Virus record (IMG/VR): IMGVR_UViG_3300027969_000100
Span: 1 to 63,719 of that record
DNA from: a virus
Lineage: Duplodnaviria > Caudoviricetes
Direction: 5' to 3' (one strand)
Length of the DNA: 63,719 bases
Part shown: in pieces, positions 1-63,719 of the stretch
Layout: each line of letters starts with the position of its first letter
Numbering within the stretch: the first letter of the stretch is position 1
The notes under the pieces: generated by a model
What the model was told of the DNA's origin: nothing
Database searches by the model: none
The model's input: the letters and a program-made list of their open reading frames with translations, nothing else
Made by a program: the position numbers and the translations under genes

Positions 1-127
1 ACAACAGATACCTTATATATTGGAAATCCCTCTGTTGCTAATACTACTGATATTGAAATTTGGAATCCTAGAGATGGATATTTAAGATTTGCTACCAACA
101 ACACCGAACGAATGCGCATCACTTCGG
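1..127. repeat. 127-bp exact direct repeat, copy 1 (copy 2 at 59742-59868)
   Basis: ACAACAGATACC...GCGCATCACTTCGG is identical at both positions; the sequences diverge immediately after (TAG vs GGG). Confidence 0.97.
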
Positions 128-618
128 TAGGCAATACTCAGCCAGGGGCTGATAATGCCTATTCGCTAGGAGTCAGCGGTACACGATGGTCAGCAGTATG
201 GGCAGCAAATGGCACTATTCAAACATCAGATGTGAGAGAAAAAAAGGATATTATTGATTCAGATTTAGGCTTAGGGTTTATCACCAAATTAAGACCTGTT
301 TCATTCAAGTGGAAGGTGGGTCAAAATGTAGTGACTAGCCAAGTTGTAAAAGATGAGGAAGGCAATTCTATTTTAGATGAAGAAGGTATTGAAAAAACCG
401 AGTCTGTACTAATTCCAAGAAAAGGCAAAAGAACTCATTATGGTTTGATTGCTCAGGAAGTGGAGGAAGTATTGGATGGTAAAGACTTTGGCGGGTTTAT
501 TCACGATGAAGAAACAGATACAAAGGGCTTGAGATATGACCAATTCGTTCCACTTTTGATTAAATCAATACAGGAATTGAATGAGAAAATCGTTATATTA
601 GAGTCTAAACTAAAATGA
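1..618 (+). CDS. Tail fibre C-terminus variant A with intramolecular chaperone (peptidase S74-like) domain; in-frame continuation of the 55890 gene if the genome is circular
   Basis: Frame is open from base 1 (TTDTLYIGN...). Contains TSDxRxK cleavage motif, LRPVSFKWK, HYGLIAQEV, LRYDQFVPLLIKSIQEL. Confidence 0.85.
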   Translation, partial: TTDTLYIGNPSVANTTDIEIWNPRDGYLRFATNNTERMRITSVGNTQPGADNAYSLGVSGTRWSAVWAANGTIQTSDVREKKDIIDSDLGLGFITKLRPVSFKWKVGQNVVTSQVVKDEEGNSILDEEGIEKTESVLIPRKGKRTHYGLIAQEVEEVLDGKDFGGFIHDEETDTKGLRYDQFVPLLIKSIQELNEKIVILESKLK

Positions 619-619
619 T

Positions 620-1075
620 ATGACAAAGGATTTAGGCATCTATACGATTTATTCTGATGGCAAAGTTTATTCAAACAAGAGTAAAAAGTTTATAAAGCCA
701 CACATTGAAAATGGATATTATAGGATTGGACTATATATTGATAGCAAACCAAAAACCTATAAACTTCATAGATTGATAGGTGAATGCTTTATAGAAAAGC
801 CTGATGGCAAGAATCAAATCAATCATAAGGATTGCAACAAACTCAATAATGATGTATCTAATTTGGAATGGTGCAACAATAGCGAGAATCAATTACACGC
901 TTATAAAAATGGTTTGAATGTCAGCATTCATAAAAAATTAGTCTTGGATTTAGAGACAGGGGTTTATTATGATTCTGCTACTGAATTAGCAAACCTATTA
1001 GGCATGAATAGAGTCACACTAATCGGTAGATTGAACGGAAATCGTCACGAATTAAAAAGGTATAAATACGCATAA
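620..1075 (+). CDS. HNH homing endonuclease
   Basis: HRLIGECFI...INHKDCNKLNNDVSNLEW HNH motif; AT-rich. Confidence 0.85.
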   Translation: MTKDLGIYTIYSDGKVYSNKSKKFIKPHIENGYYRIGLYIDSKPKTYKLHRLIGECFIEKPDGKNQINHKDCNKLNNDVSNLEWCNNSENQLHAYKNGLNVSIHKKLVLDLETGVYYDSATELANLLGMNRVTLIGRLNGNRHELKRYKYA

Positions 1076-1092
1076 CTTAAAAAACAAATCAA

Positions 1093-1161
1093 ATGAAAAT
1101 CACGCTAACAGAAGACCAAATCAAAATGCTAGAAGCATGGGCCGGGATGTCCTTCATTTAA
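1093..1161 (+). pseudogene. Deleted, truncated homolog of the 46-aa ORF at 60401-60541
   Basis: MKITLTEDQIKMLEAWA-GMSFI* versus MKITLTEDQIKMLEAWAQELPTKYGMSFIQF...; 21-nt deletion plus early stop. Confidence 0.7.
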
Positions 1162-1168
1162 ATATACT

Positions 1169-1405
1169 ATGGGAAATATTAATTCATACTCAACTGACAA
1201 TGCAGTATCCTACAACGACAAGTTGATAGGTACTGATGCTGAGGACAGCAACAAGACTAAGAACTTTACTATCGGAAGTATTCTATCTATGCCTCTACCA
1301 AGTGTGCCTGTCTACGCTAACAATGCAGCGGCTATTGCAGCAGGGCTTGTTGTTGGACGTGTATACAGAATCACAGGGACAGGAAATCTAGGGATAGTGT
1401 TCTAA
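1169..1405 (+). CDS. Small virion protein sharing the N-terminal anchor motif of the tail fibre
   Basis: NDKLIGTDAEDSNKTKNFTIGSI resembles NDLLIGTDVENLNITKNFSIGDI at the start of the 55890 ORF. Confidence 0.6.
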   Translation: MGNINSYSTDNAVSYNDKLIGTDAEDSNKTKNFTIGSILSMPLPSVPVYANNAAAIAAGLVVGRVYRITGTGNLGIVF

Positions 1406-1431
1406 ACACCTTCCCAATTAAATTTAATCTA

Positions 1432-1659
1432 ATGGACATAAGAAAGATATCGGTAGGCCCAGATTACAAGGGCAGCTCAATGCATTACATTGTGGGGCAG
1501 AAGGTTCTAGGTGACAGCCATGAGATTCATCTCATCAAGTTTGTCATAGACACAGGATCAATTAGGATTTATATTATAAACGATAAGCAGGAGGTGGTAA
1601 TGTGGAAGGAATTCAACTATACCATGCCTATTGCAATTGAATACAATATAAACTACTAA
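1432..1659 (+). CDS. Hypothetical phage protein
   Basis: ORF with A-rich leader; its stop overlaps the next start (TAATG). Confidence 0.7.
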   Translation: MDIRKISVGPDYKGSSMHYIVGQKVLGDSHEIHLIKFVIDTGSIRIYIINDKQEVVMWKEFNYTMPIAIEYNINY

Positions 1660-2222
1660 TGCAGTCTCCATTTGATTTTATCGTAACACCTGTGAAGGGT
1701 GAGCGGTATAACAACACCAAGGATATTGGTGGCATTGAGTTTATTGTCAACACATCAGAGGAGGATCACAAGTTCTCCAACAGATATGGTGAGGTGATTG
1801 AGGTGCCATACGGATACGATGGTCCTATTCAGGTAGGCGATACACTACTAGTACACCACAATGCCTTCAAGTTCTACAACGATATTAGGGGTAGGCGTAA
1901 GAGCGGTCGGGCATTTTTTAGAGACGATAAGTTCTTCATTGAGCCTGATCAGTTTTTCATGTACCGTAGAAACGGCACGTGGAACACCTATGACAGGTAC
2001 TGCTTTGTGAAGCCAATCCTTGCAATTGATTCGTATATTAAGAAGCCATTCACTCACGAGCCACTAATGGGTGAGATGGTGTACCCTAATGCATACCTTG
2101 TATCTCAAGGCGTGAAAGCTGGGGACATGGTCTGCTTCAAGCCTGACAGTGAGTATGAGTTTGATGTGGATGGAGAGAAGCTGTACAGGATGTATGACCA
2201 CCAGATAACCATCAAGCTATGA
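1659..2222 (+). CDS. GroES-like protein, probably two tandem GroES-like domains
   Basis: Two segments with the GroES pattern: FIVTP...GEVIEVP...IQVGDTLLV and CFVKP...GEMVY...VKAGDMVCF...EFDVDGEKLYRM. Confidence 0.55.
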   Translation: MQSPFDFIVTPVKGERYNNTKDIGGIEFIVNTSEEDHKFSNRYGEVIEVPYGYDGPIQVGDTLLVHHNAFKFYNDIRGRRKSGRAFFRDDKFFIEPDQFFMYRRNGTWNTYDRYCFVKPILAIDSYIKKPFTHEPLMGEMVYPNAYLVSQGVKAGDMVCFKPDSEYEFDVDGEKLYRMYDHQITIKL

Positions 2223-2503
2223 GAGAGATAAAGCTAAAGATAATTGAGGCAGGGCACCAGGCTGTAGAGCAGCTTATTATGGTGGCTAAAGAGGCGATCA
2301 TCAAGCATGACAATGAGGATGAGCTATCTGCTGACAGATTAAAGAATGCCGCAGCTACAAAGAAGTTAGCCATCTTTGATGCGTTTGAGATTCTCAATAG
2401 GATAGAGGCTGAGCGTGAAGCTCTTGAGATGTTGGATAAGGGAGTTAACAGAACAGAAACCAAACAAGGATTTGCAGAGCGAAGGTCTATATCGAATCGT
2501 TAA
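2219..2503 (+). CDS. Putative terminase small subunit
   Basis: Small helical protein immediately upstream of, and overlapping, TerL. Confidence 0.6.
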   Translation: MREIKLKIIEAGHQAVEQLIMVAKEAIIKHDNEDELSADRLKNAAATKKLAIFDAFEILNRIEAEREALEMLDKGVNRTETKQGFAERRSISNR

Positions 2504-4709
2504 GGACTACGTTCCTCAGAATGCTCTTAGTAAGAAGAACAGCGGAAGGACATGGCTGTACGGTTACAATGAGCAGTACGACATGGTCGTTATATCTAGG
2601 ACCGGAGAGATAGGTGATATCATAAATATCTCAGGGCTATGTATTGCCTTGCCTAAGGCACCTAAAGAATGCTTCTCAAGGAGCAAGAGCGTTAGGGATC
2701 AGTACTGGGAGAGACAGGAGCTACCAAAGGAGCTATCAAAGATACAGTCAATCTTCCACTGGAATGAGATGCCTGCTGAGTTTAAGGACAGCTGGGTAGA
2801 CTACATTGAGGAGGAGTTCAATAGGCGTGAGGATGGCATGTGGTTCATGAATGATGGTGCACCAACGTACATGACAGGATCTCACTACATGTACTTGCAG
2901 TGGTCTAGCATTGACGTAGGGTATGCAGACTATCGTGAAGCCAACAGGATATTCTTTATTTTCTGGGAGGCATGTAAGGCAGACATGAGAGCATTTGGTA
3001 TGATCTATCTAAAGATTAGACGTTCAGGGTTCTCGTTCATGTCATCATCAGAGTGCGTTAACATAGCCACTCTTGCTCGTGACTCTCGTGTTGGTATACT
3101 ATCTAAGACAGGTGCTGATGCTAAGAAGATGTTCACTGACAAGGTGGTACCAATTAATAGCAGGCTACCATTCTTCTTCAGACCTATCATGGATGGTATG
3201 GACAAGCCAAAGACTGAACTTGCGTACCGAGTACCAGCATCTAAGATCACTAAGAAGAACATGGCCACTGTCGGAGACAATGATGTGCTTGGCCTTGATA
3301 CCACAATTGACTGGAAGAACACTGAGGAGAACTCTTACGATGGTGAGAAGCTACTATTCTTGGCACATGATGAGAGTGCTAAGTGGACTAAGCCAAACAA
3401 TATACTCAACAACTGGAGGGTAACCAAGACCTGTCTCAGGGTGGGTAGTAAGATTATAGGCAAGTGCATGATGGGATCTACATCGAATGCATTGAGCAAG
3501 GGTGGAGATAACTACAAGAAGCTATACGAGGACTCAAATGTATTAAACAGGAATGCGAATGGACAGACTAAGAGTGGACTATACTCTCTATTTATACCGA
3601 TGGAGTGGAACATGGAGGGATTCATTGATAGGTACGGTATGCCTGTACTTAGAAAGCCTGCTGCTCCTATTCTGGGTGTTGACAACCAGATGATTCGTAA
3701 CGGGGCTATAGACTACTGGGAGGCTGAGGTGGACTCATTGAAGAATGATGCCGATGCCCTCAACGAGTTCTATCGTCAGTTCCCTCGTACGGAGAGCCAT
3801 GCATTCAGGGACGAGAGTAAGTCATCCATATTTAATTTGACCAAGATCTATCAGCAGATAGACTACAACGACTCCATGATTGAGGGGCAGATGGTTACAC
3901 GTGGTGGGTTTCATTGGAAGGATGGTGAGAAGGACACTAAGGTTATATGGACACCTGACCAGCGTGGCAGGTTCTTAATTAGCTGGGTTCCTCCTACTAA
4001 TATGCAGAACAATGTGATAACCAGGAATGGAATGAAGTACCCTGGGAATGAACACCTTGGTTCGTTTGGCTGTGACCCATACGATATCTCTGCCGTAGTA
4101 GGTGGGAGAGGATCTAATGGTGCATTGCATGGTATGACTAAGTACCACATGGACGATGCTCCTGCCAACCAGTTCTTCTTAGAGTACATTGCTAGACCAC
4201 AGACTGCTGAGATATTCTTTGAGGATGTGCTGATGGCATGTATCTTTTATGGTATGCCAGTGCTTGCTGAGAACAACAAGGCACGTATACTGTACCACTT
4301 TAAGAACAGGGGCTACAGAGCGTTCTCATTGAACAGGCCCGATAGGGTGCTAAATAAGCTCAGTAAGACAGAGCGAGAGCTTGGGGGTATACCTAACTCA
4401 AGTGAAGAAGTTAAGCAGGCCCACGCCTCTGCAATTGAGTCGTACATAGAGAAGTTCGTTGGGTTCGATATGACATCTACTTATAGACCTGCTGATGAGA
4501 TAGGCACCATGCCATTCATTAGAACACTTGAGGACTGGGCTAAGTTTGATATTAATGATAGAACAAAGCATGATGCATCAATCAGTTCGGGGTTAGCTAT
4601 AATGGCAAATCAAAAACATGTATATTTACCAGATAAAAAAGAACCGAAAATTAGTGTTAATTTCGCGAAGTACGCTAACACTGGAAATCAAAGTCAAATT
4701 ATTAGATGA
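2472..4709 (+). CDS. terL: Terminase large subunit (start uncertain; TTG 2472 preferred)
   Basis: Walker A-like KIRRSGFS, Walker B LAHDE, GSTSN coupling motif, RNase H-like nuclease FGCDPYD and HDASISSGLA. Confidence 0.9.
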   Translation: MQSEGLYRIVKDYVPQNALSKKNSGRTWLYGYNEQYDMVVISRTGEIGDIINISGLCIALPKAPKECFSRSKSVRDQYWERQELPKELSKIQSIFHWNEMPAEFKDSWVDYIEEEFNRREDGMWFMNDGAPTYMTGSHYMYLQWSSIDVGYADYREANRIFFIFWEACKADMRAFGMIYLKIRRSGFSFMSSSECVNIATLARDSRVGILSKTGADAKKMFTDKVVPINSRLPFFFRPIMDGMDKPKTELAYRVPASKITKKNMATVGDNDVLGLDTTIDWKNTEENSYDGEKLLFLAHDESAKWTKPNNILNNWRVTKTCLRVGSKIIGKCMMGSTSNALSKGGDNYKKLYEDSNVLNRNANGQTKSGLYSLFIPMEWNMEGFIDRYGMPVLRKPAAPILGVDNQMIRNGAIDYWEAEVDSLKNDADALNEFYRQFPRTESHAFRDESKSSIFNLTKIYQQIDYNDSMIEGQMVTRGGFHWKDGEKDTKVIWTPDQRGRFLISWVPPTNMQNNVITRNGMKYPGNEHLGSFGCDPYDISAVVGGRGSNGALHGMTKYHMDDAPANQFFLEYIARPQTAEIFFEDVLMACIFYGMPVLAENNKARILYHFKNRGYRAFSLNRPDRVLNKLSKTERELGGIPNSSEEVKQAHASAIESYIEKFVGFDMTSTYRPADEIGTMPFIRTLEDWAKFDINDRTKHDASISSGLAIMANQKHVYLPDKKEPKISVNFAKYANTGNQSQIIR

Positions 4710-5372
4710 ATGGCCTGTATCTACAGACACATACGAAAAGATTTAAACGTACCATTTTACGTTGGGATAGGTAAAAACTTGAATCGAGCTTACTCAAAGT
4801 CTCACAGGAATAATCATTGGTTGTCTATAGTTCAGAAGACAGAATACGATGTTCACATTGTTTTTGATGAGATTGATTACGAATTTGCAAAAGAGAAAGA
4901 AAAAGAGTTTATTGATTTGTACAAAAGAAAAGTTGATGGTGGAACTCTTTGCAATATCACTAAGGGTGGAGATGGAGTCCTTGGAATAGTACATAGTGAG
5001 GAAGCCAGAAAAAAAATGGGTGAGCCAAATAAAGGCAAGACTATTTCAGAGTGGCATAGAAAAAGAATATCTGAGTTTCATACAGGAAAAGTAGTTGCTA
5101 AACAGACAAAAGAAAAGATGTCTGAAAAAATGTCTGGAGAAAACAACCACAGATATGGGGTAAATGCTTCTGAAGAAACAAAAAATAAAATGAGTGCTTC
5201 TGCAAGAAAAGGAGAGGATAATCATTCTTCTAAATTAATTGCATCAGACATATTAGAAATAAAAAAAATGAGTTCAGAAGGAATGAGCCAAAGAAAAATA
5301 GCTTTAAAATTTAATGTTACTAAGACTGCTATTTCTCGTATCATAAAAGGAATTACTTGGAAACACGTATAG
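4710..5372 (+). CDS. GIY-YIG homing endonuclease with NUMOD3-like repeats and C-terminal HTH
   Basis: CIYRH...FYVGIG...RAY, LCNITKGGDG, repeated HSEEARKKM/SEETKNKMS; free-standing between terL and portal. Confidence 0.85.
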   Translation: MACIYRHIRKDLNVPFYVGIGKNLNRAYSKSHRNNHWLSIVQKTEYDVHIVFDEIDYEFAKEKEKEFIDLYKRKVDGGTLCNITKGGDGVLGIVHSEEARKKMGEPNKGKTISEWHRKRISEFHTGKVVAKQTKEKMSEKMSGENNHRYGVNASEETKNKMSASARKGEDNHSSKLIASDILEIKKMSSEGMSQRKIALKFNVTKTAISRIIKGITWKHV

Positions 5373-5373
5373 A

Positions 5374-7809
5374 ATGAAAGATGTCGTAGTTAATATATCC
5401 TCAACTGCATTTCCTAGTCAGTTTGTATCTGATGCTGAGAAAGCATCTCCAGAGTATGGACTACAAGTGGGCCAGAGCATACAGTACGAATGGTTCCGCA
5501 AAGATGGCAGCAATTGCAGATACTATAATCAGTGGGCTGAGTTTCATCGCTTGCGTTTGTACGCACGTGGTGAGCAGTCCATTCAGAAATATAAGAATGA
5601 GTTAGCCGTAGATGGTGACTTGTCTTACTTAAATCTAGACTGGACTCCTGTACCTATCCTACCTAAGTTTGTGGATATTGTCGTTAACGGCATGAATGAC
5701 AGACTGTTTAAGGTTAAGGCATACGCACAGGATGCGATGTCTCAGGCAAAGCGTAGTAAGTATCAGGACATGATTGAGAGCCAGATGCTTGCTAAGGATC
5801 TTCTTTCTAAGATACAGCAGGAGACTGGCGTTGACCCATTTGTAACTAACCCAGAGGAGCTGCCTCAGACTGATGAGGAGCTATCACTATACATGCAGCT
5901 TAAGTATAAGCCTGCGATTGAGATAGCTGAAGAGGAGGCTATCAATACAATTTTTGATGAGAACCACTACCAGGATACACGCAAGCGTATTGACTATGAC
6001 CTTGCAGTAATTGGTATAGGTATTGCTAGGCATCAGTTCCTGCTAGGTTCTGGTGTCGATGTGTCCTATGTTGACCCAGCGAATGTTGTGTACAGCTACA
6101 CTGAGGACCCATTCTTTCAAGACTGCTTCTATTGGGGAGAGATAAAGACTCTTCCTATTACAGAGCTTTTAAAGATTGACCCAACTCTTAAAAATGAGCA
6201 GCTAGAAGAAATATCTAAGTACTCTCAGAGCTGGTATGACTACTACAATGTGGCTAGGTTCTATGAGAACAGTATGTTCAGTAGAGACACCTGCACACTA
6301 CTTTACTTCAACTACAAGACCACTAAGAAGATGGTCTACAAGAAGAAGATTCTTGAGGGGGGTGGTACTCGTGTTATAGAGAAGGATGACAAGTTTAATC
6401 CTCCTGTAGAGATGATGGAGGAAGGGAAGTTTGAGAAGTTGGAGAAGACAATTGACGTTTGGTATGATGGTGTAATGGTGATGGGCACTAACTTCTTATT
6501 GAAGTGGGAGATGTCAGAGAACATGGTTAGACCAAAGTCTTCATCTCAGCATGCTATACCAAACTATGTAGCGGTAGCACCACGGATGTACAAGGGTGCC
6601 ATTGAGTCGTTGGTGAGAAGGATGATACCTTTCGCTGACTTGATTCAGTTGACTCACCTGAAGCTACAGCAGGTCATTGCACGTACTGTACCTGATGGGG
6701 TGTTCATTGATGCAGATGGATTGAATGAGGTTGACTTGGGAACAGGAGCGGCTTACAACCCGGAGGATGCGCTAAGACTATACTTCCAGACAGGTAGTGT
6801 TATTGGTCGAAGCTATACTCAGGATGGTGAGTTCAACAATGCACGAGTTCCTATTACACAGCTTACGTCTAACTCAGGTGCTGCTAAGACTCAGATGTTG
6901 ATTGCTAACTACAATCACTATCTAGACATGATTCGTTCTGTTACTGGTCTTAATGAGGCTAGGGATGGATCTAATCCTGACCCTAATGCATTGGTTGGTG
7001 TACAGAAGCTTGCAGCTCTTAACTCAAACACAGCGACTAGACACATCCTTGAGAGTGGTCTATTTATCTATAGGTCTCTTGCTGAGGCACTTACATATCG
7101 TGTTGCTGATATTCTTCAGTACGCTGACTTTAAGGATGACTTCGCTAATAAGATTGGTAAGTACAATGTGTCCATCTTAAATGACATTAAGGATCTGTAC
7201 ATCTATGACTTTGGTATCTTCATTGAGATTTCTCCAGACGAGGAGCAGAGAGCACAGCTAGAGGCCAACGTACAGATGGCATTGTCCAAGGGTGATATTA
7301 ATCTTGAGGATGCTATTGACATCAGAGAACTTAAGAACCTTAAGCTTGCCAACCAGCTACTTAAGATGAAGAGAGTTAAGAAGCAGGAGAGAGAAGAGAA
7401 GATGATGATGCAGAAGCAGGACATGATGGCTCAGCAGCAGATGCAGTCTCAAGAGTTCGCTGCTCAGGCAGCTATGCAACAGCTCCAGTTGGATACCCAA
7501 TCTAAGATGCAGATTAAGCAGGCAGAGGTGGCGTTCGATATTGAGAAGCTAAAGGCAGAGGCAGAGCTTAAGAGAATGTTGATGGCTGAAGAGTTTAATT
7601 ATCAGATGCAGATTGCTGGTGTCAAGGAGACCGCACTTGCTGATAGAGATACAATGAAGGAGGAATCTAAAGCTAAGCGAATCAGTCAGCAGAATTCTGA
7701 GCAGTCTAAGTTGATTAATCAGAGGAAGAATAACTTACCTCCATTAAGCTTTGAGTCTAACGAGGACACACTTGATGGGTTTGATATGGCACAGTTTGAG
7801 CCACGTTAA
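5374..7809 (+). CDS. Portal protein
   Basis: 811 aa, follows TerL, long Q/M-rich C-terminal coiled coil typical of podovirus portals. Confidence 0.8.
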   Translation: MKDVVVNISSTAFPSQFVSDAEKASPEYGLQVGQSIQYEWFRKDGSNCRYYNQWAEFHRLRLYARGEQSIQKYKNELAVDGDLSYLNLDWTPVPILPKFVDIVVNGMNDRLFKVKAYAQDAMSQAKRSKYQDMIESQMLAKDLLSKIQQETGVDPFVTNPEELPQTDEELSLYMQLKYKPAIEIAEEEAINTIFDENHYQDTRKRIDYDLAVIGIGIARHQFLLGSGVDVSYVDPANVVYSYTEDPFFQDCFYWGEIKTLPITELLKIDPTLKNEQLEEISKYSQSWYDYYNVARFYENSMFSRDTCTLLYFNYKTTKKMVYKKKILEGGGTRVIEKDDKFNPPVEMMEEGKFEKLEKTIDVWYDGVMVMGTNFLLKWEMSENMVRPKSSSQHAIPNYVAVAPRMYKGAIESLVRRMIPFADLIQLTHLKLQQVIARTVPDGVFIDADGLNEVDLGTGAAYNPEDALRLYFQTGSVIGRSYTQDGEFNNARVPITQLTSNSGAAKTQMLIANYNHYLDMIRSVTGLNEARDGSNPDPNALVGVQKLAALNSNTATRHILESGLFIYRSLAEALTYRVADILQYADFKDDFANKIGKYNVSILNDIKDLYIYDFGIFIEISPDEEQRAQLEANVQMALSKGDINLEDAIDIRELKNLKLANQLLKMKRVKKQEREEKMMMQKQDMMAQQQMQSQEFAAQAAMQQLQLDTQSKMQIKQAEVAFDIEKLKAEAELKRMLMAEEFNYQMQIAGVKETALADRDTMKEESKAKRISQQNSEQSKLINQRKNNLPPLSFESNEDTLDGFDMAQFEPR

Positions 7810-7818
7810 AAAAAAATA

Positions 7819-7826
7819 TATATTTG
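7819..7826 (+). promoter_or_regulatory. Bacteroidota -7 promoter element TAnnTTTG (others at 11818, 46167, 46622, 47012, 51319, 52040, 53094, 55863)
   Basis: Nine TAnnTTTG matches, each just upstream of a + strand gene start and several directly after a terminator. Confidence 0.7.
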
Positions 7827-7845
7827 TAACATAAAATCTAATTAA

Positions 7846-8937
7846 ATGGAAATCAAAGTAAGATCACTAGATGGGATTGAGCCAAAGAGTGTACAAGAAG
7901 TAGAGAAAGAGCTCCTTGAAAAACATGAAAGGGAGATTAGCGGTGAAGTACAGTTGGATACTTCTAGTATTGACAATGCAGTTCAAGACAGTGCTCCTCA
8001 AGAGGAGGAGTTATCTGAAGAAAAAGTTCTTTCATATATTGGAAAAAGATACAATAAGCAAATCAATTCATTTGATGAGTTGATGGATCAGAGACAGAGC
8101 AATGAAGAATTGCCTGAGGATGTTGCAGCTTATTTGAATTATAAGAAGGATACTGGTAGAGGCTTTGATGATTTCCTAAAGCTTAGGAAGGACTACGATG
8201 CTATGGACCAGAATCAACTTCTTAAAGAGTACCTTGCAGATACACAGCAGAATCTAGACGATGAGGACATTGAAGTCTTGATGGAGGATTACACCTACGA
8301 TGAGGACCTAGATGATGAGTCAAAGATTAAGCATGTAAAGATTGCAAGAAAGAAAGCTATTGCCGAAGCGAAAAAATACTTCAATTCTCAGAAAGATAAA
8401 TATAAGCTTCCGCTTGAGTCAAGTGGTATGGGCTTATCTCCAGAAGAGAAAGAAGAATTCGAGGCTTATCGTCAGTATACAAAACAGTCAAAGACTGTAG
8501 AGGAGGAAGGTAATCGGAAGCGTAAGTGGTTCGACCAAAAGACAGATGAAGTTTTTAGTAAAGACTTCAAAGGATTTGAGTTCGACATTAACGATAAAAA
8601 GATTTTATTTACTCCGGCATCTGGTTCAGAATTAAAGAGTGCTCAGTCAAGTCCATTAAACTTTGTTAATAAGTTCTTGGATGACAGTGGACTAATTAAG
8701 GATGCAGCTGGATACCACAGGTCTTTGTCTATCGCAATGAATCCTGAGAAGTTTGCCAAGTTCTTTTATGAGCAAGGGCAAGCGGATGCTACCGATGATG
8801 TTTTACGTAAGACCAAAAATATAAATATGTCTGAGCGTAGAGCTCCTGAGGTTGTTAATAAGGGTGGAATGCAGGTGAAGGCGATTGCGCCAGACTCTGG
8901 AAGGGGTCTAAAAATCCGCAGTATTAAAAAAATCTAA
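7846..8937 (+). CDS. Putative capsid scaffolding protein
   Basis: Highly acidic helical protein between portal and capsid genes. Confidence 0.65.
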   Translation: MEIKVRSLDGIEPKSVQEVEKELLEKHEREISGEVQLDTSSIDNAVQDSAPQEEELSEEKVLSYIGKRYNKQINSFDELMDQRQSNEELPEDVAAYLNYKKDTGRGFDDFLKLRKDYDAMDQNQLLKEYLADTQQNLDDEDIEVLMEDYTYDEDLDDESKIKHVKIARKKAIAEAKKYFNSQKDKYKLPLESSGMGLSPEEKEEFEAYRQYTKQSKTVEEEGNRKRKWFDQKTDEVFSKDFKGFEFDINDKKILFTPASGSELKSAQSSPLNFVNKFLDDSGLIKDAAGYHRSLSIAMNPEKFAKFFYEQGQADATDDVLRKTKNINMSERRAPEVVNKGGMQVKAIAPDSGRGLKIRSIKKI

Positions 8938-8956
8938 CAACTAAACACACAAAAAA

Positions 8957-10378
8957 ATGCCAGTATTATCAACCCCTGGGTTCCAGTTGCAGCCAAGTGC
9001 TGAGCAGGTCCCTTTATCAACTAACTACATTACCAACTTTGATTTCTTGAACCAGTATCTACCTGATACTTACGAAAAAGAATTCGAGCGTTATGGTAAT
9101 CGTACCGTAGCTTCCTTCCTAAGAATGGTAGGAGCTGAAATGCCATCCAACTCTGACATGATCAAGTGGGCTGAGCAAGGTCGTTTGCATACTAAGTATG
9201 TGAACTGTGATTCTTCTGCTGCTGCTGGAGCAGACTCTGCAACTATTACTGTTGCTGATGCTAACGTAACCGCTATTGCGATCCGTGCTGGACAGACTGT
9301 ATTTATCTCTGATAATGCTACAGGTCTTTCTAACAAGGGTATCGTAACTACTGTTGATACAGCAAATGATACTTTCGGAGTTGCTTACTACGAAGGTGCT
9401 GGACAAACTTTCTCTGGAACTGCTGTTCTTTCAGTATGGATTTATGGTTCTGAATTTAAGAAAGGAACTGTAGGAATGATCGGATCTTTGGAGGCTGAAG
9501 ATGAGTTCTTCGACAACTCTCCAATCATCATCAAGGACAAGTATGCAGTATCTGGTTCTGACATGGCTCAGATTGGATGGGTAGAAGTAACTACCGAGAA
9601 TGGTGCAACTGGATACCTTTGGTATTTGAAGTCTGAGCACGAGACTCGTCTACGTTTCGAAGACTATCTTGAGACCGCAATGATTGAAGCAGTTCCTGCT
9701 GAGGCGGGTTCTGGTGTAGCTAACGCTTCTTTGAACCCTATCTATGGTAACAAAGGTTCTGAAGGTATCTTCTACGCTGTTAACAATCGTGGTAACGTAT
9801 GGGGTGGTGGTAACCCAACTACTCTATCTGACTTTGATAGCATCATCTCTCGTCTTGATAAGCAGGGATCTATCGAAGAGAACGTAATCTTCTTGAACAG
9901 AGCATTCAGCTTTGACATTGATGATATGTTGGCAGCTCAGAATAGCTACGGTGCAGGTGGTACTTCTTATGGTCTATTTGACAACGATGAGAAGATGGCC
10001 TTGAATCTTGGATTCACTGGATTCCGTAGAGGTTATGACTTCTACAAGTCTGACTGGAAGTACTTGAATGATCCTACCATGCGTGGTGGTTTGCCTACTA
10101 GTGCATCTGCAACTGGTACTGTAACTGGTCTATTGGTACCTGCTGGTTCTACCACTGTGTATGATCAGATCCTTGGTAAGAATGCTAAGAGACCATTCTT
10201 GCACGTTCGTTTCAGAGCTTCTGAGACTGAAGATCGTAGATACAAGACTTGGATTACTGGTTCTGCCGGTGGTGCACAGACTAGCGATCTCGATGCAATG
10301 GAGGTTAACTTCTTGTCTGAGCGTTGTGTATGTACCTTGGGTGCAAACAACTTCGTGTTGTTCAGATACGGAGCCTAA
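8957..10378 (+). CDS. Major capsid protein
   Basis: 473 aa after scaffold, strongly biased codons, followed by a strong terminator; resembles capsids of Bacteroidota podoviruses (recollection). Confidence 0.8.
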   Translation: MPVLSTPGFQLQPSAEQVPLSTNYITNFDFLNQYLPDTYEKEFERYGNRTVASFLRMVGAEMPSNSDMIKWAEQGRLHTKYVNCDSSAAAGADSATITVADANVTAIAIRAGQTVFISDNATGLSNKGIVTTVDTANDTFGVAYYEGAGQTFSGTAVLSVWIYGSEFKKGTVGMIGSLEAEDEFFDNSPIIIKDKYAVSGSDMAQIGWVEVTTENGATGYLWYLKSEHETRLRFEDYLETAMIEAVPAEAGSGVANASLNPIYGNKGSEGIFYAVNNRGNVWGGGNPTTLSDFDSIISRLDKQGSIEENVIFLNRAFSFDIDDMLAAQNSYGAGGTSYGLFDNDEKMALNLGFTGFRRGYDFYKSDWKYLNDPTMRGGLPTSASATGTVTGLLVPAGSTTVYDQILGKNAKRPFLHVRFRASETEDRRYKTWITGSAGGAQTSDLDAMEVNFLSERCVCTLGANNFVLFRYGA

Positions 10379-10391
10379 TTGTAAATAATAT

Positions 10392-10417
10392 GGAGGGGCC
10401 GATTGGCCCTTCCTTTT
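10392..10417 (+). terminator. Intrinsic terminator
   Basis: GGAGGGGCC-GATT-GGCCCTTCC followed by TTTT. Confidence 0.8.
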
Positions 10418-10439
10418 ATAACTTTAAATAAACAAAACA

Positions 10440-10943
10440 ATGGCAAAGAAAGTAATGGGACCTGGTCCTAAAAAAGGCATAACTACTTTAGGTGCTGGAA
10501 CAGGAAGTGGGATCACAAAGTATGCTGCTGAAAACGCAAGACAAAAAGCTATTAAAGAGGCAGCAAGAAAGTCTGCGGCTGCTGCAATAAGAACTCCTGC
10601 TCCTAAAAAGGCAGCTCCTAAAAAGCCTGTTGCTCCTGCTTCTGCTCCTAAAAAGGCAGCTGCTCCTGCTCCTGCTCCTGCTCCTGCTGTTGCAGCAAAG
10701 AAGCCTAGTACTATTAACAAAAGAGCACCATTAATGGATGTTCCTGTTGGTAACAAAGGATATAGAATGTCAGTTGATACCACAAACATGGGCAAGCCAG
10801 ATGAAAATACCTATAACTTTATTATAAAAAATCCAGCTGGAAAAGTAACATCAAAGGGGAACCTATCACGTGGTGGTGGCGGGGCTGGTATTGGTAAGGC
10901 TGCGGCTAATCAATTAGTTAAAAAGCTTAAAGCAAAGAAGTAA
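10440..10943 (+). CDS. Histone H1-like Lys/Ala/Pro-rich protein
   Basis: PAPKKAAPKKPVAPASAPKKAAAPAPAPAP; very basic. Confidence 0.6.
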   Translation: MAKKVMGPGPKKGITTLGAGTGSGITKYAAENARQKAIKEAARKSAAAAIRTPAPKKAAPKKPVAPASAPKKAAAPAPAPAPAVAAKKPSTINKRAPLMDVPVGNKGYRMSVDTTNMGKPDENTYNFIIKNPAGKVTSKGNLSRGGGGAGIGKAAANQLVKKLKAKK

Positions 10944-10952
10944 CAATTAACT

Positions 10953-10981
10953 GAGGGGGTCGCTGTGGCTCCCTCTATTTT
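10953..10981 (+). terminator. Intrinsic terminator
   Basis: GAGGGGGTC...GGCTCCCTC followed by TATTTT. Confidence 0.65.
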
Positions 10982-11001
10982 AAATCTTTAAATCTAATCA
11001 A

Positions 11002-11751
11002 ATGAAAAAGCAATCAATAAGTTCTGACAAAGTTTACAAACTCAAGGGAGAGTCTGCTCCTTTATCATTCACCCTACCATCAAGAAATACTAGAAGGTAT
11101 CCACTACTTTATTTTGATGAAGAAAATAATGTCAACAGGACATTAAGGTATGCCATCAATCAGAAGTCTCCATTTGAGGATGAGCAAGATGGCAACGCAA
11201 TTGTAGAGCCAATCGTATTTGAGAATGGCTTCCTATCAGTTCCAAGAACTAACCCTGTACTCCAGCAGTTCCTTCACTACCATCCACTTAATGGCATATC
11301 ATTTATTCAGGTTGATTATGAGAAGGATGCAGCCAAGGAAGTAGAGCAGCTTACATCTGAAGTAGATGCGTTGATTGAAGCACGTCAACTTAGCGTTGAT
11401 CAGATGGAGACAATTGCTAGAGTATTGTTCAGTAAAGATCCAAACAAGTTCACAACATCTGAACTTAAGCGTGATATCTTGATTTATGCAAAGAGAGATC
11501 CAAGGGGATTCTTAAATATCCTACGTGATCCAATGTTAAAACTTCAGGCAAATATCCACGTGTTCTTTGAGAACAAGTTACTGGCATTCAGAAATAATAA
11601 CAAAGAAGTGTGGTTTAATACACCTTCTGTAAAGAAAAAGATGCTTACTGTCTCTTATGGTGATGACCCATACTTTGCCGTGGCTCAGTTCCTAAAGACA
11701 GATGATGGCATCGATGCTTTGAAAATGTTAGAAAATAATTTAGATTTGTAA
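11002..11751 (+). CDS. Conserved hypothetical protein of the head module
   Basis: 249-aa ORF in the structural operon. Confidence 0.6.
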   Translation: MKKQSISSDKVYKLKGESAPLSFTLPSRNTRRYPLLYFDEENNVNRTLRYAINQKSPFEDEQDGNAIVEPIVFENGFLSVPRTNPVLQQFLHYHPLNGISFIQVDYEKDAAKEVEQLTSEVDALIEARQLSVDQMETIARVLFSKDPNKFTTSELKRDILIYAKRDPRGFLNILRDPMLKLQANIHVFFENKLLAFRNNNKEVWFNTPSVKKKMLTVSYGDDPYFAVAQFLKTDDGIDALKMLENNLDL

Positions 11752-11785
11752 GACATAGTTTTTTTTTGGGCTTAAGTTTAAAAAT

Positions 11786-11814
11786 GGGGGTGTAATAACA
11801 CCCTCTTTTTTTTT
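11786..11814 (+). terminator. Intrinsic terminator
   Basis: GGGGGTGT-AATA-ACACCCTC followed by T9. Confidence 0.8.
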
Positions 11815-11838
11815 GTTTATATTTGTAAAAAGACTAGA

Positions 11839-12582
11839 ATGATCAACTCAGTTCGAAATACCGTATTGGCAATTCTGAACAAGAATAATTACGGCTACAT
11901 CTCCCCATCTGACTTCAACCTGTTTGCCAAGCAGGCTCAGCTAGAAATATTTGAGGAGTACTTCTCTGAGTACAACGATACTATTAACAAAGAGAATGCT
12001 CGTGTTTCAGGTACTGACTACGCAAATGTTAGAAAGGCTTTAGAGGAAGCGATTGAACTATTCGCTATGACATCAACTCTTTCTCAGGTGACTGCGGCTT
12101 CAAACAGATATTATCTGCCATCAGTAACAACGACTGGATTTGATTACTTTATGATCAATAAGATTCTTGTGTATGATGCATCTGGTGCTACTAGAGTATT
12201 CAAGGGTGAGGCAGCTAAGGTAACTCATGGTAAGATTACCATGCTGATTAACTCTAACTTAACTGCTCCAACAGAAACATACCCAGCTTATACTCAGGAA
12301 GGTAGTATACTTACTGTATACCCATCGACCATTAATCTTGCTAACGAGTTAGATGCCAACTACTTCAGATATCCAAAGGACCCTAAGTGGACATTCACTA
12401 CACTAACTAATGGTGAGCCTGTGTTCAATCAGGCCCCTGGTTTAGGATACCAAGACTTTGAGATACCGGTTGAGGATGAAATAAAAGTAATAGCAAAGAT
12501 TCTTCAGTACGCTGGTATGTCTATACGTGAGATTGAGGCAGTACAATTTGGTGGAGCTGAAGAACAAAAACAATCACAATAA
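11839..12582 (+). CDS. Putative head-tail adaptor/tail ring protein
   Basis: Position, size, Y(F)RYPKDPKW motif. Confidence 0.55.
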   Translation: MINSVRNTVLAILNKNNYGYISPSDFNLFAKQAQLEIFEEYFSEYNDTINKENARVSGTDYANVRKALEEAIELFAMTSTLSQVTAASNRYYLPSVTTTGFDYFMINKILVYDASGATRVFKGEAAKVTHGKITMLINSNLTAPTETYPAYTQEGSILTVYPSTINLANELDANYFRYPKDPKWTFTTLTNGEPVFNQAPGLGYQDFEIPVEDEIKVIAKILQYAGMSIREIEAVQFGGAEEQKQSQ

Positions 12583-12584
12583 TC

Positions 12585-13508
12585 ATGGCATATATCACTC
12601 AAGAAAAGTACTACGAAAATAGCGGAGTAGCTCCTGTAGATGCAAACTGGGGATCATACCAGTATGTTAGCTTACAGGATATTGTCAATAACTTCTTGTT
12701 GATGTACTCTGGCAACCACTCATTGGTAAATAATGAGGAGCGATATAAGATTTTGTTTCATGCCAAGAGAGCAATACAGGAACTAAACTACGATGCATTC
12801 AAGCAGGTAAAGGTTCTTGAACTCACTGTAAATGATACACTTAAGTATATCCTACCATCTGACTATGTCAACTGGGTTAGAGTAAACCTATACAAGGATG
12901 GGTACCTAAGACCATTAACTGAAAACATCCAAGTCCTTTCTTCATTAGCTTATCTTCAGGATAACACCGGTAAGATATTGTTTGACCAACAAGGTAATGC
13001 ATTGTCTCCTGAGTTTTCTGAGATTGACTTACAGAGATTGAAAGGTATCAAGAGAAGTATTTACTTGAATCCTCAGAGCCCATATGATGGTCAAGAAGGG
13101 TGGAACGTGGGGGGCAACTGGTACTTTGACTACGGTATTGGAGCCAGATATGGATTAAATACTGAGACTGCTAACTTCAACCCTACATTTAATATTGATG
13201 CCAAGAGTGGTGTGATTAACTTCAACTCAGACATGTATGGCGAATCAGTAATATTGGAGTACATATCTGATGGGCTTGAGAATGGGAATGATGCAAGTGT
13301 TAGTGTAAATAAATTGTTTGAAAAATTTATTTATGCGTACATTACGTATGAAATATTAAATTCTAAGCTTGGTGTACAGGAGTACATTGTGAACCGTGCA
13401 AGAAAAGAGAAGACTGCTCTTCTGAGAAATTCTAAAATAAGATTGAGTAACATTCACCCAGGTAGACTATTGATGAATCTACGTGGCATGGACAAGTGGT
13501 TGAAATAA
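12585..13508 (+). CDS. Putative tail tubular/adaptor protein
   Basis: LPSDYVNWVRV motif typical of adaptor proteins; position. Confidence 0.55.
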   Translation: MAYITQEKYYENSGVAPVDANWGSYQYVSLQDIVNNFLLMYSGNHSLVNNEERYKILFHAKRAIQELNYDAFKQVKVLELTVNDTLKYILPSDYVNWVRVNLYKDGYLRPLTENIQVLSSLAYLQDNTGKILFDQQGNALSPEFSEIDLQRLKGIKRSIYLNPQSPYDGQEGWNVGGNWYFDYGIGARYGLNTETANFNPTFNIDAKSGVINFNSDMYGESVILEYISDGLENGNDASVSVNKLFEKFIYAYITYEILNSKLGVQEYIVNRARKEKTALLRNSKIRLSNIHPGRLLMNLRGMDKWLK

Positions 13509-13509
13509 T

Positions 13510-16500
13510 ATGACTAATATCACAAGAAACTTCATAGCTGGGAGAATGAATAAAGTCGTTGATGAACGACTAATTCCTGATGGAGAGTATATCGATGCGC
13601 TTAATGTTCGCATGGGGTCTACTGAAAACTCTGAGATTGGTGTCATTGAAAATACTAAGGGCAACAGCAAGTTAACTACGATTAAGTATGTTAATGGAAC
13701 AGCACTAAGTTCTTCGGCTAGATGTATAGGTACTATAGCGGACAACACCAATGAGACTATCTACTGGTTTATCCATGACTCCAACTTTCCAGTAGGTGCT
13801 ACAGGTAAGCTTGATATGATTGTGTCATTCAACGTGTACAACAACATATTGACATACCATTTGATTAGTATCAACGATGGGAGTGGTAGTAAGACTACGC
13901 TAAACTTTAACCCTGAGTATCTAATTACAGGTGTCAACATTATTGATAACTTAATATTCTTCACTGATGACTATAACCCACCAAGGGTAATAAACAGACT
14001 GAAGAACTACACTGATCCTGTTGGAAACATAGACCAGTTTAGTGCTGAATCTATTCTTGTGATTAAGAAGCCACCGGTACAGTCACCTAGTGTTACATTA
14101 ATAAATACGGGTGATCAGAGTAATTTCCTAGAGAGTAGGTATATATGCTTTGCGTATCGATACGAGTATGAGGATGGAGAGTACAGTGCCACATCTCAGT
14201 GGTCTGCTCCTGCGTTTCAACCTAAGCAGTTTAGCTTTAGCATTAACAGCTACCTAAATGATGGGATGCAGAATCAATTTAATGGTGCTAGGGTAACTTA
14301 CAATACAGGTGGTCCACTTGTAGTTGGTATTGACTTATTGTTTAAGGATACCAATAGCAATGTGATTAAGGTTATTGAGAAGCTTAATAAGGCTGACCTT
14401 GGATTCACTAATAATGAAAACCGTACATACACATTTACGAACAGTAAGATATTTACCGTTCTCCCTGAAAGTGAGCTGCTTAGATTGTACGACAACGTAC
14501 CATTGCTGGCTAAGGCTCAGACTATCATGGGCAACAGACTCATGTATGGCAACTATGTTGAGGGATATGACATGGTGGATACTAATGGTAACACTGTAAA
14601 GCTTGAGTACTCTACTCAGTTAATATCTGATGAGCTTGACAACTCTGAGATAACAGATTCTCTTACCTCAGGAATATATAATTTTGGCGGTGCTCAGACG
14701 ATTCCAGGGGCAGTGGTATTACTAGACCTTTCACCATTTGAACTCGTTGCAGGGGCCTCTATTACGCTTGATATAACCTTTGATCATCAGGGGTTCTCAG
14801 GCAATACTCCTTTTCCTACAGAGACTACTAATAATGTGTCTCTTAACTTTTCATTTGTACTTCCTAGGTCTTACACATCCGTATATGAACTAGCAAGTAG
14901 TGTTGAGTTTCAAGATGCTATAGGAACTATTTCTAATGTTACTACTGTAGCAAACTCTTGTAATGGGACAACATTCACAGACCAGTTTAACTGCTCATTA
15001 CCACAGAACTTAAATGCTTTGATTAAATACCAGAGTGGTATTGGATCTGCTGGTCAGGGTCTAGGAATTATCACATCACCTGGAAGTCCATACATAGGCA
15101 TACAATTGCTTACAATGAGGTATGTCAATAATACGACTACCCCAACAATAAATGTATACGAGTACTATGAGTTTACTAATATTAATGCGTTCTATCAGAA
15201 GATAAATTCTTCAAGAAGCTTGCATAGCAATAGAGGATATGAGATTGGTATCGTATACATGGATGACTTCAACAGATCAACAACTGCTTTAGTTAGTCCA
15301 AACAATACTGTTCACGTACCATGCTCAGCATCTGATACAAAGAACTCAATACAGGTTACTATACCTGCAACTCAGAGACCACCATATTGGGCAACACGAT
15401 ATAAGTTTGTAATCAAGCCTGATGAGGAGAACTACGATACAATATATAGCACAATATTCTTCAATGACCCACTAACCAATAATGTGTTCTTCTTGCTTGA
15501 GGGTGAGAATGCCAGAAAGGTTCAGCAGGGAGACAGACTAATTGTAAAGGCTGATACTAATGGGCCTACACAGAATTGTGTGTACACTACTGTGCTTGAG
15601 AAAGAGTCTCAGGTAGAAGGATTCATTGAGATACCAAGTGATTTAGATCCAAGCGTAAATATCCCAGTCCCGGCTGGTGTATACATAAAGATTAATCCAA
15701 ATAACTTCGCTGTAGTTAAAGAACAGGATGACATTATAGCACCAGGTACTATTCAGGTAGATGAGAATAATGGAGGGGATTACCCAAGACTAATTTATCC
15801 AATGAACTCTAAGAGGGTAGCTGGATATGATCCTGCTCATCCTGCATGGGTATATGAGGACTATACTGTACCTGCTGGTAGTAGGATAAAGATAAGCCTT
15901 AAATTCCAAAGACTTGGTGTAGGTAAGGGTAATGGTGATTGCGAGAGGAGAATATATACTCTAGAGAAGACCATGATTGCATCTGCTGACTATAACAATA
16001 TGGTCGATTGGTTTAATGGAGACAATGTTCAAGTAGTTCTAGACCAAGGCGTTCAGGATGTAGGAGGGGATGGATGTGAAATTCAGAATGACTACATATC
16101 TACAGTCTATAATTATACTACAGGGTCAGCAACAGCTGCTATTTCTGCTCCTGCAACATGTACTAATAAGTATCGATTCGCTAGAAACACAGTTACTAAT
16201 GAGTTGTCACTTGTTATATCTGGCACCGTTCGTTGTAATGGTACACTTTATAGGAATGATAGAAGGTCTACTGTTATTGCTACGTTCGAGGTGTTCCGTG
16301 CTGACTCAACTATTATATTTGAGACTGAGCCATCTGATGCATCGCCTGATATATTCTTTGAGAATGACTTGTCTCTTCCAATTGTAAATGGATACCACAC
16401 TGGTAATGTCCAGAATCAGACAATATCAGCATCAGCAATTATTGACACGCTGTTCTTTAACTGCTTCTGTTTTGGTAACGGAGCAGAGAGCTATAAGATA

Positions 16501-17931
16501 CTTGACTCAATTATTGGAAGGACACTTACATTAGGTACTAGAGTAACTGCTGTATCTGATCAGGACTATAGAATGGTTAGGAGATTTGCAGACATGACCT
16601 ATAGTGGTGTGTATAACTTTGAGAGCAATGTTAATAAGCTCAATGAGTTTAACCTTGGTCTACTTAACTACAAGTACCTTGAGGTGTCATTTGGACCTAT
16701 CTATGTTTTAGATGGCCGTGAGACAGATGTGCTTGTACTACAGGAGGATAAGATATCCTATGTGCTTGCTAATAAGAATTTGATTTCTGACTCAGCAGGT
16801 GGTGGTGCTATCTCATCAGTGCCAGAGATACTTGGTACTCAGATAGCTAGGACAGAAGAGTTTGGTATTAGCTTCCACCCAGAGAGTTATGTTCAATGGG
16901 GATACGATAGATTCTTTACAGATGTAAAGCGTGGTGCAGTACTTCAGTTAAGAGGCAATGACCTTGCTGTAATATCTGAGATGGGTATGAGGACTTGGTT
17001 TAGAGATGACTTCATCGAGTCATTCAATACTCAAAAGCTAGGTGGGTATGATCCGTATCTAAATGAATACGTTCTAACTAGTAATTCTCAGGACCTTCCT
17101 AGACCAGTCGAATGCTTATCATGTGGTGTTGCTCAGACATTTACTATACCTACAGGGAATTCACAAAATTATTGTGTTGACTTAGGTCAGGCAGTTGGAC
17201 TTACAACATTGACTTATACTGTACCTGCTGGGTCTACTGCATCTTTTACTGTATCAGTAACTTATAATAATGTTACTCAGACATCTGGTGTTGTAACTAC
17301 ATCAGGATCATTGCAGTTTAATAAGAGCTCTAACTCCGTTAACGTAAGTACGGTTACGATAACTGCATCCAATCCTTTAGAGATAACGGTAAGGCATAGC
17401 TGTCCTGTTCAGCAGACTCTAACTATTGTTAATGTGACTCTTACTAGTGTGGTTGATGCAGGTAAGTTTATCCACAATCAGTACCGATATACTGCTGGAT
17501 CTTTTGTATCGCCATTGCAATCTACTCTTGTTACATTTGCTACAGGAAGCGCAAGTCCTATAGTATCTCAATACAATACAATTGTAGGGGCTGAAGGGAC
17601 ATCAGGCATACCAACGACAGGATCAAACTTACAAATCATATCGAATAAGATTGACTTTGATACATTTGATTTTGTGTTAGGACAGGATAAGTTTAGATAT
17701 CTTCGTAGCAATACACTATACGCAAACAATCCTGCTAACATTGCATCATTGATTGCTGCATCTACGGTGGTTAGTCCAATAACTGGCAGTGCTGGACTCT
17801 TCTCAGGATCTTTCGTTGTTCCTAGTGTCGGACAATATCTTTATTTAATTTGGGATTACAGAAACTCAGCACCTGTAACCCTGTGCTACTCTAATTCAAA
17901 TACTCAAGACGCATGCTGCGGCTGCGCATAA
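13510..17931 (+). CDS. Tail stabilisation/nozzle protein (P22 gp10-like)
   Basis: N-terminal FIAGRMNKVVDERLIPDGEYIDALNVR, beta-rich, FGISFHPES...FFTDVKRGAVL. Confidence 0.65.
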   Translation: MTNITRNFIAGRMNKVVDERLIPDGEYIDALNVRMGSTENSEIGVIENTKGNSKLTTIKYVNGTALSSSARCIGTIADNTNETIYWFIHDSNFPVGATGKLDMIVSFNVYNNILTYHLISINDGSGSKTTLNFNPEYLITGVNIIDNLIFFTDDYNPPRVINRLKNYTDPVGNIDQFSAESILVIKKPPVQSPSVTLINTGDQSNFLESRYICFAYRYEYEDGEYSATSQWSAPAFQPKQFSFSINSYLNDGMQNQFNGARVTYNTGGPLVVGIDLLFKDTNSNVIKVIEKLNKADLGFTNNENRTYTFTNSKIFTVLPESELLRLYDNVPLLAKAQTIMGNRLMYGNYVEGYDMVDTNGNTVKLEYSTQLISDELDNSEITDSLTSGIYNFGGAQTIPGAVVLLDLSPFELVAGASITLDITFDHQGFSGNTPFPTETTNNVSLNFSFVLPRSYTSVYELASSVEFQDAIGTISNVTTVANSCNGTTFTDQFNCSLPQNLNALIKYQSGIGSAGQGLGIITSPGSPYIGIQLLTMRYVNNTTTPTINVYEYYEFTNINAFYQKINSSRSLHSNRGYEIGIVYMDDFNRSTTALVSPNNTVHVPCSASDTKNSIQVTIPATQRPPYWATRYKFVIKPDEENYDTIYSTIFFNDPLTNNVFFLLEGENARKVQQGDRLIVKADTNGPTQNCVYTTVLEKESQVEGFIEIPSDLDPSVNIPVPAGVYIKINPNNFAVVKEQDDIIAPGTIQVDENNGGDYPRLIYPMNSKRVAGYDPAHPAWVYEDYTVPAGSRIKISLKFQRLGVGKGNGDCERRIYTLEKTMIASADYNNMVDWFNGDNVQVVLDQGVQDVGGDGCEIQNDYISTVYNYTTGSATAAISAPATCTNKYRFARNTVTNELSLVISGTVRCNGTLYRNDRRSTVIATFEVFRADSTIIFETEPSDASPDIFFENDLSLPIVNGYHTGNVQNQTISASAIIDTLFFNCFCFGNGAESYKILDSIIGRTLTLGTRVTAVSDQDYRMVRRFADMTYSGVYNFESNVNKLNEFNLGLLNYKYLEVSFGPIYVLDGRETDVLVLQEDKISYVLANKNLISDSAGGGAISSVPEILGTQIARTEEFGISFHPESYVQWGYDRFFTDVKRGAVLQLRGNDLAVISEMGMRTWFRDDFIESFNTQKLGGYDPYLNEYVLTSNSQDLPRPVECLSCGVAQTFTIPTGNSQNYCVDLGQAVGLTTLTYTVPAGSTASFTVSVTYNNVTQTSGVVTTSGSLQFNKSSNSVNVSTVTITASNPLEITVRHSCPVQQTLTIVNVTLTSVVDAGKFIHNQYRYTAGSFVSPLQSTLVTFATGSASPIVSQYNTIVGAEGTSGIPTTGSNLQIISNKIDFDTFDFVLGQDKFRYLRSNTLYANNPANIASLIAASTVVSPITGSAGLFSGSFVVPSVGQYLYLIWDYRNSAPVTLCYSNSNTQDACCGCA

Positions 17932-17941
17932 ACAAGTTAAT

Positions 17942-18856
17942 ATGGCAACATCAGGAACATTTTATTTAGACGCCCCATCACTTAGTACCGCTACGGTGGT
18001 ATACTCAAATGCTGCGTTGACTACAGTGGCTGCCAATGGTTTCTATGCTGATGGATCTATTGTTAGACAGCAGGTTTCTGGAGTACTATTACCTCAGCAA
18101 ACTTGTCCTGCGTGTGCAGTACCTTGTGGAGGTACAATAAGTGCTAGTGGAAATCAAGGAATATATTATCTTGATACAGATTTGGGGACAAATCTTGGTG
18201 CTGTTATTATTAGGTTTGATCCATTTAGTATACCTGATGGTATATTAGCTGTATACAATAGCATAACTTACAATGGTTTATCATCACCATTATATGGTTG
18301 GAGACAAGGTACTGCTGGTCTTGCTACGTACATTGGAGCTACTGGACAAGATTGTGGTATAGTTGCAGGATCACCCTATACTTTAGATGAATATGAGTAC
18401 AATGGAAGCATTTTTGCTCCTTTAGGTACAACTACTATCGTTTCAGTAGCAGCAGGTCAACTACAGTTTACAGTAGGAGGACCTGGTAATAGTGTAATGG
18501 TGATACCAAAGACAGCAGCAAGTCCTTCTGTATTGAATATTAGTTTCATTGGACCATGTTCAGGAACTGCTTTTAATATTTCAGTTGCATGTCCAGCTGC
18601 GCTACCATCGTTTGCATCTAGTACTGTTAATGCAAGTAGTGTATTGGCTTGTGCTGATGCTATTGATCAGACATACTATGTTGCGTATGTAACTGGAGCT
18701 TCAGGAGTCCTGGGATTATATGACTTGGTATTCAGTGATGCTAATGGCCAGTCTAAACTAGGAGCAGGTTACTACAAGACTACAGCAGCTGGGGCAAACA
18801 ATTGGTATCAAGTGGATGCCAATGGCGTAATTATTGCATTTGGAACTTGTCCTTAA
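17942..18856 (+). CDS. Cys/Gly-rich virion protein
   Basis: Beta-rich with multiple Cys, in the tail operon. Confidence 0.5.
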   Translation: MATSGTFYLDAPSLSTATVVYSNAALTTVAANGFYADGSIVRQQVSGVLLPQQTCPACAVPCGGTISASGNQGIYYLDTDLGTNLGAVIIRFDPFSIPDGILAVYNSITYNGLSSPLYGWRQGTAGLATYIGATGQDCGIVAGSPYTLDEYEYNGSIFAPLGTTTIVSVAAGQLQFTVGGPGNSVMVIPKTAASPSVLNISFIGPCSGTAFNISVACPAALPSFASSTVNASSVLACADAIDQTYYVAYVTGASGVLGLYDLVFSDANGQSKLGAGYYKTTAAGANNWYQVDANGVIIAFGTCP

Positions 18857-18861
18857 TAACT

Positions 18862-19668
18862 ATGGCAAACTATACACTATCATATAGTGAATCTGCACAG
18901 GGGTGGCCTTCGTTCTACTCCTTCATTCCTGACTACATGCTTGGGATGAACAACTACTTCTACACATTCAAGGGAGGGAACTTGTATCGTCACAATGTTA
19001 ATGAGACCAGGAACAACTTCTATGGTACTCAGTACACATCTAGACTTCAAAGCGTATTCAATGTATCTCCTCTTGAAAATAAGATATTCAAGACTCTTAA
19101 TTTAGAGGGGAATCAAAGCTGGGCCACACTAATGGAGACAGACATTCAGACCTCTGGTTTCATTGAGGCTGCTTGGTATGAGAAGAAGGAGGCATCATGG
19201 TTTGCATTTGTACGGAACGCAGGTACGGTGCCAGCACAGCCATCTGAGTATGCACTTAGATCAGTGAATGGCATTGGATTAAGTCAGAACGTAACTGGTG
19301 CTGCGGCAGCATTGAATGTATCGTTCCCTATTAGTCCAGATCTAACAGAGATTGGAAGCATAGTAAGTGTAGGGGACTACTTATACTACAGCTTGCCAGC
19401 ATCATATTCAACACCAATATTGTGTGGCCAGATTACTAGCATTGTGGTGGACTATCCCACTGGTGCCAATAGAATAGTTGTGAATGCATCAATAGCTGGG
19501 GGTGGCATCCCTCCAATAACTACCCCTTTCTTTATGTATATTAAGGGGTCGGTAGCGGAGTCTCACGGAGTACTAGGACATTATTGTATATTTACACTAG
19601 AGAATAACAGCACTACTAAGGTTGAGCTATTTGCAGTTGAGTCTGAAGTAATGAAAAGTTATCCTTAA
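18862..19668 (+). CDS. Virion protein, probably the separated C-terminal part of the stabilisation protein family
   Basis: Likely start MANYTLSYSE; GWPSFYSFIPD...KIFKTLNLEG. Confidence 0.55.
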   Translation: MANYTLSYSESAQGWPSFYSFIPDYMLGMNNYFYTFKGGNLYRHNVNETRNNFYGTQYTSRLQSVFNVSPLENKIFKTLNLEGNQSWATLMETDIQTSGFIEAAWYEKKEASWFAFVRNAGTVPAQPSEYALRSVNGIGLSQNVTGAAAALNVSFPISPDLTEIGSIVSVGDYLYYSLPASYSTPILCGQITSIVVDYPTGANRIVVNASIAGGGIPPITTPFFMYIKGSVAESHGVLGHYCIFTLENNSTTKVELFAVESEVMKSYP

Positions 19669-19672
19669 ATTT

Positions 19673-20083
19673 ATGGGAATCTTAGTAAGACAACTAAATA
19701 CAAGCGACTACGATGACATCCTTGTCAAGTGGTGGAATGACTGGGGACTGGATGCACCGGCTAGAGATTTCTTACCTGATGATGCTACTAGCGGACTGAT
19801 TGTATTTGATGGGGATGAGCCAGTATGTGCTGGATTCATTTATACCATGAACGCAAAGGTTACCTGGGTTGAGTGGATAATATCTAGCAGGACCTATAGA
19901 AAGAAGCCAGCAAGGAAAGAGTGTTTGGATTTATTGATTTATACTCTTACTCAGGTTTGTAAAATTAAAGGGGCGAAGTATGTGTTCTCAAATAATAACA
20001 ACAAGCATTTAATTGAGGTCTTTACTAATAGTGGGTACATCAAGGGATGTACAAATTCAACAGAGTTAATAAAAATATTGTGA
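19673..20083 (+). CDS. Putative GNAT-fold protein preceding the internal virion genes
   Basis: VRQLNTSDYD...GLIVFDGDEPVCAGFIY...SGY; position analogous to T7 gp13. Confidence 0.5.
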   Translation: MGILVRQLNTSDYDDILVKWWNDWGLDAPARDFLPDDATSGLIVFDGDEPVCAGFIYTMNAKVTWVEWIISSRTYRKKPARKECLDLLIYTLTQVCKIKGAKYVFSNNNNKHLIEVFTNSGYIKGCTNSTELIKIL

Positions 20084-20084
20084 T

Positions 20085-20993
20085 ATGGGACTAGAAACAG
20101 CAGCCATAATTGGTATATCAACAGCAATAGCAAGTGCAGGAGCATCTGCTGGACAGGCTGTTAGCGCAGGACAAGCAGCTAGAAATGCAAGAAATAATTC
20201 AGAGATTGCTTTTGATAAAGCTATGAAAGAATTGAGCGCAAATCAAATGGCTAAAATTGGACTTCCAATGGATGTCATTGATCGTCAGCGTGATGCGATT
20301 ACATCATCAGCGGCACAAATTACTCGGCAAGCTGCTGAAGGTGAAGGCCGTGGTGTAGCTGCAACAGCAGGTCGTGTTCAGATGGCTGCACAAGAAGGGC
20401 AAAGAGATATAGCATCAGACATAGGTCAGCAATTAATGGGTCTTGAAACAGCAACCGCTCAAGAGGAGGCAAGATTAAGTGCGGCTAGAGCAAACCTAAA
20501 TTTGGCTGAGGCAGAAGGTGCTCAGGCAGCAGCTGCTCAGGCTGGAGCTCAACAAGATGCAGCTATTAAAGGAGTATTTACAGGACTACAATCAGCAGGC
20601 CAGCAATATCTAGAGGGTAGTGAGCTATATAAAAAGAATGAGGGAACTAAGGAGCTTGGAAATTTGAAGAAAGAATATGAAGCTGCTGTCAAGGACAACA
20701 AGGTTGGTAAAAGATTTCGAGATGCTCAGGGAAATATACTTCCATTTGAAGATATACTACCAAGAATACAGGCTCCTAATGTTGATTTATCTGGAGTGCA
20801 AAGTTTGAAAGGTACACAGATTACTGATTACTTTGTAAGTAAGCCATCAGTTACAAAATCTTTATTAGGAATGTCTTTCGAAGATGACAATTTGTTTCAA
20901 CCATCTGTAACTACAAGTGCTAATAAATTTATGCCTTCTGTTTCTGGAGTTAACCCTTCATTAAAGTTTAATACAAAAACTCTTGGATTTTAA
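20085..20993 (+). CDS. Putative internal virion/ejection protein
   Basis: Ala/Gly-rich hydrophobic N-terminus and Ala/Gln coiled coil. Confidence 0.55.
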   Translation: MGLETAAIIGISTAIASAGASAGQAVSAGQAARNARNNSEIAFDKAMKELSANQMAKIGLPMDVIDRQRDAITSSAAQITRQAAEGEGRGVAATAGRVQMAAQEGQRDIASDIGQQLMGLETATAQEEARLSAARANLNLAEAEGAQAAAAQAGAQQDAAIKGVFTGLQSAGQQYLEGSELYKKNEGTKELGNLKKEYEAAVKDNKVGKRFRDAQGNILPFEDILPRIQAPNVDLSGVQSLKGTQITDYFVSKPSVTKSLLGMSFEDDNLFQPSVTTSANKFMPSVSGVNPSLKFNTKTLGF

Positions 20994-20996
20994 TAT

Positions 20997-22442
20997 ATGG
21001 CAAGCTACTACAAATTTGCTGAGAGAGATGCTGACAGTTTTGTAAACTGGGCAGAGATTGGTAAGGGACTTACCGACATGCTTCAGGAACAGGTTAAAAT
21101 CCGTGAGGATAAGAGAACTGCTATAGACCAGGCTACTAGAGAGAATCTAAAGAAGGTGGCAGAGTCACCTACTGGAGACCACACTAGTCTTAATACTTGG
21201 ACCCTTGAGTATGCAGACAATGCAAGACAGGCTATCTTATTGCAGGATAGATTACTTAAGTCAGGTGCACTGAAGTTGAAGGACTATACTGTCATGAGAC
21301 AGAACCTTAACGATGGTACTGATGAGTTGTTTAGCGTTATTAAGAACTACCAAAATGCGTTCAAAGAGAAGAGAGATAGGATGATAAGCAATGATCCTGC
21401 TAATAAGTCTCAAGCTTTTGAGATGGACTTGATGGCATACTCTGAAATGTTTGGGGACTTCTCTAAGTCAAAGGCTATCATTGACCCTAATAACTTTATG
21501 GTTAATGTTGGTATCATGGAGCCAGACCCTGCGAATCAGGGGGTGATGAAAGTTGGGAAGCAGATTGCTCCTTCTGGATTCCTAAAGAAGATTCAGAATA
21601 CCAAGGTAGATTATTTCGATTCTTCTGCTGCTGCTGAGGCTGCAAGTAAAAGCTTTGGTGGATTTACTGAATCTACTATTCAAGATTTGAACAGGCTACA
21701 AGGTAAGGTGGTAACAATTGAGGATGTAAGGAGAAGACCTGGATATGAGGAGGCTATTAATGAAGAGCTTAATTCATTCTTCTCTAATCCATTTAACATG
21801 ACATCAATTCTTACTAATGATTTAGTTAAGGATAAGAATGGAAATGCATACGTGTCAAATATATCTGGTAAGAAGGGGAACGTAATTGAGTACGTGTATG
21901 ATCCTCAGTCAAACTACTATAAGCCAAAACTAACAGCAGAGCAAGAGCAAGCTGCTAGAGATTACATGAGACGTAAGATTGAGCAGAGACTTGATATAAA
22001 ACTTAAGGAAGATCCGTTCAATAAGCCACAACCACAAGTAGTAAAGGGTGAAGAACCAACTAGTGGGCCTCCTATTAATGTTCAGGATACATATTTATCA
22101 AGGGTTAAACAACAAACAGGATTGAGTGAAGATACTTTTTCAACTCAAAGATTAGATACTAAAAATAAACTTCAATCAATTCTTGCTAAAATTCCTAATG
22201 GTACTCAACTATCTATTGAACTAGATCCAAATTCAAGTGGGGGAATTAATCTTAAGGATGGAGAGAATGTAATTAAATCATTTAATCTCTATGAAACTAA
22301 TCCAGAAATTAGGAAAGGATATTTGAATGAATTTACAGAAATCATTTCTAACTTAGCTGGAACAGATGGTATGATTGATTACCTTTCAAGGACAGGAGGA
22401 ACACAACAATCAGGTGGATCAACTGGAGGAAGTTCTAGATAA
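20997..22442 (+). CDS. Putative internal virion/ejection protein
   Basis: Helical 481-aa ORF before the giant protein. Confidence 0.5.
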   Translation: MASYYKFAERDADSFVNWAEIGKGLTDMLQEQVKIREDKRTAIDQATRENLKKVAESPTGDHTSLNTWTLEYADNARQAILLQDRLLKSGALKLKDYTVMRQNLNDGTDELFSVIKNYQNAFKEKRDRMISNDPANKSQAFEMDLMAYSEMFGDFSKSKAIIDPNNFMVNVGIMEPDPANQGVMKVGKQIAPSGFLKKIQNTKVDYFDSSAAAEAASKSFGGFTESTIQDLNRLQGKVVTIEDVRRRPGYEEAINEELNSFFSNPFNMTSILTNDLVKDKNGNAYVSNISGKKGNVIEYVYDPQSNYYKPKLTAEQEQAARDYMRRKIEQRLDIKLKEDPFNKPQPQVVKGEEPTSGPPINVQDTYLSRVKQQTGLSEDTFSTQRLDTKNKLQSILAKIPNGTQLSIELDPNSSGGINLKDGENVIKSFNLYETNPEIRKGYLNEFTEIISNLAGTDGMIDYLSRTGGTQQSGGSTGGSSR

Positions 22443-22451
22443 TAAAAAAAA

Positions 22452-25400
22452 ATGGAAGAACAACTATTAAAAGATTACGTAGCAACATACTTAAATCCTA
22501 AGTATAATGGTGATTGGGATTTAGTTAATTCAAAGTTCCCTGAGTTATCTGGACTTGACAAGCAATTGTTAAAAGACTATGTAGCAACGTATACAAATCC
22601 AAAGTATAATGGAGATTGGGATGTGGTAAACTCAAAATTCCCAGAGTTATTTCCAGCAGGTAAGTCTGGTGCAGAAAGTCCTATGGCTATTCAGACTGCA
22701 CAAGAACAGCCAGTAAAAAAAAAAGATACGGCATCACCATTTGTGGATGGTGGTTCGGAGCTTACAAGATTTGATCCTGCAAGTGGGCAGGTTGTACAGG
22801 AGACTCCTGCGTTCACTCAGCCTAAGCCTGAAGTAAAGATACCTGAGCAGAAGCTACCTGCACGTACTGAGTTTCAGTTCCAGCCAGGAAAGCCTTTGCC
22901 TGAGCAGAAGACAGCACCACTTCCAAAGTTTGTTGAGGAGCAGTTATCTGCTGTTAAACCAGAGCTTATAGGAAAGACTGAAGAGAATGTTGTTCCACAA
23001 CTTAAGTATCAGTTTGGTCCACTAGGATTTAAGTTCGAGCAGACTAGAGCTGGAGATTACATGATGGCTACATCTCCATCGGGAGAGTCTATTTATATTT
23101 CTTTAGACGTTGTAGATAACAAGGATAGGGAGACAGAAGCCAATAAGCTAAACGCATTTTTAAGAAAGGGTGCCACCACTGTAAAGAACTTATCTACTTT
23201 ACAGAAGCAGTACACAGATGCCAACAAGAAGATTGTGTCTCAGAAGGAACTTGATGAGTCTCTGGCAAGCATCAATGCAGAGGAAACCAAAATCATGGCA
23301 AGGAATGCTGAGTTTGTTAAGGCACAGAATAAACTAGAGGCAGAGAAAGCACAACTAGAAAGTGTTCCTGTACAGCAAAGAAACAATCCAGCTTACATTG
23401 CTAGAGTAAATGACTTTATTGAAAGAGCTGACCAGTTCAGTGGTGAGTTCCAGACATTCGCAAAAGATGCTGAAGACTTATCAAAGAGAGGACAGCAATT
23501 AAATAAGTCTATAGGTAAGTATACTGAGATGAAGGCTGAGCAAGGCACATGGTATGGTGCTGCTTTAAATGCCTTTGCCAATAAGTCTTATTATGAAATG
23601 GCTAAAGGTTTATCCGGTGTAGCTGTTGACTTTATAGGTGAGGTGATTTCAGCTACTGGATTACCAATAATGAGTCCAGAAAACTATGAGAAAACATTCA
23701 TCGAGCAAGCCAAGAAAGAAGGAATAAATGTTACTGAAGGTGAGGACTTTATATCATTGGCTAATAAGCTTGACCCTGAAACTCTTGCTAAGATAGAGAA
23801 TAGAGTTATAGATGCAGGGAAGAAAAGTGTAAAGGGAGAAGTTGTAGGTGGTTTAGATAAGGCTTCTAAGATGATTATGGAATCGTCAGGGGTTTCTCCT
23901 GAGTACTATAGATCAATTGAAGAAACATTTGTTGGAGGTGCCTTACTCGGTGCGTTGACATCTATACCAGCTATGGCAGGTGGCCCAGTAACACGAACAA
24001 TATTAATGGGATCTCAAGTACTCTCAGGACTAGATACTGAGATGGCTAACAATCCTGAGTTCGCAGATATATCAGAAAATGAAAAGCTATTAGTTAAGGC
24101 TCCAATTGCAGTAGCTGTTGGTGTACTAGAAAGCCTTGGTCTAAGTAACTTATTAAAGCAGAAGGGCTTCTTAAATGGCATAGTGCTTAAGGCACTTGGT
24201 AAGGTAGGGACAGGTGCAAGCTATAAGACATTTGGTGAGGTAATTAAGAATGAGGTAGAGAGTGCTGTAGACAGAGGAGCATTGACTCTAGGTGCTGGCT
24301 TCCTAGCTGAAGCTGAAACAGGAGCACTACAGGAAGTAGCTGACATAGGTATTAAAGAAATCTATAACATGGCTAAGGAGAAGGAGATGTTTGATACTCC
24401 TGATTCTGTAGTTAAGTTTATAGAACAGGTAGGCAAGGCTGGTTTACAGGAAGGTATTGGTGCAGGTGTACTTAGTGTACCCGGATCTGTATCTGCTGCC
24501 TATACTGGCAAGGGATTCTTAGGCATGGATGATGCTCAGTTTGCTATGTTTGAAAAGATGGCAAATGACTCGAACATTCAGAAGGGATTTGTTGCTAGGC
24601 TCAAGTCCAGAATTAATAACGGTGAGATTACTGCTGCTGAAGGCAAGGACATACTTAATAATTACAGAAATTCTGTAGGCTTATTCAACTCATTGCCTGA
24701 GAACCTTGACATGCAAGGGAAGAAGGAGGCAATGAACTTGCTTAAGGAGAAGCGTGACTTGGAACGTCAGATTGATGGCAAGGATCAGGCATTAACTACT
24801 CCTCAGCGTAATAGAGTAAACGAAATAAATCAACAACTTACTAAACTATCAGAAGATGCCATTCAAGAGCAAGCAGCAGGTCAAGTACCTGTACAGCCAG
24901 GAGCCACAGTTAGCCAAGAAGTGGCGCAAGGAGAACCCCAAGCAGAACCTCAAGGCGTTGCCGAAGAAGGTCAAGTCCAAGAAGTAGCACCTGTATCTCC
25001 AGCTGTATCTCCAGCTATATCTCCTATTCAAGAAGCAACTCCACAAGTAGACTTTACTGAAGCTGAAGTAAATGCGCTTTCAGATTTATTAGATAAGAGC
25101 GAGTCTGAAGGTAAGAATCTTCCTGAGGTATTCCAGCTAGAGACTACCACAGATAATGAAGGAAAGAAGCAGGTACTTGTAGAGTCAGCTACTAAGCTAA
25201 TGGAGACTGTTAGTGATGACTTATCATCTACTTCAAAGCCTACTAATGCTCCAACTATGGAGACAACCCCAATAGTTATAACTGAGAATACAGAACTTAC
25301 CAATAAGGTATCAAGATTCCCACTTGTTGATCTCATAAAGAAGAAGATAAATCTTGTTATGGCTGATCAATTAAAGGTAGGGGATGGGTTTATGGGGGGT

Positions 25401-28400
25401 CCATTGTTCCCACTTATTGATGGGATTTTTGGTAAGGCAGCATGGGCATCTATAAATCTAGATGCTGCTAGAAAAATTGTAAGGGGTGCTATAAATGGTG
25501 ACTATAGTGTGGTGTTTAATATGAATCCAACTGCTGTTGATTCAAACACTGCATTTATGGATACCTTTATTAAGAAATTAAATGAGGCTGGCATAAAAGA
25601 AAATGTGCTTGTTGAATTAAAATCTTATGTGAAGGACAAGAAGTTCGGAAAGAAGACAGATCAGATAAGAAAGATTGCTGAGACATCAAATACAATTGAT
25701 GAGTTCTCTGAAAAATTATCTGAACTAGATGTCGATACCATATCTGATTTCGTAAAGAAAATTATTCCTTCAAAGAGTGTGGTTGCAGAGACCGCAATCG
25801 GAAAGATTCTACAGGCTCAGAACATTACTCAAGAAGATATTAGAGGTGAGATATCAGAGCAGCTTGCTAAGGACTTGCCTATGGGGGCAATGACTATGGT
25901 CCTTAAGATCACAGATGCAAATGGTAATCCTGTTACTGAAAAGAATATTGACGATGCGATTATAACTCCTGAGCAGCAGAAGGCTGAAGGAATCCCATCA
26001 CATAGGAATTATCCTTTCTATGTTAGAGGTACAGCCCTTGGTATACTAGATAGCACAGTTCCTTTTTGGAATATGTCAAAGGCTGCAATGAGTACTATCA
26101 ATGCAAAGGTAGCCAAGGTAATAAGAAACAATGAGGGTAAGGCATACAGTGCTTCACAGGCTCGTGCTGCTGCTATGAGGTCCGCTTCAATGAAGGCTTC
26201 TAAAGCATTCACTACTCAGGCTCCTACTAAATCTACTTATCAACAATTTATAGAGAGGTTGTCAAAGGCAATACCTTCTGTTGAGGTAGTGACATCTCAA
26301 AAACAATTCGATGATCTTCTTACAAACTTGAATGCTAAGTCCTTGGCTACAAAGAACCAGAAGATTTATGGAGCAGTTCTAGATGGTAAGCTATATCTTA
26401 ATCCATCTCTTGAGAATTTTAACACACCTATCCACGAGTTCGCTCACGTTTGGACCAATACTATTAAGGAACTATCCCCTGAGATTTATCAAAAGGGTAT
26501 AGAACTTATTAAAGGATCTGACTATGTTTCTCAGATAGAAGCAAGTAAAGACTACAAGCGTATTACTGATAAGATGAAAAAGGATGGTGCAACTGATCAA
26601 GAGATAAGCGATTATATTCTTGAGGAGGCACTGGCTACAGCTATTGGAGATAAGGGTGAGTCATTTGCTACAGCTGCTCAGCAGAGAAACTTTAAGAACT
26701 GGCTTAATGATTTATTTGCATTCATTAAAAAGCTTACCGGTATATCAAAGTTAACTCCAGAGCAGATACAGAATATAAGCTTGGATGATTTCTTGAATAG
26801 TGTTGTAGTTGACCTATTGTCTGAGAACAAGTTATTTAAAAATGCAGAGGTAAATAATCTGAGCAATCAGCTACAGCTCATGGCGAAGCCTGACTTGAAG
26901 GCAGATGATATTGTAAAGATTGGACTTGCTAATGGGTTTTCTGTTCCAGCTATAAAGGAGCTGCTAAGCAGAAGAGGATTCACTGAGCAGGCTATCAATG
27001 AAGCATTGGGCAAGCAGACACCTGCCGCTAAGAAGGTTGAGGTAACTGAGGAGTTTGCTCCAGGGTATGACCGAATGATTGGTCAGCTTGAGGGTGTGGT
27101 TGAGAAGTCACTGAAGCGTGGTACCACTCAGGCTAAAGCAATGGAGAATGCCATCAACTATCTCCAGGGTACTAAGGTATACGAGAACGCTACTGATGTA
27201 CAGCGTGAGACTATGGTCCGTGATGTGAACAAGCGATTCAAGAAGCGTGAGAAGCGTGCTCCTAGTGCTAAGAAAGTATTGGGACAGAAGAAAGATGTTG
27301 TAACAATCACCGTTGATTTAGCTAAGGAGAGAGATAGAATAATTAAGGAACAGATAAAGCAAGCTAAGGAAGTTACTGGTGACCTTAACGAGAAGAGAGC
27401 AGCATTGGCTAATTCAATACGTTTGTTTGAAGATGGAGGAGTTATAACGACTGCTCAAACTAAGACCATAGTAAATAGAATTAGTAAGGTCAATCTAAAT
27501 AATCCTATCATGGTTGATAGGTTGCTTGCATACATTGAGAAGGTATTCGACAATGCCAACTATGCAGCTGACATGACTGAGCTAAGAAAGCTACAACGTC
27601 AGGCAAGAACCAAGAAGCATACATCAATGAAGGACTTTGTTGATAGGTTTACTTTTATTAATCCAGAGCTTATCCCACTTGATAGACTACAAGACTACAA
27701 GGAAGCACTTGACTTCTTGAATAATAGAACTCCTTCTTATGCTAGGATGAATGAAATGCTTCCTGAGATTGAATCTTACGAATTATCTGAAAAGTTTGAT
27801 TCTGTTAAGACTATAGATGACATTAAAGAAAAATACAAAGGAATAAGATTAAACAAAGTAGAAAGTGTTGAAGAATACGTTGCACTTATAAAGGATATAA
27901 ACTCAATAAAGAGAAAGTTATATCAGTTACTTGAGAATGAAGTAATCAGTCAACAGGAATATGATATTCAGGTTACTATTATTGGTGAAGACCAATTAAA
28001 AGTAGAAAATAATTATGCAGTACAAATTACTAAAATAAAGAAGGACTTAATCGCTGAGATAAATAAGCAGCGACCAAAGACTAACCCTGAATTTACTAAG
28101 GAAGAAAATGATTTAATCAAAGAATACCTAGAGCTTAACGATGCTGACCTTGAGAGTCTATCTCCTGAGGACCTGTTTGTACTAAATGATTTGCTTGAGA
28201 ACGTAAGCAATGGAGAGATTGACTACTATAGATTTAAGAACGTAGTGTCAAAGGCAGCCAATAACAAGGCTGGTGTTGAGGTTGGTAAGCAGTTAAAAAC
28301 GTCTAAGTTAAGTCTTGGGTCAGCAGAATTGAGAAAGAAAATGGCTCAGTTTGAAAGCTCATTCTGGGAGGGGCTTCTTGGTTTAGGTAGAGCTACATCA

Positions 28401-30800
28401 GGTCCACTACAGAAGTTTATTATCTCTCCTTTTAACAGAGCAATTGGATCATACGAAAAGTTTTTAAGAGATGGATACAATGATTTCTTAAAGCTTAAGA
28501 AGAAGTATAAGATTGATGACTCTAAGTTGTTTAAAAGCACCAAGCAAATGCAAAAGATAGGTATGCTAACCACATACCTTCAAGAGTACATGGCTCAGTT
28601 TGACCCTAAGAACAAAGGCATTAAGGATATTGGTAAACGTGATTGGTTCAAGGAAATCTTAGCTACCGAAACCATGAGAGATGACTACTCACCTGAAGAG
28701 CTTAAGATTATTGAAGAGATTCATGAGAGTCTACCTAAAGATAAGGATGGTAATGTAGATCCTAAGGCGGTATACGATAGCTACATAGCTAACGATGGTA
28801 AGTTCTTTACCAAGAATGAGAAGGGATTCTTTGATGCAGTAATGGAGTGGAAGAAGAATAACTCAACATCAAAGCAGAAGGCAGCTAATGAGATGAGTGG
28901 TAATGCATTCAAGGAGATTCCTTTCCATATGCTTAGATCAAGATACTCTGGACAAACTTCACAAATTACTCCATCAACATCTGGTGATAATGGTATGATC
29001 CGAATCAAGGCTGGTACCGGTAAGGAGAGAGCAAGCGAAGCAGTAGGTGCAATCAATACAAACTTTGAGAAGCTATTCATCAAAGGACTTGAGCAAACTG
29101 GTAGAGATTACTTCTTGTCTAAGACACTGAAGGATATCAACAACGTGTTGGCATCTGCTAAAAAAGAACTTAATGGAGATAAGGACCCTCTAGTTAAGGC
29201 TATATCTTATACGCTATCTGATGCATTGGCTTACGAGTTCAGTGATACAGCTAGTCAGAACATATTGAAGAGATTGGTTCAGGCAAGAGCTGCCATGACA
29301 TTGTTCGATCCTATCAGAGCAGGAGTTGAATTTACATCTACTCTACTATCCTTTGGTCTAAGAGCCAGAACATTATCTGGATACAAGAATTTATTCGGTA
29401 GTCAGGGAGAGATGAGAAATCTACTTGAGTTCACGGATAGCCCATTAAGACTACGTCAGAATATCAACAATGCAATTGATATCAATGATGGAAGGATTGA
29501 ACCACAGGGTATGCTTATGAAGTGGACTAGCTTCCTATCTGGTCTACCAGAAAGAACGATGATGGTTACATCATGGATGCCAACATTCACTAGTGAGTTT
29601 CAGAATATCACAAAGGAGAAGTTCGACATGAAGAAGTTTAATGATAGCGAAGCATACAGAGAGAAGTATGGTAAGGCAATCAAAGAAGCTTCTGCTGTGG
29701 CTGATGCTCAGACTGAGAAGATTGTTGGTCCAACTACAAAGGCAGGACAGAGAAGAGACATTGTAATTTTCCCTGGTAAAACTGTTGGTAGAGACACGGT
29801 GTCTGGCCAGATCCTTGGCTTCTTTAGTAACTATCCTTATCGAGAAGTAACTGAATTTGTAAATGGATTTAAGGAAGCAGGTGAGGTATTAAAGAAGGCT
29901 GATACAGTAGAAGCAATCAGTCAGTTGCAAAAGCCACTGGGTATTGCATTGAACGTAGCTGCTTATGGATTCTTGTCATCAGTAGTATACGCCTCCAGAT
30001 TAATTCTTCTTGGAGACGATGATGAAGAGGAGAGAGGCAACAAGTTACTTGAGGAGTTGATGACTGCTAAAGGATTCATTGAGGAGACAGCGGCAAATGC
30101 AGCAGCATTAGCGGCAAGTAAGTACGCAGGTGGAGGTAGAGCTATTCTACAAGTACTAGGTACACTTGGGATTATGATGACTGACAATGAGGAAACAAAG
30201 GCTACAATTAAAAAGATGCTAAAGGGAAGTGTGTATGTAGATCCATTACCAACTCAGAAGTTAACTGGATATGGTACCGCTGACAAAGTAAATACAGCAA
30301 TACTAAAATACATCCCTCAGTTTGTGGTTCTTAGTAATGTAATTATAGATGGCTTAGGTGGATTGAATGAAATCAAAGCTATATACGACAAGGTAGAAAG
30401 CAAAGGAGTGAATGCACTAACAGAAGATGAGGAGCTAAGAGTACTAGCATTGAGCGTTATGTTTACTGCAACTCAATTGTACTTAAACTATAAGGGATCA
30501 TCGTTGCCATCTTATAACACCTTGAAGGCAGGAATGAAAACAGTAAAGGAGGAAGCAGGAGTTGCTGATATATCTGCTGGAAAAGTACCTGCTAAAAAGA
30601 AATCATCTAGTGGTGGTGGAGGCAGCAGAGCCAAGACAATGAACAAGACTGACCTGAAGAAATATAACCGTGAGTTATATGATCAGATGTATGGTAAGGG
30701 ATCTGCTACTTATGAGATAGAGCAGGAGATAAAAGCCTTCGAGAAGGAACAACGAGAGTTTAAAAAGGATATCAAGGATAGAGTTTTTGGTGGGGACTAA
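22452..30800 (+). CDS. Giant (2782 aa) internal virion/polyvalent protein with zincin-like metallopeptidase motif
   Basis: LYLNP...TPIHEFAHVW...EEALATAIG; last gene of the structural operon; N-terminal 34-aa tandem repeat. Confidence 0.7.
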   Translation: MEEQLLKDYVATYLNPKYNGDWDLVNSKFPELSGLDKQLLKDYVATYTNPKYNGDWDVVNSKFPELFPAGKSGAESPMAIQTAQEQPVKKKDTASPFVDGGSELTRFDPASGQVVQETPAFTQPKPEVKIPEQKLPARTEFQFQPGKPLPEQKTAPLPKFVEEQLSAVKPELIGKTEENVVPQLKYQFGPLGFKFEQTRAGDYMMATSPSGESIYISLDVVDNKDRETEANKLNAFLRKGATTVKNLSTLQKQYTDANKKIVSQKELDESLASINAEETKIMARNAEFVKAQNKLEAEKAQLESVPVQQRNNPAYIARVNDFIERADQFSGEFQTFAKDAEDLSKRGQQLNKSIGKYTEMKAEQGTWYGAALNAFANKSYYEMAKGLSGVAVDFIGEVISATGLPIMSPENYEKTFIEQAKKEGINVTEGEDFISLANKLDPETLAKIENRVIDAGKKSVKGEVVGGLDKASKMIMESSGVSPEYYRSIEETFVGGALLGALTSIPAMAGGPVTRTILMGSQVLSGLDTEMANNPEFADISENEKLLVKAPIAVAVGVLESLGLSNLLKQKGFLNGIVLKALGKVGTGASYKTFGEVIKNEVESAVDRGALTLGAGFLAEAETGALQEVADIGIKEIYNMAKEKEMFDTPDSVVKFIEQVGKAGLQEGIGAGVLSVPGSVSAAYTGKGFLGMDDAQFAMFEKMANDSNIQKGFVARLKSRINNGEITAAEGKDILNNYRNSVGLFNSLPENLDMQGKKEAMNLLKEKRDLERQIDGKDQALTTPQRNRVNEINQQLTKLSEDAIQEQAAGQVPVQPGATVSQEVAQGEPQAEPQGVAEEGQVQEVAPVSPAVSPAISPIQEATPQVDFTEAEVNALSDLLDKSESEGKNLPEVFQLETTTDNEGKKQVLVESATKLMETVSDDLSSTSKPTNAPTMETTPIVITENTELTNKVSRFPLVDLIKKKINLVMADQLKVGDGFMGGPLFPLIDGIFGKAAWASINLDAARKIVRGAINGDYSVVFNMNPTAVDSNTAFMDTFIKKLNEAGIKENVLVELKSYVKDKKFGKKTDQIRKIAETSNTIDEFSEKLSELDVDTISDFVKKIIPSKSVVAETAIGKILQAQNITQEDIRGEISEQLAKDLPMGAMTMVLKITDANGNPVTEKNIDDAIITPEQQKAEGIPSHRNYPFYVRGTALGILDSTVPFWNMSKAAMSTINAKVAKVIRNNEGKAYSASQARAAAMRSASMKASKAFTTQAPTKSTYQQFIERLSKAIPSVEVVTSQKQFDDLLTNLNAKSLATKNQKIYGAVLDGKLYLNPSLENFNTPIHEFAHVWTNTIKELSPEIYQKGIELIKGSDYVSQIEASKDYKRITDKMKKDGATDQEISDYILEEALATAIGDKGESFATAAQQRNFKNWLNDLFAFIKKLTGISKLTPEQIQNISLDDFLNSVVVDLLSENKLFKNAEVNNLSNQLQLMAKPDLKADDIVKIGLANGFSVPAIKELLSRRGFTEQAINEALGKQTPAAKKVEVTEEFAPGYDRMIGQLEGVVEKSLKRGTTQAKAMENAINYLQGTKVYENATDVQRETMVRDVNKRFKKREKRAPSAKKVLGQKKDVVTITVDLAKERDRIIKEQIKQAKEVTGDLNEKRAALANSIRLFEDGGVITTAQTKTIVNRISKVNLNNPIMVDRLLAYIEKVFDNANYAADMTELRKLQRQARTKKHTSMKDFVDRFTFINPELIPLDRLQDYKEALDFLNNRTPSYARMNEMLPEIESYELSEKFDSVKTIDDIKEKYKGIRLNKVESVEEYVALIKDINSIKRKLYQLLENEVISQQEYDIQVTIIGEDQLKVENNYAVQITKIKKDLIAEINKQRPKTNPEFTKEENDLIKEYLELNDADLESLSPEDLFVLNDLLENVSNGEIDYYRFKNVVSKAANNKAGVEVGKQLKTSKLSLGSAELRKKMAQFESSFWEGLLGLGRATSGPLQKFIISPFNRAIGSYEKFLRDGYNDFLKLKKKYKIDDSKLFKSTKQMQKIGMLTTYLQEYMAQFDPKNKGIKDIGKRDWFKEILATETMRDDYSPEELKIIEEIHESLPKDKDGNVDPKAVYDSYIANDGKFFTKNEKGFFDAVMEWKKNNSTSKQKAANEMSGNAFKEIPFHMLRSRYSGQTSQITPSTSGDNGMIRIKAGTGKERASEAVGAINTNFEKLFIKGLEQTGRDYFLSKTLKDINNVLASAKKELNGDKDPLVKAISYTLSDALAYEFSDTASQNILKRLVQARAAMTLFDPIRAGVEFTSTLLSFGLRARTLSGYKNLFGSQGEMRNLLEFTDSPLRLRQNINNAIDINDGRIEPQGMLMKWTSFLSGLPERTMMVTSWMPTFTSEFQNITKEKFDMKKFNDSEAYREKYGKAIKEASAVADAQTEKIVGPTTKAGQRRDIVIFPGKTVGRDTVSGQILGFFSNYPYREVTEFVNGFKEAGEVLKKADTVEAISQLQKPLGIALNVAAYGFLSSVVYASRLILLGDDDEEERGNKLLEELMTAKGFIEETAANAAALAASKYAGGGRAILQVLGTLGIMMTDNEETKATIKKMLKGSVYVDPLPTQKLTGYGTADKVNTAILKYIPQFVVLSNVIIDGLGGLNEIKAIYDKVESKGVNALTEDEELRVLALSVMFTATQLYLNYKGSSLPSYNTLKAGMKTVKEEAGVADISAGKVPAKKKSSSGGGGSRAKTMNKTDLKKYNRELYDQMYGKGSATYEIEQEIKAFEKEQREFKKDIKDRVFGGD

Positions 30801-30994
30801 AAGTCTTCCCCATATTCTATGGTCTTGATGATATCTCTCAGGTCTTTTATCAAGGACTTCACCTCATCCTTAACGGATACGTACTCCCTGTCCACGAGCT
30901 TCTCGTAGATGGTGCTGATGCTATCATGGAAGCCTTCTGTAGTGAAGGCTATCCTTGAAGCTCTGTCTCTTTCTTGTTGGAGTGTTCCATCCAT
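30797..30994 (-). CDS. Hypothetical protein
   Basis: Last ORF of the leftward operon, convergent with the giant gene. Confidence 0.55.
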   Translation of the reverse strand: MDGTLQQERDRASRIAFTTEGFHDSISTIYEKLVDREYVSVKDEVKSLIKDLRDIIKTIEYGEDF

Positions 30995-31434
30995 TCTTTC
31001 TCAGTTATAAAATTGTAAATAGGTCTCATTCTTTCTTTGAGTAATCTAATCTCCTGCTTAAGTGCCTCATTCTCTTGCACTAATCTACCAACAATATTGT
31101 ATGAATCAACGGGTTCATCCCTAAATTTATTCATAACCACCATCTCCTTGCACTTCAGATATAAACTTCTAAATTTTGAATCCAGTTCAACAAGGTCATT
31201 GAATCTTTTAAGGTAGTACTCAGCAGCGTATCTGCTCTTCTTTAAGTTGTATGCTATGCTCTCAACGTGCATGCCTGTGTCCTTTAGTAGTGAGGAGAAT
31301 ATCATTCTGGCTTCCACCTCACCACGGTACCTTGTGGTGGATAGGATACGTTCTCCTGTTACTAGCTCAACGATGTTCCGTAGCCCATCAATCTTATTTC
31401 TCTCTTCCGTAAAAGAGCTCTGCTTTGATTCCAT
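30949..31434 (-). CDS. DnaA domain IV-like DNA-binding protein
   Basis: ILSTTRYRGEVEARMIF...VESIAYNLKK pattern. Confidence 0.45.
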   Translation of the reverse strand: MESKQSSFTEERNKIDGLRNIVELVTGERILSTTRYRGEVEARMIFSSLLKDTGMHVESIAYNLKKSRYAAEYYLKRFNDLVELDSKFRSLYLKCKEMVVMNKFRDEPVDSYNIVGRLVQENEALKQEIRLLKERMRPIYNFITEKEWMEHSNKKETELQG

Positions 31435-31642
31435 GTTTCTGTAGTTCTTTGATTCTATATTCCTGTAGTTTACTTGGCTTTCCTGTCGCTCGCTTCACCT
31501 CGTAGAACTCAACGTCAGAGTCCTTAGGTATAGCTATAAGGTCAGGGATACCGTTCTTGTTGGTCTTAATCAACTTGATTACATAGTACCCCTGATCCTC
31601 CAGGTCCTTCATTAACTTAGTCTGTACCTGCTGCTCTGTCAT
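31394..31642 (-). CDS. VRR-NUC domain nuclease
   Basis: MTEQQVQ...NGIPDLIA...FYEVKRATGKPSKLQEYR. Confidence 0.85.
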   Translation of the reverse strand: MTEQQVQTKLMKDLEDQGYYVIKLIKTNKNGIPDLIAIPKDSDVEFYEVKRATGKPSKLQEYRIKELQKHGIKAELFYGREK

Positions 31643-32566
31643 TGACATACTTCATTGTCAAATTCTAATTCATATTCATAAAAATATGGACAGGCCCACC
31701 TAGGATTATCACACTTAAGCTTTACCATTGTTGATTTGTAAGATCCAACTTGTAATACTGTAGCCATCCCTGAACGCTTTGTTTTTACTCTATCTCCAAC
31801 TTTCAATTTATCAAATGGTGTCATTTCACTATCTCTTTAAGTTGACTCCAAATAGCTTCGCTTAAATCTCCCCAATACATTTCGCACTTGCCATCTTTGA
31901 TGGGTGGGTCAATGAAATAATATTGATAGTCATCAGGCTTAGCTGTGAATCGGTAGCAGCTTTCTTTGTAGGGACAATTTGTCCCCGGGCACATTGTTAT
32001 GTCAGGGCTCATAGGTTTTCTAGTTCTTGTTTAACTTCTTTCCAATAATAATTCATTGTCCCAAAATCATATTTATTAATATTTTTTATTGAATGTAATA
32101 CTTCATCTACTGCTATCAATGCACATTCTTTTCTAACTTCTCTAAATCCAAATTGAAATTTCTCATTTTTAAGATAGCGATTAACTAACTCTTCTGCTTT
32201 TTCTTTAGGTGTCATCTCCGTAGGTATCTTTGTAGTACTGTTCCCCTGATTTCCCATTGTCTGGATACCCATCTGAGTAGCCTTCTTCATAACTATCTTT
32301 AATCTGCTCCTTCTCCATTTCTTTGGCTTTATTGCATTCCTCTCGATAAGCCTTTGGTATTTCAGGATAATCTTCTGCAATTTTCTTAATCAACCAATCT
32401 ACTGCTGTCTGTTTCATAGCTTATCAATTAAATTGTTTAAGTTCTCATCTGATGGGAAGTTATCCTTGTCAGTACTCCAATACTCTAGGTACCTGTCCCT
32501 GTGTACAGCGTACCACCTCTGTGTGTATTCATTCCAATGAAATACGTAGTTCCAAATCTTTTCCAT
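31639..32566 (-). CDS. Cluster of five small hypothetical phage ORFs (31639-31824, 31821-32012, 32009-32215, 32205-32417, 32414-32566)
   Basis: Overlapping co-oriented ORFs (e.g. MSPDITMC..., MTPKEKAEEL..., MKQTAVDWL...). Confidence 0.6.
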
Positions 32567-32603
32567 ATTGTTTTTATTTGTGGCATATATGCCATAATTA
32601 AAA

Positions 32604-32709
32604 TAGTCAGGGCAGGTTATAATCCTGCACGCACATCTAAGGGTATCTCAATGTGCCATCACTTTTGACAAGCAGCTCCGATGTGTGTCTCTATTCCACC
32701 ACCTGACTA
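32604..32709 (-). ncRNA. tRNA-like element with expanded anticodon arm and degenerate T loop
   Basis: Minus strand: TAGTCAGG/CCTGACTA acceptor stem, TGGTGGAATAGAGACAC D arm, CACATC/GATGTG stem around a ~40-nt insert, GCAGG-ATTATAA-CCTGC T arm. Confidence 0.55.
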
Positions 32710-34074
32710 TGTATTCTTAAAGTGATTAACTGTGTAGTCCTTCTTCTTTATCACAGCCTTGTACACGTCATGCTCAATGCCTCCCTTACTGAAGACCCAG
32801 TACACATGGTTGAACGAACGATCTTTTGTTGTCATCCTATCCCTGCTCTGCCAGTAGCTCGTAGCACTGAAGTCAATGTTGTAGTACACCAAGTACTTGG
32901 CATGCCTAAGACTGATCCCCTCCCTGCCACTAACTATCTGGAGTGCAATGCTCTTGTCCGTGCTCTCAAATATACTAAGATCAGTTGTTAGTTCATCATT
33001 AAACACTGACTGTAAGGCAGATAACTCTTCCTTAAATTTATAGAAGATGCCTATCTTACTTCCTTGAAATTTTTGTTTAATGAACTCAGCCTTGCTGGTG
33101 TCCAGCACCATGCTGTTGCCACTCTCAAACTTAATCGTCCCACTGCATAGCTGGTGTACCTTCATCATCAACTTCACTGCCGTGTCAGCCAGTATCACCT
33201 CAGTCTTACCCTCAATCACCAAGTCTTTCTTTAGTCTCTTGATAAGCTGCATGGTAGACTCCTTCATCTCCACCTCTAAGATCTCCTCAGTAACTGATGA
33301 CACGAACCCTGCCTCCTTCTGTGAGAAGTTTATCATGTGTGGCTTCATCTTCTCAATGATGCTGTCCAACCCATCGCTGTAGTCATTGATGAATAGACCG
33401 TTGATGTTCTTCTGCTTTACCTTGACATACTTGTCGCAAAATTTGTAGAAGTTTACGAACTCTCGGAAGGGATTGTTAGGTATCGCATACACCTGATGGT
33501 ACATCTGTGAGTAACTCTCAGGTGTTGGTGTACCAGACATGAGTATCACCTTAGGCTTATACTTAGAGATGGCGTGTCGCATCATTACAGCCCGATTGCT
33601 GGGCTTTGGGAACGCACCTATACTATGTGCCTCATCAATGACTATTAGGTCAAATTTGAAGCTATCTACCACGTTGTGGAGGCTCTCATAGTTGATCACC
33701 TTTATATGGTAGCTAGGCTTAAGCAAATCGTAGTCCTTCTCGATGCTGCCGATGGCCTTCTTCTTGGTCACGAACAGCACTGACTTAGCTCCGCACTGAC
33801 TTGCTATGCCTAGGCTAGTCAAGGTCTTGCCTGTACGAACCTCCATAGCTAGGTACACGAAGCCATGTGTCTCAATGGCTCGTGCTCCCTGCGATATTAT
33901 ATCCCTCTGGTATGGTCTAAACTGCATGCTATATGTCCCGTAATAAGATAGACTGTTCTTTATTTTAGTTACTACATCTGGATCAACGAACTTACTCTTT
34001 GATACTACATCGTAAAGTGTACCGCAGTATCGTAGCATCTGCTCATCCGAGTACCCAGGTACCCTATCAATCAT
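32707..34074 (-). CDS. SNF2-like superfamily 2 helicase
   Basis: MEVRTGKT, INYESL, IDEAH, SGTP, GREGISL, QSRDR motifs. Confidence 0.85.
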   Translation of the reverse strand: MIDRVPGYSDEQMLRYCGTLYDVVSKSKFVDPDVVTKIKNSLSYYGTYSMQFRPYQRDIISQGARAIETHGFVYLAMEVRTGKTLTSLGIASQCGAKSVLFVTKKKAIGSIEKDYDLLKPSYHIKVINYESLHNVVDSFKFDLIVIDEAHSIGAFPKPSNRAVMMRHAISKYKPKVILMSGTPTPESYSQMYHQVYAIPNNPFREFVNFYKFCDKYVKVKQKNINGLFINDYSDGLDSIIEKMKPHMINFSQKEAGFVSSVTEEILEVEMKESTMQLIKRLKKDLVIEGKTEVILADTAVKLMMKVHQLCSGTIKFESGNSMVLDTSKAEFIKQKFQGSKIGIFYKFKEELSALQSVFNDELTTDLSIFESTDKSIALQIVSGREGISLRHAKYLVYYNIDFSATSYWQSRDRMTTKDRSFNHVYWVFSKGGIEHDVYKAVIKKKDYTVNHFKNT

Positions 34075-36457
34075 TCGAATGAATTATTATCCACCTGCCC
34101 ATCATGTCACGCCCCTCCTCAGGTGCAACGCCATACTTGAATAGGCCATATGCAACCAACCACTTGTAGAACTTGGTCCTGCTGATGGTCATCTTAGACT
34201 TTGGTCCGTAGTCAGGGTACTCGTTCACGAAGTCATTGTACAAATCGTTCTTGTATAGCCTCACCTCTACCTCAAGCGTGTTGTTCTTAGGCTGACCCTC
34301 CACCAGACCACACCACTCGATGAAGTCATGAGAGGTCTCAGCAGATAGCTGTCTAATCTTTAGGTTCACAAAATTACTCTTCACTATCCCTGTATGCAGG
34401 TAGTTGGATAGGCAACCAATCATGTAGTTGTCAAACTCACACCAGTCATCATCGTTCCAGTCCCCGAACATCAGCTTACCAAACTCATCCAAGGGAGTGA
34501 ATGACTTGGAGTAGTACTGGTGTAGCTCCAGCTCAGACTTACGTCTAGCAAAGCTGTTGCCCGATCCCTTGATGGCATAGTTAGTAGTGATGGCAATCTT
34601 TGGTGACTTACTGAATGGTATCTTAATTGCATCCTTGTTCTTCTTCTCTAGCGTGAGACCCTCGGTCACCACGCTAAACAAACGCTCAAATTCAAAGTAC
34701 TTCTTCACATCATCGAACACTAGGATTTGTGTATCAGCAGACACAAGTTGGTAGGCGAAGCTACGCTCGAATGTGAATGACTTGCCATCAATCGTTACCA
34801 CCTTCTTCATCTTTGCTAGTGCGTTCATGAACAGACCCTTGCCTGTGCCACCCTCAGGGTTGTCGCTAATCACCTCATCGTTAAGGATTACTGCCGGACA
34901 GAAGCTTAGGTTCTTGTAGCCATGCATCAGGAACCCTATGTTACTCTCCATCGCCTGTACCCTACCATCATCACCCCCACAGATGTTTCGTATGAACTTC
35001 TTGTAGCTGCATGCATCTGTCACATCGCACATGATGAAGTTGCGGTCAATCACGTGATCGTTCCACACGTATCCACCCAAGTCAAGGTAGTCAATAGCCT
35101 TCACCCCAGTCTTGCTAACCTGCACAGCACAGTTCTTGTAGTACAGGTAAGAGGTGTCCTTGGTATCCTCAATGAATAAGATGTCTATGGTTGATAGCAT
35201 GGACAGGAACTCCTCCTTGAAGAACCTAGTGTTGTCAGCGAAGTAGTTGTATACCCCAATGTCATCCAGCTCTTGCAGATGGGTCAGCACGTAGTCCTTC
35301 ATCTCCTTCTCAGAGGTGTGGTCAATCAGGTTATCGGTGACCTTGACAAACACGTAATTCTTACCACCCTCAGGGCAGAACTTATAGAACCCGTGATCCT
35401 CAAGGAACTGCTTGAATAGAATGTGTACTATTCGAATGACTCCCTTCTCGCTCTTTTCCCAGAATGTTTTCTTTGCGTTCTCCTCCTCCACCTTGGTCAA
35501 GACTGCTTCAATAGTATCCGTATCCAGTTGAGAGTCCTGTAGCTGAATACGTATTTCTTTTTTTGATACACCCCTTCTTAGCTTGGCCTTGATGGAGTTT
35601 ACCTGCTCCTCATCCTCGTAGTACTTGGTGCCAAAGTTGGCCGTGTGCCGATAGGCTGAGTCAATTGCCGCACCTATCTCACTTACAGGGAAGTCCTCAG
35701 TAGCGTACTGGCTCAGCATACGTGATGCAAGACTCTTGTTTATTCCGAAGTCATTGAACGCCATCGCTAGGATGTACACGTTATGGTTACGCTGTCCCTC
35801 AACCATTGGGTACTTCTTCATCCACCACTTCACCAAGATGTCAACCACCTTGTTCTCATCAGTGATGGGTATGGTTAGCTTGTCCTTGATCTTACTCACC
35901 TCCGTGTACTCAAGATCCTCTATGGTGTTCCAGACAGATGAATTCTCGTTCACATAAATCAATGCATCATATGACTCGTAGCATACACGTGATATGTTCT
36001 TACTAGTCTTGTCAAAGTAGGGGCTATTGAAGTGCTTCTCTAGGCTGTTGAAGTAGTTGATGTGGTTGTCTTGGTCTGCTGGTATCTTTACCAGTACCTT
36101 TAGGCCATTGCCAGAGGGAGAGATGAATACGGAGTACACATACTTGTTCTTGGACAGCCTCTCCTTGTCATCGGTTAAGTCCTTAGTCTTTTGGTAGCCA
36201 TCAAAGTCTAGGCAAATCAAACCTGAGTGCTGAATAAGAGATGCATCTGTTCTCTTGTTGAATATACCGCTGAAGCATATGGCAGGCAGTAACTTCTTCA
36301 AGTCATTCCTCTCCTGCTTATTCTTCTCTGCTCTGATTCTTTTTACCAGATCTTTTGATGACCCCGATCTAATTCTTTCAAGGATTAAACCCACATTCCT
36401 GTGGAATGGAGTATCCGTGTCCTTGATGCTTGAGAATATCGTTACTTGATATGTCAT
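34067..36457 (-). CDS. Primase-helicase (VirE-N/BT4734-like primase domain plus SF3-like helicase)
   Basis: LPAICFSG, HSGLICLDFD, FISPSGNGLK, EGQRN, Walker A GGTGKG, FDDV, ITTN. Confidence 0.85.
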   Translation of the reverse strand: MTYQVTIFSSIKDTDTPFHRNVGLILERIRSGSSKDLVKRIRAEKNKQERNDLKKLLPAICFSGIFNKRTDASLIQHSGLICLDFDGYQKTKDLTDDKERLSKNKYVYSVFISPSGNGLKVLVKIPADQDNHINYFNSLEKHFNSPYFDKTSKNISRVCYESYDALIYVNENSSVWNTIEDLEYTEVSKIKDKLTIPITDENKVVDILVKWWMKKYPMVEGQRNHNVYILAMAFNDFGINKSLASRMLSQYATEDFPVSEIGAAIDSAYRHTANFGTKYYEDEEQVNSIKAKLRRGVSKKEIRIQLQDSQLDTDTIEAVLTKVEEENAKKTFWEKSEKGVIRIVHILFKQFLEDHGFYKFCPEGGKNYVFVKVTDNLIDHTSEKEMKDYVLTHLQELDDIGVYNYFADNTRFFKEEFLSMLSTIDILFIEDTKDTSYLYYKNCAVQVSKTGVKAIDYLDLGGYVWNDHVIDRNFIMCDVTDACSYKKFIRNICGGDDGRVQAMESNIGFLMHGYKNLSFCPAVILNDEVISDNPEGGTGKGLFMNALAKMKKVVTIDGKSFTFERSFAYQLVSADTQILVFDDVKKYFEFERLFSVVTEGLTLEKKNKDAIKIPFSKSPKIAITTNYAIKGSGNSFARRKSELELHQYYSKSFTPLDEFGKLMFGDWNDDDWCEFDNYMIGCLSNYLHTGIVKSNFVNLKIRQLSAETSHDFIEWCGLVEGQPKNNTLEVEVRLYKNDLYNDFVNEYPDYGPKSKMTISRTKFYKWLVAYGLFKYGVAPEEGRDMMGRWIIIHSND

Positions 36458-36490
36458 AAATGTATAATGAATGTCGTTTATTTGTCAGGT

Positions 36491-36595
36491 TAACTTACTG
36501 ATACTTAGATGTATGTCGATTATGTTAATTTAAACCCCGTTTACTAGTCAAAGAAACAATAAGTAAACAAGTAGTATATATATATATATAGGGAA
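36491..36595. repeat. Origin-like element, copy 1 (copy 2 at 46477-46582)
   Basis: TAACTwACTGATA, identical 18-mer TGTCGATTATGTTAATTT and (TA)n-GGGAA at conserved spacing. Confidence 0.8.
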
Positions 36596-36619
36596 AAATA
36601 AAAACGACATAGTCTGGAG

Positions 36620-36648
36620 AAAAAAAAGAGGGGGACTTTTACCCCCTC
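36620..36648 (-). terminator. Intrinsic terminator (minus strand)
   Basis: GAGGGGG/CCCCCTC stem next to an A8 run. Confidence 0.75.
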
Positions 36649-36656
36649 CCTTCTTA

Positions 36657-36923
36657 TCAGAAAGGCATCTGGTTGGTTGGCTCATCTACCTTATTGTCAT
36701 CACCTGGGTTGTAGATGTTCACTACTAGGTGGTGGGAAGGTTTGTTTGGAACCTGATCCTTATTCTTTACGATATTTAGGTTGACCCACTCAAGGTTTTT
36801 TTCATTGAGGTAGGCTAAAAGATTTTGCAAGTCCCTCTTGCTTTGGCTTACTGTTGTAAGCGGTCCGTACTTAGTCTGAATAACTCTAGAACTTCCTCCG
36901 TAAATTTTGTCTTTCTTTTCCAT
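36657..36923 (-). CDS. Putative single-stranded DNA-binding protein
   Basis: Acidic C-terminal tail ending in PF; located in the recombination/replication cluster. Confidence 0.45.
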   Translation of the reverse strand: MEKKDKIYGGSSRVIQTKYGPLTTVSQSKRDLQNLLAYLNEKNLEWVNLNIVKNKDQVPNKPSHHLVVNIYNPGDDNKVDEPTNQMPF

Positions 36924-37114
36924 TTGATTGTTTCGTTTATACTCGTTTGAAATTTTGTAATAATGATGTTACAAATTGTCCATTTCTTTCTAGAATAATT
37001 ATCGCATAAGTAAATGTGTGATCAGTAAAGAAACTCACAACTTGTCCTCTATCTGTAGACATCCATGCATCACCGGGACGGGCATGTATAAATTCAATTG
37101 GTATTTCCATTTGA

Positions 37115-37846
37115 TTAAAGTGTTTCGTTTATAAAGTAATTGTCAATGTCATCTGTTGGATTCGGTCCGAAGTACCTGTAGTACACCTCCATCGCTCGCT
37201 CTACCTTGGCCTCGCCACCGCTTACGAACTCTTCGGATGGTCTGAACAGACCAAGCTGCTCAGATTCCTTGTCAATAACGTAAAAGTATAGCGGTTTTCC
37301 AAATAATTTCTGGTAAATGTAGCACTGAGAGTCGTAGTTGTAGCTTTTTGCAGACCATCTGAACTTGTTTATGTCTGATGTGGTCTTCAAATCTATAATC
37401 GAATCGGCAGTTACGATGTCAGCCTTCGCCTTCCATTGCAGTCCCTTGATATCACCAATGATTGGCTCCTCGTATAGGTTGCCCTCCCTGTAGATGTCAT
37501 TGTAGAACTGGAAGTTTGACTTCATCACACCAGCAAGTCGCACAATTTCCTCGTACTCCTTGGTCAACATGGCGAACCCAAGGTTGTTGTCAGCACAGAA
37601 GGTCTTGTACTCCTTTGTATTCCGTGTACTAACGTCCACCTGTGGCACGATTACAGCCTTCTCAGGCTCAAGAATTAGCTGATGGAATAGTCTACCCTCA
37701 TGGAAGTGTTTAGAATCTCCAGATGGCACTCTAAATAGCTTAGGATTGGTAAGCAATGCATAGATGTCTGAGTTGGATAGGTAGTACTTACCCTTCCCAT
37801 TGTAATACTCATCATCATTCCTTAGTTCTTCAATAATTTGATTCAT
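37115..37846 (-). CDS. PD-(D/E)XK exonuclease, RecE/ExoVIII-like (DUF3799-like)
   Basis: YLSNSDI, GRLFHQLILEP, KAKADIV...IDLKTT, YNYDSQCYIYQ. Confidence 0.8.
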   Translation of the reverse strand: MNQIIEELRNDDEYYNGKGKYYLSNSDIYALLTNPKLFRVPSGDSKHFHEGRLFHQLILEPEKAVIVPQVDVSTRNTKEYKTFCADNNLGFAMLTKEYEEIVRLAGVMKSNFQFYNDIYREGNLYEEPIIGDIKGLQWKAKADIVTADSIIDLKTTSDINKFRWSAKSYNYDSQCYIYQKLFGKPLYFYVIDKESEQLGLFRPSEEFVSGGEAKVERAMEVYYRYFGPNPTDDIDNYFINETL

Positions 37847-38627
37847 ATTGTTCGATTGATTTAAATATTTGATACACTACCTGGGGTACTATGGCATTTC
37901 CTCCTGCCATTATTGATTCTTTTCTCCATTTAGGAAAGGTAATAGAGTCCAGTCTACCGGAAAGCCCATCATCTCCATGACAAAGTGAGGGGACAGATGG
38001 CTGCATTTTGAAGTCTGTTCTATGTAGTTTATTGCGTCCTTTAAATTGTTGTTCATTGGATTGTGTCCTTTTCTTGGAGCATTGCCTCTCCTTCCTGCCT
38101 TCATGTCCATAGCGCAAGGAGTAGGAAGCATTAAATGCAATAAACCAAATTCTCTGCCTGACATGGGAAGCATTAACGCTTGCAGCTGGAAGTAAAAACG
38201 GTGTGACTTCGTAGCCTTCAGCTTCCAAATCAGATTGCACTTCGTCGAATACCAACCCTCCATTCCAATTAACAAGCCCACGAACATTCTCGCCCACGAT
38301 GTAGGTCGGCTGAATTTCTCGAATTGCTCGACACATTTCTGGCCAGAGGTGGCGGTCATCATCCTTGCCGAGTCGCTTTCCTGCTGATGAGTAGGGCTGA
38401 CATGGGAATCCCCCTGTGATGATGTCAATTTCTCCTCTGTAAATAGAGAAGTCTGTCTTGGTGATGTCATTGTGTGATATTGAATTAGGCCAATAATATT
38501 TTAAGACTCTCTGTCCGAATGGATTCCATTCGCAATGGAACACGTTATCCCATCCCATCCAATCGGAGGCCAAATCAAAGCCCCCGATTCCACTGAATAA
38601 TGATCCGTGCCTAAGCATTAAACTCAT
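37830..38627 (-). CDS. C5 DNA cytosine methyltransferase, alpha frame
   Basis: SLFSGIGG, GGFPCQ, GENV, HVRQRIW and C-terminal GNAIVPQV; motif IX is absent from this frame. Confidence 0.9.
   Translation of the reverse strand: MSLMLRHGSLFSGIGGFDLASDWMGWDNVFHCEWNPFGQRVLKYYWPNSISHNDITKTDFSIYRGEIDIITGGFPCQPYSSAGKRLGKDDDRHLWPEMCRAIREIQPTYIVGENVRGLVNWNGGLVFDEVQSDLEAEGYEVTPFLLPAASVNASHVRQRIWFIAFNASYSLRYGHEGRKERQCSKKRTQSNEQQFKGRNKLHRTDFKMQPSVPSLCHGDDGLSGRLDSITFPKWRKESIMAGGNAIVPQVVYQIFKSIEQYESNY
37910..38470 (-). CDS. Nested alternative-frame ORF carrying MTase motif IX (putative beta subunit)
   Basis: 186-aa same-strand ORF with LPTP...LSPHFVMEMMGFPVDWT. Confidence 0.7.
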   Translation of the reverse strand: MTSPRQTSLFTEEKLTSSQGDSHVSPTHQQESDSARMMTATSGQKCVEQFEKFSRPTSWARMFVGLLIGMEGWYSTKCNLIWKLKATKSHRFYFQLQALMLPMSGREFGLLHLMLPTPCAMDMKAGRRGNAPRKGHNPMNNNLKDAINYIEQTSKCSHLSPHFVMEMMGFPVDWTLLPFLNGEKNQ

Positions 38628-39231
38628 CAGCTATTTCTTTCTTCAGTGTTACAGATATGTCATACTGGGTGGTCAACTGCTTGCCAATGAATGCAAGACC
38701 CTTACTCTTGTTGTCCTTTACATACTTTAGAACCTTAATCCAATCATCGCTTCCTTTCACTAATGTAACCAGTGCCTTAGGCAAGCTCTGCTCCACTGCC
38801 TTTGGCTCACTCTCTGGTAAATCCTCACCGGCATAGATGTAAATCCCCAATCCAAACATCGCTAGGTTCTTAACCAAGCAACGCATCAAGGTCTTGTTGA
38901 TGTCAAACGTAGTCGCTGCATCCACCTGCTTGTCTCCGTACTTGGTAGCATAGGAGTACGCCTTCTTCTTCATGCTCTTGTTCTTCCCATCCATGACAGG
39001 CAACCACATCTCTAGGGTCTGACCCTCGATAGTCACCTCGCTATGGCACATGAATCCAAGGTCATCATCGTACTCCGTAGGTAGGATCTTATACGATGCA
39101 TCTGGGCACTCCTTCTTAGTCACAGACCATGCCCAGGCCCAGGATAGGTAGGTTAGGTTGTCCTTCTTCTCAACATGTTCGTTCACATTGATGGCTGATA
39201 GCCTGTCGAATACTGATTTTTCTGATTTCAT
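38611..39231 (-). CDS. Sak3/DUF1071-like ssDNA annealing recombinase
   Basis: INVNEHVEKKDNLTYLSWAWAW...MWLPVMD...INKTLMRCLVKNLAMFGLGIYIYAGEDLP. Confidence 0.85.
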   Translation of the reverse strand: MKSEKSVFDRLSAINVNEHVEKKDNLTYLSWAWAWSVTKKECPDASYKILPTEYDDDLGFMCHSEVTIEGQTLEMWLPVMDGKNKSMKKKAYSYATKYGDKQVDAATTFDINKTLMRCLVKNLAMFGLGIYIYAGEDLPESEPKAVEQSLPKALVTLVKGSDDWIKVLKYVKDNKSKGLAFIGKQLTTQYDISVTLKKEIADEFNA

Positions 39232-39518
39232 TTCTCTAGATTTTTAATTAGTTGTTTGTAGTCTGTGTCTGCCTGTACTTTACTCTCGATTGATTTGATC
39301 CCGTGGATAATGGATGAGTGACCTATCACGTACCCATTCATGTCCATGTACCTCTGGATGTAGCTGACAGGTATCTTACGATTGGAACACAGGTAGTAGA
39401 GCATGTGTCTTGCATCTACCACCTCCATCTTTTTATTCTTTGAGAATATCCAGTCCCTAGGGATGGAGTAACGCTTGATGATGTTGTCTAAATAGTTATT
39501 AAAGATTTCAACTTTCAT
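39228..39518 (-). CDS. Stand-alone DnaA domain IV-like protein
   Basis: IFSKNKKMEVVDARHMLYYLC...HSSIIHGIKSIE resembles the DnaA C-terminal signature. Confidence 0.7.
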   Translation of the reverse strand: MKVEIFNNYLDNIIKRYSIPRDWIFSKNKKMEVVDARHMLYYLCSNRKIPVSYIQRYMDMNGYVIGHSSIIHGIKSIESKVQADTDYKQLIKNLEK

Positions 39519-39674
39519 AATTGTGTACGATTAAAATGTATACTAGGAACAACACTAAGGATGCCCCCGTACTGATTGCATCGATTAGGATTCCCCTTCG
39601 ATCATTTTTGTATAGTAGCTTGTTGACTACCGCACTGGCTAGTATAACTGCCAACCCGACTATAAGATTAACCA

Positions 39675-40902
39675 TCATAGCTTATTAAAAATAGTTTCTG
39701 CTATAGCTTCCAGTAGTTCTCCTGTAGGTGCAATGTCAATAGTCTTGCCCTGTTCCTCATCCCATGTGCATAGCTGATGAGTACCTAAAATATTTACAAC
39801 TGTCTCGCTGTCACCAACATAGTCCCAGTTTGATTCCTCTCCATGACTAGCTACCTCGTAGCTACCCACCCAGAAGTAGTCCTTGTCATCAATGCTGAAC
39901 TCAATCTCCTCATTGATAAACACCTCGCTTTCATTCATAGTAGATTTGATTTAAATTTGATACAATATAAGACAATAAATAAACAATGTCAATCTTTCTT
40001 AGCAGAAACTTTGCTTCTGTTCAACCAGTAATGCTCGTTGCAGATCCTATCAATAGCCTCCCACTTCGTGGTGCATACCAACCTTGCATACAGGTTGCCA
40101 TAGTAGTACACATTAAACACTTGCTTCGCTTCCATACTTCACCTCCCTAGGGCATGGATAAGTTTTAAATAAGTTCTCAATCGCCTTGATAAACTCTTCC
40201 TTGCTCTTCTCATCCAGATAAAGCAGTCTGTCATTCATTGCATGTACTAGTTCGTACATCTGTAGTCTTCCTTCCAATGTCATTTTAGTTTTTCGTTTAT
40301 AAATTCAATAATAGTGTCAACCCAGTCCCCATCCCATTCCCTACTCTCGTAGGTGTTACAGAACTCGTTGGTCAAGTCAATACCTAGGTCGTATAGTCCG
40401 CAAATACCTTCGGCATCGATGATGTCAAGCAGTCTTATCGGCATGGTGTCGTTAGTAATGAGTGCATGAATTGTGCATACAACTTCATGGTGGGTCTCTG
40501 CCCACTCCCTGAAGCCATGCTTTAGTATGCCTTTTGACTTATTGTATGCTAACTGATTGAGGACACTTGATACAAGTAATACTTCTTGCTTACTTACATT
40601 GTCTGCATTGTACATGGCATCCATTACCGCTTGGTAGGTGTGGTCAAGATCCAAGTACTTAGGTATATTTACTTCGATTTTCATAGTTGAATTGTTAAGG
40701 TGTCACTTAAATTTGATAAGACAATCTTACTAGGATATGCATCCTCCAATGCATGGATGTAGTCCTCGATAAAGTACTTCATCTCATCATGTTGATTCGC
40801 CATAGGCTCTGTCACCTTTCTGATTTGTTCCTCTTTTAGGTTGGTGTATAGTGTACACTGGTCACCATCCCATGTTCCTACTTTTAATTTGAATACATTC
40901 AT
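39675..40902 (-). CDS. Cluster of small hypothetical early ORFs (39675-39938, 40280-40684, 40681-40902 and shorter ones)
   Basis: Co-oriented, overlapping short acidic ORFs. Confidence 0.55.
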
Positions 40903-41507
40903 ATTGCGTGTGTGTTTAAAATTTCAAAACATAAATCGTGTGGAATCTTACTCCTCTCGTATGCATTCTTTAACCCCTGTGTACCGGTAACGCTACCTCT
41001 AGGTGCTGATACATGGCATGTGTTCCCATTGCTACACATCTTTCTTGTAATCCATACATTACTATTAGTCCAGATATCTGTAGGCTTCATCCTACTATCA
41101 CCATACTGGCAGTAGGTGACTGTCTTCCTATCAAACTCCTCCATGATAGGCATCTTTCTCAGCATCCCCCTTGGGTTCTCAATAAAGAAATACTTAGGAT
41201 CAAAGTGCTTGATGATTTCAATTGTCTTCTCTACTAACTGAATACCAAACCTAGCACCATCAGTCTTGGGAGTCTTATCATGATTCCAATTCCTACCAAT
41301 GGATGCAACAGAAAATGCTGTGCATGGTGGTGATGCCCAAATAATATCTGGCTTGAAAGGGACTTTGTTTACATCAAAGTCTAGTATGCTCACCGCATAG
41401 TCAATCCCATCAAAGGGGACTAGGTAGGAGGAGTACACCTCCATACCTAATGCCTCTGCTACCTTGCCAATAGACCTACTACCAGCGAATAATTCTAGTA
41501 CCTTCAT
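40899..41507 (-). CDS. Short C5 cytosine methyltransferase-like protein
   Basis: MKVLELFAGS, WASPPC, IENP, YCQYG...KPTDIW. Confidence 0.75.
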   Translation of the reverse strand: MKVLELFAGSRSIGKVAEALGMEVYSSYLVPFDGIDYAVSILDFDVNKVPFKPDIIWASPPCTAFSVASIGRNWNHDKTPKTDGARFGIQLVEKTIEIIKHFDPKYFFIENPRGMLRKMPIMEEFDRKTVTYCQYGDSRMKPTDIWTNSNVWITRKMCSNGNTCHVSAPRGSVTGTQGLKNAYERSKIPHDLCFEILNTHAI

Positions 41508-41508
41508 C

Positions 41509-42384
41509 TTAGTTGTCTGATAGGTCTGTGAATTGGGTAAAGTTATCTGCAATTTGAAGCAGATGATTGGTTGCTAGTAGCAGTAGTATGTTGTAGTCTA
41601 CACACTTGTGCATCATCTCGCTTACTTTACTCACCTTATCCATGTCCCCACTAGATAGTAGGGTTAGGATCGTAGCCAATTGGGCAGCATACTTGTGTTG
41701 CTCCACTCCTAGTGACTCCACTAGGGAGTTTGCTTCGTGATTGAATTTCATTTGCATTTTCTTTTCCATTCTGCTACAATTTTAGTTGCTTCGTATAACG
41801 CATCTGCACATTCACCCATGCCCATGTCCTCGTTGGACATTATCCATTGGTAGATATCCTCCACCAACATCTGCTCTTGCTCCTCACGGATCTCCTTGAG
41901 TCTTTTGATTTCGCTCCTGAGAAAGTCATTCTCTAATCCTTCAATTGTCTTCATTTTTTTTCTAAGTTTAAGTCTTGTGCTATTAAATAAATTGATTCCG
42001 AAATCTGCTCCATAGTCCACGCATTTGTTAACGCCATCTCAAGTATTTTGTAGGCATCCGTGTCGCTACATTCCCAAGATGAAGTTACATCATCTATGTG
42101 CCATAGGTTGCCAGTAAAGAACCCTTGCTCTGCCAAGAATTTTCTTGCGTCATCTGTAGTCATATGCTTATTAGTTTAGGTGTTGTGTATGAATAGAATT
42201 GGTTATCTGGATAGGCATCCAATAGGGCATCGATAAGTGTATCGTTGGTATACTCCTCACCAAACTCACGCTCCCGATTAACTATAGGCTCAATCACTTT
42301 CTTGATTTGAATCTCATTCAAGTCTGTGAGGATCACAAAGTTCTCCTCATCGTAGGCAGTTGTGTTAATTTCAAAGGCTTTCAT
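41509..42384 (-). CDS. Cluster of four small hypothetical early ORFs
   Basis: Tightly packed co-oriented ORFs from the ORF track. Confidence 0.55.
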
Positions 42385-42931
42385 TGTATATTTTAGTTAG
42401 TTCTTTCTTGTCATAAGTAGGTAAGTAGTCATAATCTTCTAGGAATTCCTCGACAGATTGTCCATCCTCAATTGCAGACTCAACATACCATTGAATTTCC
42501 ATCCAGAAATAGTCCACATCAAAATGATATAGTCCCTCCATGTATCCATAATCCTCCTCTGTGTATGTGCCATCTGAGTTGATGTATGTCTTGCCACAGA
42601 AATCCATACTAGACTCGTAGTAATGCATCTCTACTTCTACCCCATACTTCTTAGCTAGGTTAACACCAAACTCAATTGGTGGTGACCATGCAGTGTTGGG
42701 AGTTAGCAACAAGCCACCATCAAATTCTTGTGGCTCACATTCGTAGTAAGATACATCCCACTTTGTACCAAAGTATTCTAGATTAGTATTGTACCAATCC
42801 TCTGCATCTGGTACATCAATTAAAGTTTTGAATAAGTTATTCTCTTGCTTATTCTCAATGGACTCCAAAGCTTGTACAATCTTTGTAACATCTCCGGAAA
42901 TTGTGATTTCATTTGAACACCAGTTAGGCAT
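42371..42931 (-). CDS. YubB/Api92-like ferredoxin-like domain protein (DUF1281-related)
   Basis: MPNWCSN...WYNTN...GTKWDV...TAWSPP signature. Confidence 0.75.
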   Translation of the reverse strand: MPNWCSNEITISGDVTKIVQALESIENKQENNLFKTLIDVPDAEDWYNTNLEYFGTKWDVSYYECEPQEFDGGLLLTPNTAWSPPIEFGVNLAKKYGVEVEMHYYESSMDFCGKTYINSDGTYTEEDYGYMEGLYHFDVDYFWMEIQWYVESAIEDGQSVEEFLEDYDYLPTYDKKELTKIYNESL

Positions 42932-43113
42932 AGCTTTATTTGTTTAATTGATTGATAAACATTCCTGTGATTCTATCTTGTAGACTTAATTCATCTACAT
43001 GGTCTTCATCTAAGTAGGATTGCAATGCATCTTTCATTTTAATCCTCTCACTTTCATTACTAGTATACCAATCGATGAAATTCTCAATAATCATTTGTTT
43101 AATTTCCATGTTA

Positions 43114-43598
43114 TTAATGTGTCATTGCGTATATATAATCCTCATTATTTCTTAATGCATTTCTACATTCATTTTGTAAATCTGAATCCAGAATTTGAAT
43201 ACCTCTGAATGTACCTAGTCTACCACCATATGTTGATATACTTATCAAATTTTTATTTTCTTTAGCATACTCCTGCACATCATCTGTTTGATCCTTGAAT
43301 ACATCGTATGCTCGAATCACTCCAACTTGCCCGTACCTATCTACACTACACTCTCTGTAGTACTCCACTAATTTTTCCCTGATTAAATTTTCCATGATTA
43401 AATGAATCTTATAATTACTTGTCTGTGTATGTCATCAATATTATGGTCATGCTCAAATCTTTTTAGAGACCATATCAATCCATGTGATTCTGCAATATCC
43501 ATGAACTCCGCATCTGATAGTTCAAAGTCTACCAATCTTTGATGTTCAAGTCCATCTAGAATCAAGTCTAGATTAACTCCATATACTTTTGTTTCCAT
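43114..43598 (-). CDS. Two hypothetical early ORFs (43114-43395, 43398-43598)
   Basis: Co-oriented ORFs in the early region. Confidence 0.55.
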
Positions 43599-43748
43599 AG
43601 TCTTAAATTATTTTAGTTCCAATTACTTTTACTCTATCTTGATTCTTGTCCATCCATGACAGCCAATTGTCCATGTGTTTATCATCTTTGAACTCCCTGG
43701 TTTGTGCGAAGGATCTGCCATAGATCCCTCGCATGTAGATTACTGCTT

Positions 43749-44495
43749 TCATATTTCTTCAATGCTTCTGATTACAAATCCACTAGTATCTTTACTAGCT
43801 TGTCCCTTAGCTTTCAATGCCACAATACTATTCGGCATATCCAGAAATCTTAGGTCTGTTTCATCGCCATCGATGACATTCACTTCTCTATTGTTATACA
43901 CTATCTTACCCATCTTTACCAATTGTTCGTGTAACTCCTTAGAGAATACCATTGCGACATTCTTACCCTCGTTTAATACATTCCGAGAGTACTCAATATT
44001 TAACTTGGTCTCTGCCCTAGAGAATGTCAAGTAGTAGTTACCAATGTTATTGGTCAATACTCTACGAGGATTCTTTGTATAGTCATAAAATTGCACATTT
44101 GGAAACGCCTCGAAGATGTTTGAATAGTATCTATCCTCTAATTCTACCTTGATGTTCTCGAATGGTAGGTCTGATGTACCATTCAGTCGGATCACCAGAG
44201 AATTGCCATACTTTTTTTGCAGTTTTACAATCTCTTTGTAGATGTTGACCATGAACTCCTTTCGATTCTCTAAGAATTCCAATGTCTTGTTAATCCTTGC
44301 CGATTGGACATTTGTCATCGCTCCTCTGCCGGCAGTATACAAACAAACTTCTATACATCCATCTGTTGCATCTCCGCAGAGATTCACCTTGCCATTCCCT
44401 TGTTTATGAGGAGCTAGGTACATGATTCCCGTAAAGTAACCTAGCTTTTGTCCCTTACTAGTTTTTGCATCTGCATTTACTGATAGTAGTCCCAT
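43749..44495 (-). CDS. GP88-family protein
   Basis: Start MGLLSVNADAK; Cys cluster NLC...GCIEVCL, IRLNGTSD, QFYDYTK, LTFSR, DGDETDLRFLD. Confidence 0.75.
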   Translation of the reverse strand: MGLLSVNADAKTSKGQKLGYFTGIMYLAPHKQGNGKVNLCGDATDGCIEVCLYTAGRGAMTNVQSARINKTLEFLENRKEFMVNIYKEIVKLQKKYGNSLVIRLNGTSDLPFENIKVELEDRYYSNIFEAFPNVQFYDYTKNPRRVLTNNIGNYYLTFSRAETKLNIEYSRNVLNEGKNVAMVFSKELHEQLVKMGKIVYNNREVNVIDGDETDLRFLDMPNSIVALKAKGQASKDTSGFVIRSIEEI

Positions 44496-44517
44496 AGTTT
44501 TTTTTTTTGGTTTAAGA

Positions 44518-45659
44518 TTATATATTATTTTGTGAGCAAAAGTTATCATAGTATGCGTCCTCGTTTGCTTTGATGTGAGCGAATGTCTGGTTTGCTTCCT
44601 TCCTATCCTTGTATGCTTTCGATGATTCGCAGTATGCTTTGCCATCGTAGTAGATGGTCTCACCTTTGCCAATTACCTTGCCTGTCTCGGCACAAGTACT
44701 TTTGAATCTTGATGTGATAAATCTTCCCATAGTTTTATAGTAGTTTAAGTCCAAGCATATATCCAAGTATAAATATTGGTAGCAATGCCACAATTGTGTA
44801 GATGATTAATCCTAGCGTTCTCATTTTAATAGGTGTTTGATATGTAGAATGATTTCTCCAATTGGATTCCATACATGATGCCGAGTACGATAATTACTGC
44901 CATAATCCCTATGGCAAGTAGTGTTCCTTTTGTGTTGTCTTTCATCCTTTTATTAGTTCAATTGCAAATTCATATGCTTCCTCCCATGTCAATGGATTCC
45001 ATCCATTACCTTCAGCATCCTCATCTGAGTACTCTCCGTTAGGATCATTACGGCATAGCCATTTAATTAATTCTTCTCTGGTGTATTTTTCGAAATCTTC
45101 CATTATTTTGATAGGTTTTGATTTGGTTTATGGTTAAGACCAATCCGTAGATTGGTTTCGACTATTTAAGTCTCGTCAGTTAACCTATAACTAAATTTTT
45201 GTTTATGCCATCGGCATCTGTAGACTCGATTTCGGCTGCTATGTCTAGCCATTTTTGAGCATCCTCTTTTAAAGATTCTACCATATACCAGTAGTCTCTT
45301 TCTTTTGCTACTTCGGCTTTTGCTTTGTAGTGCTTGTAAAGTGCGAAGGCTTCGAATCTTGTGATTTCAACGATGTTTGCTTGAGTTGTCATTTGTTTTT
45401 TGGTTTATGAATAAATAATCTTTTCAATATTAGTAACTTCTCTTTTGGGCAAGTAGTAACATGCATCCAAGTATTGGTCAAATACATTCTCACATTTTCT
45501 ATCCAATTGAATGCCTTTTTTCTCCTCATCATTGTCATATGCTCTGTCTCTCTCACTACTTAATGCATTGTACTTCTCAAGGTATTTTACTGCCTTGTTT
45601 ACCATCCTCTGATTTTTCTTTGTGATTGCTACTATCATTTCTCTTTTTGTTTTGGTCAT
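44518..45659 (-). CDS. First leftward early genes (including 44942-45103, 45180-45392, 45405-45659)
   Basis: Short co-oriented ORFs starting at the divergent non-coding region. Confidence 0.55.
45132..45185 (-). ncRNA. Type I hammerhead ribozyme
   Basis: Minus strand GGUUAA-CUGACGA-GACU-UAAAU-AGUC-GAAA-CCAAUC-UACG-GAUUGG-UC-UUAACC: full core, three perfect stems, GUC cleavage triplet. Confidence 0.9.
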
Positions 45660-46170
45660 AGATATCCACCTCAGCCCTTATGGCTGTTTTTGGCGTTGTG
45701 CTTATTGCATGTACAAAGGATGTTCTTTTCTAGTTCATATCCTAATACTCGTTCAATTTATTTTCAATATTTATTAAACTTTTATGTAAGTGATTGATAA
45801 TCAGCGAGATTAATTTTGTTATTGGTGTTATATATTATTTATCCTTAGAATCTATGGGACTTGGGTAAAGCAAAGTATCCTCTTATCCCTTGTGGATATC
45901 TTGTGGATATCTTTTGTTGACTACGAGTCAAGTTTATCTGGAAGAAAGGTAGCTAGGTAGGTAGCTAGGTAGGGATGCAAGCTAGGGCATAGGAGTTCGT
46001 ATATCCTAGGCACTACTACTTGCAGTGAGCAGATAGGAAAAGCCAAAAAATCCATGGCAAGCCGATTGACTGCCTACCCCCCATGCCGAAAAAAAAATCG
46101 TTTCCGCTTTGGGCCGGCTGTCGTAATTTGGTGGTATTACCCAAACAGTCCTATCATCTAAAGTATTATA
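45660..46170. promoter_or_regulatory. Divergent non-coding control region (candidate origin or genome terminus)
   Basis: AT-rich tract, IHF-consensus match TAAGTGATTGATA at 45787, tandem TTGTGGATATC x2, AGGTAGCT repeats, C6/A9 tracts. Confidence 0.55.
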
Positions 46171-46177
46171 TTTGTGC

Positions 46178-46375
46178 ATGATTGATGGACTAACAATGAA
46201 GAACGGTCGTTTGATAAATGATCGTCCTAACAGCGTAACAGGAATTCAAAAGGCTATCGATATTAAGAGAACCTTGAAGAAAGCAGAGAAGCTTGAGATG
46301 TATTCTGAAGCTGTGTCACTAGGTATTCAGAGAGCAGGCAATGACGATAACATCAGAGGGATGTTCTTGAAGTAG
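46178..46375 (+). CDS. Hypothetical protein
   Basis: ORF directly after TATATTTG and followed by a terminator. Confidence 0.6.
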   Translation: MIDGLTMKNGRLINDRPNSVTGIQKAIDIKRTLKKAEKLEMYSEAVSLGIQRAGNDDNIRGMFLK

Positions 46376-46396
46376 TAGCTTTTTGAGTTTATTTGA

Positions 46397-46425
46397 GAGA
46401 GGGATTTTATGGTCCCTCTTTTTTT
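46397..46425 (+). terminator. Intrinsic terminator
   Basis: AGAGGGA...TCCCTCT followed by a T run. Confidence 0.7.
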
Positions 46426-46476
46426 GTACCCAACATTCCAGATAAACTGTCATGGACTGTACGAAATTATGTCGTG

Positions 46477-46582
46477 TAACTAACTGATATCTAGAGTCCT
46501 GTCGATTATGTTAATTTTTAAAATGAATTGTAGTGAGAAAAATATAAAAGAGAGAGATTAATATATATATATATATAGGGAA
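46477..46582. repeat. Origin-like element, copy 2
   Basis: Same three-part architecture and orientation as 36491-36595. Confidence 0.8.
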
Positions 46583-46655
46583 GAAGAAGTTTGTCATTCA
46601 ATTCGATATTCCATTTTTCATTATCTTTGTCTGAACAAACTAAACAAACAAAAAA

Positions 46656-46946
46656 ATGGAGAAGTTTTTAAGTATCCCAGTAACGAACGAGCAGAGACAA
46701 TTGGTTTCTGCTACAGGTATTGTGTTGATTGAGCAAGAGTCAACAACAGCTGTACATATTCACTACAAGTCAAGCACAGGAACTGATGTTGTGACAATTA
46801 CCCATGCGGCAGCTCCAGCAGGTAGCGAAGTTATGCGTGATGCTATTCAAGACGCTGTTGTCAGAGCATTGGGTACATCATGGACGTATGTAGCATTTGA
46901 GGTTCAAAACCTACCGTTTGCTGTATCAGGTATTACAATTGCTTAA
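46656..46946 (+). CDS. Hypothetical protein (own promoter motif and terminator)
   Basis: 96-aa ORF with A-rich leader. Confidence 0.7.
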   Translation: MEKFLSIPVTNEQRQLVSATGIVLIEQESTTAVHIHYKSSTGTDVVTITHAAAPAGSEVMRDAIQDAVVRALGTSWTYVAFEVQNLPFAVSGITIA

Positions 46947-46967
46947 TATTCCTGAGCTTATTGAAAT

Positions 46968-46996
46968 GGCCATTCTTCGGGATGGCTTTTTTTTTT
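46968..46996 (+). terminator. Intrinsic terminator with UUCG tetraloop
   Basis: GCCATTC-TTCG-GGATGGC followed by T10. Confidence 0.85.
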
Positions 46997-47035
46997 GTAA
47001 AAATTATTTTATAGATTTGGTAAAATTTAATTCAA

Positions 47036-48637
47036 ATGGAACCTAAAGATTTATTTTTAGCCCAGGAGGGCAGACTAAAGTTAATTTCTGGCATCAAGAA
47101 GATTGCCGGAGCGGTCAAGAGTACGTTGGGGCCATATGGCAACACGGTACTAATTGAGAGTCCTAATCACACGCATGGTATTACTGTAACTAAAGATGGG
47201 GTGACTGTCGCTAAGGCTGTTGACCTACTTGACCCTGTGGAGAACCTTGCGGTTAAGATGATGAAGGAGGCGGCTGATAGAACGGCTACTGCTGCTGGTG
47301 ATGGCACTACTACTGCCATAGTGTTGACAGAGGGGTTGGTACTTGGATGGTTGGAGCATATTGGCACTGAGCAGTTAAATAATACTGAGGTGCTACGCAA
47401 CATATCTGAGCTGAGCACTAAGGTGATTGAGGGGTTGAAGAAGAAGAGTAAGAAGGTCACTAACTCAATGCTGCTTGACGTGGCAACTATCTCTGCGAAC
47501 AATGACAGTCACATAGGTCGAATCATTGCTGATGTGTACAAGGAGGTGGGGAAGAATGGCATAGTAACGGTGGAGCGAAGCCAGACTGCTGACACATATG
47601 CTGAGACCACTAGGGGGTTAAAGATTGACAGGGGGTACACAAGCCCACTGTTCATCAACGATCAGAGTAGGGACGAGTGCGTATTTGAGGATGTACTGGT
47701 GCTGGTGGCTGACATTGAGATAAGTAATGTCTTGCAGATTGAGAACGTGTTGAAGCCAATCATACAGGAGGGGAAGAAGCTACTGATCGTATCTCCATGC
47801 CACGTGAACGTGGTGAATACCTTGGCGGCAAACGTGATGAAGAGTAACCTAAAGATGTGCGTGGTTCAACCACCGAGCTTCGGGTACCGACAGCATGAGC
47901 TGATGCAGGACCTGGCGGTGAGTGTTGGGGCCACATACTTCAGTGAGAAGACCGGGGATGACCTGAGTCAGATCACTATTGCTGACCTAGGGCATGCAGC
48001 CAGAGTGGTGGTTGGCAAGGACAAGACCATAATCCTCAAGTCAGACCTCAAGCTCGACACTGCAAAGGTCGAGGAGCGAGTGGCACAGCTATGGCAGGCA
48101 CATAAGATTGCTAAGAAGAAGGTTGACAAGGACCACCTGTTGGAGCGAATCGCCTCCCTTACGGGAGGGATAGGTGTGATATACGTAGGTGGGCAGACTG
48201 ACCTAGAGCAGAAGGAGCTGTACGACCGTGTTGACGATGCGGTGTGTGCGGTACGATCCGCTCTGGAGGAGGGCATACTACCAGGTGCAGGCAAGGCACT
48301 GCTTGACGAGAGTGCTGTGATCAGAAGAGACCTATTATTTAACTTAAGCAAGGAGTACAATGCTGCTGTTGAGATACTATCCAATGCGATGATGGCACCA
48401 TTCCAGCAGATCCTAGCTAACGCTGGCCTCAAGCCAAGTGACGTATACAAGGAGGCGATGCCTGTTGGGCACGGGTACAACCTAAAGACGGGGCAGATGG
48501 GTGACCTAGTACAGATGGGTGTGATTGACCCACTAAAGGTGACACGCAGTGCGTTACAGAACGCTGTGAGTGTAGCGACAACTATATTGAGTACTAACGC
48601 CATCATAACTATGGCACGATCATACGAGACTAGATAA
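47036..48637 (+). CDS. groEL: Chaperonin GroEL (Cpn60)
   Basis: TLGPYG, VTKDGVTVAK, AGDGTTTA, DRGYTSP, GILPGAG, GVIDPLKVTRSALQNAVSVA. Confidence 0.95.
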   Translation: MEPKDLFLAQEGRLKLISGIKKIAGAVKSTLGPYGNTVLIESPNHTHGITVTKDGVTVAKAVDLLDPVENLAVKMMKEAADRTATAAGDGTTTAIVLTEGLVLGWLEHIGTEQLNNTEVLRNISELSTKVIEGLKKKSKKVTNSMLLDVATISANNDSHIGRIIADVYKEVGKNGIVTVERSQTADTYAETTRGLKIDRGYTSPLFINDQSRDECVFEDVLVLVADIEISNVLQIENVLKPIIQEGKKLLIVSPCHVNVVNTLAANVMKSNLKMCVVQPPSFGYRQHELMQDLAVSVGATYFSEKTGDDLSQITIADLGHAARVVVGKDKTIILKSDLKLDTAKVEERVAQLWQAHKIAKKKVDKDHLLERIASLTGGIGVIYVGGQTDLEQKELYDRVDDAVCAVRSALEEGILPGAGKALLDESAVIRRDLLFNLSKEYNAAVEILSNAMMAPFQQILANAGLKPSDVYKEAMPVGHGYNLKTGQMGDLVQMGVIDPLKVTRSALQNAVSVATTILSTNAIITMARSYETR

Positions 48638-48640
48638 GAT

Positions 48641-48874
48641 ATGGAGACAATACTAAACCCATTTGGGCACGGTCAGGTGACAAAAGTCGTTGACGAGAAC
48701 CGTAAGAGTTGGGTAGAATACCTAACTACATCAAAAGTGTTTGATGAGAATGAGTACTACGTGCTGTTCGAGGATGGCCTGCTGGTGAAGAAGGGTCGGT
48801 CTAAGTTCGGTACAAGCCAATACATCAGAGGAGAGCGGTTCAAAAAATTCATAGGGCACTATGAGACTGCTTAA
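48641..48874 (+). CDS. Hypothetical protein
   Basis: ORF directly downstream of groEL. Confidence 0.55.
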   Translation: METILNPFGHGQVTKVVDENRKSWVEYLTTSKVFDENEYYVLFEDGLLVKKGRSKFGTSQYIRGERFKKFIGHYETA

Positions 48875-48957
48875 GAGCTGGGCGATAACCGTGGGTCTAG
48901 CGATAGTGTTCGCATTGCTAGTGATATGGTGGTATGAGACTAGTAAAATAAATTAAG

Positions 48958-49218
48958 ATGGAGGCACCATTTGCAATTAAGGTAGGCGAGGTACTAGAGA
49001 AAATTGAGCGTATGCTCATTGAGAAGAACCGCAAGTACGGCAACTCAGCACTAGAGCCGATTGGTGTGTTCTCTCAGTTGTCCGCAAAAGAAGGACTACT
49101 GATCCGAATCGATGACAAGCTTAAGCGAATCAAGAACGGCAGCCTTGAGAAGGACGATGAGGACGTGGTGAACGACTTGATTGGGTACCTAGTGCTGTTA
49201 AAAATTCATGCAAAATGA
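48958..49218 (+). CDS. DUF1599-like (nucleotide-modification-associated) protein
   Basis: KNRKYGNS...RIDDKLKRI...DVVNDLIGYLVLL. Confidence 0.7.
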   Translation: MEAPFAIKVGEVLEKIERMLIEKNRKYGNSALEPIGVFSQLSAKEGLLIRIDDKLKRIKNGSLEKDDEDVVNDLIGYLVLLKIHAK

Positions 49219-49404
49219 GTGAGATATCATTCATTGTGGTTTACATTATGCGTAAATGTAGTAGATATACTACTATATTACGGCACTCTTTGCCATAAGC
49301 TGCCAAATGTCGACAAAATGGAGACATTTGGAGACTAATGTTGTCGATTTTTGGGACGAATATTTGTAAAATTGTGACAACCAATTCGGATAATTTCCGA
49401 ATTG
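49214..49404. repeat. Array of adjacent, mutually unrelated inverted repeats
   Basis: Six clear and two weak palindromes back to back; see findings. Confidence 0.75.
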
Positions 49405-49490
49405 TACAATAAAAAATGACCCAAGAGCAGATCCTACGGTATGCTACTTGGGTACTTATAGGTTTACATATTGGGAACTTTTGTTAACCT

Positions 49491-50027
49491 TTAGAATAAC
49501 TTTTTGCTTATACCTATCTGGTGAATATTCTGTAGTGGCTGGTACTGGTACTCAAACATGTACTTGTTGTCCAAGTAGGCAACTTTTGCGCCTGGTTGTA
49601 GCAGAGAGTTGACCGATGCGCCTAGATATAATCCTTTGCTCTTCTTTATAATTGTCTTAGTCTCTGTGTTCGTAACCGTATTGGTTACCACAGGGATTTT
49701 AAAATCGTTTGTAACGCTCATTTTAAGTACCTCTCCGAGGACTTCTCCACTAACGTAGGTGTTACCATACTCGAAAGGAGTCGTGGTGCTGAACAAGCTT
49801 ATAGTAGGCTTATATTCTTCTAGAACTGTATCCCTAACAAACTGTGATTTTATCCACATTTTCGGCACATAAACTGTGTCCTTGACCTCGATAATCAAAG
49901 TGTCCGTATTTGTCACGCTTTCAAATTTATAAACCGTTTCTTCTTCAGGCTTTGGCATTATAATAAATGCTAAAATTATTCCTGCTATAAAAGAAATGAT
50001 TGATGTAAGTATTCTCTTGTCTTCCAT
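49491..50027 (-). CDS. N-terminally membrane-anchored protein (possible spanin-like)
   Basis: N-terminal TM, DTL/DTV repeats, beta-rich C-terminus ending in F. Confidence 0.45.
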   Translation of the reverse strand: MEDKRILTSIISFIAGIILAFIIMPKPEEETVYKFESVTNTDTLIIEVKDTVYVPKMWIKSQFVRDTVLEEYKPTISLFSTTTPFEYGNTYVSGEVLGEVLKMSVTNDFKIPVVTNTVTNTETKTIIKKSKGLYLGASVNSLLQPGAKVAYLDNKYMFEYQYQPLQNIHQIGISKKLF

Positions 50028-50248
50028 TATTGTTCGATGTATAAATTGTCTTGCTCTAATATTTTTCTTAACTCTTCACGGCACCATTTATAAGCTTGGT
50101 AAGTCTCATCAGATAATTCTTTGTACTTCATTTCAGAACGAAGCAATTGGTCAAAGTCCCAGATGGCACTTTTGTAATTATGGCCATTTATGGCTGCCTG
50201 GAAGTCTTTGTTATCTTCAGGCAAATCAAATTCTAGTACTGCTTTCAT
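50027..50248 (-). CDS. Hypothetical phage protein
   Basis: MKAVLEFDLPED start; overlaps both neighbours. Confidence 0.6.
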   Translation of the reverse strand: MKAVLEFDLPEDNKDFQAAINGHNYKSAIWDFDQLLRSEMKYKELSDETYQAYKWCREELRKILEQDNLYIEQ

Positions 50249-51126
50249 AGGGGAAATTTACAACTGTCTACTAATAACTCATAATTTCTTACTTCTTTCC
50301 TGTGTGTCTCCTTACCAGATAGGGTAAGTATCCTTCCACCAGTAGGTTTTATAGGGGCTCCTCGCTCAACATGCCAGCCAAAGGCTCCATCTTGGTACTC
50401 TTCCTTATAACTTCCTGTTATAGCTAGGTGAATCTGCTTGTGAACTATCTCATGTACATGCTTGCCAGGGTTAAACTGGATAGTATCACGTACATCGTTA
50501 CGACTAGAGTTCTCATGTATGTGTCCCATGATAAATATGTCCATGTTCTCGTACATCTCTAGGGCTCTTGTCAAGTTTATAGCTCCCTTTGTAACTATTC
50601 CACCCCCACCAGAACCATGGAAGTACTTCAAATTTTTTGACATGTAGGTATTGCTACCTAGATGATGCTTAATGACTAGCCATCCCCCGTATCCACCAGT
50701 ATAAACCTCTGTCTTGTTGGTATAGTTGAGCAAGTCAACGAATCTTTGTAGAGGATCAGTCTCTAGATTCTTAATGATTGCAGTCTCGTGATTGCCATAT
50801 CCAATAACTGTGAGCAGATGTGCGTAAGGAGACCAATAATCTACTGCGTCTTCAATAACAGCGTCTATATAATTTGCTTTATTGTGCTCAGGAAGAATAT
50901 CCTTCTTGTTTCTTCTTGGATCATACTTTCCCTGCATCAAGCAGAAGAAATCACCATTGATTAAGATTGGGATATTGTGTTTTTTGCAGTACTCCAGGTG
51001 ATCTTTTAGTTGATCTCTATCACACTTTGGGTTGTCCCAGTGGATGTCCGATAGTAAAGCTATTTTTGTCTCTGATTTTTCTAGATCAATGACGTGAACA
51101 TTCCTGCTAACCTTTCTTAGATTCAT
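50245..51126 (-). CDS. Calcineurin-like metallophosphoesterase
   Basis: SDIH, NGD, GNHE, FHG, GHIH motifs. Confidence 0.85.
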   Translation of the reverse strand: MNLRKVSRNVHVIDLEKSETKIALLSDIHWDNPKCDRDQLKDHLEYCKKHNIPILINGDFFCLMQGKYDPRRNKKDILPEHNKANYIDAVIEDAVDYWSPYAHLLTVIGYGNHETAIIKNLETDPLQRFVDLLNYTNKTEVYTGGYGGWLVIKHHLGSNTYMSKNLKYFHGSGGGGIVTKGAINLTRALEMYENMDIFIMGHIHENSSRNDVRDTIQFNPGKHVHEIVHKQIHLAITGSYKEEYQDGAFGWHVERGAPIKPTGGRILTLSGKETHRKEVRNYELLVDSCKFPL

Positions 51127-51330
51127 CAGAAGCTTATTTGTTGTCCATAAAGTTACTATTATTTTTTATTTTTCAAATTCGTTTATTATATTGGCAACAC
51201 AAAAATAATATTATGGCACTAAACGAAAGGGATTATCGGAACTTCATAGATGGGCTTCTGATAGGGGTTGTATTCGGTGTAGTTGTTTCTAGTATTTTGT
51301 TTCTGGTCTTTACATAACTATATTTGTAGT

Positions 51331-51588
51331 ATGAAAGCTATAGGAAAAAATATTGTAATCAAATCAATTGACGAGGAAGTAAAGACTTCTTCAGGATTAG
51401 TCCTATCTGGTGAGGACACCAACCAATTACGCTACAAGCGTGGAGTAGTAATCAACTCAGGGACAGAGGTAAGTTCAATCAAGCCAGGAGACAACGTGTA
51501 CTACGACAAGGCGAACAGCTATGTGATGATCATCAATGATGAGCACTGCGTAATTATTCAGGAACGTGACGTAGTTCTTGTCCTGTGA
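51331..51588 (+). CDS. groES: Co-chaperonin GroES (Cpn10)
   Basis: MKAIGKNIVI...KTSSGLVL...GVVINSG...IKPGDNVYY...IIQERDVV. Confidence 0.85.
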   Translation: MKAIGKNIVIKSIDEEVKTSSGLVLSGEDTNQLRYKRGVVINSGTEVSSIKPGDNVYYDKANSYVMIINDEHCVIIQERDVVLVL

Positions 51589-52030
51589 GTCTATTCTCCT
51601 TTAGTTCCTGATTCATAGTAATAATCATGTTCCTGTAGACTTTGTCCGAGAACCTTACGTTCTTCTTGAACATTGGGTTGTTGCACATTGTCTCAGGAAT
51701 CTCTTCCCCCTCTAACTTTTTGTAGATTGAGTTAATCATTCTCTTTGCTTTATAGGATAGTGAGTACAATGCCTTAGATCTCATGGCAGGTCTGCCCTTC
51801 TGTCTGCTAGAAAACAATTCAATCCATCCTTCTTTTATTAATCTGTAGAACCTTTCCCTGTTCCAGCTAAATATTTTTTCGTATTCTTTGAAGGTGGTGA
51901 TATTGAAGTACCGTTCTGAGTAGAGGTACAGCAGCATGTCTAGATCTGCTTGACTTAGATTGTGCCTTACCTTGAAGTATTCACGGATTACTTTCCAGAA
52001 TTTAAGGTAGTCTCTTTTATTTGATTTCAT
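51554..52030 (-). CDS. Putative winged-helix DNA-binding protein
   Basis: NLSQADLDMLLYLY...RLIKEGWIE...LYSLSYKA resembles a MarR-like wHTH. Confidence 0.45.
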   Translation of the reverse strand: MKSNKRDYLKFWKVIREYFKVRHNLSQADLDMLLYLYSERYFNITTFKEYEKIFSWNRERFYRLIKEGWIELFSSRQKGRPAMRSKALYSLSYKAKRMINSIYKKLEGEEIPETMCNNPMFKKNVRFSDKVYRNMIITMNQELKENRLTGQELRHVPE

Positions 52031-52080
52031 TTTTATTATTACATTTGTAAACAAAGGTACCACATTTAAACAACAAGAAC

Positions 52081-53092
52081 ATGCAACCTTGCACTCAAAA
52101 AGTTAAATCCGCAACCTCTTACAAACCAAAGAAAAAATGAAGGGAGATCAAATGATGGCCATGGGTATGCCCAAAGCCGCAGTTCTAAAAGGAGCCGTTA
52201 AAGGCGCAGCTAAAGGCGCAAAGAAGGCAGTAGTTAAGAAAGCCGTTAAAAAAGCAATGGCTAAAAAGAAGTATTAATGGCTGAGAAGTCTACAATGAAA
52301 TGTAACCGTGTCGTTGCTTCTGACAGACCCGGCAAGAAGAGAATGGTAAAGGCTTGTGCTAATGGACAAGAGAAGCTAATTCACTTTGGTGCCGAGGGTT
52401 ATGGTCATAACTATTCAGCAGCGGCACGGTCTTCATTTAAGGCTCGTCACAAATGCGATAGTGCTACAGATAAATTATCTGCTAAGTACTGGGCATGTAA
52501 GAACTTATGGGCAGGTCCTGGAGGATCTACCAAATCATCACCTAAGAGTAAGAGAGGGAAGTACTAATGAAACAAGTAATTAAGAAGGCGGCTAAGTTTG
52601 AATCTAAAAAATCTTTAGATGGTCCTATGAAATTTCTTAAAGGCAATGTAGGCAAAACTACAAAAGGATTCCCTGATACAAGTGGAGATGGGAAAATTAC
52701 TAAGAAAGACATATTGATTGCTAAGGGAGTTCTTACTAAGAAGAAAAAATAAGATGCCAAAGGACTCTTGCTACAAAAAGGTAAAGGCATCGTATGATGT
52801 GTTCCCTTCTGCTAGGGCATCCCAGGCTATTGCTAAGTGTCGTAAGGCATCTGGTTCAGTTCGAAAAACTGAATCAGGTACATCACTGAAAAGATGGGAG
52901 AAAGAGAAGTGGCAGGATACCAAGAGTGGTAAAGCGTGTGGTGCTGGTGGACGTAATGAGTACTGCCGACCAACATTGAGAGTATCAGAAAAAACACCAA
53001 AGACTAAGAGTGAAATAAGTCCAGCAAAACTTTCCGCTAAAAAATTAGAGAAGGCTAGAGTTGGTATGGGTAAAAGAATTTCCAAAGTTTAA
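52081..53092 (+). CDS. Operon of small, very basic proteins (52081-52140, 52137-52277, 52277-52567, 52567-52752, 52754-53092)
   Basis: Lys/Ala-rich ORFs mostly with stop/start overlaps; one has an EF-hand-like DTSGDGKITKKD. Confidence 0.65.
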
Positions 53093-53125
53093 CTATATTT
53101 GTTCATCATTAAAAAATCAAATCAA

Positions 53126-53527
53126 ATGGCACAGAAAGTAACAAAGACAAACGCTGAATTGCTAGAGCTAGTTAGAGCGTTAAACGTAACACCTACTGAG
53201 AAAGGTAGTAAGGCGGAGGCTAAGCTTAAGAAGATTGTAGACAAGATTAAGCCTCTATTTGAGCAGTACAATGAGAAGAGAGAAGACATTCGTCTAGACC
53301 ATGCTCATACTGAATCGAATGGTGTACTAGAGTTGAATGAGAAGGGTGAATACAAGTTCACCAAGGAAGGAATCAAGGCTATGTCCAAGGACATGAAGGC
53401 ATTACTTGATGAATCATTTGAGTTCTATCAGTTTACTTTCTCAAGTGAAGGTATTGAGGACTTTAAGTTCTTAGCAGGATGGGTTGAAAGTATTGAAGCC
53501 GAGCAATCTGCTGAAGAAGTTGAATAA
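53126..53527 (+). CDS. Hypothetical protein (possible tail fibre chaperone)
   Basis: Start MAQKVTK after TATATTTG; helical. Confidence 0.55.
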   Translation: MAQKVTKTNAELLELVRALNVTPTEKGSKAEAKLKKIVDKIKPLFEQYNEKREDIRLDHAHTESNGVLELNEKGEYKFTKEGIKAMSKDMKALLDESFEFYQFTFSSEGIEDFKFLAGWVESIEAEQSAEEVE

Positions 53528-53597
53528 ATTATTCATCTAAATCATAAAGAGCGGCATCAGTCTTAGTTGGTTGGTGCCATTCTTTCTTATAAAGACT

Positions 53598-53756
53598 ATG
53601 AAAAGCAAAGGACTAGGAGATACTATTGAAAAAGTAACTACAGCTACTGGAATTAAGAAGGTAGTTGAAACTGTTGCTAAGGCCGCAGGAAAAGATTGTG
53701 GCTGTGAAAAAAGAAAAGATGCACTAAACCGTGCATTCCCATATAAAGAAGATTAA
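53598..53756 (+). CDS. Small conserved phage protein
   Basis: MKSKGLGDTIEK...DCGCEKRKDALN. Confidence 0.65.
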   Translation: MKSKGLGDTIEKVTTATGIKKVVETVAKAAGKDCGCEKRKDALNRAFPYKED

Positions 53757-53767
53757 TTAATAAGATC

Positions 53768-54025
53768 ATGGCATATCAGAAATTACAACAATCAAGAGCG
53801 GCAGTAGTAACGAAGAGCGATACTGTTGACATTCCAAATCCAGGAAATGGAGAGGTAACAGGATGTATATTGTACGTAGGTACCGGAGGAATCCTTCGGG
53901 TGCTAACAGCAGGGGGAGATGACATTACATTCCAGAATGTACCAAATGCATTTGTTACTAGCTTTCAAGTAGTTAGAGTATTCAACACTACTACAACAGC
54001 CACCAACATTGTAGCTCTCTGGTAA
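53768..54025 (+). CDS. Small beta-rich putative virion protein
   Basis: LYVGTGG...TFQNVP...VVRVFNTTTTATNIVAL. Confidence 0.55.
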   Translation: MAYQKLQQSRAAVVTKSDTVDIPNPGNGEVTGCILYVGTGGILRVLTAGGDDITFQNVPNAFVTSFQVVRVFNTTTTATNIVALW

Positions 54026-54310
54026 ATGAATACTCACGAGAATAGTAGGCTTGATTATATGGCAGCTGAATTGGATGCGTTAAAGAATGACGTGGCTGAA
54101 GTGAAAGCTATCGTAAAGGATATGCACACTTTGCTCTCAGGTAATCCCATTGACAAGGACTCTAATGGAATGATTGGAGACTTAAGGACAATGAAGAAAG
54201 AAGTTTACGAATTGAAGTCTGAATTAAAGAAATACAAGAATTATTTTTATGCACTTGTCACACTTGTTGGGTTGGGGGCATTAAAAGTTATTGTTGAAAT
54301 ATTAAAGTAG
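54026..54310 (+). CDS. Coiled-coil protein with C-terminal TM (holin/XhlA-like candidate)
   Basis: Heptad N-terminus plus hydrophobic YFYALVTLVGLGALKVIVEIL. Confidence 0.5.
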   Translation: MNTHENSRLDYMAAELDALKNDVAEVKAIVKDMHTLLSGNPIDKDSNGMIGDLRTMKKEVYELKSELKKYKNYFYALVTLVGLGALKVIVEILK

Positions 54311-54311
54311 A

Positions 54312-54434
54312 ATGGCAAAGGCAGTCGCAAGTGTAAGGAAAATTAGCTTTGGTAAAAAGAGAACAGGTGTAGCTAAAAAGTCATACGGTAAGTATAATGA
54401 GAAGCCTAAAAAATATCGAGGACAAGGTAGATGA
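54312..54434 (+). CDS. 40-aa basic peptide ending KKYRGQGR
   Basis: Translated from the sequence; its TGA overlaps the ATG of the next gene. Confidence 0.65.
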   Translation: MAKAVASVRKISFGKKRTGVAKKSYGKYNEKPKKYRGQGR

Positions 54435-54655
54435 AAAAATTATTTGATTGGTTAAAAGGCTTCTTGTCTGAAAATGGAGAAGCATCTTCTAAAAGATTTG
54501 TTGGAGTATTTGCTGCAATAGCTTTGTGCTATACGCTTTATGCCAACCATGATTCGGCTAACGAACCATCAGAAGCTTTAGTTTATTCGGTTGCTGCTTT
54601 ATCTGCTGCTGCTTTAGGTATTACGGCAGCTGAGAAGATATTCAAGAAGGAATGA
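54431..54655 (+). CDS. Putative holin (2 TM)
   Basis: 74 aa, SSKRF followed by two hydrophobic helices and a charged C-terminus; upstream of the endolysin. Confidence 0.6.
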   Translation: MKKLFDWLKGFLSENGEASSKRFVGVFAAIALCYTLYANHDSANEPSEALVYSVAALSAAALGITAAEKIFKKE

Positions 54656-55404
54656 AGAACTTAAGCAAGGAGGAACTACTAAGTCGAATGGAGGCAATTA
54701 ATCGTAGCAATGCGATTATTTACTTTGACTTAAATGGTTTTATCCTTGGAGTAAACGCTATCTTCTTAGAGGCTATGGGCTTTGCTGAAGATGAGCATGA
54801 TAAGCTGATTGGAAAGCACCATTCGATTTTTGTCAGCTACGAATATTCTAAGTCTGAAGACTATACAAAATTCTGGGAAATGCTTCGGGCTGGAAAATTT
54901 TACGAAGGTGAATTTGAAAGAAGAAAGATAGATGGTAGACCTATTTATTTGCAGGCTACATACAATCCTATCTTTGACGAAAGCGGTACTATCACTAAGA
55001 TAATGAAGATAGCTACCGACATTAGCCAAACTATTGTAAGTAAAAATAAGATTGGCGAACTATCTAAAAGTTTGCAGGCTGAGTTAGAAAACTCAAATAA
55101 GTTAAGGGCAGCAATTGAGATTGAAAAGGATGCAGCTGTTAATGACTTAGATGCTACCATTAAGAAAAGTCAAAACGAGCTCATTAAAGTAATTGTAAAG
55201 TCTGCCTTGTTCGTAATTATGAGTGTTGGATTTATTACAACGATAATGTACTCGTTTGCTATTCTATCGGATAAGGATACGCAAATCATTGGATCTACTT
55301 GGTCAAATATGTTTTCGGTTTTATTGACGAATGCCTTCTCTATTGTCGGCACAATCATGGGAATTAAGTACGCAACTTCAGAAGATAAAAAAAATAAGGA
55401 ATGA
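54652..55404 (+). CDS. PAS/PAC domain-coiled coil-2TM membrane protein
   Basis: AINRSNAIIYFDLNG...GKHHSIFV...FWEMLRAG...GEFERRK...YLQATYNPIFDESG...KIATDIS matches chemoreceptor-type PAS; two C-terminal hydrophobic helices. Confidence 0.85.
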   Translation: MKNLSKEELLSRMEAINRSNAIIYFDLNGFILGVNAIFLEAMGFAEDEHDKLIGKHHSIFVSYEYSKSEDYTKFWEMLRAGKFYEGEFERRKIDGRPIYLQATYNPIFDESGTITKIMKIATDISQTIVSKNKIGELSKSLQAELENSNKLRAAIEIEKDAAVNDLDATIKKSQNELIKVIVKSALFVIMSVGFITTIMYSFAILSDKDTQIIGSTWSNMFSVLLTNAFSIVGTIMGIKYATSEDKKNKE

Positions 55405-55862
55405 AAATTAGCACTCACCTAAGTATTGCCGAGATTACTAGAAGTGATTCTGCAAAACGTCACGGAATTGACAACACTCCTACTGCCGAGCATTTGGAGA
55501 ACTTTAAGTTACTAGCTGAGAAAGTATTCGAGCCCATTCGTGAACACTTCGGAGTTCCTATTTTTATTAGCTCTGGGTACAGAAGCAAGGCTCTCAATGA
55601 TTTCATTAAGGGGAGTTTATCCAGTCAGCATTGCAAGGGCGAAGCGATTGATATCGATATGGATGGGGGGAATGGAGAGGTAACTAATAGAATGGTATTT
55701 GATTTCATAAAAAATAAGTTAGACTTTGATCAGTTGATTTGGGAGTTTGGAACTGACTTTAACCCGGATTGGGTACACGTATCATACACTAAAGGCAAGA
55801 ACAGAAAGCAAAAGTTAAAAGCTGTGCGTACGAATGGTAAGACTTCTTACCTTAATCTTTAG
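55401..55862 (+). CDS. Endolysin, peptidase M15A family
   Basis: ISSGYRS...SQHCKGEAIDID...FDQLIWEF...WVHVSY. Confidence 0.9.
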   Translation: MKISTHLSIAEITRSDSAKRHGIDNTPTAEHLENFKLLAEKVFEPIREHFGVPIFISSGYRSKALNDFIKGSLSSQHCKGEAIDIDMDGGNGEVTNRMVFDFIKNKLDFDQLIWEFGTDFNPDWVHVSYTKGKNRKQKLKAVRTNGKTSYLNL

Positions 55863-55889
55863 TATATTTGTTCAATTACTTAATAGCAA

Positions 55890-58800
55890 ATGGCAAAGAT
55901 AAGTACATACCCCATTCTTTCTACCCCTACCCTCAATGACCTGCTCATAGGTACAGATGTAGAAAACCTAAATATCACCAAAAACTTTTCTATTGGAGAT
56001 ATCGCCAGCTTTATTGTTGGCGGTAGTTATGTTCCATACGTTGGTGCAACTGGCAACGTAAACTTAGGGGCTTTTAATATCACCTCCTCTTCATTTATTG
56101 TTGGTGGAGGATTAGCCACTCAGTTTTTAAAGGCTAATGGTACGCTTGACTCAACAGTCTATCAGCCTGCTGGCAACTATATCACTCAGCTTTCAGGAGA
56201 GGCAACTGCTTCAGGGCCAGGTAATGCAACTGTTACACTTAGCAATTCCGCTGTAATAAATAAAGTATTAACAGGTCTTACTATTACAGGTAATGCAATT
56301 GTTGCAACTGACAGCATACTTACTGCATTTGGTAAAGTACAAAATCAAATCAATACGCTTGTTGGCGGTGTTCAGTACAAAGGTACGTGGAACGCAGCGA
56401 CTAATGTACCAGCTTTAGTAAGCTCTGTAGGTATTTCAGGTAACTATTATGTAGTAAGTGTAGCAGGCAATACAAATCTTAATGGGATTACCGATTGGAA
56501 TCTTGGTGATTGGGCCATCTTTAACGGTTCAGCTTGGGAGAAGGTTGATAATACTGATGCGGTCATAAGTGTCAATGGTCAGGTTGGGGCTGTTGTGCTT
56601 ACAACAACTAATATTAGTGAGGGCACTAATCTGTACTTTACTAATTCACGTGCTAGGACTGCAATAAATTTAACAACCACTGGTAACAGTGGAGCAGCTA
56701 CGTATAACAACACAAATGGGTTCTTTAATATCCCTGAGTATACTTTATCAGGTCTTGGCGGAGTTCCTTTAACAAGACAGCTAACTATTAATGGTACAGC
56801 ATTTGACTTATCAGCAAATAGAAGTTGGAGTGTGGGTACAGTTACGTCAATTGCCACAACTGGACCGCTTACAGGGGGTACAATTACTGGTTCTGGCACA
56901 ATTGGAATTACGCAGGCAGGAGCAAGCTCAGATGGATACTTGTCTAGTACTGACTGGAATACATTCAACAATAAGCAGAACGCATTAACTAATCCTATAA
57001 CAGGGACTGGTACGATTTTTACTTTGCCCATGTGGGGTGGTGCTACATCTTTGATCGATAGCCCACTATCCTATGGCTCAAATAACTTTAATTTTCAATA
57101 TAATAGCGCAACCGGTGGTACGGTAACTTTTACGAATAGTGGATTGACTGCTTACGCATACACTATACAGATGAACAACTTCGGTTCTCCGAGGTCAACT
57201 GTTCATAGCTATACTGATGGGGTTGTCATTCAATCTATAGCCGGCACTCAGGTATCTAGACTATTTGCTAATGGAAACTTGATTCTAGGAACAGGGACTG
57301 CTGACAATGGACACAAGCTTGAGATAATTGGGAGCCTGTATGTAAATACAATTACCAATGCAACCGTTGATACTGACAGATTTATTGTAAGTGATGGAGG
57401 GGTTATTAAGTATAGGACAGGCACTGAATTACGCTCAGATATTGGCGCAGGCATAGGTTCTGTTACAAGTGTAGGACTTAGTATGCCTTCAGCATTTAGT
57501 GTCGCTAACAGTCCTATAACAGGCGCAGGAACTATTGCTGTAACAGGCGCAGGTAGTGCCTCTCAGTATGTTAGAGGAGATGGCACATTGGCTGACTTTC
57601 CTACAAATACAGGAGGAGGCTCATCAGTTAGTTACTACCTAAACGGATCTGTTAGTCAGGGGACTATTGGTGGTGTTGCTTACAGAGAGCTAAGCAAGAT
57701 TCCTATTTTTGGAGCAGGCACAGATATAAGTATTGCTGCTGATGGGTACATTGCTTCTTTTATTACTGATGCTGGTGACCCTGCGTTGCTTAATATCCCA
57801 GCTGGAAACTGGAACTTTGAAACTTATTTTAGTGCTTCAAGTGGTGGAGGCACCCCTTCATTTTATGTGGAGCTGTACAGATATGATGGAGCTATATTTA
57901 CTCTTATTGCATCAAGCGTTGGTACTCCTGAGTTAATTTCTTTTGGAACAAATATACAGCCATACTTTTCTACTCTTGCTGTTCCTCAAACTGCTTTAGC
58001 ATTAACAGATAGACTTGCTATTCGATACTATGTTATTCATGATGGCCGTACAATTACTCTTCATACAGAAGATAATCACTTGTGTCAAGTTGTTACTACG
58101 TTCTCTAATGGATTAACGGCATTGAATGGATTGACCGCACAGGTTCAATACTTTCAGGTAGGTACTTCAGGAACGGACTTTGCTATCTCAAGTGCAACTA
58201 ATATTCATACCTTCAATATCCCTACTGCTTCAGCTACAAATCGAGGGGCTTTGAGTAGTGCTGATTGGACAACTTTTAACAATAAACAGAATGCTTTAAC
58301 AAACCCAATCACGGGCACAGGTGTATCAGGACAAGTAGCTTATTGGAATGGGACTAATTCGCAAACGGGAAGCAATAACCTATTTTGGGATAATACAAAT
58401 ATAAAACTTGGAATAGGTACAAACACACCTGAAGGAACAGGTTTGACAGTTGCAGGTGGAGGGGTTTTAATTAGCCTTGATTCGGGTGCTGCTAGAAAAG
58501 TATTAGAACTTTATGCTACAAGTACGGGGGCAAAAGTATCTTCTACTTATGTCGGTGCTTCATCTTATGGTAGTTTAGAATTATTAACTTCAAATGTGCC
58601 AAGGCTTACAATAGCGGACACGGGCGGTGTAACTTTGACAGGTGCTTTGAACGGGACTAGTGCTAGTTTTAGTGGATTGCTAACTGCAATCCCAACAGCA
58701 ACAACTTTGGTAAGAGCAGCTACTTTTGGCAATACTTCAACAAATGCTTTATCTGCTGCATCTATTGGTTTTAATTTAGGTGGTGGTGATTTTGGTGCAA

Positions 58801-60404
58801 TAGAGGTAGGTTACAATAGCAATAGTCCATATATGGATTTAAAAGTAGGTGCTTCATTGACTCAATCATTAAGACTAGCCTCCACAGGCGCAGCTACCTT
58901 TTCAAGCAGCGTGAACCTAGGAACAAATGCAAATGGAGCGGATACGGCTTTACTAAATATCAAGCAGGCAGGGACATCCTACAATAATGGTATCTACATA
59001 GAAAGAGGCGGTGAGAGAAACGGCTACCATATGTATATCGGTGGTGCATTGGATTCGCTTACTTTTAGAAGGAACTACTTTGGCACTCAATCTGATGTAA
59101 TGTCCTTAACTAGAGACGGCAACGTAGGCATCGGCACGGCTAGTCCAGATGTGACAGGTTTTGGGTGGAGAACATTAACTATAAAAGGAGGCAATAATTC
59201 AGGTGATGCAGGTGTTTTAGAATTACAAAGCCCCACAACAACAGGTGCAGCTAATCTTGGTATAATTGCATTTTTAGATGGTTCAAATAGAAATGCTCAA
59301 ATAGCAGGACAAAGAGATGGAGCTACTAATAGTGGTGCATTAAGTTTTACAACTTGGAATGCAGGAACAGGCAGCGAACGAATGCGCATCACTTCCGCAG
59401 GAAACATAGGCATCGGCACGACTAGTCCTCAAGCAAAACTTGAAGTAAAACAAACTGCTAGTGAAATACCTTTTATAATTGATTCAAGTAGTGATTCAAA
59501 TGCAGCCTATACACTATACCAAGTTAATGGAAGCGGAGGTTGGGAAACGGGAATGTCTAATGCAGCGGATGGTTATAAATACCTTTTTTCCTATGGTGCT
59601 TTTGGAACTGCAAACTCAAAGGTAGCAATCACAAACACAGGCAACGTAGGCATCGGCACGGCTAGTCCTTCGGGTTCTTATTCTTTAACATTAGCAGGGA
59701 ATGCTAGTTCAACTACAGGAGGAATAAATTTAAGACAAAATACAACAGATACCTTATATATTGGAAATCCCTCTGTTGCTAATACTACTGATATTGAAAT
59801 TTGGAATCCTAGAGATGGATATTTAAGATTTGCTACCAACAACACCGAACGAATGCGCATCACTTCGGGGGGGGATGTTGTTACATTTGGAGCATTTAGG
59901 GCTTACAATACTTTTTTTGGTATTAGTAATTCAACAGGTTCAACACCTTATGGATTTTTTGGTAGAAGAGGATCAGCTACAGGTAGTGGTAATGACATGA
60001 CAATATTTGCCGAATCAGGTCTTGGAATTTATACTTATACAAATGGTGGTGTTTCACCAGCAGGACCTTTTGTAGCATCAGGAGGAACTTCTTGGACAAA
60101 TGGTTCATCAGATATTAGAAAGAAAAAGAATTTTGAAACAACTCAGGGATTGGCTGAAATTTTACAAATTGAACCTATCAAATATCATTTTAATGAAGAT
60201 GAAGATGATTCTAAAAAAAGGTTAGGATTTAAAGCACAAAATTTATTAGATATAATCCCTGAGATGGTATCTGAAACAGGTGAATTAGCTGAAGATGGAA
60301 CTAGCTATTTAACTATAACCCCTGATTATATTTTGCCTATATTAGTCAAAGCAATACAAGAACTTAAAACAGAAATAGATTCACTTAAAAACCAAATCAA
60401 ATGA
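55890..60404 (+). CDS. Modular tail fibre, here with C-terminus variant B (peptidase S74-like chaperone)
   Basis: Gly/Thr-rich; repeated LSSxDWxTFNNKQNALTNPITGTG, GNVGIGT and ERMRITS; SSDIRKKKN...GFKAQ...LVKAIQEL. Confidence 0.88.
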   Translation: MAKISTYPILSTPTLNDLLIGTDVENLNITKNFSIGDIASFIVGGSYVPYVGATGNVNLGAFNITSSSFIVGGGLATQFLKANGTLDSTVYQPAGNYITQLSGEATASGPGNATVTLSNSAVINKVLTGLTITGNAIVATDSILTAFGKVQNQINTLVGGVQYKGTWNAATNVPALVSSVGISGNYYVVSVAGNTNLNGITDWNLGDWAIFNGSAWEKVDNTDAVISVNGQVGAVVLTTTNISEGTNLYFTNSRARTAINLTTTGNSGAATYNNTNGFFNIPEYTLSGLGGVPLTRQLTINGTAFDLSANRSWSVGTVTSIATTGPLTGGTITGSGTIGITQAGASSDGYLSSTDWNTFNNKQNALTNPITGTGTIFTLPMWGGATSLIDSPLSYGSNNFNFQYNSATGGTVTFTNSGLTAYAYTIQMNNFGSPRSTVHSYTDGVVIQSIAGTQVSRLFANGNLILGTGTADNGHKLEIIGSLYVNTITNATVDTDRFIVSDGGVIKYRTGTELRSDIGAGIGSVTSVGLSMPSAFSVANSPITGAGTIAVTGAGSASQYVRGDGTLADFPTNTGGGSSVSYYLNGSVSQGTIGGVAYRELSKIPIFGAGTDISIAADGYIASFITDAGDPALLNIPAGNWNFETYFSASSGGGTPSFYVELYRYDGAIFTLIASSVGTPELISFGTNIQPYFSTLAVPQTALALTDRLAIRYYVIHDGRTITLHTEDNHLCQVVTTFSNGLTALNGLTAQVQYFQVGTSGTDFAISSATNIHTFNIPTASATNRGALSSADWTTFNNKQNALTNPITGTGVSGQVAYWNGTNSQTGSNNLFWDNTNIKLGIGTNTPEGTGLTVAGGGVLISLDSGAARKVLELYATSTGAKVSSTYVGASSYGSLELLTSNVPRLTIADTGGVTLTGALNGTSASFSGLLTAIPTATTLVRAATFGNTSTNALSAASIGFNLGGGDFGAIEVGYNSNSPYMDLKVGASLTQSLRLASTGAATFSSSVNLGTNANGADTALLNIKQAGTSYNNGIYIERGGERNGYHMYIGGALDSLTFRRNYFGTQSDVMSLTRDGNVGIGTASPDVTGFGWRTLTIKGGNNSGDAGVLELQSPTTTGAANLGIIAFLDGSNRNAQIAGQRDGATNSGALSFTTWNAGTGSERMRITSAGNIGIGTTSPQAKLEVKQTASEIPFIIDSSSDSNAAYTLYQVNGSGGWETGMSNAADGYKYLFSYGAFGTANSKVAITNTGNVGIGTASPSGSYSLTLAGNASSTTGGINLRQNTTDTLYIGNPSVANTTDIEIWNPRDGYLRFATNNTERMRITSGGDVVTFGAFRAYNTFFGISNSTGSTPYGFFGRRGSATGSGNDMTIFAESGLGIYTYTNGGVSPAGPFVASGGTSWTNGSSDIRKKKNFETTQGLAEILQIEPIKYHFNEDEDDSKKRLGFKAQNLLDIIPEMVSETGELAEDGTSYLTITPDYILPILVKAIQELKTEIDSLKNQIK
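59742..59868. repeat. 127-bp exact direct repeat, copy 2
   Basis: Identical to 1-127. Confidence 0.97.
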
Positions 60405-60541
60405 AAATTACCCTAACAGAAGACCAAATCAAAATGCTTGAAGCATGGGCACAAGAACTGCCTACCAAGTACGGGATGTCCTTTATCCAATTCCTAGCCC
60501 AACAGGTTCAGGAGCAGAACCCGAAGGAAGAAACAGAATAA
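60401..60541 (+). CDS. 46-aa protein downstream of the tail fibre
   Basis: ATGA overlap with the fibre stop; a homologous remnant lies at 1093-1161. Confidence 0.65.
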   Translation: MKITLTEDQIKMLEAWAQELPTKYGMSFIQFLAQQVQEQNPKEETE

Positions 60542-60584
60542 CAAATGGGGAATCAAATCGATTCCCCTAACCTTTAAAATACCT

Positions 60585-62651
60585 AATCAGATCATACTTG
60601 ACGCAGATGTCAAACCTTTAAAGAAACAATTAAAGGAGGCAACGCTTGAACTCCAAGCAGCTAGGCAAAAGTTTGGGGATCTAAGTACGGAAGCCGTTGA
60701 AGCAGCAAAGAAAGTAGCAGGGATCAAGGATAGCATACAAGATGCAAATGAACAGGCTCAGCTATTCGATCCGGGTAAGCGATTCCAAGCGTTAACAAGC
60801 GCAGCAAGTTTAGCAGCCGGGGCAGTTGGTGCAGTTCAGGGAGCAATGGGTTTATTCGGTGCTGAATCTGAAGATGTCCAGAAAGCCCTTTTGAAGGTAC
60901 AGTCTGCGATGGCTTTATCGCAGGGTTTATCACAGCTTGCGGATCTAGGAAAGGTCACAGATCAGCTAAAATCATCCTTTAAGGGATTGATAGGAACTAC
61001 TGCGCAGAAGACAGCAGCTACTACAGCAGATACGGCAGCAACAGGAGCAAATGCAGTAGCCAATACAGCACAGGCAGCAGCTACAAATGCATCTTCCCTA
61101 GCAAGTAAGGCAGCAGCAATATCTATGAAAGTTCTTAGAGGGGCTTTGATTTCTCTGGGTATTCCTGCTTTGGTACTTGGATTAATTTCTTTGGTGCAAA
61201 ACTTTGGTGCTATCAAAGATGCGGTCTTAAATTTATTGCCCGGTCTAAAAGGATTTTCGGATACGATCGGTAATTTAGTACAAGGGGTTACGGATTTCTT
61301 CGGAGTCACTAGCAAAGCAAACAGGGAACTTGAGGCACTAGGGAAGACCAATCAAAAGATAAACGAAGAAACAGGAAATCGGATCAAAATATTATCTGCA
61401 CAAGGCGGTAAGGAAAGCGAGATCTATCAGCTTAGAGTTAAGCAGATAGAAAGCGAATTGAATCTACTTGAACAAACTAATAAAGCAAAAGGTAAACTTT
61501 CTGAGGAAGAACTAAAAAGACAAAAGGAACTTCAGACGGAAAGAACAGTAGAAGCATATACCTATTTAAAAAATAGACAAGATCAGGAAAAAGCAGCAGC
61601 GGAAAAGCAGGCAGCAGAGGCGAAGTCCAGAGCAGAAAAGGCAAAGGCTGAACAGGATAGAATTAATGAAGAAAAACTAGCAGCAGAAAAGAAACTTGCT
61701 GAGGAACAAAAAGAACTGCAAGAAAAAACGGCAGCGGAAGATAAGGAATTCCAAAAGCGAATAAATGAGATTCTGCTTGAATCAAGGCTTGCAGCGATCA
61801 AAGATGAAAACGATAGAGTTCGGGCAGAATTAATTGCACAACAGGAACAGGAACTTGCAGATCTAGCAGAAGATACCAAGCTTAGGGCAGATCAAAAACT
61901 AGCCATTCAAAAGCAGCTTGAGATTCGAAACAAAGAAGAACTAGATGCGCTTGAATTGACATTTGCGGAAGCAGATGCCATCAAAAAACTTGATGAACTA
62001 GATGCCCAAATGAAAGAGGCAGATGATAATTTGAATTTAGAAAGAAGTCTGCTAGATGAAAAGGATGCCCTACTTAAAGAATACTATGATAAAAATTTAA
62101 TTTCAGATATTGAATACACGCAAGGAATAAAAGAAAATTCAGATGCAAGAATAGCCATAGATAAGGCAGAATACGATTTAAAAATATCTCAGGCACAGGC
62201 TGCATCTCAATTACTTGGATCACTTTCTGAATTGGCAGGAAAAAGAACGGCAGCAGGAAAGGCACTAGGAATAGCTGAAGCAATTATCAATACTTCTGTG
62301 GGTGTTACTCAGGCATTAAAGCAGGAATCTGTTTTGCCTTCCCCTTTTGATGTAGTAGCGAAGGTAGCAAATATTGCTACTATTTTGGCATCAGGCTTAA
62401 AAGCGGTTAAAGCAATTACGGCAGTCAATGTTCCCGGTGGCGGAGGCGGTGGAGGAGGCGCAGCTTTCCCATCTATTTCAGCATCAGCACCAAGCGGAGG
62501 TAGTCAAGTCCCTACAATTGGATCTAGCCCGGTTACTGCCTTGGGAACTATGATGCAGAATCAGACTCCAATCAAAGCGTATGTGGTAGAAAGTGAAGTG
62601 ACAGGAACGCAAAAGCGAGTAGCGGATATTGAACGAAGGGCAGGATTTTAA
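60585..62651 (+). CDS. Tape-measure-like coiled-coil protein (second phage; start unresolved, first ATG 60846)
   Basis: Frame is open and protein-like upstream of 60846 (NQIILDADVKPLKKQLKEA...); Ala-rich hydrophobic segments and a long E/K coiled coil. Confidence 0.6.
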   Translation, partial: NQIILDADVKPLKKQLKEATLELQAARQKFGDLSTEAVEAAKKVAGIKDSIQDANEQAQLFDPGKRFQALTSAASLAAGAVGAVQGAMGLFGAESEDVQKALLKVQSAMALSQGLSQLADLGKVTDQLKSSFKGLIGTTAQKTAATTADTAATGANAVANTAQAAATNASSLASKAAAISMKVLRGALISLGIPALVLGLISLVQNFGAIKDAVLNLLPGLKGFSDTIGNLVQGVTDFFGVTSKANRELEALGKTNQKINEETGNRIKILSAQGGKESEIYQLRVKQIESELNLLEQTNKAKGKLSEEELKRQKELQTERTVEAYTYLKNRQDQEKAAAEKQAAEAKSRAEKAKAEQDRINEEKLAAEKKLAEEQKELQEKTAAEDKEFQKRINEILLESRLAAIKDENDRVRAELIAQQEQELADLAEDTKLRADQKLAIQKQLEIRNKEELDALELTFAEADAIKKLDELDAQMKEADDNLNLERSLLDEKDALLKEYYDKNLISDIEYTQGIKENSDARIAIDKAEYDLKISQAQAASQLLGSLSELAGKRTAAGKALGIAEAIINTSVGVTQALKQESVLPSPFDVVAKVANIATILASGLKAVKAITAVNVPGGGGGGGGAAFPSISASAPSGGSQVPTIGSSPVTALGTMMQNQTPIKAYVVESEVTGTQKRVADIERRAGF

Positions 62652-62662
62652 TACTTAGAGAT

Positions 62663-63719
62663 ATGGATAAATTACCACTATATAAAATGTTTATCGCTGA
62701 CGATATCGATGGCGAAGAAGAAGTAGATTTTGTAGCCTTGGTAGAAAGCCCGGCAATACAGAGAAACTTTTTAGCCTTTGGAGATCAATTTGTAGAACCA
62801 ACACAGGGCGAAAGCAAAAATGACTTTATGCCTAGATGCATCGAGTATGTAATTAATGAGGGTAAGGAATCAGAACAGGCGGTAGCTATCTGCTCAAGTT
62901 TATGGGAGCAGCACTTTGCAGGTACAAAAATATCATTTGATTATGATGATACTCTAAGCACTCAAAGAGGTAAAGAATTAGCTATCCAAAAAATTGATGC
63001 AGGTGAAATTGTATACATAATTTCTGCAAGATCTCAGAAAGAGAATTTGATTCCTGTAGCCAATGAACTAGGAATACCTTTGGATCGTGTTTATGCTGTA
63101 GGTAGTAATTCCGCTAAAATTGATAAGATCAAAGAACTAGGAATATCCAAGCATTACGATAATAATGCAGAAGTGATTTCTAAACTTGGAAGCATAGGTG
63201 AAAAATTTCTTGAAGTAAAGATCTTATGCAAAGAATGTGGCCATTCATGGGACTATCAAGAAGGCGGTGAAGATCCGTATACCTGTCACATGTGCGGGGG
63301 TAAAGAGAAATTTGAAAGCTATAATGACTACCCACAAAGCGCAAAGGATAATGCAGAAAAAGGCATCCGTTTAAATGAGGCGATTGGTAATCGATGCGCT
63401 ACTCAGGTGGGCAAGGTTCGAGCGCAGCAGATCATGAATGGTGAGAACCTATCAATGAATACGATAAAAAGAACCTATTCCTATTTGAGCAGGGCTGCTG
63501 AATATTACAATCCAGATGACACAGAAGCCTGCGGGACTATCAGCTATCTTCTATGGGGTGGTGAGCCTATGCTTAGATGGGCAGAAAGCAAAATGAATCA
63601 AGAAGAATTTAGTGCGCATCTATCCTTCGCAGTTCAGGATGAAGATCAAAGAATTGTATCCGGGCCGTTAATGATCGCAGATCTACCGATCTACAGAAGG
63701 GACGAAGATGGGGAATACT
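62663..63719 (+). CDS. XkdF-like putative prohead protease with inserted domains (truncated at window end; not in ORF track)
   Basis: MDKLPLYKM...VDFVALVESPAIQRNFLAF...DQRIVSGPLMIADLPIYRRDEDGEY; internal FDYDDTL HAD-like motif, CxxC...CxxC, SYNDYP...LLWGG. Confidence 0.65.
   Translation, partial: MDKLPLYKMFIADDIDGEEEVDFVALVESPAIQRNFLAFGDQFVEPTQGESKNDFMPRCIEYVINEGKESEQAVAICSSLWEQHFAGTKISFDYDDTLSTQRGKELAIQKIDAGEIVYIISARSQKENLIPVANELGIPLDRVYAVGSNSAKIDKIKELGISKHYDNNAEVISKLGSIGEKFLEVKILCKECGHSWDYQEGGEDPYTCHMCGGKEKFESYNDYPQSAKDNAEKGIRLNEAIGNRCATQVGKVRAQQIMNGENLSMNTIKRTYSYLSRAAEYYNPDDTEACGTISYLLWGGEPMLRWAESKMNQEEFSAHLSFAVQDEDQRIVSGPLMIADLPIYRRDEDGEY

Follow-up and report, generated by a model that had tools for sequence, protein, structure and literature searches.

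An uncultured freshwater phage with a probable type I hammerhead ribozyme in a gap between small genes, and the subfamily to which it points

The locus and its setting

The window, the whole stretch of DNA that was analysed, is a complete viral record of 63,719 nt from an uncultured freshwater phage. It raises the question whether two small co-directional genes of its minus strand, 76 nt apart, have a genuine self-cleaving ribozyme in the gap and, if so, what such an element would do to the mRNA that carries it. The initial annotation had named the element a canonical hammerhead, and this identity is strongly supported by the core, the fold and compensatory changes in all three stems. With a probability of about 0.88, the element is a genuine type I hammerhead that most likely cuts a multigene mRNA after C45138 and thereby likely uncouples two cistrons.

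The 70-aa protein encoded upstream of the gap had 158 pattern matches in viral contigs, none of which was confirmed as a relative. The 53-aa ORF downstream has seven metagenomic clusters at 81-96% identity and is therefore regarded as a real gene. In the minus-strand block, small ORFs precede genes for a helicase, a primase, an exonuclease and a methyltransferase, a content suggesting that the ribozyme lies in an early operon. The region is assumed to be transcribed as one unit. The sigma-70 consensus scan found 11 sites in the window against 13.3 in shuffles, and the Bacteroidota -7 motif TANNTTTG was not enriched (69 sites, 60.4 expected) and is absent from the minus strand of the 44000-47000 region. 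One lake-water metatranscriptome run contained 11% of the sampled words and yielded, over 44300-46300, two identical 151-nt contigs (45184-45334 and 45343-45493). Contigs of this kind cannot show ends, these two neither cross nor abut the cleavage site, and DNA carry-over is possible, which leaves them silent on both transcription and cleavage.

The terminase is 75% identical to that of the uncultured podovirus MW202828. Its identity to the terminases in 68 records of Flavobacterium phages is about 45%, and Cellulophaga, Tenacibaculum and Maribacter phages gave more distant matches. The phage is distantly related to Flavobacterium and Cellulophaga podophages. Because of these terminase matches and a leader without a Shine-Dalgarno-like tetramer, the host is likely a member of the Bacteroidota.

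Sequence and layout of the ribozyme

Read directly on the minus strand, positions 45185-45132 give GGUUAA-CUGACGA-GACU(UAAAU)AGUC-GAA-A-CCAAUC(UACG)GAUUGG-U-C/UUAACC, the slash marking the predicted cut (Table 1). The nucleotides that define the hammerhead core, C3 U4 G5 A6 N7 G8 A9, G12 A13 A14 and an H17 other than G, are present as CUGACGA, GAA and C17. Also the pairs next to the core are intact: U45137-A45180 (N1.1-N2.1), G45172-C45160 (N10.1-N11.1) and A45156-U45139 (A15.1-U16.1); the rejection criteria applied to these pairs are those of Perreault 2011 (PMC3088659). Stems I, II and III contain zero mismatches, and the open stem I together with loop-capped stems II and III forms the type I topology.

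The complete conserved core reported in the initial annotation was recovered on the minus strand at 45185-45132, as were its perfect stems I (6 bp) and II (4 bp), both free of mismatches, and the TAA of ORF 45180-45392 inside stem I. The cut it had predicted between 45138 and 45137 agrees with the position of C17, and the next start codon at 45103 does lie about 34 nt past that cut. Its perfect stem III with a UACG loop also stands, with the length amended from 6 to 7 bp when A15.1-U16.1 is counted.

Table 1. Coordinates of the ribozyme and neighbouring features in the window, and of related copies in other records.
Feature	Position	Strand	Remarks
Upstream ORF, 70 aa	45180..45392	-	no family match
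Unpaired A 5' of stem I	45186	-	A in 77 of 78 members with 6-bp stem I, among the matches listed
Stem I 5' strand GGUUAA, positions 2.6-2.1	45180..45185	-	holds TAA stop 45182-45180 of upstream ORF
Catalytic core C3-A9, CUGACGA	45173..45179	-	direct reading
Stem II GACU/AGUC, 4 bp, G10.1-C11.1	45160..45172	-	GACU 45172-45169, loop UAAAU 45168-45164, AGUC 45163-45160
Core G12 A13 A14	45157..45159	-	direct reading
Stem III, 7 bp, UACG tetraloop	45139..45156	-	A15.1 (45156)-U16.1 (45139) plus CCAAUC/GAUUGG
C17, predicted scissile bond 3' of C17 (45138/45137)	45138	-	direct reading
Stem I 3' strand UUAACC, 1.1-1.6	45132..45137	-	predicted 5'-OH end of downstream RNA
Unpaired A 3' of stem I	45131	-	A in 70 of 78 members, among the matches listed
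A-rich leader, ribozyme to next start codon	45104..45131	-	without Shine-Dalgarno-like tetramer
Downstream ORF, 53 aa	44942..45103	-	no Pfam or PHROG match
Elemovirus hammerhead gap	L210 1468-1575 (MT497017.1 17275-17382), also L212		antisense 35-aa call
L312 array	297, 665, 922, 1534, 1943		five copies
L313-L317 array			one 82.7-kb contig; five full copies and a partial one
L244 and L257 arrays			three copies each
L247 and L248 array			four copies

Folding and comparison with chance expectation

The minimum-free-energy fold of the isolated 54-nt RNA is exactly the hammerhead secondary structure (-14.9 kcal/mol). When 30-nt flanks are added on each side, the hammerhead-compatible fold lies 0.7 kcal/mol above the minimum, which then belongs to a competing fold that pairs coding sequence from upstream with stem I and the core. 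The 81-nt context of the ribozyme has a folding z-score of -2.67, and its minimum fold pairs 45194-45188 with 45181-45175, sequestering UUAA and C3-A6.

A strict descriptor (stem I at least 6 bp, stem II at least 4, stem III at least 6, full core) matched a single site in the window and had no match in any of 300 simulations of it by a first-order Markov model. Covariance model R2, built from 42 other sequences with the window sequence excluded, recognised the ribozyme at 45187-45130 of the minus strand with 67.2 bits, at an E of roughly 5.5e-16; with filters off, the second-best site in the window reached 16.9 bits. Under the sister model R1, 79 unrelated phage loci amounting to about 480 kb contained no match at E up to 1. 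The window ribozyme is not a chance match.

With a looser descriptor (4/3/4 bp), two sites were found in the window against 0.03 expected. The second of these, at 54781-54889 on the plus strand, has stems of 4, 3 and 4 bp and long loops, lies inside ORF 54652-55404 and was not recognised by model R2; this hammerhead-like motif is probably due to chance.

Related sequences and covariation

Four other viral contigs matched the core plus stem II exactly. They represent two further sequence variants, and in both of these stems I and III differ wholly from those of the window, yet are perfectly complementary. A relaxed search, with N7 and loop II freed and the core and stem II fixed, gave at least 124 viral-contig stretches. 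Among the matches listed, 97 of the 112 distinct sites close into type I stems I and III, and the remaining 15 resemble other topologies. Stricter limits (stem I at least 5 bp, stem III at least 4 bp) left 85 distinct ribozymes among the matches listed.

Alignment A2 comprised the 43 shortest sequences among the matches listed, the window included. The paired positions pair in 99.8% of cells, against 25-39% with a slid partner column; as pairing was a condition of selection by the descriptor, this percentage is inflated, unlike the variety of pair types. Nine pairs change on both sides, namely all six of stem I and three of stem III, and the covariation score is 0.61 compared to 0.04-0.07 with slid partners. 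Except at N7, the CUGANGA core does not vary among the 43 sequences; the search pattern, however, had fixed it.

As also stem II was fixed in the pattern behind A2, a second search fixed only TTAA of stem I and the core. It gave at least 133 matches, and R2 matched 75 of the 80 loci among the matches listed. The resulting alignment A4 holds 91 R2 matches (the 75 loci among the matches listed, L237 and the window) and was fitted to the model, which inflates its pairing. Of the four pairs in stem II, three vary on both sides among these matches, pair 10.2-11.2 occurring as GC in 32, UA in 18, AU in 16 and CG in 14 of those listed. The covariation score of A4 is 0.56, and slid partners across A2 and A4 score 0.01-0.09. 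In stem III, three of the five modelled pairs change on both sides in A2 and likewise in A4. The initial annotation had regarded a lack of compensatory stem changes in related phages as grounds for rejection; such changes were found in all three stems. The window sequence has every defining feature of the class and is under selection for three helices.

In the prokaryotic search, which covered one genome each of 185,579 species, the core pattern matched 23 times, and 15 of these matches fit R2 at E up to 0.01; on account of these low numbers the subfamily is taken to be mainly phage-borne. The 79 loci of the neighbouring PF17338/phrog_1617 gene contained no hammerhead by descriptor or model, and a blastn search of 50,697 phage records with the surrounding 2.5 kb gave no match.

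Subfamily features and gene placement

Among the matches listed, stem I is exactly 6 bp long in 78 of the 85 members, and its distal pair is G-C in 72 of these 78. The 4-bp stem II is capped by a U-rich/A-rich pentaloop, which reads mostly UCAAU (20 members listed) or UUAAU (17). Position H17 is C in 75, A in nine and U in one of the 85 members listed, G being excluded by the descriptor. The window shares these features, with A45186, the distal pair G45185-C45132, A45131 and the loop UAAAU, and on this basis its ribozyme can be assigned to a widespread, mainly phage-borne subfamily.

The position of the upstream stop codon was surveyed in the 74 members, among the matches listed, with an ORF of at least 35 codons open 30 nt upstream. 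In 59 of them the stop ends within -4 to +10 of the first stem I nucleotide, and in 31 of these 59 it finishes on the conserved A (position -1) or on stem I's first G. Ten of the 74 ORFs end deeper in the ribozyme and five end 11-19 nt upstream of stem I. A stop at the 5' edge of stem I is therefore family-wide among the matches listed and not an accident of the window locus. The next start codon follows at a median of 27 nt past the predicted cleavage site, and ORFs of at least 60 aa span the ribozyme in sense in four and in antisense in 13 of the 85 members, both among the matches listed.

The flanking proteins are small and diverse, 75 of 150 being singletons among the matches listed. Comparison of 108 flanking proteins with PHROGs left almost all without a match or in families of unknown function; one is an anti-restriction protein. 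The ribozymes of the subfamily have no gene association. A Shine-Dalgarno-like tetramer is present in 40 of 64 leaders, and the subfamily is thus not confined to hosts that do without such sequences.

Comparison with curated models and published hammerheads

At gathering thresholds, Rfam 15 gave no match anywhere in the window. The check with Rfam hammerhead models suggested in the initial annotation therefore turned out negative, no model reaching its gathering score at the site. In E-value mode the best match was RF03152, RAGATH-1-hammerhead (27.8 bits against a gathering score of 56.3, E 0.006), and the best model of clan CL00010 was HH9 (13.8 bits against 52). The clan score lies so far under gathering that automated Rfam annotation would miss the subfamily. 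Rfam at gathering thresholds found nothing at 20 related loci either, and an E-value scan of the three closest loci gave nothing at E up to 0.05, indicating that no other ribozyme class replaces the hammerhead there. The element is a hammerhead by its defining features that the curated models do not capture.

The RAGATH-1 match spans the CUGAnGAGACUU...CGAAAC core and a long stem III. The 5' hairpin of the model has no counterpart in the window, its columns showing mismatches or gaps, and where the model has one pair for stem II the window has a regular 4-bp helix. Neither a 5' hairpin upstream of stem I nor a one-pair stem II, the marks of the RAGATH-1 variant, is thus present. With the CL00010 hammerhead models, both core and stem layout align.

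According to Perreault 2011 (PMC3088659), phage and prophage hammerheads have the same catalytic core and three-way junction as the window element, and they lie, as here, between co-directional phage genes of varying identity. That paper also describes multiple copies flanking single genes in some genomes, which resembles the arrays of the subfamily, and proposes the same role, the cutting of long phage transcripts into gene-length mRNAs. Its emphasis is on type II forms with pseudoknot contacts and on proximity to integrase genes in prophages, whereas the window element is type I without an evident pseudoknot and lies in an apparently lytic-type phage of 64 kb. Members of the subfamily may already be listed in the supplementary alignments of that paper. 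A pseudoknot candidate was considered by eye and rejected: upstream AUUUA is complementary to loop II UAAAU in the window, and L083 and L084 have no such complement.

Extended type I hammerheads of the Schistosoma type, in which an internal loop of stem I contacts loop II, share the type I topology. Such a tertiary contact gives fast cleavage at low Mg2+, and the introduction of PMC3088659 states that it speeds natural hammerheads. The fixed helix lengths in the subfamily (6 bp in stem I, 4 bp in stem II), its conserved unpaired purines beyond stem I and its conserved loop II are what a tertiary contact would lead one to expect, although the putative contact sequences differ from those of the Schistosoma type, being A/A flanks and a U-Y-A-A-U loop. 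The fixed helices and conserved unpaired purines would thus fit a stem I-loop II contact in the subfamily.

Distribution in related phages and arrays

The closest complete genomes, G001, G002 and MW202828, contain no copy of the ribozyme; in G001 and G002 the neighbouring gene is 88% identical to that of the window. As the three closest complete genomes do without a copy, this type of phage does not need the element. Segment 45714-44936, which includes the ribozyme and its flanking ORFs, is replaced by unrelated DNA in the closest relatives, and relatives without the segment share the flanking DNA at 75-86% identity.

The cultured Flavobacterium phage vB_FspP_elemoA_7-9A (genus Elemovirus) carries one copy, scoring 56.6 bits, in an intergenic gap of 150 nt; the genes of the surrounding array are small and lie on the same strand. 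Its record has a 35-aa antisense 'hypothetical protein' annotated across the gap, which is probably a spurious call. An unannotated ORF of 21 codons in Elemovirus stops at a TAG that finishes on stem I's first G. In the elemoD copy, which scores 40.4 bits, stem II contains two mismatches. Among the matches listed, the literature on Cellulophaga phages, Flavobacterium phages and elemo phages contained no mention of the hammerhead, and that on hammerhead ribozymes, phage genomes and early genes contained nothing relevant.

The metagenome contig L237 (1.4 kb), a close relative of the window, encodes a 53-aa protein 96% identical to that of the window, and two hammerheads (62-115 and 395-452) flank an 86-aa ORF in it. 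One of the copies has stems I and III of the window and a compensated stem II, GUCC/GGAC. Two extra ORFs lie between the window-like ribozyme and the 53-aa gene, and the second ribozyme lies upstream. Some viral contigs, among the matches listed, hold arrays of three to five hammerheads of the subfamily at spacings of 250-600 nt (Table 1). In these arrays nearly every small gene of the region is flanked by ribozymes with the same stem I sequence.

Proposed mechanism and alternative explanations

Hammerhead cleavage 3' of H17 leaves a 2',3'-cyclic phosphate and a 5'-OH. In the window, the ribozyme would be transcribed within a multigene mRNA, fold and, as the chemistry of the class suggests, cut itself after C45138. 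Owing to the type I topology nearly the whole ribozyme would stay on the upstream RNA, which would end about 40 nt past the stop codon with the stem II and III hairpins and the cyclic phosphate. The downstream RNA would begin with 5'-OH-UUAACC, followed by an unstructured, A-rich 34-nt leader before the next start codon. The likely outcome is that the two cistrons are uncoupled in stability, translation or both.

Because of this chemistry and the same-strand gene array, self-processing of a polycistronic mRNA into a downstream message with a 5'-OH is the expected behaviour of the window locus. The uncoupling of cistrons is a hypothesis already present in the literature and putative for this subfamily. 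As reported in Perreault 2011 (PMC3088659), prophage hammerheads self-cleave in polycistronic transcripts of about 2 kb in vitro and one triple arrangement cleaves in E. coli; also the gene-flanking position of phage hammerheads and the idea of mRNA processing were published there. A 2019 review (PMC6765202) describes the bacterial and phage roles of self-cleaving ribozymes as largely elusive.

Translation termination might gate the ribozyme, a ribosome at the stop codon covering stem I and the core so that ribosome traffic decides on folding; in detail, the last codons would form an alternative hairpin with stem I and the core, and cleavage would be coupled to upstream translation. The idea gains some weight from the family-wide stop placement (59 of the 74 members listed have it within -4 to +10 of where stem I begins, 31 of them using the conserved A or the first G) and from the competing hairpin in the window, where the 81-nt minimum fold hides UUAA and C3-A6. 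With 30-nt flanks, 17 of the 74 members listed have a hammerhead-compatible fold that exceeds the minimum by more than 3 kcal/mol, but in 25 of the 74 the hammerhead fold is the minimum even with flanks. Tight gene packing and the stop triplets inherent in the motif (UAG, UAA, and UGA in CUGA) could moreover place stops there without any regulation, and gating is considered unlikely. Doubtful to a similar degree is a wider scheme, in which the ribozyme would be a compact intercistronic module coupled to translation termination, with the stop built into the 5' edge of stem I and ribosome occupancy gating folding and cleavage. Under this scheme the type I layout would deliberately leave a hairpin-capped upstream mRNA and a bare 5'-OH leader downstream, and arrays of three to five copies with a common stem I sequence would dice the whole early transcript into single-gene RNAs, whose matching ends could even religate into circles.

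Another explanation is that the copies, being short repeats conserved within and between phage genomes, mainly mark or promote cassette junctions and serve as recombination points at which small early genes are gained and lost, with cleavage secondary or in the service of a selfish element. It draws on the lack of conservation of segment 45714-44936 in relatives that share the flanks at 75-86%, on the three complete relatives without a ribozyme, on the diversity of the flanking genes (75 of 150 singletons among the matches listed) and on the listed contigs with three to five copies and the same stem I. Likewise L237 shares the 53-aa gene and a near-identical ribozyme, yet two additional ORFs come between the two, and another ribozyme lies upstream. 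The catalytic nucleotides are, however, strictly conserved and the stems covary, which points to selection on RNA structure and not merely on DNA identity, and fifty nucleotides are short for homologous recombination; this explanation is quite improbable. Far less probable still is a chance or decayed, inactive hammerhead-like sequence: the site falls short of the Rfam gathering thresholds, close relatives are without the element and a second weak motif in the window is probably chance, but none of the 300 simulations gave a strict match, the core has no deviation from the consensus and no mispair adjoining it, the leave-one-out model R2 gives 67.2 bits, and the subfamily extras (6-bp stem I, flanking A residues, U...U pentaloop) are all present.

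With cleavage of a multigene mRNA by a type I hammerhead as the preferred reading, the window locus adds nothing new in kind, phage hammerheads being already known. It leads, however, to an abundant and well-defined type I subfamily, borne by phages, which escapes the current Rfam models and is annotated over by gene callers, as in the 35-aa example of elemoA_7-9A. As this phage and its host, Flavobacterium sp. BAL314, are cultured and the phage carries a member, function is directly testable, and the regular spacing of stop, ribozyme, leader and start offers a concrete hypothesis.

Other features of the genome

Three further genes were observed in the window. An ORF of 2782 aa (22452-30800, plus strand) lies among structural genes next to a virion protein of 1473 aa and had no PHROG match at E up to 0.001. 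A GroEL-type chaperonin (47036-48637, plus strand; phrog_5725, E 1.4e-132) is encoded just across the divergent region from the minus-strand block. On the minus strand, 43749-44672 encodes a 307-aa protein of Pfam family GP88 (PF17338, E 5e-39) and phrog_1617, which is widespread in viral contigs, with 203 relatives confirmed.

Follow-up and report, generated by a model that had tools for sequence, protein, structure and literature searches.

The palindrome cluster and the genes around it

The window, a stretch of 63,719 nucleotides comprising the complete record of a tailed phage (IMG/VR IMGVR_UViG_3300027969_000100), contains a cluster of palindromes between two genes whose 3′ ends face each other (Table 1). 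The product of the first gene, p86, matches a PHROG family of unknown function (phrog_1485, E 9e-16) and has 229 relatives among viral contigs, and that of the second, p178, has no match in PHROG, Pfam or PADLOC. Metatranscriptome contigs from three runs cover parts of the GroEL gene, or parts of the p178 gene together with its upstream neighbour, and none of these contigs spans the region between p86 and p178. A blastn search with positions 48900–49600 against 50,697 phage records gave no match.

Table 1. Features of the locus, with their positions in the window
Feature	Position	Strand	Description	Occurrence in relatives
p86, 86-aa conserved gene	48958..49218	+	closes the rightward GroEL block; stop TGA inside hairpin U1	
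TGTTAAAA + ATTCATGCAA	49196..49213		18 nt in the last codons of p86	
U1, AATGAGTGA-N4-TCATTCATT	49214..49235		8/9 Watson-Crick pairs and one G.T	9/74; stem weakened in L003/L009
U2, TTTAC-N7-GTAAA	49240..49256		5 pairs	6/74 (U2 + U3)
U3, AATGTAGTAG / CTACTATATT, core GTAGTA-N4-TACTAC	49255..49279		6 perfect pairs, or 10-nt arms at 90%	6/74 (U2 + U3); right arm deleted in L003/L009
U4, TTACGGCA-N5-TGCCATAA	49278..49298		7/8 pairs; C.A on the + strand is G.T on the - strand	3/74
U5, long imperfect hairpin, core CCAAATGTC-N11-GACATTTGG	49294..49340		perfect 9-bp arms at 49303-49331	17/74; L005/L002/L009 have the loop in exact reverse complement
U6, stem GTTGTC/GACAAC round a conserved loop with the left outer box	49340..49381		MFE structure	14/74; primary sequence kept in 10 aligned relatives
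Left outer box TGTAAAAT	49365..49372		separated from the inner palindrome by 10 nt, like its counterpart in putative host abiEi operators	
Inner palindrome AATTCGGA-TAATT-TCCGAATT	49383..49403		conserved slot core; U7 = 49382-49404, perfect 9-bp arms	
U8, stem ACCCAAG.../...CTTGGGT, then TTTTTT	49411..49455	-	ordinary intrinsic terminator of the leftward gene	15/74; absent from L005/L002/L003/L007
U9, conserved block adjoining the p178 stop	49457..49490		holds GGTTTACA (49461-49468), counterpart of the right outer box ATTTnACA	40/74
p178, 178-aa conserved gene	49491..50027	-	last of the leftward block; hydrophobic N-terminus (18-sequence alignment)	

Eight palindromic units had been described at 49214–49404 as a dense array of unrelated operator-like sites, and all eight lie where the original prediction placed them, including two termed weak, which are indeed weak. 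Their density is far above chance. When perfect stems of at least 5 bp are counted, this stretch has 12 hairpin centres, against 2.1 ± 1.4 in 2000 dinucleotide shuffles, and a summed stem length of 71 bp, against 11.4 ± 7.6; neither value is equalled by any of the 2000 shuffles. Two stems are at least 8 bp long, against 0.05 in the same shuffles (P = 0.0005), and the summed stem length is equalled by none of 1589 other 191-nt segments of the 63.7-kb phage genome. The setting had been given as non-coding DNA between convergent genes, which is right as to the convergence and too narrow as to the extent: the gene-free stretch continues to 49490, and the first gene ends only within U1. As had been stated, the stems of U1–U7 are AT-rich and the array is unlike CRISPR repeats, no direct-repeat family being present in 49150–49520. 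The claimed lack of U tails holds for U1–U7, which have no T-run on either strand, but not for a ninth hairpin, U8, just beyond the array, with its T-run on the minus strand. Thus only U8 combines the GC-rich stem and T-run of an intrinsic terminator. An origin of replication was also considered from GC skew and rejected, as the skew simply tracks gene direction.

As RNA, positions 49205–49500 fold strongly on both strands, at -88.9 kcal/mol on the plus strand (z = -6.77) and -73.4 kcal/mol on the minus strand (z = -5.49), and in neither case do any of 200 shuffles fold as well.

A variable slot in which hairpins turn over

The cluster is a composite, consisting mostly of fast-changing hairpin DNA in a variable slot together with one conserved unit, U7. 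In a family of freshwater phages, two conserved convergent genes enclose a hypervariable slot, which the cluster fills here; the flanking genes converge in 100 of 111 loci, and the terminase relatives for which hosts are named have Flavobacteriia as hosts. There are 75 distinct versions of the slot, from 0 to 1047 nt in length, which hold nothing, a tRNA-Thr gene (in L064 and L073), an amidase gene, a small Cys-rich gene, other small ORFs, or only hairpins. Several ORF families occur across the slots, and the amidase cassette has clean borders. Despite their differing sequences, 24 of the 32 slots tested fold on the plus strand with z ≤ -2.

Comparison of the locus among related phages, which had been put forward as a check for gain, loss or reordering of units, reveals units gained, lost and shortened, with insertions and deletions of whole hairpins. 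U1–U5 are each confined to between 3 and 17 of 74 relatives, and they are often broken, deleted whole or flipped. U4 lies 3′ of the tRNA-Thr gene or 5′ of the amidase gene in those relatives that have it, its stretch matching at 100% over 39 nt beside the amidase ORF in L004. In U2, GGTTTACAT repeats the box at 49461–49469, with a 9-nt identity between 49238–49246 and U9. Among the loops of U7 there are four reverse-complement pairs, where 1.45 are expected (P 0.03). No unit has a second copy within the 63.7-kb genome. In the viral collection, the U5 palindrome has 16 matches, two in the context of this phage family and 14 in other, varied contexts. The idea of a mobile element was rejected: U7 with loops of 3–8 nt occurs at no fewer than 113 viral loci, nine of those listed being in the family context, against two of 16 for U5, and the other contexts are varied.

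Template switching is described as inverting hairpin loops and homogenizing their arms (PMC8794818). U1–U5 are lineage-specific, AT-rich hairpins that would be made, homogenized, flipped and lost through template switching during replication and through deletions at cassette borders. They would serve at most as unspecific cis stem-loops in the 3′ region of two converging transcripts. U1 may be a diverged copy of the inner palindrome, because it occupies that palindrome's place in minimal relatives, and the other hairpins of the cluster may likewise have begun as diverging copies of it. Outside U7, the cluster is an instructive but ordinary case of hairpins piling up and turning over in a variable phage slot.

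Could the cluster be a gene in its own right, either for a free-standing structured non-coding RNA or for a small peptide? The very low folding energy is consistent with the former, as is a 47-codon frame with a TTG start (49241–49384, minus strand) with the latter. Against them, a search of Rfam at E values up to 10 gives just two chance-level matches, which score 22.7 and 10.8 bits where the thresholds are 100 and 65; there is no tRNA in the window; no Bacteroidota -7 promoter box TAnnTTTG occurs on the plus strand at 48000–51000; the hairpins are gained and lost and their loops invert; and the open frame is down to 40 codons in L002 and to 31 in L003. Such a gene is hardly credible. The multi-hairpin RNA that had been offered as an alternative to an operator array is not supported either, given the lack of an Rfam family, the flipping of loops and a consensus structure in which none of 20 pairs is compensated. 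A sigma-54 promoter in U4 was rejected by eye, since the spacing from GG to GC is 2 nt too short for the consensus.

The conserved element and its likeness to abiEi operators

The core of U7, TCGG-N7-CCGA, is found in 59 of the 75 slots. The core is invariant and its AT-rich spacer free. In the phages the arms vary as ATTCGGA, AATCGGA, TATCGGA and AACTCGGA. Because the pattern, as defined, is missing from the other 16 of 75 slots, the core is dispensable. U7 is present once in the phage genome, and in minimal relatives it straddles both stop codons. Relatives lacking U8 have a 57-bp element that reads TGTAAAAA-N10-AATTCGGA-N5-TCCGAATA-N10-AGTTCACA, the right half continuing as TCCGAATA-N10-AGTT[C/T]ACA. 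In the window, U8 is an insertion that parts U7 from its right outer box, so that the inner palindrome adjoins the left arm alone. The 18 nt at 49196–49213, which here belong to the end of p86, form an outer box and 10-nt spacer directly before the AATTCGGA palindrome in minimal-slot relatives; L397, L415, L408 and L417 read TGTTAAAA ATTCATGCA[A/T] AATTCGGA. The element is conserved as a sequence without covariation, as expected of a protein-binding site.

The abiEi-abiEii operon encodes a type IV toxin–antitoxin system and is an abortive infection operon. The inner 16 nt of the phage element (8-nt arms around a spacer of the same 5-nt length) are identical to those of sites that precede abiEi genes in Bacteroidota. 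Among 120 bacterial genome matches listed, a number close to that estimated by hand as expected by chance for a 16-nt pattern in that collection, the exact U7 palindrome lies at most 150 nt upstream of an AbiEi N-terminus in 20, a link that was found post hoc. The N-terminus is recognized at E < 1e-5 in 19 of these and at 0.005 in one, and the 12 whose names are shown are all Bacteroidota. In two genomes, G001 and G002, the only two copies of the palindrome precede AbiEi (PADLOC E 2.5e-75 and 1.7e-73) at a distance of 62–63 bp from each other; an AbiEii gene follows abiEi in G002, and the contig ends after abiEi in G001. AbiEi of this type is represented by 212-aa proteins in L361 and L362. 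Of 401 Bacteroidota genomes, 32 have AbiEi homologues, and the most similar of these are accompanied by pairs of WAATCGGA-N5-TCCGATTW. The host sites are flanked by outer boxes, TGTnAAAT-N10 on the left and N10-ATTTnACA on the right, to which the phage element has counterparts at equal spacing.

The outer boxes had not been used to find the sites, and a position weight matrix was built for them from 27 host sites, excluding the inner 25 nt. Phage sites have a median score of 6.3 and the window scores 11.5, while all positions of the phage genome have a mean of -30 and a 99.9th percentile of 1.8. This percentile is exceeded by 39 of 55 phage sites, which descend from one another and are therefore not independent observations. 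With the left flank alone the window scores 8.5, against 6.7 at the 99.9th percentile of genome positions. Host sites with the same inner palindrome and no AbiEi nearby have a median of -32 (n = 101); in an AT-rich subset (n = 27) the median is -15.9. AbiEi-linked sites reach a leave-one-out median of 21.5, well above that of the phage sites.

From these comparisons, TGTAAAAT-N10-AATTCGGA-N5-TCCGAATT, continued by N10-AGTTyACA where U8 is absent, is a DNA look-alike of the putative two-arm operator upstream of Bacteroidota abiEi-abiEii, and it is the sole widely conserved part of the cluster. The original prediction, in which the array was a collection of operator mimics titrating host regulators or defence proteins, is therefore partly supported, as regards resemblance, for U7 and the preceding weak unit with its box TGTAAAAT, whose arms, spacing and outer boxes match abiEi sites, and is not supported for U1–U5. 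In its full form, with eight palindromes that imitate the operators of eight different host regulators or defence proteins and an array that soaks up all of them, it is very improbable. That one unit matches a defence regulator's site speaks for it, as does the recurrence of TGTAAA/TTTACA words among several hairpins of this family's slots (of 75 slots, 36 contain TTTACAAA and 34 contain ATTTTACA). The notion that several different proteins are mimicked is nevertheless without support, because U1–U5 are rare, unstable and single-copy and the contexts of U5 are varied. TGCCAAA half-sites are not enriched either; a regulon of TGCCAAA/TTGGCA half-sites was rejected, with neither enrichment nor pairs.

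The phage element could also owe its likeness to abiEi sites to coincidence between AT-rich palindromes, all units including U7 being cis-acting RNA stem-loops where converging operons meet, as barriers to 3′ exonucleases or read-through. The convergent setting, the folding of both strands and of most of the relatives' slots tested, the position of U7 across both stop codons in minimal relatives and the true terminator adjoining it are all consistent with such a role. Two stems moreover differ on both sides between lineages: one pair of U5 is A-T in the window and L019 and C-G in L039/L041, and one of U6 is C-G in the window and T-A in L007/L003. These changes, together with the stronger folding of the plus strand, are what an RNA role would predict, and they count against a decoy. 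On the other hand, elsewhere this phage uses GC-rich hairpins with T-runs, whereas U1–U7 are AT-rich and lack them; the core of U7 shows no covariation in 59 slots, though the flanking proteins drop to 62–70% identity; and the match to the host operator extends beyond the stem to the outer boxes. For 10 relatives, RNAalifold yields -5.6 kcal/mol with a positive covariation term and not one of 20 pairs compensated, and picks neither U5 nor U7. We regard stem-loops of this kind as an unlikely account of the whole cluster.

If the element is a protein-binding site, the protein might be encoded by the phage itself and act, for example, in replication, partition or cargo control; the likeness to abiEi sites would then reflect shared ancestry or specificity, with no involvement of host AbiEi. 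Conservation by sequence would suit this. The extended motif is also found in 15 of 27 viral contigs outside this phage family; the copy in L400 lies between the genes for a 213-aa protein with a weak winged-helix match and a DnaB-like helicase. The phage itself encodes a DnaA-C-like helix-turn-helix protein as well as small proteins of unknown function. Against it, no AbiEi was detected when all six frames of the complete record were searched with the PADLOC model or the G001 protein, the genome has one site only, and this lies at 3′ gene ends rather than at a promoter. PADLOC on 17 neighbouring ORFs gave only a chance-level AbiA match (E 0.004), no AbiEii was found in the record, and none of 129 viral-contig loci with the palindrome has an AbiEi gene beside it. 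p178 was considered as a hidden AbiEi and rejected for want of BLASTP similarity to AbiEi. A phage-encoded binding protein is, on balance, quite improbable.

A putative decoy and comparable systems

The reading that we prefer joins the variable slot, the hairpins that turn over within it and the look-alike of an AbiEi operator, with its proposed binding and effect; as a whole, we give it an even chance of being right. The most likely mechanism would be that a winged-helix protein of the AbiEi type, encoded by the host, binds the look-alike site on phage DNA. Every replicated phage genome would offer one further AbiEi site, and AbiEi, which is repressor and antitoxin in one, would be drawn off its own promoter. 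Retention of the site in most relatives argues that binding may help the phage. Drawing off the antitoxin could as readily trigger the toxin as disarm it, which counts against the reading. We propose, tentatively and as a possibility that we would sooner doubt than accept, that freshwater Bacteroidota phages use a copied AbiEi operator as a weapon or handle, replicated copies soaking up AbiEi and so re-setting or blunting the AbiE response, or, in mirror image, that AbiE senses infection through this titration. Of the 15 viral contigs outside the family that have the extended motif, some have it within coding sequence, which would fit a site that works wherever it is placed.

AbiE is among the most widespread abortive-infection systems. 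A table in a 2026 review gives the phage determinant of AbiE escape as unknown and places the action of AbiE after DNA replication (PMC13064643). No case of a phage element copying the AbiEi operator was found in the literature searched. If the proposal is true, the element would act as a double-stranded DNA decoy for a defence regulator, which would be a novel form of counter-defence, or else serve as the signal read by AbiE. The look-alike provides a testable link between this phage and AbiE defence.

For the hairpins, two known systems offer themselves for comparison. Template-switch hairpins share with those described here an exact reverse-complement loop in otherwise identical hairpins, as in U5, and arms that are perfect in some phage lineages and mismatched in others; the published cases described concern rRNA and yeast genes rather than a phage intergenic slot (PMC8794818). 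The promoter-early stem-loop (PeSL) cassettes in hyperplastic regions of T4-type phages are likewise stem-loop-rich non-coding DNA bordering variable genes, in a region where relatives differ through insertion, deletion and replacement (PMC4122927). PeSLs are described as repeated through the genome and are thought to recombine with one another (PMC4122927), whereas the units here are single-copy in a slot that is itself variable, with no promoter identified.

For the conserved element, the nearest comparison is the AbiEi operator. AbiEi of Streptococcus agalactiae is reported to bind two 23-bp inverted repeats 3 bp apart, cooperatively and as two monomers, and to repress its own operon (PMC7319586). 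The phage element resembles such an operator in its two long inverted arms and short AT-rich spacer, and the Bacteroidota abiEi sites in its outer boxes at an equal 10-nt distance; in relatives lacking U8 it comprises long inverted repeats of about 23–26 bp each, a few bases apart, and its match to the Bacteroidota sites, which are themselves putative operators, extends to positions that were not used for finding them. It differs in its place and strength: it lies between two stop codons and not ahead of an abiEi gene, in a phage without detectable abiE genes; it stands alone where two genes end, while two sites are present at the most similar host loci; and its outer boxes are weaker than those of the host.

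Phages are known to use nucleic-acid mimics against defence systems, such as the pseudo-ToxI antitoxin RNA and CRISPR-repeat mimics. Here too the phage would carry a copy of a defence system's own nucleic-acid component; those mimics are RNAs that act on the effector, whereas here double-stranded DNA would act on the repressor and antitoxin. The Spo0A boxes of the Bacillus phages phi29 and Nf offer a parallel at the level of DNA, in that a phage of virulent type carries sites for a host DNA-binding protein in its non-coding DNA (PMC2731898). In that case a developmental regulator is involved, its binding and effect have been demonstrated, and the sites overlap promoters and origins (PMC2731898), whereas here the protein would be the regulator and antitoxin of a defence system.

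Hairpin cluster between convergent genes

The genes p86 and p178 are separated by a gene-free stretch of 272 nt (49219-49490), here called the slot, whose units are numbered from left to right, the hairpins as U1 to U8 and a conserved block as U9. The original prediction described eight palindromes at 49214-49404, and every one of them was confirmed in the window sequence: the arms are perfect over 9 bp in U5 and U7 and comprise 6 pairs in U3 and 5 pairs in U2, and, as read from the sequence, the stem of U1 includes one G.T and that of U4 one C.A mismatch (+ strand). Their density also withstood shuffling. The cluster has 12 hairpin centres and a summed stem of 71 bp, values reached by 0 of 2000 dinucleotide shuffles (2.1 +/- 1.4 centres, 11.4 +/- 7.6 stem bp), and the summed stem is matched by 0 of 1589 other windows of the phage genome. 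RNA folding of the stretch gave z = -6.77 for the + strand and -5.49 for the - strand. A ninth hairpin, U8, lying beyond the end of the array as first delimited, is an ordinary terminator of the leftward gene. Genes elsewhere in the phage genome end in GC-rich hairpins with T-runs, and by that standard a cluster of AT-rich hairpins without T-runs is unusual for this phage. In an independent DNA run (X2), contigs that are otherwise exact matches break off at 49371 and restart at 49445, at the U7 and U8 hairpins, which either strain differences or poor assembly of the palindromes could explain.

The record of 63,719 bases is 100% complete by CheckV. The phage encodes terminase, portal and large virion proteins, helicase/primase, exonuclease, methyltransferases and Sak, as well as GroEL and Cpn10/GroES, whose genes are 2.7 kb apart with the slot and a leftward gene block between them. 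The terminase gene has an HNH endonuclease gene and a homing-endonuclease-like gene on either side, and a PAS-domain protein, unusual in a phage, is also encoded. Among deposited phages the terminase has 87 relatives (Flavobacterium 68, Cellulophaga 15), the closest being that of an uncultured spring-water phage (75%); the phage DNA is present in freshwater and lake metagenomes, and a Bacteroidota-type -7 box, TAnnTTTG, was found upstream of two genes inspected.

Features of the window and occurrence of the hairpin units among 74 relatives (short-query blastn)
Feature	Position	Strand	Relatives	Remarks
HNH endonuclease	620-1072	+		
NUMOD3/HTH homing-endonuclease-like gene	4710-5369	+		
2782-aa ORF	22452-30800	+		no PHROG or Pfam match
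Cys-rich gene homologue	31824-32012	-		63 aa, MSPDITMCPGTNCPYKESCYRF...
GroEL	47036-48637	+		533 aa; phrog_5725, E 1e-132
p86	48958-49218	+		86 aa; convergent with p178
Box and spacer before U1	49196-49213			18 nt
U1			9/74	
U2+U3			6/74	
U4			3/74	
U5			17/74	
U6			14/74	
Left outer box	49365-49372			TGTAAAAT
U7	49382-49404		35/74	
U8	49411-49455	-	15/74	TTTTTT 3' of stem
U9	49457-49490		40/74	
Right outer box counterpart	49461-49468			GGTTTACA
p178	49491-50027	-		178 aa; convergent with p86
Cpn10/GroES	51331-51585	+		85 aa; PF00166, E 1e-10
PAS-domain protein	54652-55401	+		250 aa; PAS E 6e-11

Turnover of the slot in related phages

Loci on viral contigs (L-numbers) were collected through p86 relatives (the best 80 of 229) and p178 relatives (31 loci), and both genes are present and convergent in 100 of these 111. 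With duplicate contigs merged and the window counted, the slot has 75 distinct versions, 0 to 1047 nt long. A frame overlapping a small Cys-rich gene occurs in 31 slots (words of the gene in 35-37 of the 75), an amidase-like ORF of 215 aa in three (L004, L053, L064) and tRNA-Thr in two of 51 loci scanned (L064, L073); the contents are otherwise several small ORF families, or hairpins alone. The sequence right behind tRNA-Thr(TGT) (L064 3393-3465, L073 2392-2464) matches U4 of the window. The amidase-like gene is a cleanly bordered cassette, with TGTAAAATATCTTTAACCTTATC on one side and the core palindrome on the other; these borders recur in L051, where the gene is absent. The Cys-rich gene lies in the slot of relatives, and its homologue in the window lies elsewhere, so its location varies within the family. 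The + strand folds with z <= -2 relative to shuffles in 24 of 32 slots tested, the window being the most extreme, and since these slots differ from one another, hairpin richness belongs to the place and not to one sequence.

Gain and loss of units, for which the original prediction proposed a comparison of related phages, were seen among them, and alignments show entire hairpins deleted and arms cut: the right arm of U3 is lost in L003 and L009 and that of U5 in L003 and L007, and L005 has an additional hairpin absent from the window. It is because of the deletion of a hairpin still present in L005 that the p86 stop codon lies inside U1. The p86 frame is 60-80 nt longer at its 3' end in L003 and L009 than in the window, and thus slot indels also reshape the p86 C-terminus. 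Three relatives (L005, L002 and L009) have the 11-nt U5 loop in exactly reverse-complemented form, and the 7-nt loops of U7 include four reverse-complement pairs among 29 types (1.45 expected, P 0.03). Template switching at inverted repeats is known to yield loop inversion and arm homogenisation (PMC8794818).

No second copy of U1-U5 was found in the phage genome. The U5 palindrome has 16 matches in the viral collection, two in slot-family context and 14 in other, varied contexts. RNAalifold, applied to 10 of the 16 relatives sharing the U5-U7 block (L009, L041, L037, L096, L047 and L049 dropped), yielded an energy of -5.6 kcal/mol, with a positive covariation term and compensatory change at 0 of 20 pairs. 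By eye, both sides of the stem change at one position of U5 (A-T in the window and L019 versus C-G in L039 and L041), which is mismatched in several other relatives, and at one of U6 (C-G in the window versus T-A in L007 and L003). U1-U5 are read as fast-turnover hairpins at cassette borders.

A conserved palindrome resembling probable abiEi operators

The core of U7, TCGG-N7-CCGA, occurs once in the window and in 59 of the 75 slots. Its four-base arms are invariant and seven AT-rich bases form the spacer in every case, while p178 identity drops to 62-70% among relatives; in the shortest slots the core spans both stop codons. Invariant arms without covariation point to recognition of sequence rather than shape.

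When one bacterial genome per species was scanned for AATTCGGA-N5-TCCGAATT, at least 120 loci matched, and by hand estimate chance yields about 120 loci for 16 fixed bases in this collection. Two Bacteroidota genomes, G001 and G002, each have two copies 62-63 bp apart, the sole copies in either genome, and 0 matches to the reversed control pattern. The pair stands immediately 5' of the gene for a 212-aa AbiEi (PADLOC PDLC02230, E 2.5e-75 and 1.7e-73), the regulator and antitoxin of the AbiE abortive-infection operon, and in G002 the AbiEii gene follows next (matches to Pfam PF08843 and PADLOC). Among the 120 loci listed, 20 have an AbiEi N-terminus within 150 nt of the palindrome (19 at E < 1e-5, one at 0.005), and titles for 12 of them name Ferruginibacter (2), Lacibacter, Ginsengibacter, Daejeonella, Cyclobacteriaceae (2), Saprospiraceae, Haliscomenobacteraceae, Sphingobacteriales, Bacteroidia and uncultured Bacteroidetes. 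AbiEi homologues were found in 32 of 401 sampled Bacteroidota genomes; the nearest have paired WAATCGGA-N5-TCCGATTW and remoter ones long palindromes around ATCGA-N7-TCGAT. AbiEi of S. agalactiae binds a pair of inverted repeats, each of 23 bp and separated by 3 bp, and represses its own operon (PMC7319586). With this and their position before abiEi, the Bacteroidota palindromes are very probably AbiEi operators.

The consensus of 27 sites at the 20 AbiEi-linked loci, among the matches listed, is TGTnAAAT-N10-AATTCGGA-N5-TCCGAATT-N10-ATTTnACA. In the window the left outer box is followed, after 10 nt, by AATTCGGA-TAATT-TCCGAATT, and the right-box counterpart lies past U8; in relatives without the U8 insertion, the inner palindrome is followed after 10 nt by AGTT[C/T]ACA. 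A weight matrix that omits the inner 25 nt of the host sites used to build it provides an independent check, as it scores only positions unused in finding the sites. Its median was 6.3 for 55 phage family sites (window 11.5), 39 of which exceeded the 99.9th percentile (1.8) of all phage-genome positions (mean -30.0), these counts not being independent because the sites are related by descent. The same inner palindrome without AbiEi nearby, among the host matches listed, had a median of -32.4 (n=101), and the AT-rich subset of such matches (n=27) one of -15.9 with a 90th percentile of 1.3, exceeded by 43 of the 55 phage sites; AbiEi-linked host sites, scored leaving one locus out, reached 21.5 (n=27). 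Judged by these outer-flank scores, the phage element groups with AbiEi operators, more weakly than the host sites do. The final p86 codons of minimal relatives form the left outer box and spacer (TGTTAAAA ATTCATGCAA); the window retains these 18 nt, followed by U1 in place of the palindrome, which suggests that U1 arose from a palindrome copy.

Searched together in the viral collection, the left outer box and the inner palindrome (the extended pattern) gave 27 matches, 12 in slot-family context and 15 outside. Outside, the motif lies within a peptidase-M20-like ORF in nine contigs (L396, L401-L404, L407, L409, L414, L421), within a membrane-protein ORF adjoining UvdE in four (L405, L406, L410, L411), the coding contigs forming two unrelated groups, and between genes in two. 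With about 0.1 matches expected by chance, a rough hand estimate with assumed collection size, its seeming excess in non-family contigs is a lead. In the very AT-rich contig L400 (1200-1220) the intergenic motif, which may be an origin or operator, is flanked by a 213-aa protein, which has a weak winged-helix match, and a DnaB-like helicase. A 64-kb contig, L162, has three tandem 68-nt repeats at 868-1070 with AATTCGGACTTAAGTCCGAATT in each.

Candidate site for a host AbiEi-type protein

The cluster is one of turnover hairpins piled around one conserved protein-site look-alike. Of the collection of operator mimics in the original prediction, U7 alone is supported, as a look-alike of the AbiEi operator, whereas U1-U5 turn over fast and give no sign of a sequence-specific role. 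From sequence comparison, the likeness of the phage element to the AbiEi operator is probably more than coincidence. In the main rival explanation, the hairpins are simple RNA stem-loops where convergent genes meet and resemble an operator by chance; the folding of the slots agrees with it and the invariant arms and outer-box scores speak against it, and we regard it as unlikely.

An AbiEi-type protein of the host may bind the site, to which we give close to an even chance. An AbiEi homologue was found neither in the phage record (PADLOC model; G001 protein, six frames), nor among 17 ORFs neighbouring the slot, nor next to the palindrome at 129 further viral loci among the matches listed, and p178 is not AbiEi-like; thus there is no recognisable phage abiE module for which the site would be the operator. 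That such binding acts in the phage's favour against AbiE is a more doubtful proposal. Both genes would be expressed more strongly if AbiEi were drawn away from its promoter, and loss of the antitoxin to the phage site could also release the toxin. A review places AbiE action after phage DNA replication and lists the escape determinant as unknown (PMC13064643). The literature searched, supplements aside, contained no account of a phage with an operator look-alike for a regulator of a toxin-antitoxin or Abi system. A precedent is provided by the Spo0A boxes of phage phi29, which are likewise host-regulator sites on phage DNA (PMC2731898).

Follow-up and report, generated by a model that had tools for sequence, protein, structure and literature searches.

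A PAS-linked membrane module of no known family beside phage lysis genes and its possible part in lysis timing

We have analysed the 63,719-base virus record IMGVR_UViG_3300027969_000100 over its whole length (hereafter the window). In it, three plus-strand ORFs for proteins of 74, 250 and 153 aa follow each other directly (Table 1), and ATGA stop/start overlaps are seen at both junctions, as the preliminary description had reported. The 94-aa coiled-coil gene further upstream is retained in sister phages without the PAS gene. For the presumed major capsid protein of the window, 85 phage records were matched (68 from Flavobacterium, 15 from Cellulophaga, 1 from Maribacter and 1 uncultured), from which we infer a Bacteroidota host.

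Table 1 Features of the lysis cassette and parts of the 250-aa protein in the window
Feature	Position	Strand	Basis
94-aa coiled-coil protein with C-terminal hydrophobic stretch; upstream, same cassette	54026..54310	+	ORFs, PHROG search, sister loci
Basic ORF of 40 codons, ending in an ATGA stop/start overlap with the 74-aa gene	54312..54434	+	read from sequence
74-aa small membrane protein, holin-like by position	54431..54655	+	no Pfam/PHROG match; hydropathy; neighbour counts
250-aa protein with PAS sensor, coiled coil and a pair of membrane helices at the C-terminus; module in one-component form	54652..55404	+	ORFs, Pfam, alignment, AlphaFold model, hydropathy
PAS domain, aa 10-125, AerC/BdlA-like	54679..55026	+	Pfam, structure alignments, kinase comparison
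Coiled-coil linker, aa 126-176	55027..55179	+	AlphaFold model
First membrane helix, about aa 177-205, sequence variable	55180..55266	+	alignment; hydropathy; pN/pS 0.26
Short loop and second membrane helix, aa 210-242; module signature	55279..55377	+	alignment; pN/pS 0.047
Peptidase M15 endolysin, 153 aa	55401..55862	+	Pfam, PHROG

The 153-aa protein is an M15 endolysin, as had been proposed (Pfam E = 5.9e-19; PHROG endolysin E = 1.9e-34). The 74-aa protein had been called a two-helix holin-like protein. It is indeed a small membrane protein adjoining the endolysin, but it matches no known holin family: Pfam and PHROGs give no match, and the sole NCBIfam match has E = 0.079. Its first hydrophobic stretch is marginal (hydropathy 1.23). 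The label "holin" here refers to size, hydrophobicity and position, and we treat the protein as a candidate holin.

For the 250-aa protein, the layout of a PAS domain, a coiled coil and two C-terminal membrane helices is borne out by Pfam, the AlphaFold model and hydropathy. Pfam PAS_9 is matched at aa 22-126 (E = 6.5e-11), with PAS and PAS_3 also above the cut-off, and no output domain is found in Pfam at E<=1. In the AlphaFold model (pLDDT 75.5, pTM 0.45), the PAS fold is followed by a long helix (aa 125-205), which continues as the first membrane segment, and, after a short loop, by a second helix (aa 211-246). The hydropathy peaks are 2.21 (scan window from aa 177) and 1.76 (from aa 220), and both ends of the two-helix protein are predicted to lie inside. 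PADLOC gives no match for the membrane part. Automatic annotations label the protein family "methyl-accepting chemotaxis protein".

Several known protein types have been considered and rejected. A methyl-accepting chemotaxis protein is not supported, as the PF00015 signalling domain is not matched at E<=1, nor is a sensor histidine kinase, as HisKA and HATPase are absent from the protein. An inner spanin has an N-terminal anchor and a periplasmic coiled coil, whereas the window protein has its helices at the C-terminus and its coiled coil behind a PAS of cytoplasmic type. In the fold search, LOV domains lead and the PAS structures of MmoS, Aer and NifL are among the matches; although LOV domains come out on top, the adduct Cys of a LOV photoreceptor is missing, since the protein contains no cysteine.

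We have calculated pN/pS over 16 genes, with synonymous sites near saturation, and have obtained 0.14 for the PAS and 0.19 for the coil, beside the values for the two helices in Table 1. The second membrane helix (helix 2) shows no variation across 20 aligned PAS forms and is rich in small and polar residues, and it is mostly retained in the non-fused, kinase-linked form described below too. These values bear on the idea that the gene is a functionless relic of a host chemoreceptor or kinase fragment. It is true that cellular chemoreceptors share this PAS type at 38-50% identity and that chemotaxis annotations are attached to the family. However, pN/pS stays at 0.05-0.26 across all parts, thousands of intact copies exist, the signalling domain of such receptors is missing, and the nearest relatives are similar phage-type kinases of 474 aa, with 53-61% identity in the PAS. 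The relic explanation is largely refuted by the pN/pS values, and we regard it as scarcely credible.

The PAS domains of MmoS (PAS-A, PDB 3EWK), Aer (8DIK) and NifL (2GJ3) bind FAD. By sequence, the best solved relatives of the window PAS are MmoS PAS-A (E = 1.6e-9) and the PAS of E. coli Aer (E = 2.6e-4), while the NifL PAS gives E = 0.021. The three share only about 25% identity with the window PAS, and their outputs are kinase or chemotaxis domains, whereas the window protein has a membrane hairpin. His57 (54820-54822) and Trp75 (54874-54876) align with the His and Trp of 3EWK and 8DIK, and the two residues are retained in 121/122 and 90/90 motif matches. At the Asn position of Aer/MmoS-type PAS, the window PAS has Arg90. 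Among the chemoreceptors AerC, BdlA and McpS, which have the same PAS type in single or tandem form, Trp and His are likewise conserved and the Asn of the Aer and NifL clusters is missing; the window protein differs from them in being viral, in having no methyl-accepting domain, and in the membrane hairpin after the PAS. For BdlA PAS-A, heme has reportedly been found. In the available part of a survey of FAD-binding PAS domains, Trp is the main FAD determinant, joined by His in cluster 9, by Asn in cluster 4 and by both in cluster 14 (PMC10468136). According to the rule in that part, a PAS fold with the helix-F Trp and His but without Asn marks the AerC type (cluster 9); since the window PAS shows this combination, with the positions set by alignment to 3EWK and 8DIK, it fits this cluster (PMC10468136). 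BdlA and McpS are predicted FAD binders in the accessible part of another study (PMC8694187). Overall, the window PAS is probably a redox sensor and a putative FAD binder. The BdlA-like redox type named in the preliminary description is retained: the FAD-type sensor residues are present and, as the pN/pS of the domain indicates, under purifying selection.

To collect the family, aa 125-250 were used as the query, and 4,887 of 5,001 candidates passed. In IMG/VR, 242 of 264 stretches were confirmed and 80 were kept. Within 2.5 kb of the gene at these 80 loci, we have found the 74-aa family in 59, M15 in 39, GH19 in 27 and the GH24 lysozyme in 9. In total, 310 module ORFs (L001-L311) were sorted at 90% identity into 100 clusters, of which 77 have 2.5 kb of flank on either side and were counted; the 23 with shorter flanks were set aside. 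For the 20 PAS-fused clusters counted in this way, an endolysin lies near 19, a holin-like gene near 16, and one or the other near all 20, where the marker profiles were derived from neighbours in these same loci and the endolysin representatives, unlike the 74-aa family, were confirmed by Pfam or PHROGs. The nearest lysis gene is no more than 101 bp away in 19/20, on the upstream side in some clusters and on the downstream side in the rest. Among neighbours, the holin-like family is the most frequent (16/20) and often overlaps the PAS-module gene, while families other than those of the lysis genes reach at most 5/20. Four endolysin families (M15, GH19, GH24 and a phrog_3000-type) stand beside the PAS-fused forms in shuffled gene order, and the GAF fusions adjoin lysis genes as well (2/2 clusters). 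The lysis-gene link of the PAS forms is far above chance, i.e., 20/20 versus roughly 10% or less expected, by our own estimate, for a span of ~6 kb in genomes of at least 60 kb. In this check of synteny in viral databases, the homologs found are viral and lysis-linked rather than mostly cellular. As is typical of an antiholin or lysis regulator, the gene is encoded together with a holin-like gene and an endolysin.

In metagenome contigs that were not picked as viral, a lysis marker is present at 65/80 loci, and at 27/28 of those with 1.5 kb flanks. Among large records, 10 of the 25 searched had the holin-like family, at a distance of at most 5.4 kb in 8/10 (4/6 clusters) and of over 150 kb in 2/10. 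In two metagenome loci, L467 and L469, the PAS form lies amid unrelated small membrane genes, with no lysis marker in the available flanks. Cultured or deposited phages gave no full-length match to the PAS protein (three records match the PAS part only) and no match to the kinase-linked form or the 74-aa protein. Short PAS-less matches mostly start at internal methionines on short contigs and are therefore not counted as a natural stand-alone form. Many of the 50% representatives with odd N-termini resemble assembly chimeras and were ignored.

We further searched 1.84 billion sequences with a profile of the last 76 residues, i.e., the module itself, and have obtained only 100 representatives of all lengths. 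Most of the full-length ones carry a different N-terminal domain of ~75 aa without any family match. The other N-termini consist of one or two window-type PAS, an Aer/MmoS-type PAS (P0256, one sequence) or a GAF domain (P0252, 7 members). Upstream of the non-fused form lie a PAS/GAF-HATPase kinase and a lone receiver gene, both of which are near in 49/50 clusters; L279 has the non-fused form with neither gene close by. By contrast, no kinase or receiver is nearby in the PAS-fused (0/20) or GAF-fused (0/2) clusters. With the receiver profile, no match is obtained in the window genome or in 20 records of the fused type, of which 9 are at least 90% complete (controls 5/5), and no HATPase is found in the window genome (control positive 14/14).

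In these relatives (L081-L311), the parts of a two-component system are recognizable: a HATPase kinase with a His box, and a receiver with an acidic pocket, phospho-Asp, Ser/Thr and Lys. The conserved His box of the kinases is visible in the sequence, and Pfam HisKA is unmatched. In 60 aligned receivers the catalytic Asp, Ser and Lys are invariant, and the receiver and module genes overlap in 39/66 pairs. The coiled-coil linker differs widely in length among the kinase-linked relatives. Like bacterial two-component systems with a single-domain (CheY-like) receiver, the operon combines a HATPase kinase with a lone receiver, but it is phage-encoded and would act on the neighbouring membrane module, for which no family is known. 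Because of these relatives in a phage two-component operon, the PAS protein can no longer be called an orphan. On the other hand, the proposal that the pair of membrane helices serves as a sensor output has gained in strength, as the module is coupled either to a kinase and receiver or to fused sensors, which the preliminary description could not yet see.

For the kinase-linked form, the fold search gives unrelated helical hairpins at best (Z 9.0, rmsd 2.3, 97 aligned) and scarcely covers the N-terminal domain, and the complex prediction for the receiver with this N-terminal domain has a score of 0.15 (mark 0.32). In the ESM Atlas, nothing is found for the module part, and the kinase-linked form leads to all-viral unnamed clusters. 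In addition, 185,579 GTDB species were scanned with patterns for the non-fused form alone; 4/96 matches were confirmed, all in MAG contigs, parts of which look viral.

The sensor parts of the fused proteins resemble those of the phage kinases. Over residues 1-126, the window protein shares 56% identity with the same residues of phage kinases such as L271. For the sensors of the other fusions, the corresponding figures against phage-kinase sensors are 60-64% (GAF) and 69-72% (Aer-type). In an unrooted tree of the module (115 rows, 90 columns, 8 short clusters omitted; supports rough), the PAS fusions form one branch (100/100), while the GAF fusions are separate (100/92) and stand beside P0256 (94/80). 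At least two independent fusions are likely, and they may have arisen via loss of the kinase core, the receiver and the docking domain. Considering the module shared with the kinase/receiver operons, the 56% identity to the kinase N-terminus, the lack of a kinase or receiver near the fused forms, and the separate GAF and Aer-type fusions, the PAS gene resembles a one-component short form of a viral two-component system, so far undescribed, whose output lies in the membrane.

Based on gene order and domain content, the coiled-coil/two-helix module is coupled to sensors in two ways, behind a histidine kinase and receiver or fused to a related sensor domain. This sharing of the module between the PAS-fused form and a phage kinase/receiver operon is new: Pfam, PHROGs, NCBIfam and PADLOC hold no family for the module, and the full-text literature searched, which includes few subscription papers, describes neither a PAS protein in a lysis cassette nor such a phage operon of kinase, receiver and membrane protein. 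We conclude that this is a real, selected and widespread viral sensor-to-membrane module of no known family, for which a role in lysis control is plausible.

To see how far the cassette depends on the module, we surveyed sister cassettes with an independent anchor, the upstream 85-aa gene, at the 65/80 loci with enough downstream DNA. Nineteen sister cassettes hold a holin-like gene and an endolysin; the module is present in 3/19 and missing from 16/19. In L314 and L326, the M15 gene follows directly on a close homolog of the 74-aa gene with no module between them, while in other sisters the slot is filled by a PHROG-matched holin pair or a membrane/lipoprotein-like pair. It follows that the essential holin is a protein other than the PAS protein and that the slot is interchangeable; as other small membrane genes occupy it in sisters, late membrane genes may tend to collect at this position. 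The suggestion that the 250-aa protein itself acts as the holin has thus been dropped. A weaker version would make it a second, sensor-gated holin or pinholin that enables the endolysin. A two-helix protein whose termini are both predicted to lie inside and whose helix 2 is polar and invariant would suit such a role, as would four loci (L031, L042, L044 and L063) in which the endolysin adjoins the PAS gene and no member of the 74-aa family is present. But a Phage_holin_4_1-like (Pfam) or other multi-helix gene lies close in loci of the L031 and L044 type, the protein has no holin family match in Pfam, PHROGs or NCBIfam, and most sister cassettes do without it, so that we consider a second holin very improbable.

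The preliminary description also allowed for a PAS-gated antiholin or holin partner, which would bind the 74-aa protein directly. The adjacency to lysis genes stands, with the holin-like family as the commonest and often overlapping neighbour, and signal-relaying antiholins such as T4 RI and ICP1 ArrA are described in the available part of the literature (PMC7182436). The dedicated binding of a holin, however, has been weakened. The holin-like neighbours diverge to about 20-25% identity while helix 2 remains near-invariant, which favours self-association or a conserved target over co-evolution with the holin. Moreover, 4/20 PAS clusters have no holin-like family nearby, near-identical holin-like genes directly precede the endolysin without a PAS gene (L326 and L314, above), and 15/50 kinase-linked clusters have no lysis marker closer than 2.5 kb with both strands considered (a marker is found in 31/50 on the same strand and in 35/50 on either strand). 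Direct partnership therefore appears to us quite unlikely.

The same 15/50 clusters, together with L467 and L469, would also fit a signal-responsive membrane effector with a job outside lysis, which sits among lysis genes for the sake of late, strong expression in a region that collects membrane genes. Such a job may be superinfection exclusion, the holding or dropping of the host membrane potential during phage production, or interference of the coiled coil with a host membrane kinase or receptor. The interchangeable slot agrees with this explanation, and a helix 2 that does not follow the divergence of the holin-like genes fits a conserved host target. Against it, the PAS forms keep within 101 bp of a lysis gene in nearly all clusters, in both orders and beside four endolysin types, while no other neighbour exceeds 5/20; the separately arisen GAF forms adjoin lysis genes as well; and in large records the holin-like gene is mostly close by (8/10, 4/6 clusters). 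We rate a job outside lysis as rather unlikely.

The reading we prefer is that of an accessory, signal-responsive inner-membrane effector, co-expressed with the lysis genes of a Bacteroidota phage, which would shift the time of lysis according to the host energy state. We give it an even chance, and the uncertainty lies in the redox input and the lysis output. Holin timing depends on membrane energy. The cytoplasmic PAS would bind FAD and report the redox or respiratory state of the host; the coiled coil would relay this signal to the membrane hairpin, which may self-associate via its conserved second helix; and the switched assembly would advance or delay holin triggering. In the simplest route, the assembly would leak or protect the membrane potential, so that lysis time tracks the host energy state. 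Energy poisons trigger holins and break lysis inhibition, according to the accessible part of the same source (PMC7182436), and a gated leak or brake on the membrane potential would therefore suffice to shift lysis time. The broader statement, that aquatic phages own a sensor-to-membrane pathway with two-component and fused PAS/GAF forms which sets lysis time by the host redox or energy state, is put forward with slightly less than even confidence.

A model for the proposed mechanism is offered by the host defence effectors Cap15, Csx23, Cam1 and RexB, in which a nucleotide-sensing domain is joined to two membrane helices that assemble and depolarise the cell; by analogy, the window protein may work in a similar way, but it is viral and its putative input is redox. 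The antiholins T4 RI/T and ICP1 ArrA/TeaA are likewise accessory genes that may tune holin timing to a signal, in a process sensitive to the proton motive force; they differ in that the signal is superinfection and, in the part of the source available, no small-molecule sensor domain is described for them (PMC7182436). No sequence match between these families and the window proteins is found in Pfam or PHROGs, and in the literature searched, superinfection-driven lysis inhibition is the only sensing at the holin-timing step that we have found described. As for the earlier statement that no PAS-gated lysis is characterised, it needs a qualification: VqmA of vibriophage VP882 is a phage PAS sensor that couples a signal to host lysis, but through transcription (bioRxiv 10.1101/2021.04.15.439952). 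As presented in the accessible part of that work, VqmA combines a PAS with a DNA-binding domain, senses an autoinducer and acts on the lysis-lysogeny switch via Qtip; unlike the window protein, it is not a membrane protein and lies outside the lysis cassette (bioRxiv 10.1101/2021.04.15.439952).

If this broader statement is true, lysis timing would stand under a cofactor-binding sensor, and a phage membrane protein would serve as the output of a two-component system. With a dedicated redox sensor in the lysis cassette, phages could opt for early release or for a larger burst when oxygen or respiration changes, e.g., in lakes. The cassette is a directly testable three-gene system. Even without a role in lysis, this would be a widespread signalling module, apparently confined to viruses, that takes PAS, GAF or kinase/receiver as interchangeable inputs.

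Some minor observations concern the expression of the cassette and its upstream part. The promoter/terminator scan gives counts near chance (9 vs 11.2; 6 vs 2.9, sd 1.9). In the RNA data, one run contains a small share, and one 272-base contig maps at 54149-54420, outside the PAS gene. Basic peptides resembling the product of the 40-codon ORF are present in related loci.

The position in the lysis cassette that is taken by the PAS gene in the window is occupied by other genes in sister phages. In the related loci L324 and L325, it holds a membrane/coiled-coil gene paired with a lipoprotein-like gene. We have found no match for this type of pair in the PHROG search, and it may represent an unlisted spanin-like pair. 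In L318 and L321, the same position carries a PHROG holin match and a multi-helix protein, which gives such phages at least two candidate holins.

Within the window, the 178-aa protein is a possible accessory of envelope lysis. Its homologs are located close to the PAS gene and the endolysin in 15 of 80 loci, and a Pfam search with one representative of the family gave no match. The window also encodes what we take, judging from the translations, to be GroEL-like and GroES-like proteins.

Where the coiled-coil/two-TM module lies behind a phage PAS/GAF kinase and a lone receiver, the operon contains additional genes. The large domain of the second kinase (L162, L300) is probably extracytoplasmic. 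For the 62-aa, 162–167-aa and 176-aa genes, Pfam returned nothing, and PHROG just one weak match among the representatives. The four GTDB matches (L161–L164) are MAG contigs labelled as four different bacterial groups, with virus-like neighbours; these contigs are probably mis-binned phage DNA.

The tandem-PAS loci L467 and L469 possibly belong to a different, membrane-containing type of virus, and the small anchored proteins around the module there have no matches in PHROGs. Basic peptides of 45–57 aa, similar to the 40-codon ORF of the window, recur close to the module in further loci.

Coordinates of the genes discussed, in the window and in related loci
Feature	Position	Strand	Remarks
GroEL-like (presumed)	window 47036-48637	+	
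178-aa protein	window 49491-50027	-	N-terminal hydrophobic stretch
GroES-like (presumed)	window 51283-51588	-	
DUF5872 protein	window 52718-53092	+	Pfam E=4.8e-12; amid small basic late genes
40-codon Lys/Arg-rich ORF	window 54312-54434	+	under ORF-list size cut-off; overlaps start of 74-aa holin-like gene
Second kinase	L162:4347-5570, L300:2871-4319		signal-peptide-like start, large domain; in operon with PAS kinase
62-aa two-helix protein	L085:1873-2061		conserved; upstream in kinase operon
162-167 aa multi-helix protein	L100:3251-3751		conserved; sometimes between receiver and module
176-aa soluble protein	L094:4351-4881		conserved; downstream in kinase operon
Tandem-PAS module	L467:2624-3610, L469:537-1646		numerous small proteins around it carry a hydrophobic anchor at the N-terminus
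95-aa membrane/coiled-coil gene and 112-119 aa lipoprotein-like gene	L324:4903-5551, L325, L345, L323, L357		adjoining holin-like gene
93-aa PHROG holin match and 92-aa multi-helix protein	L318:4883-5439, L321		E=2.9e-15 (holin match); in PAS-gene position
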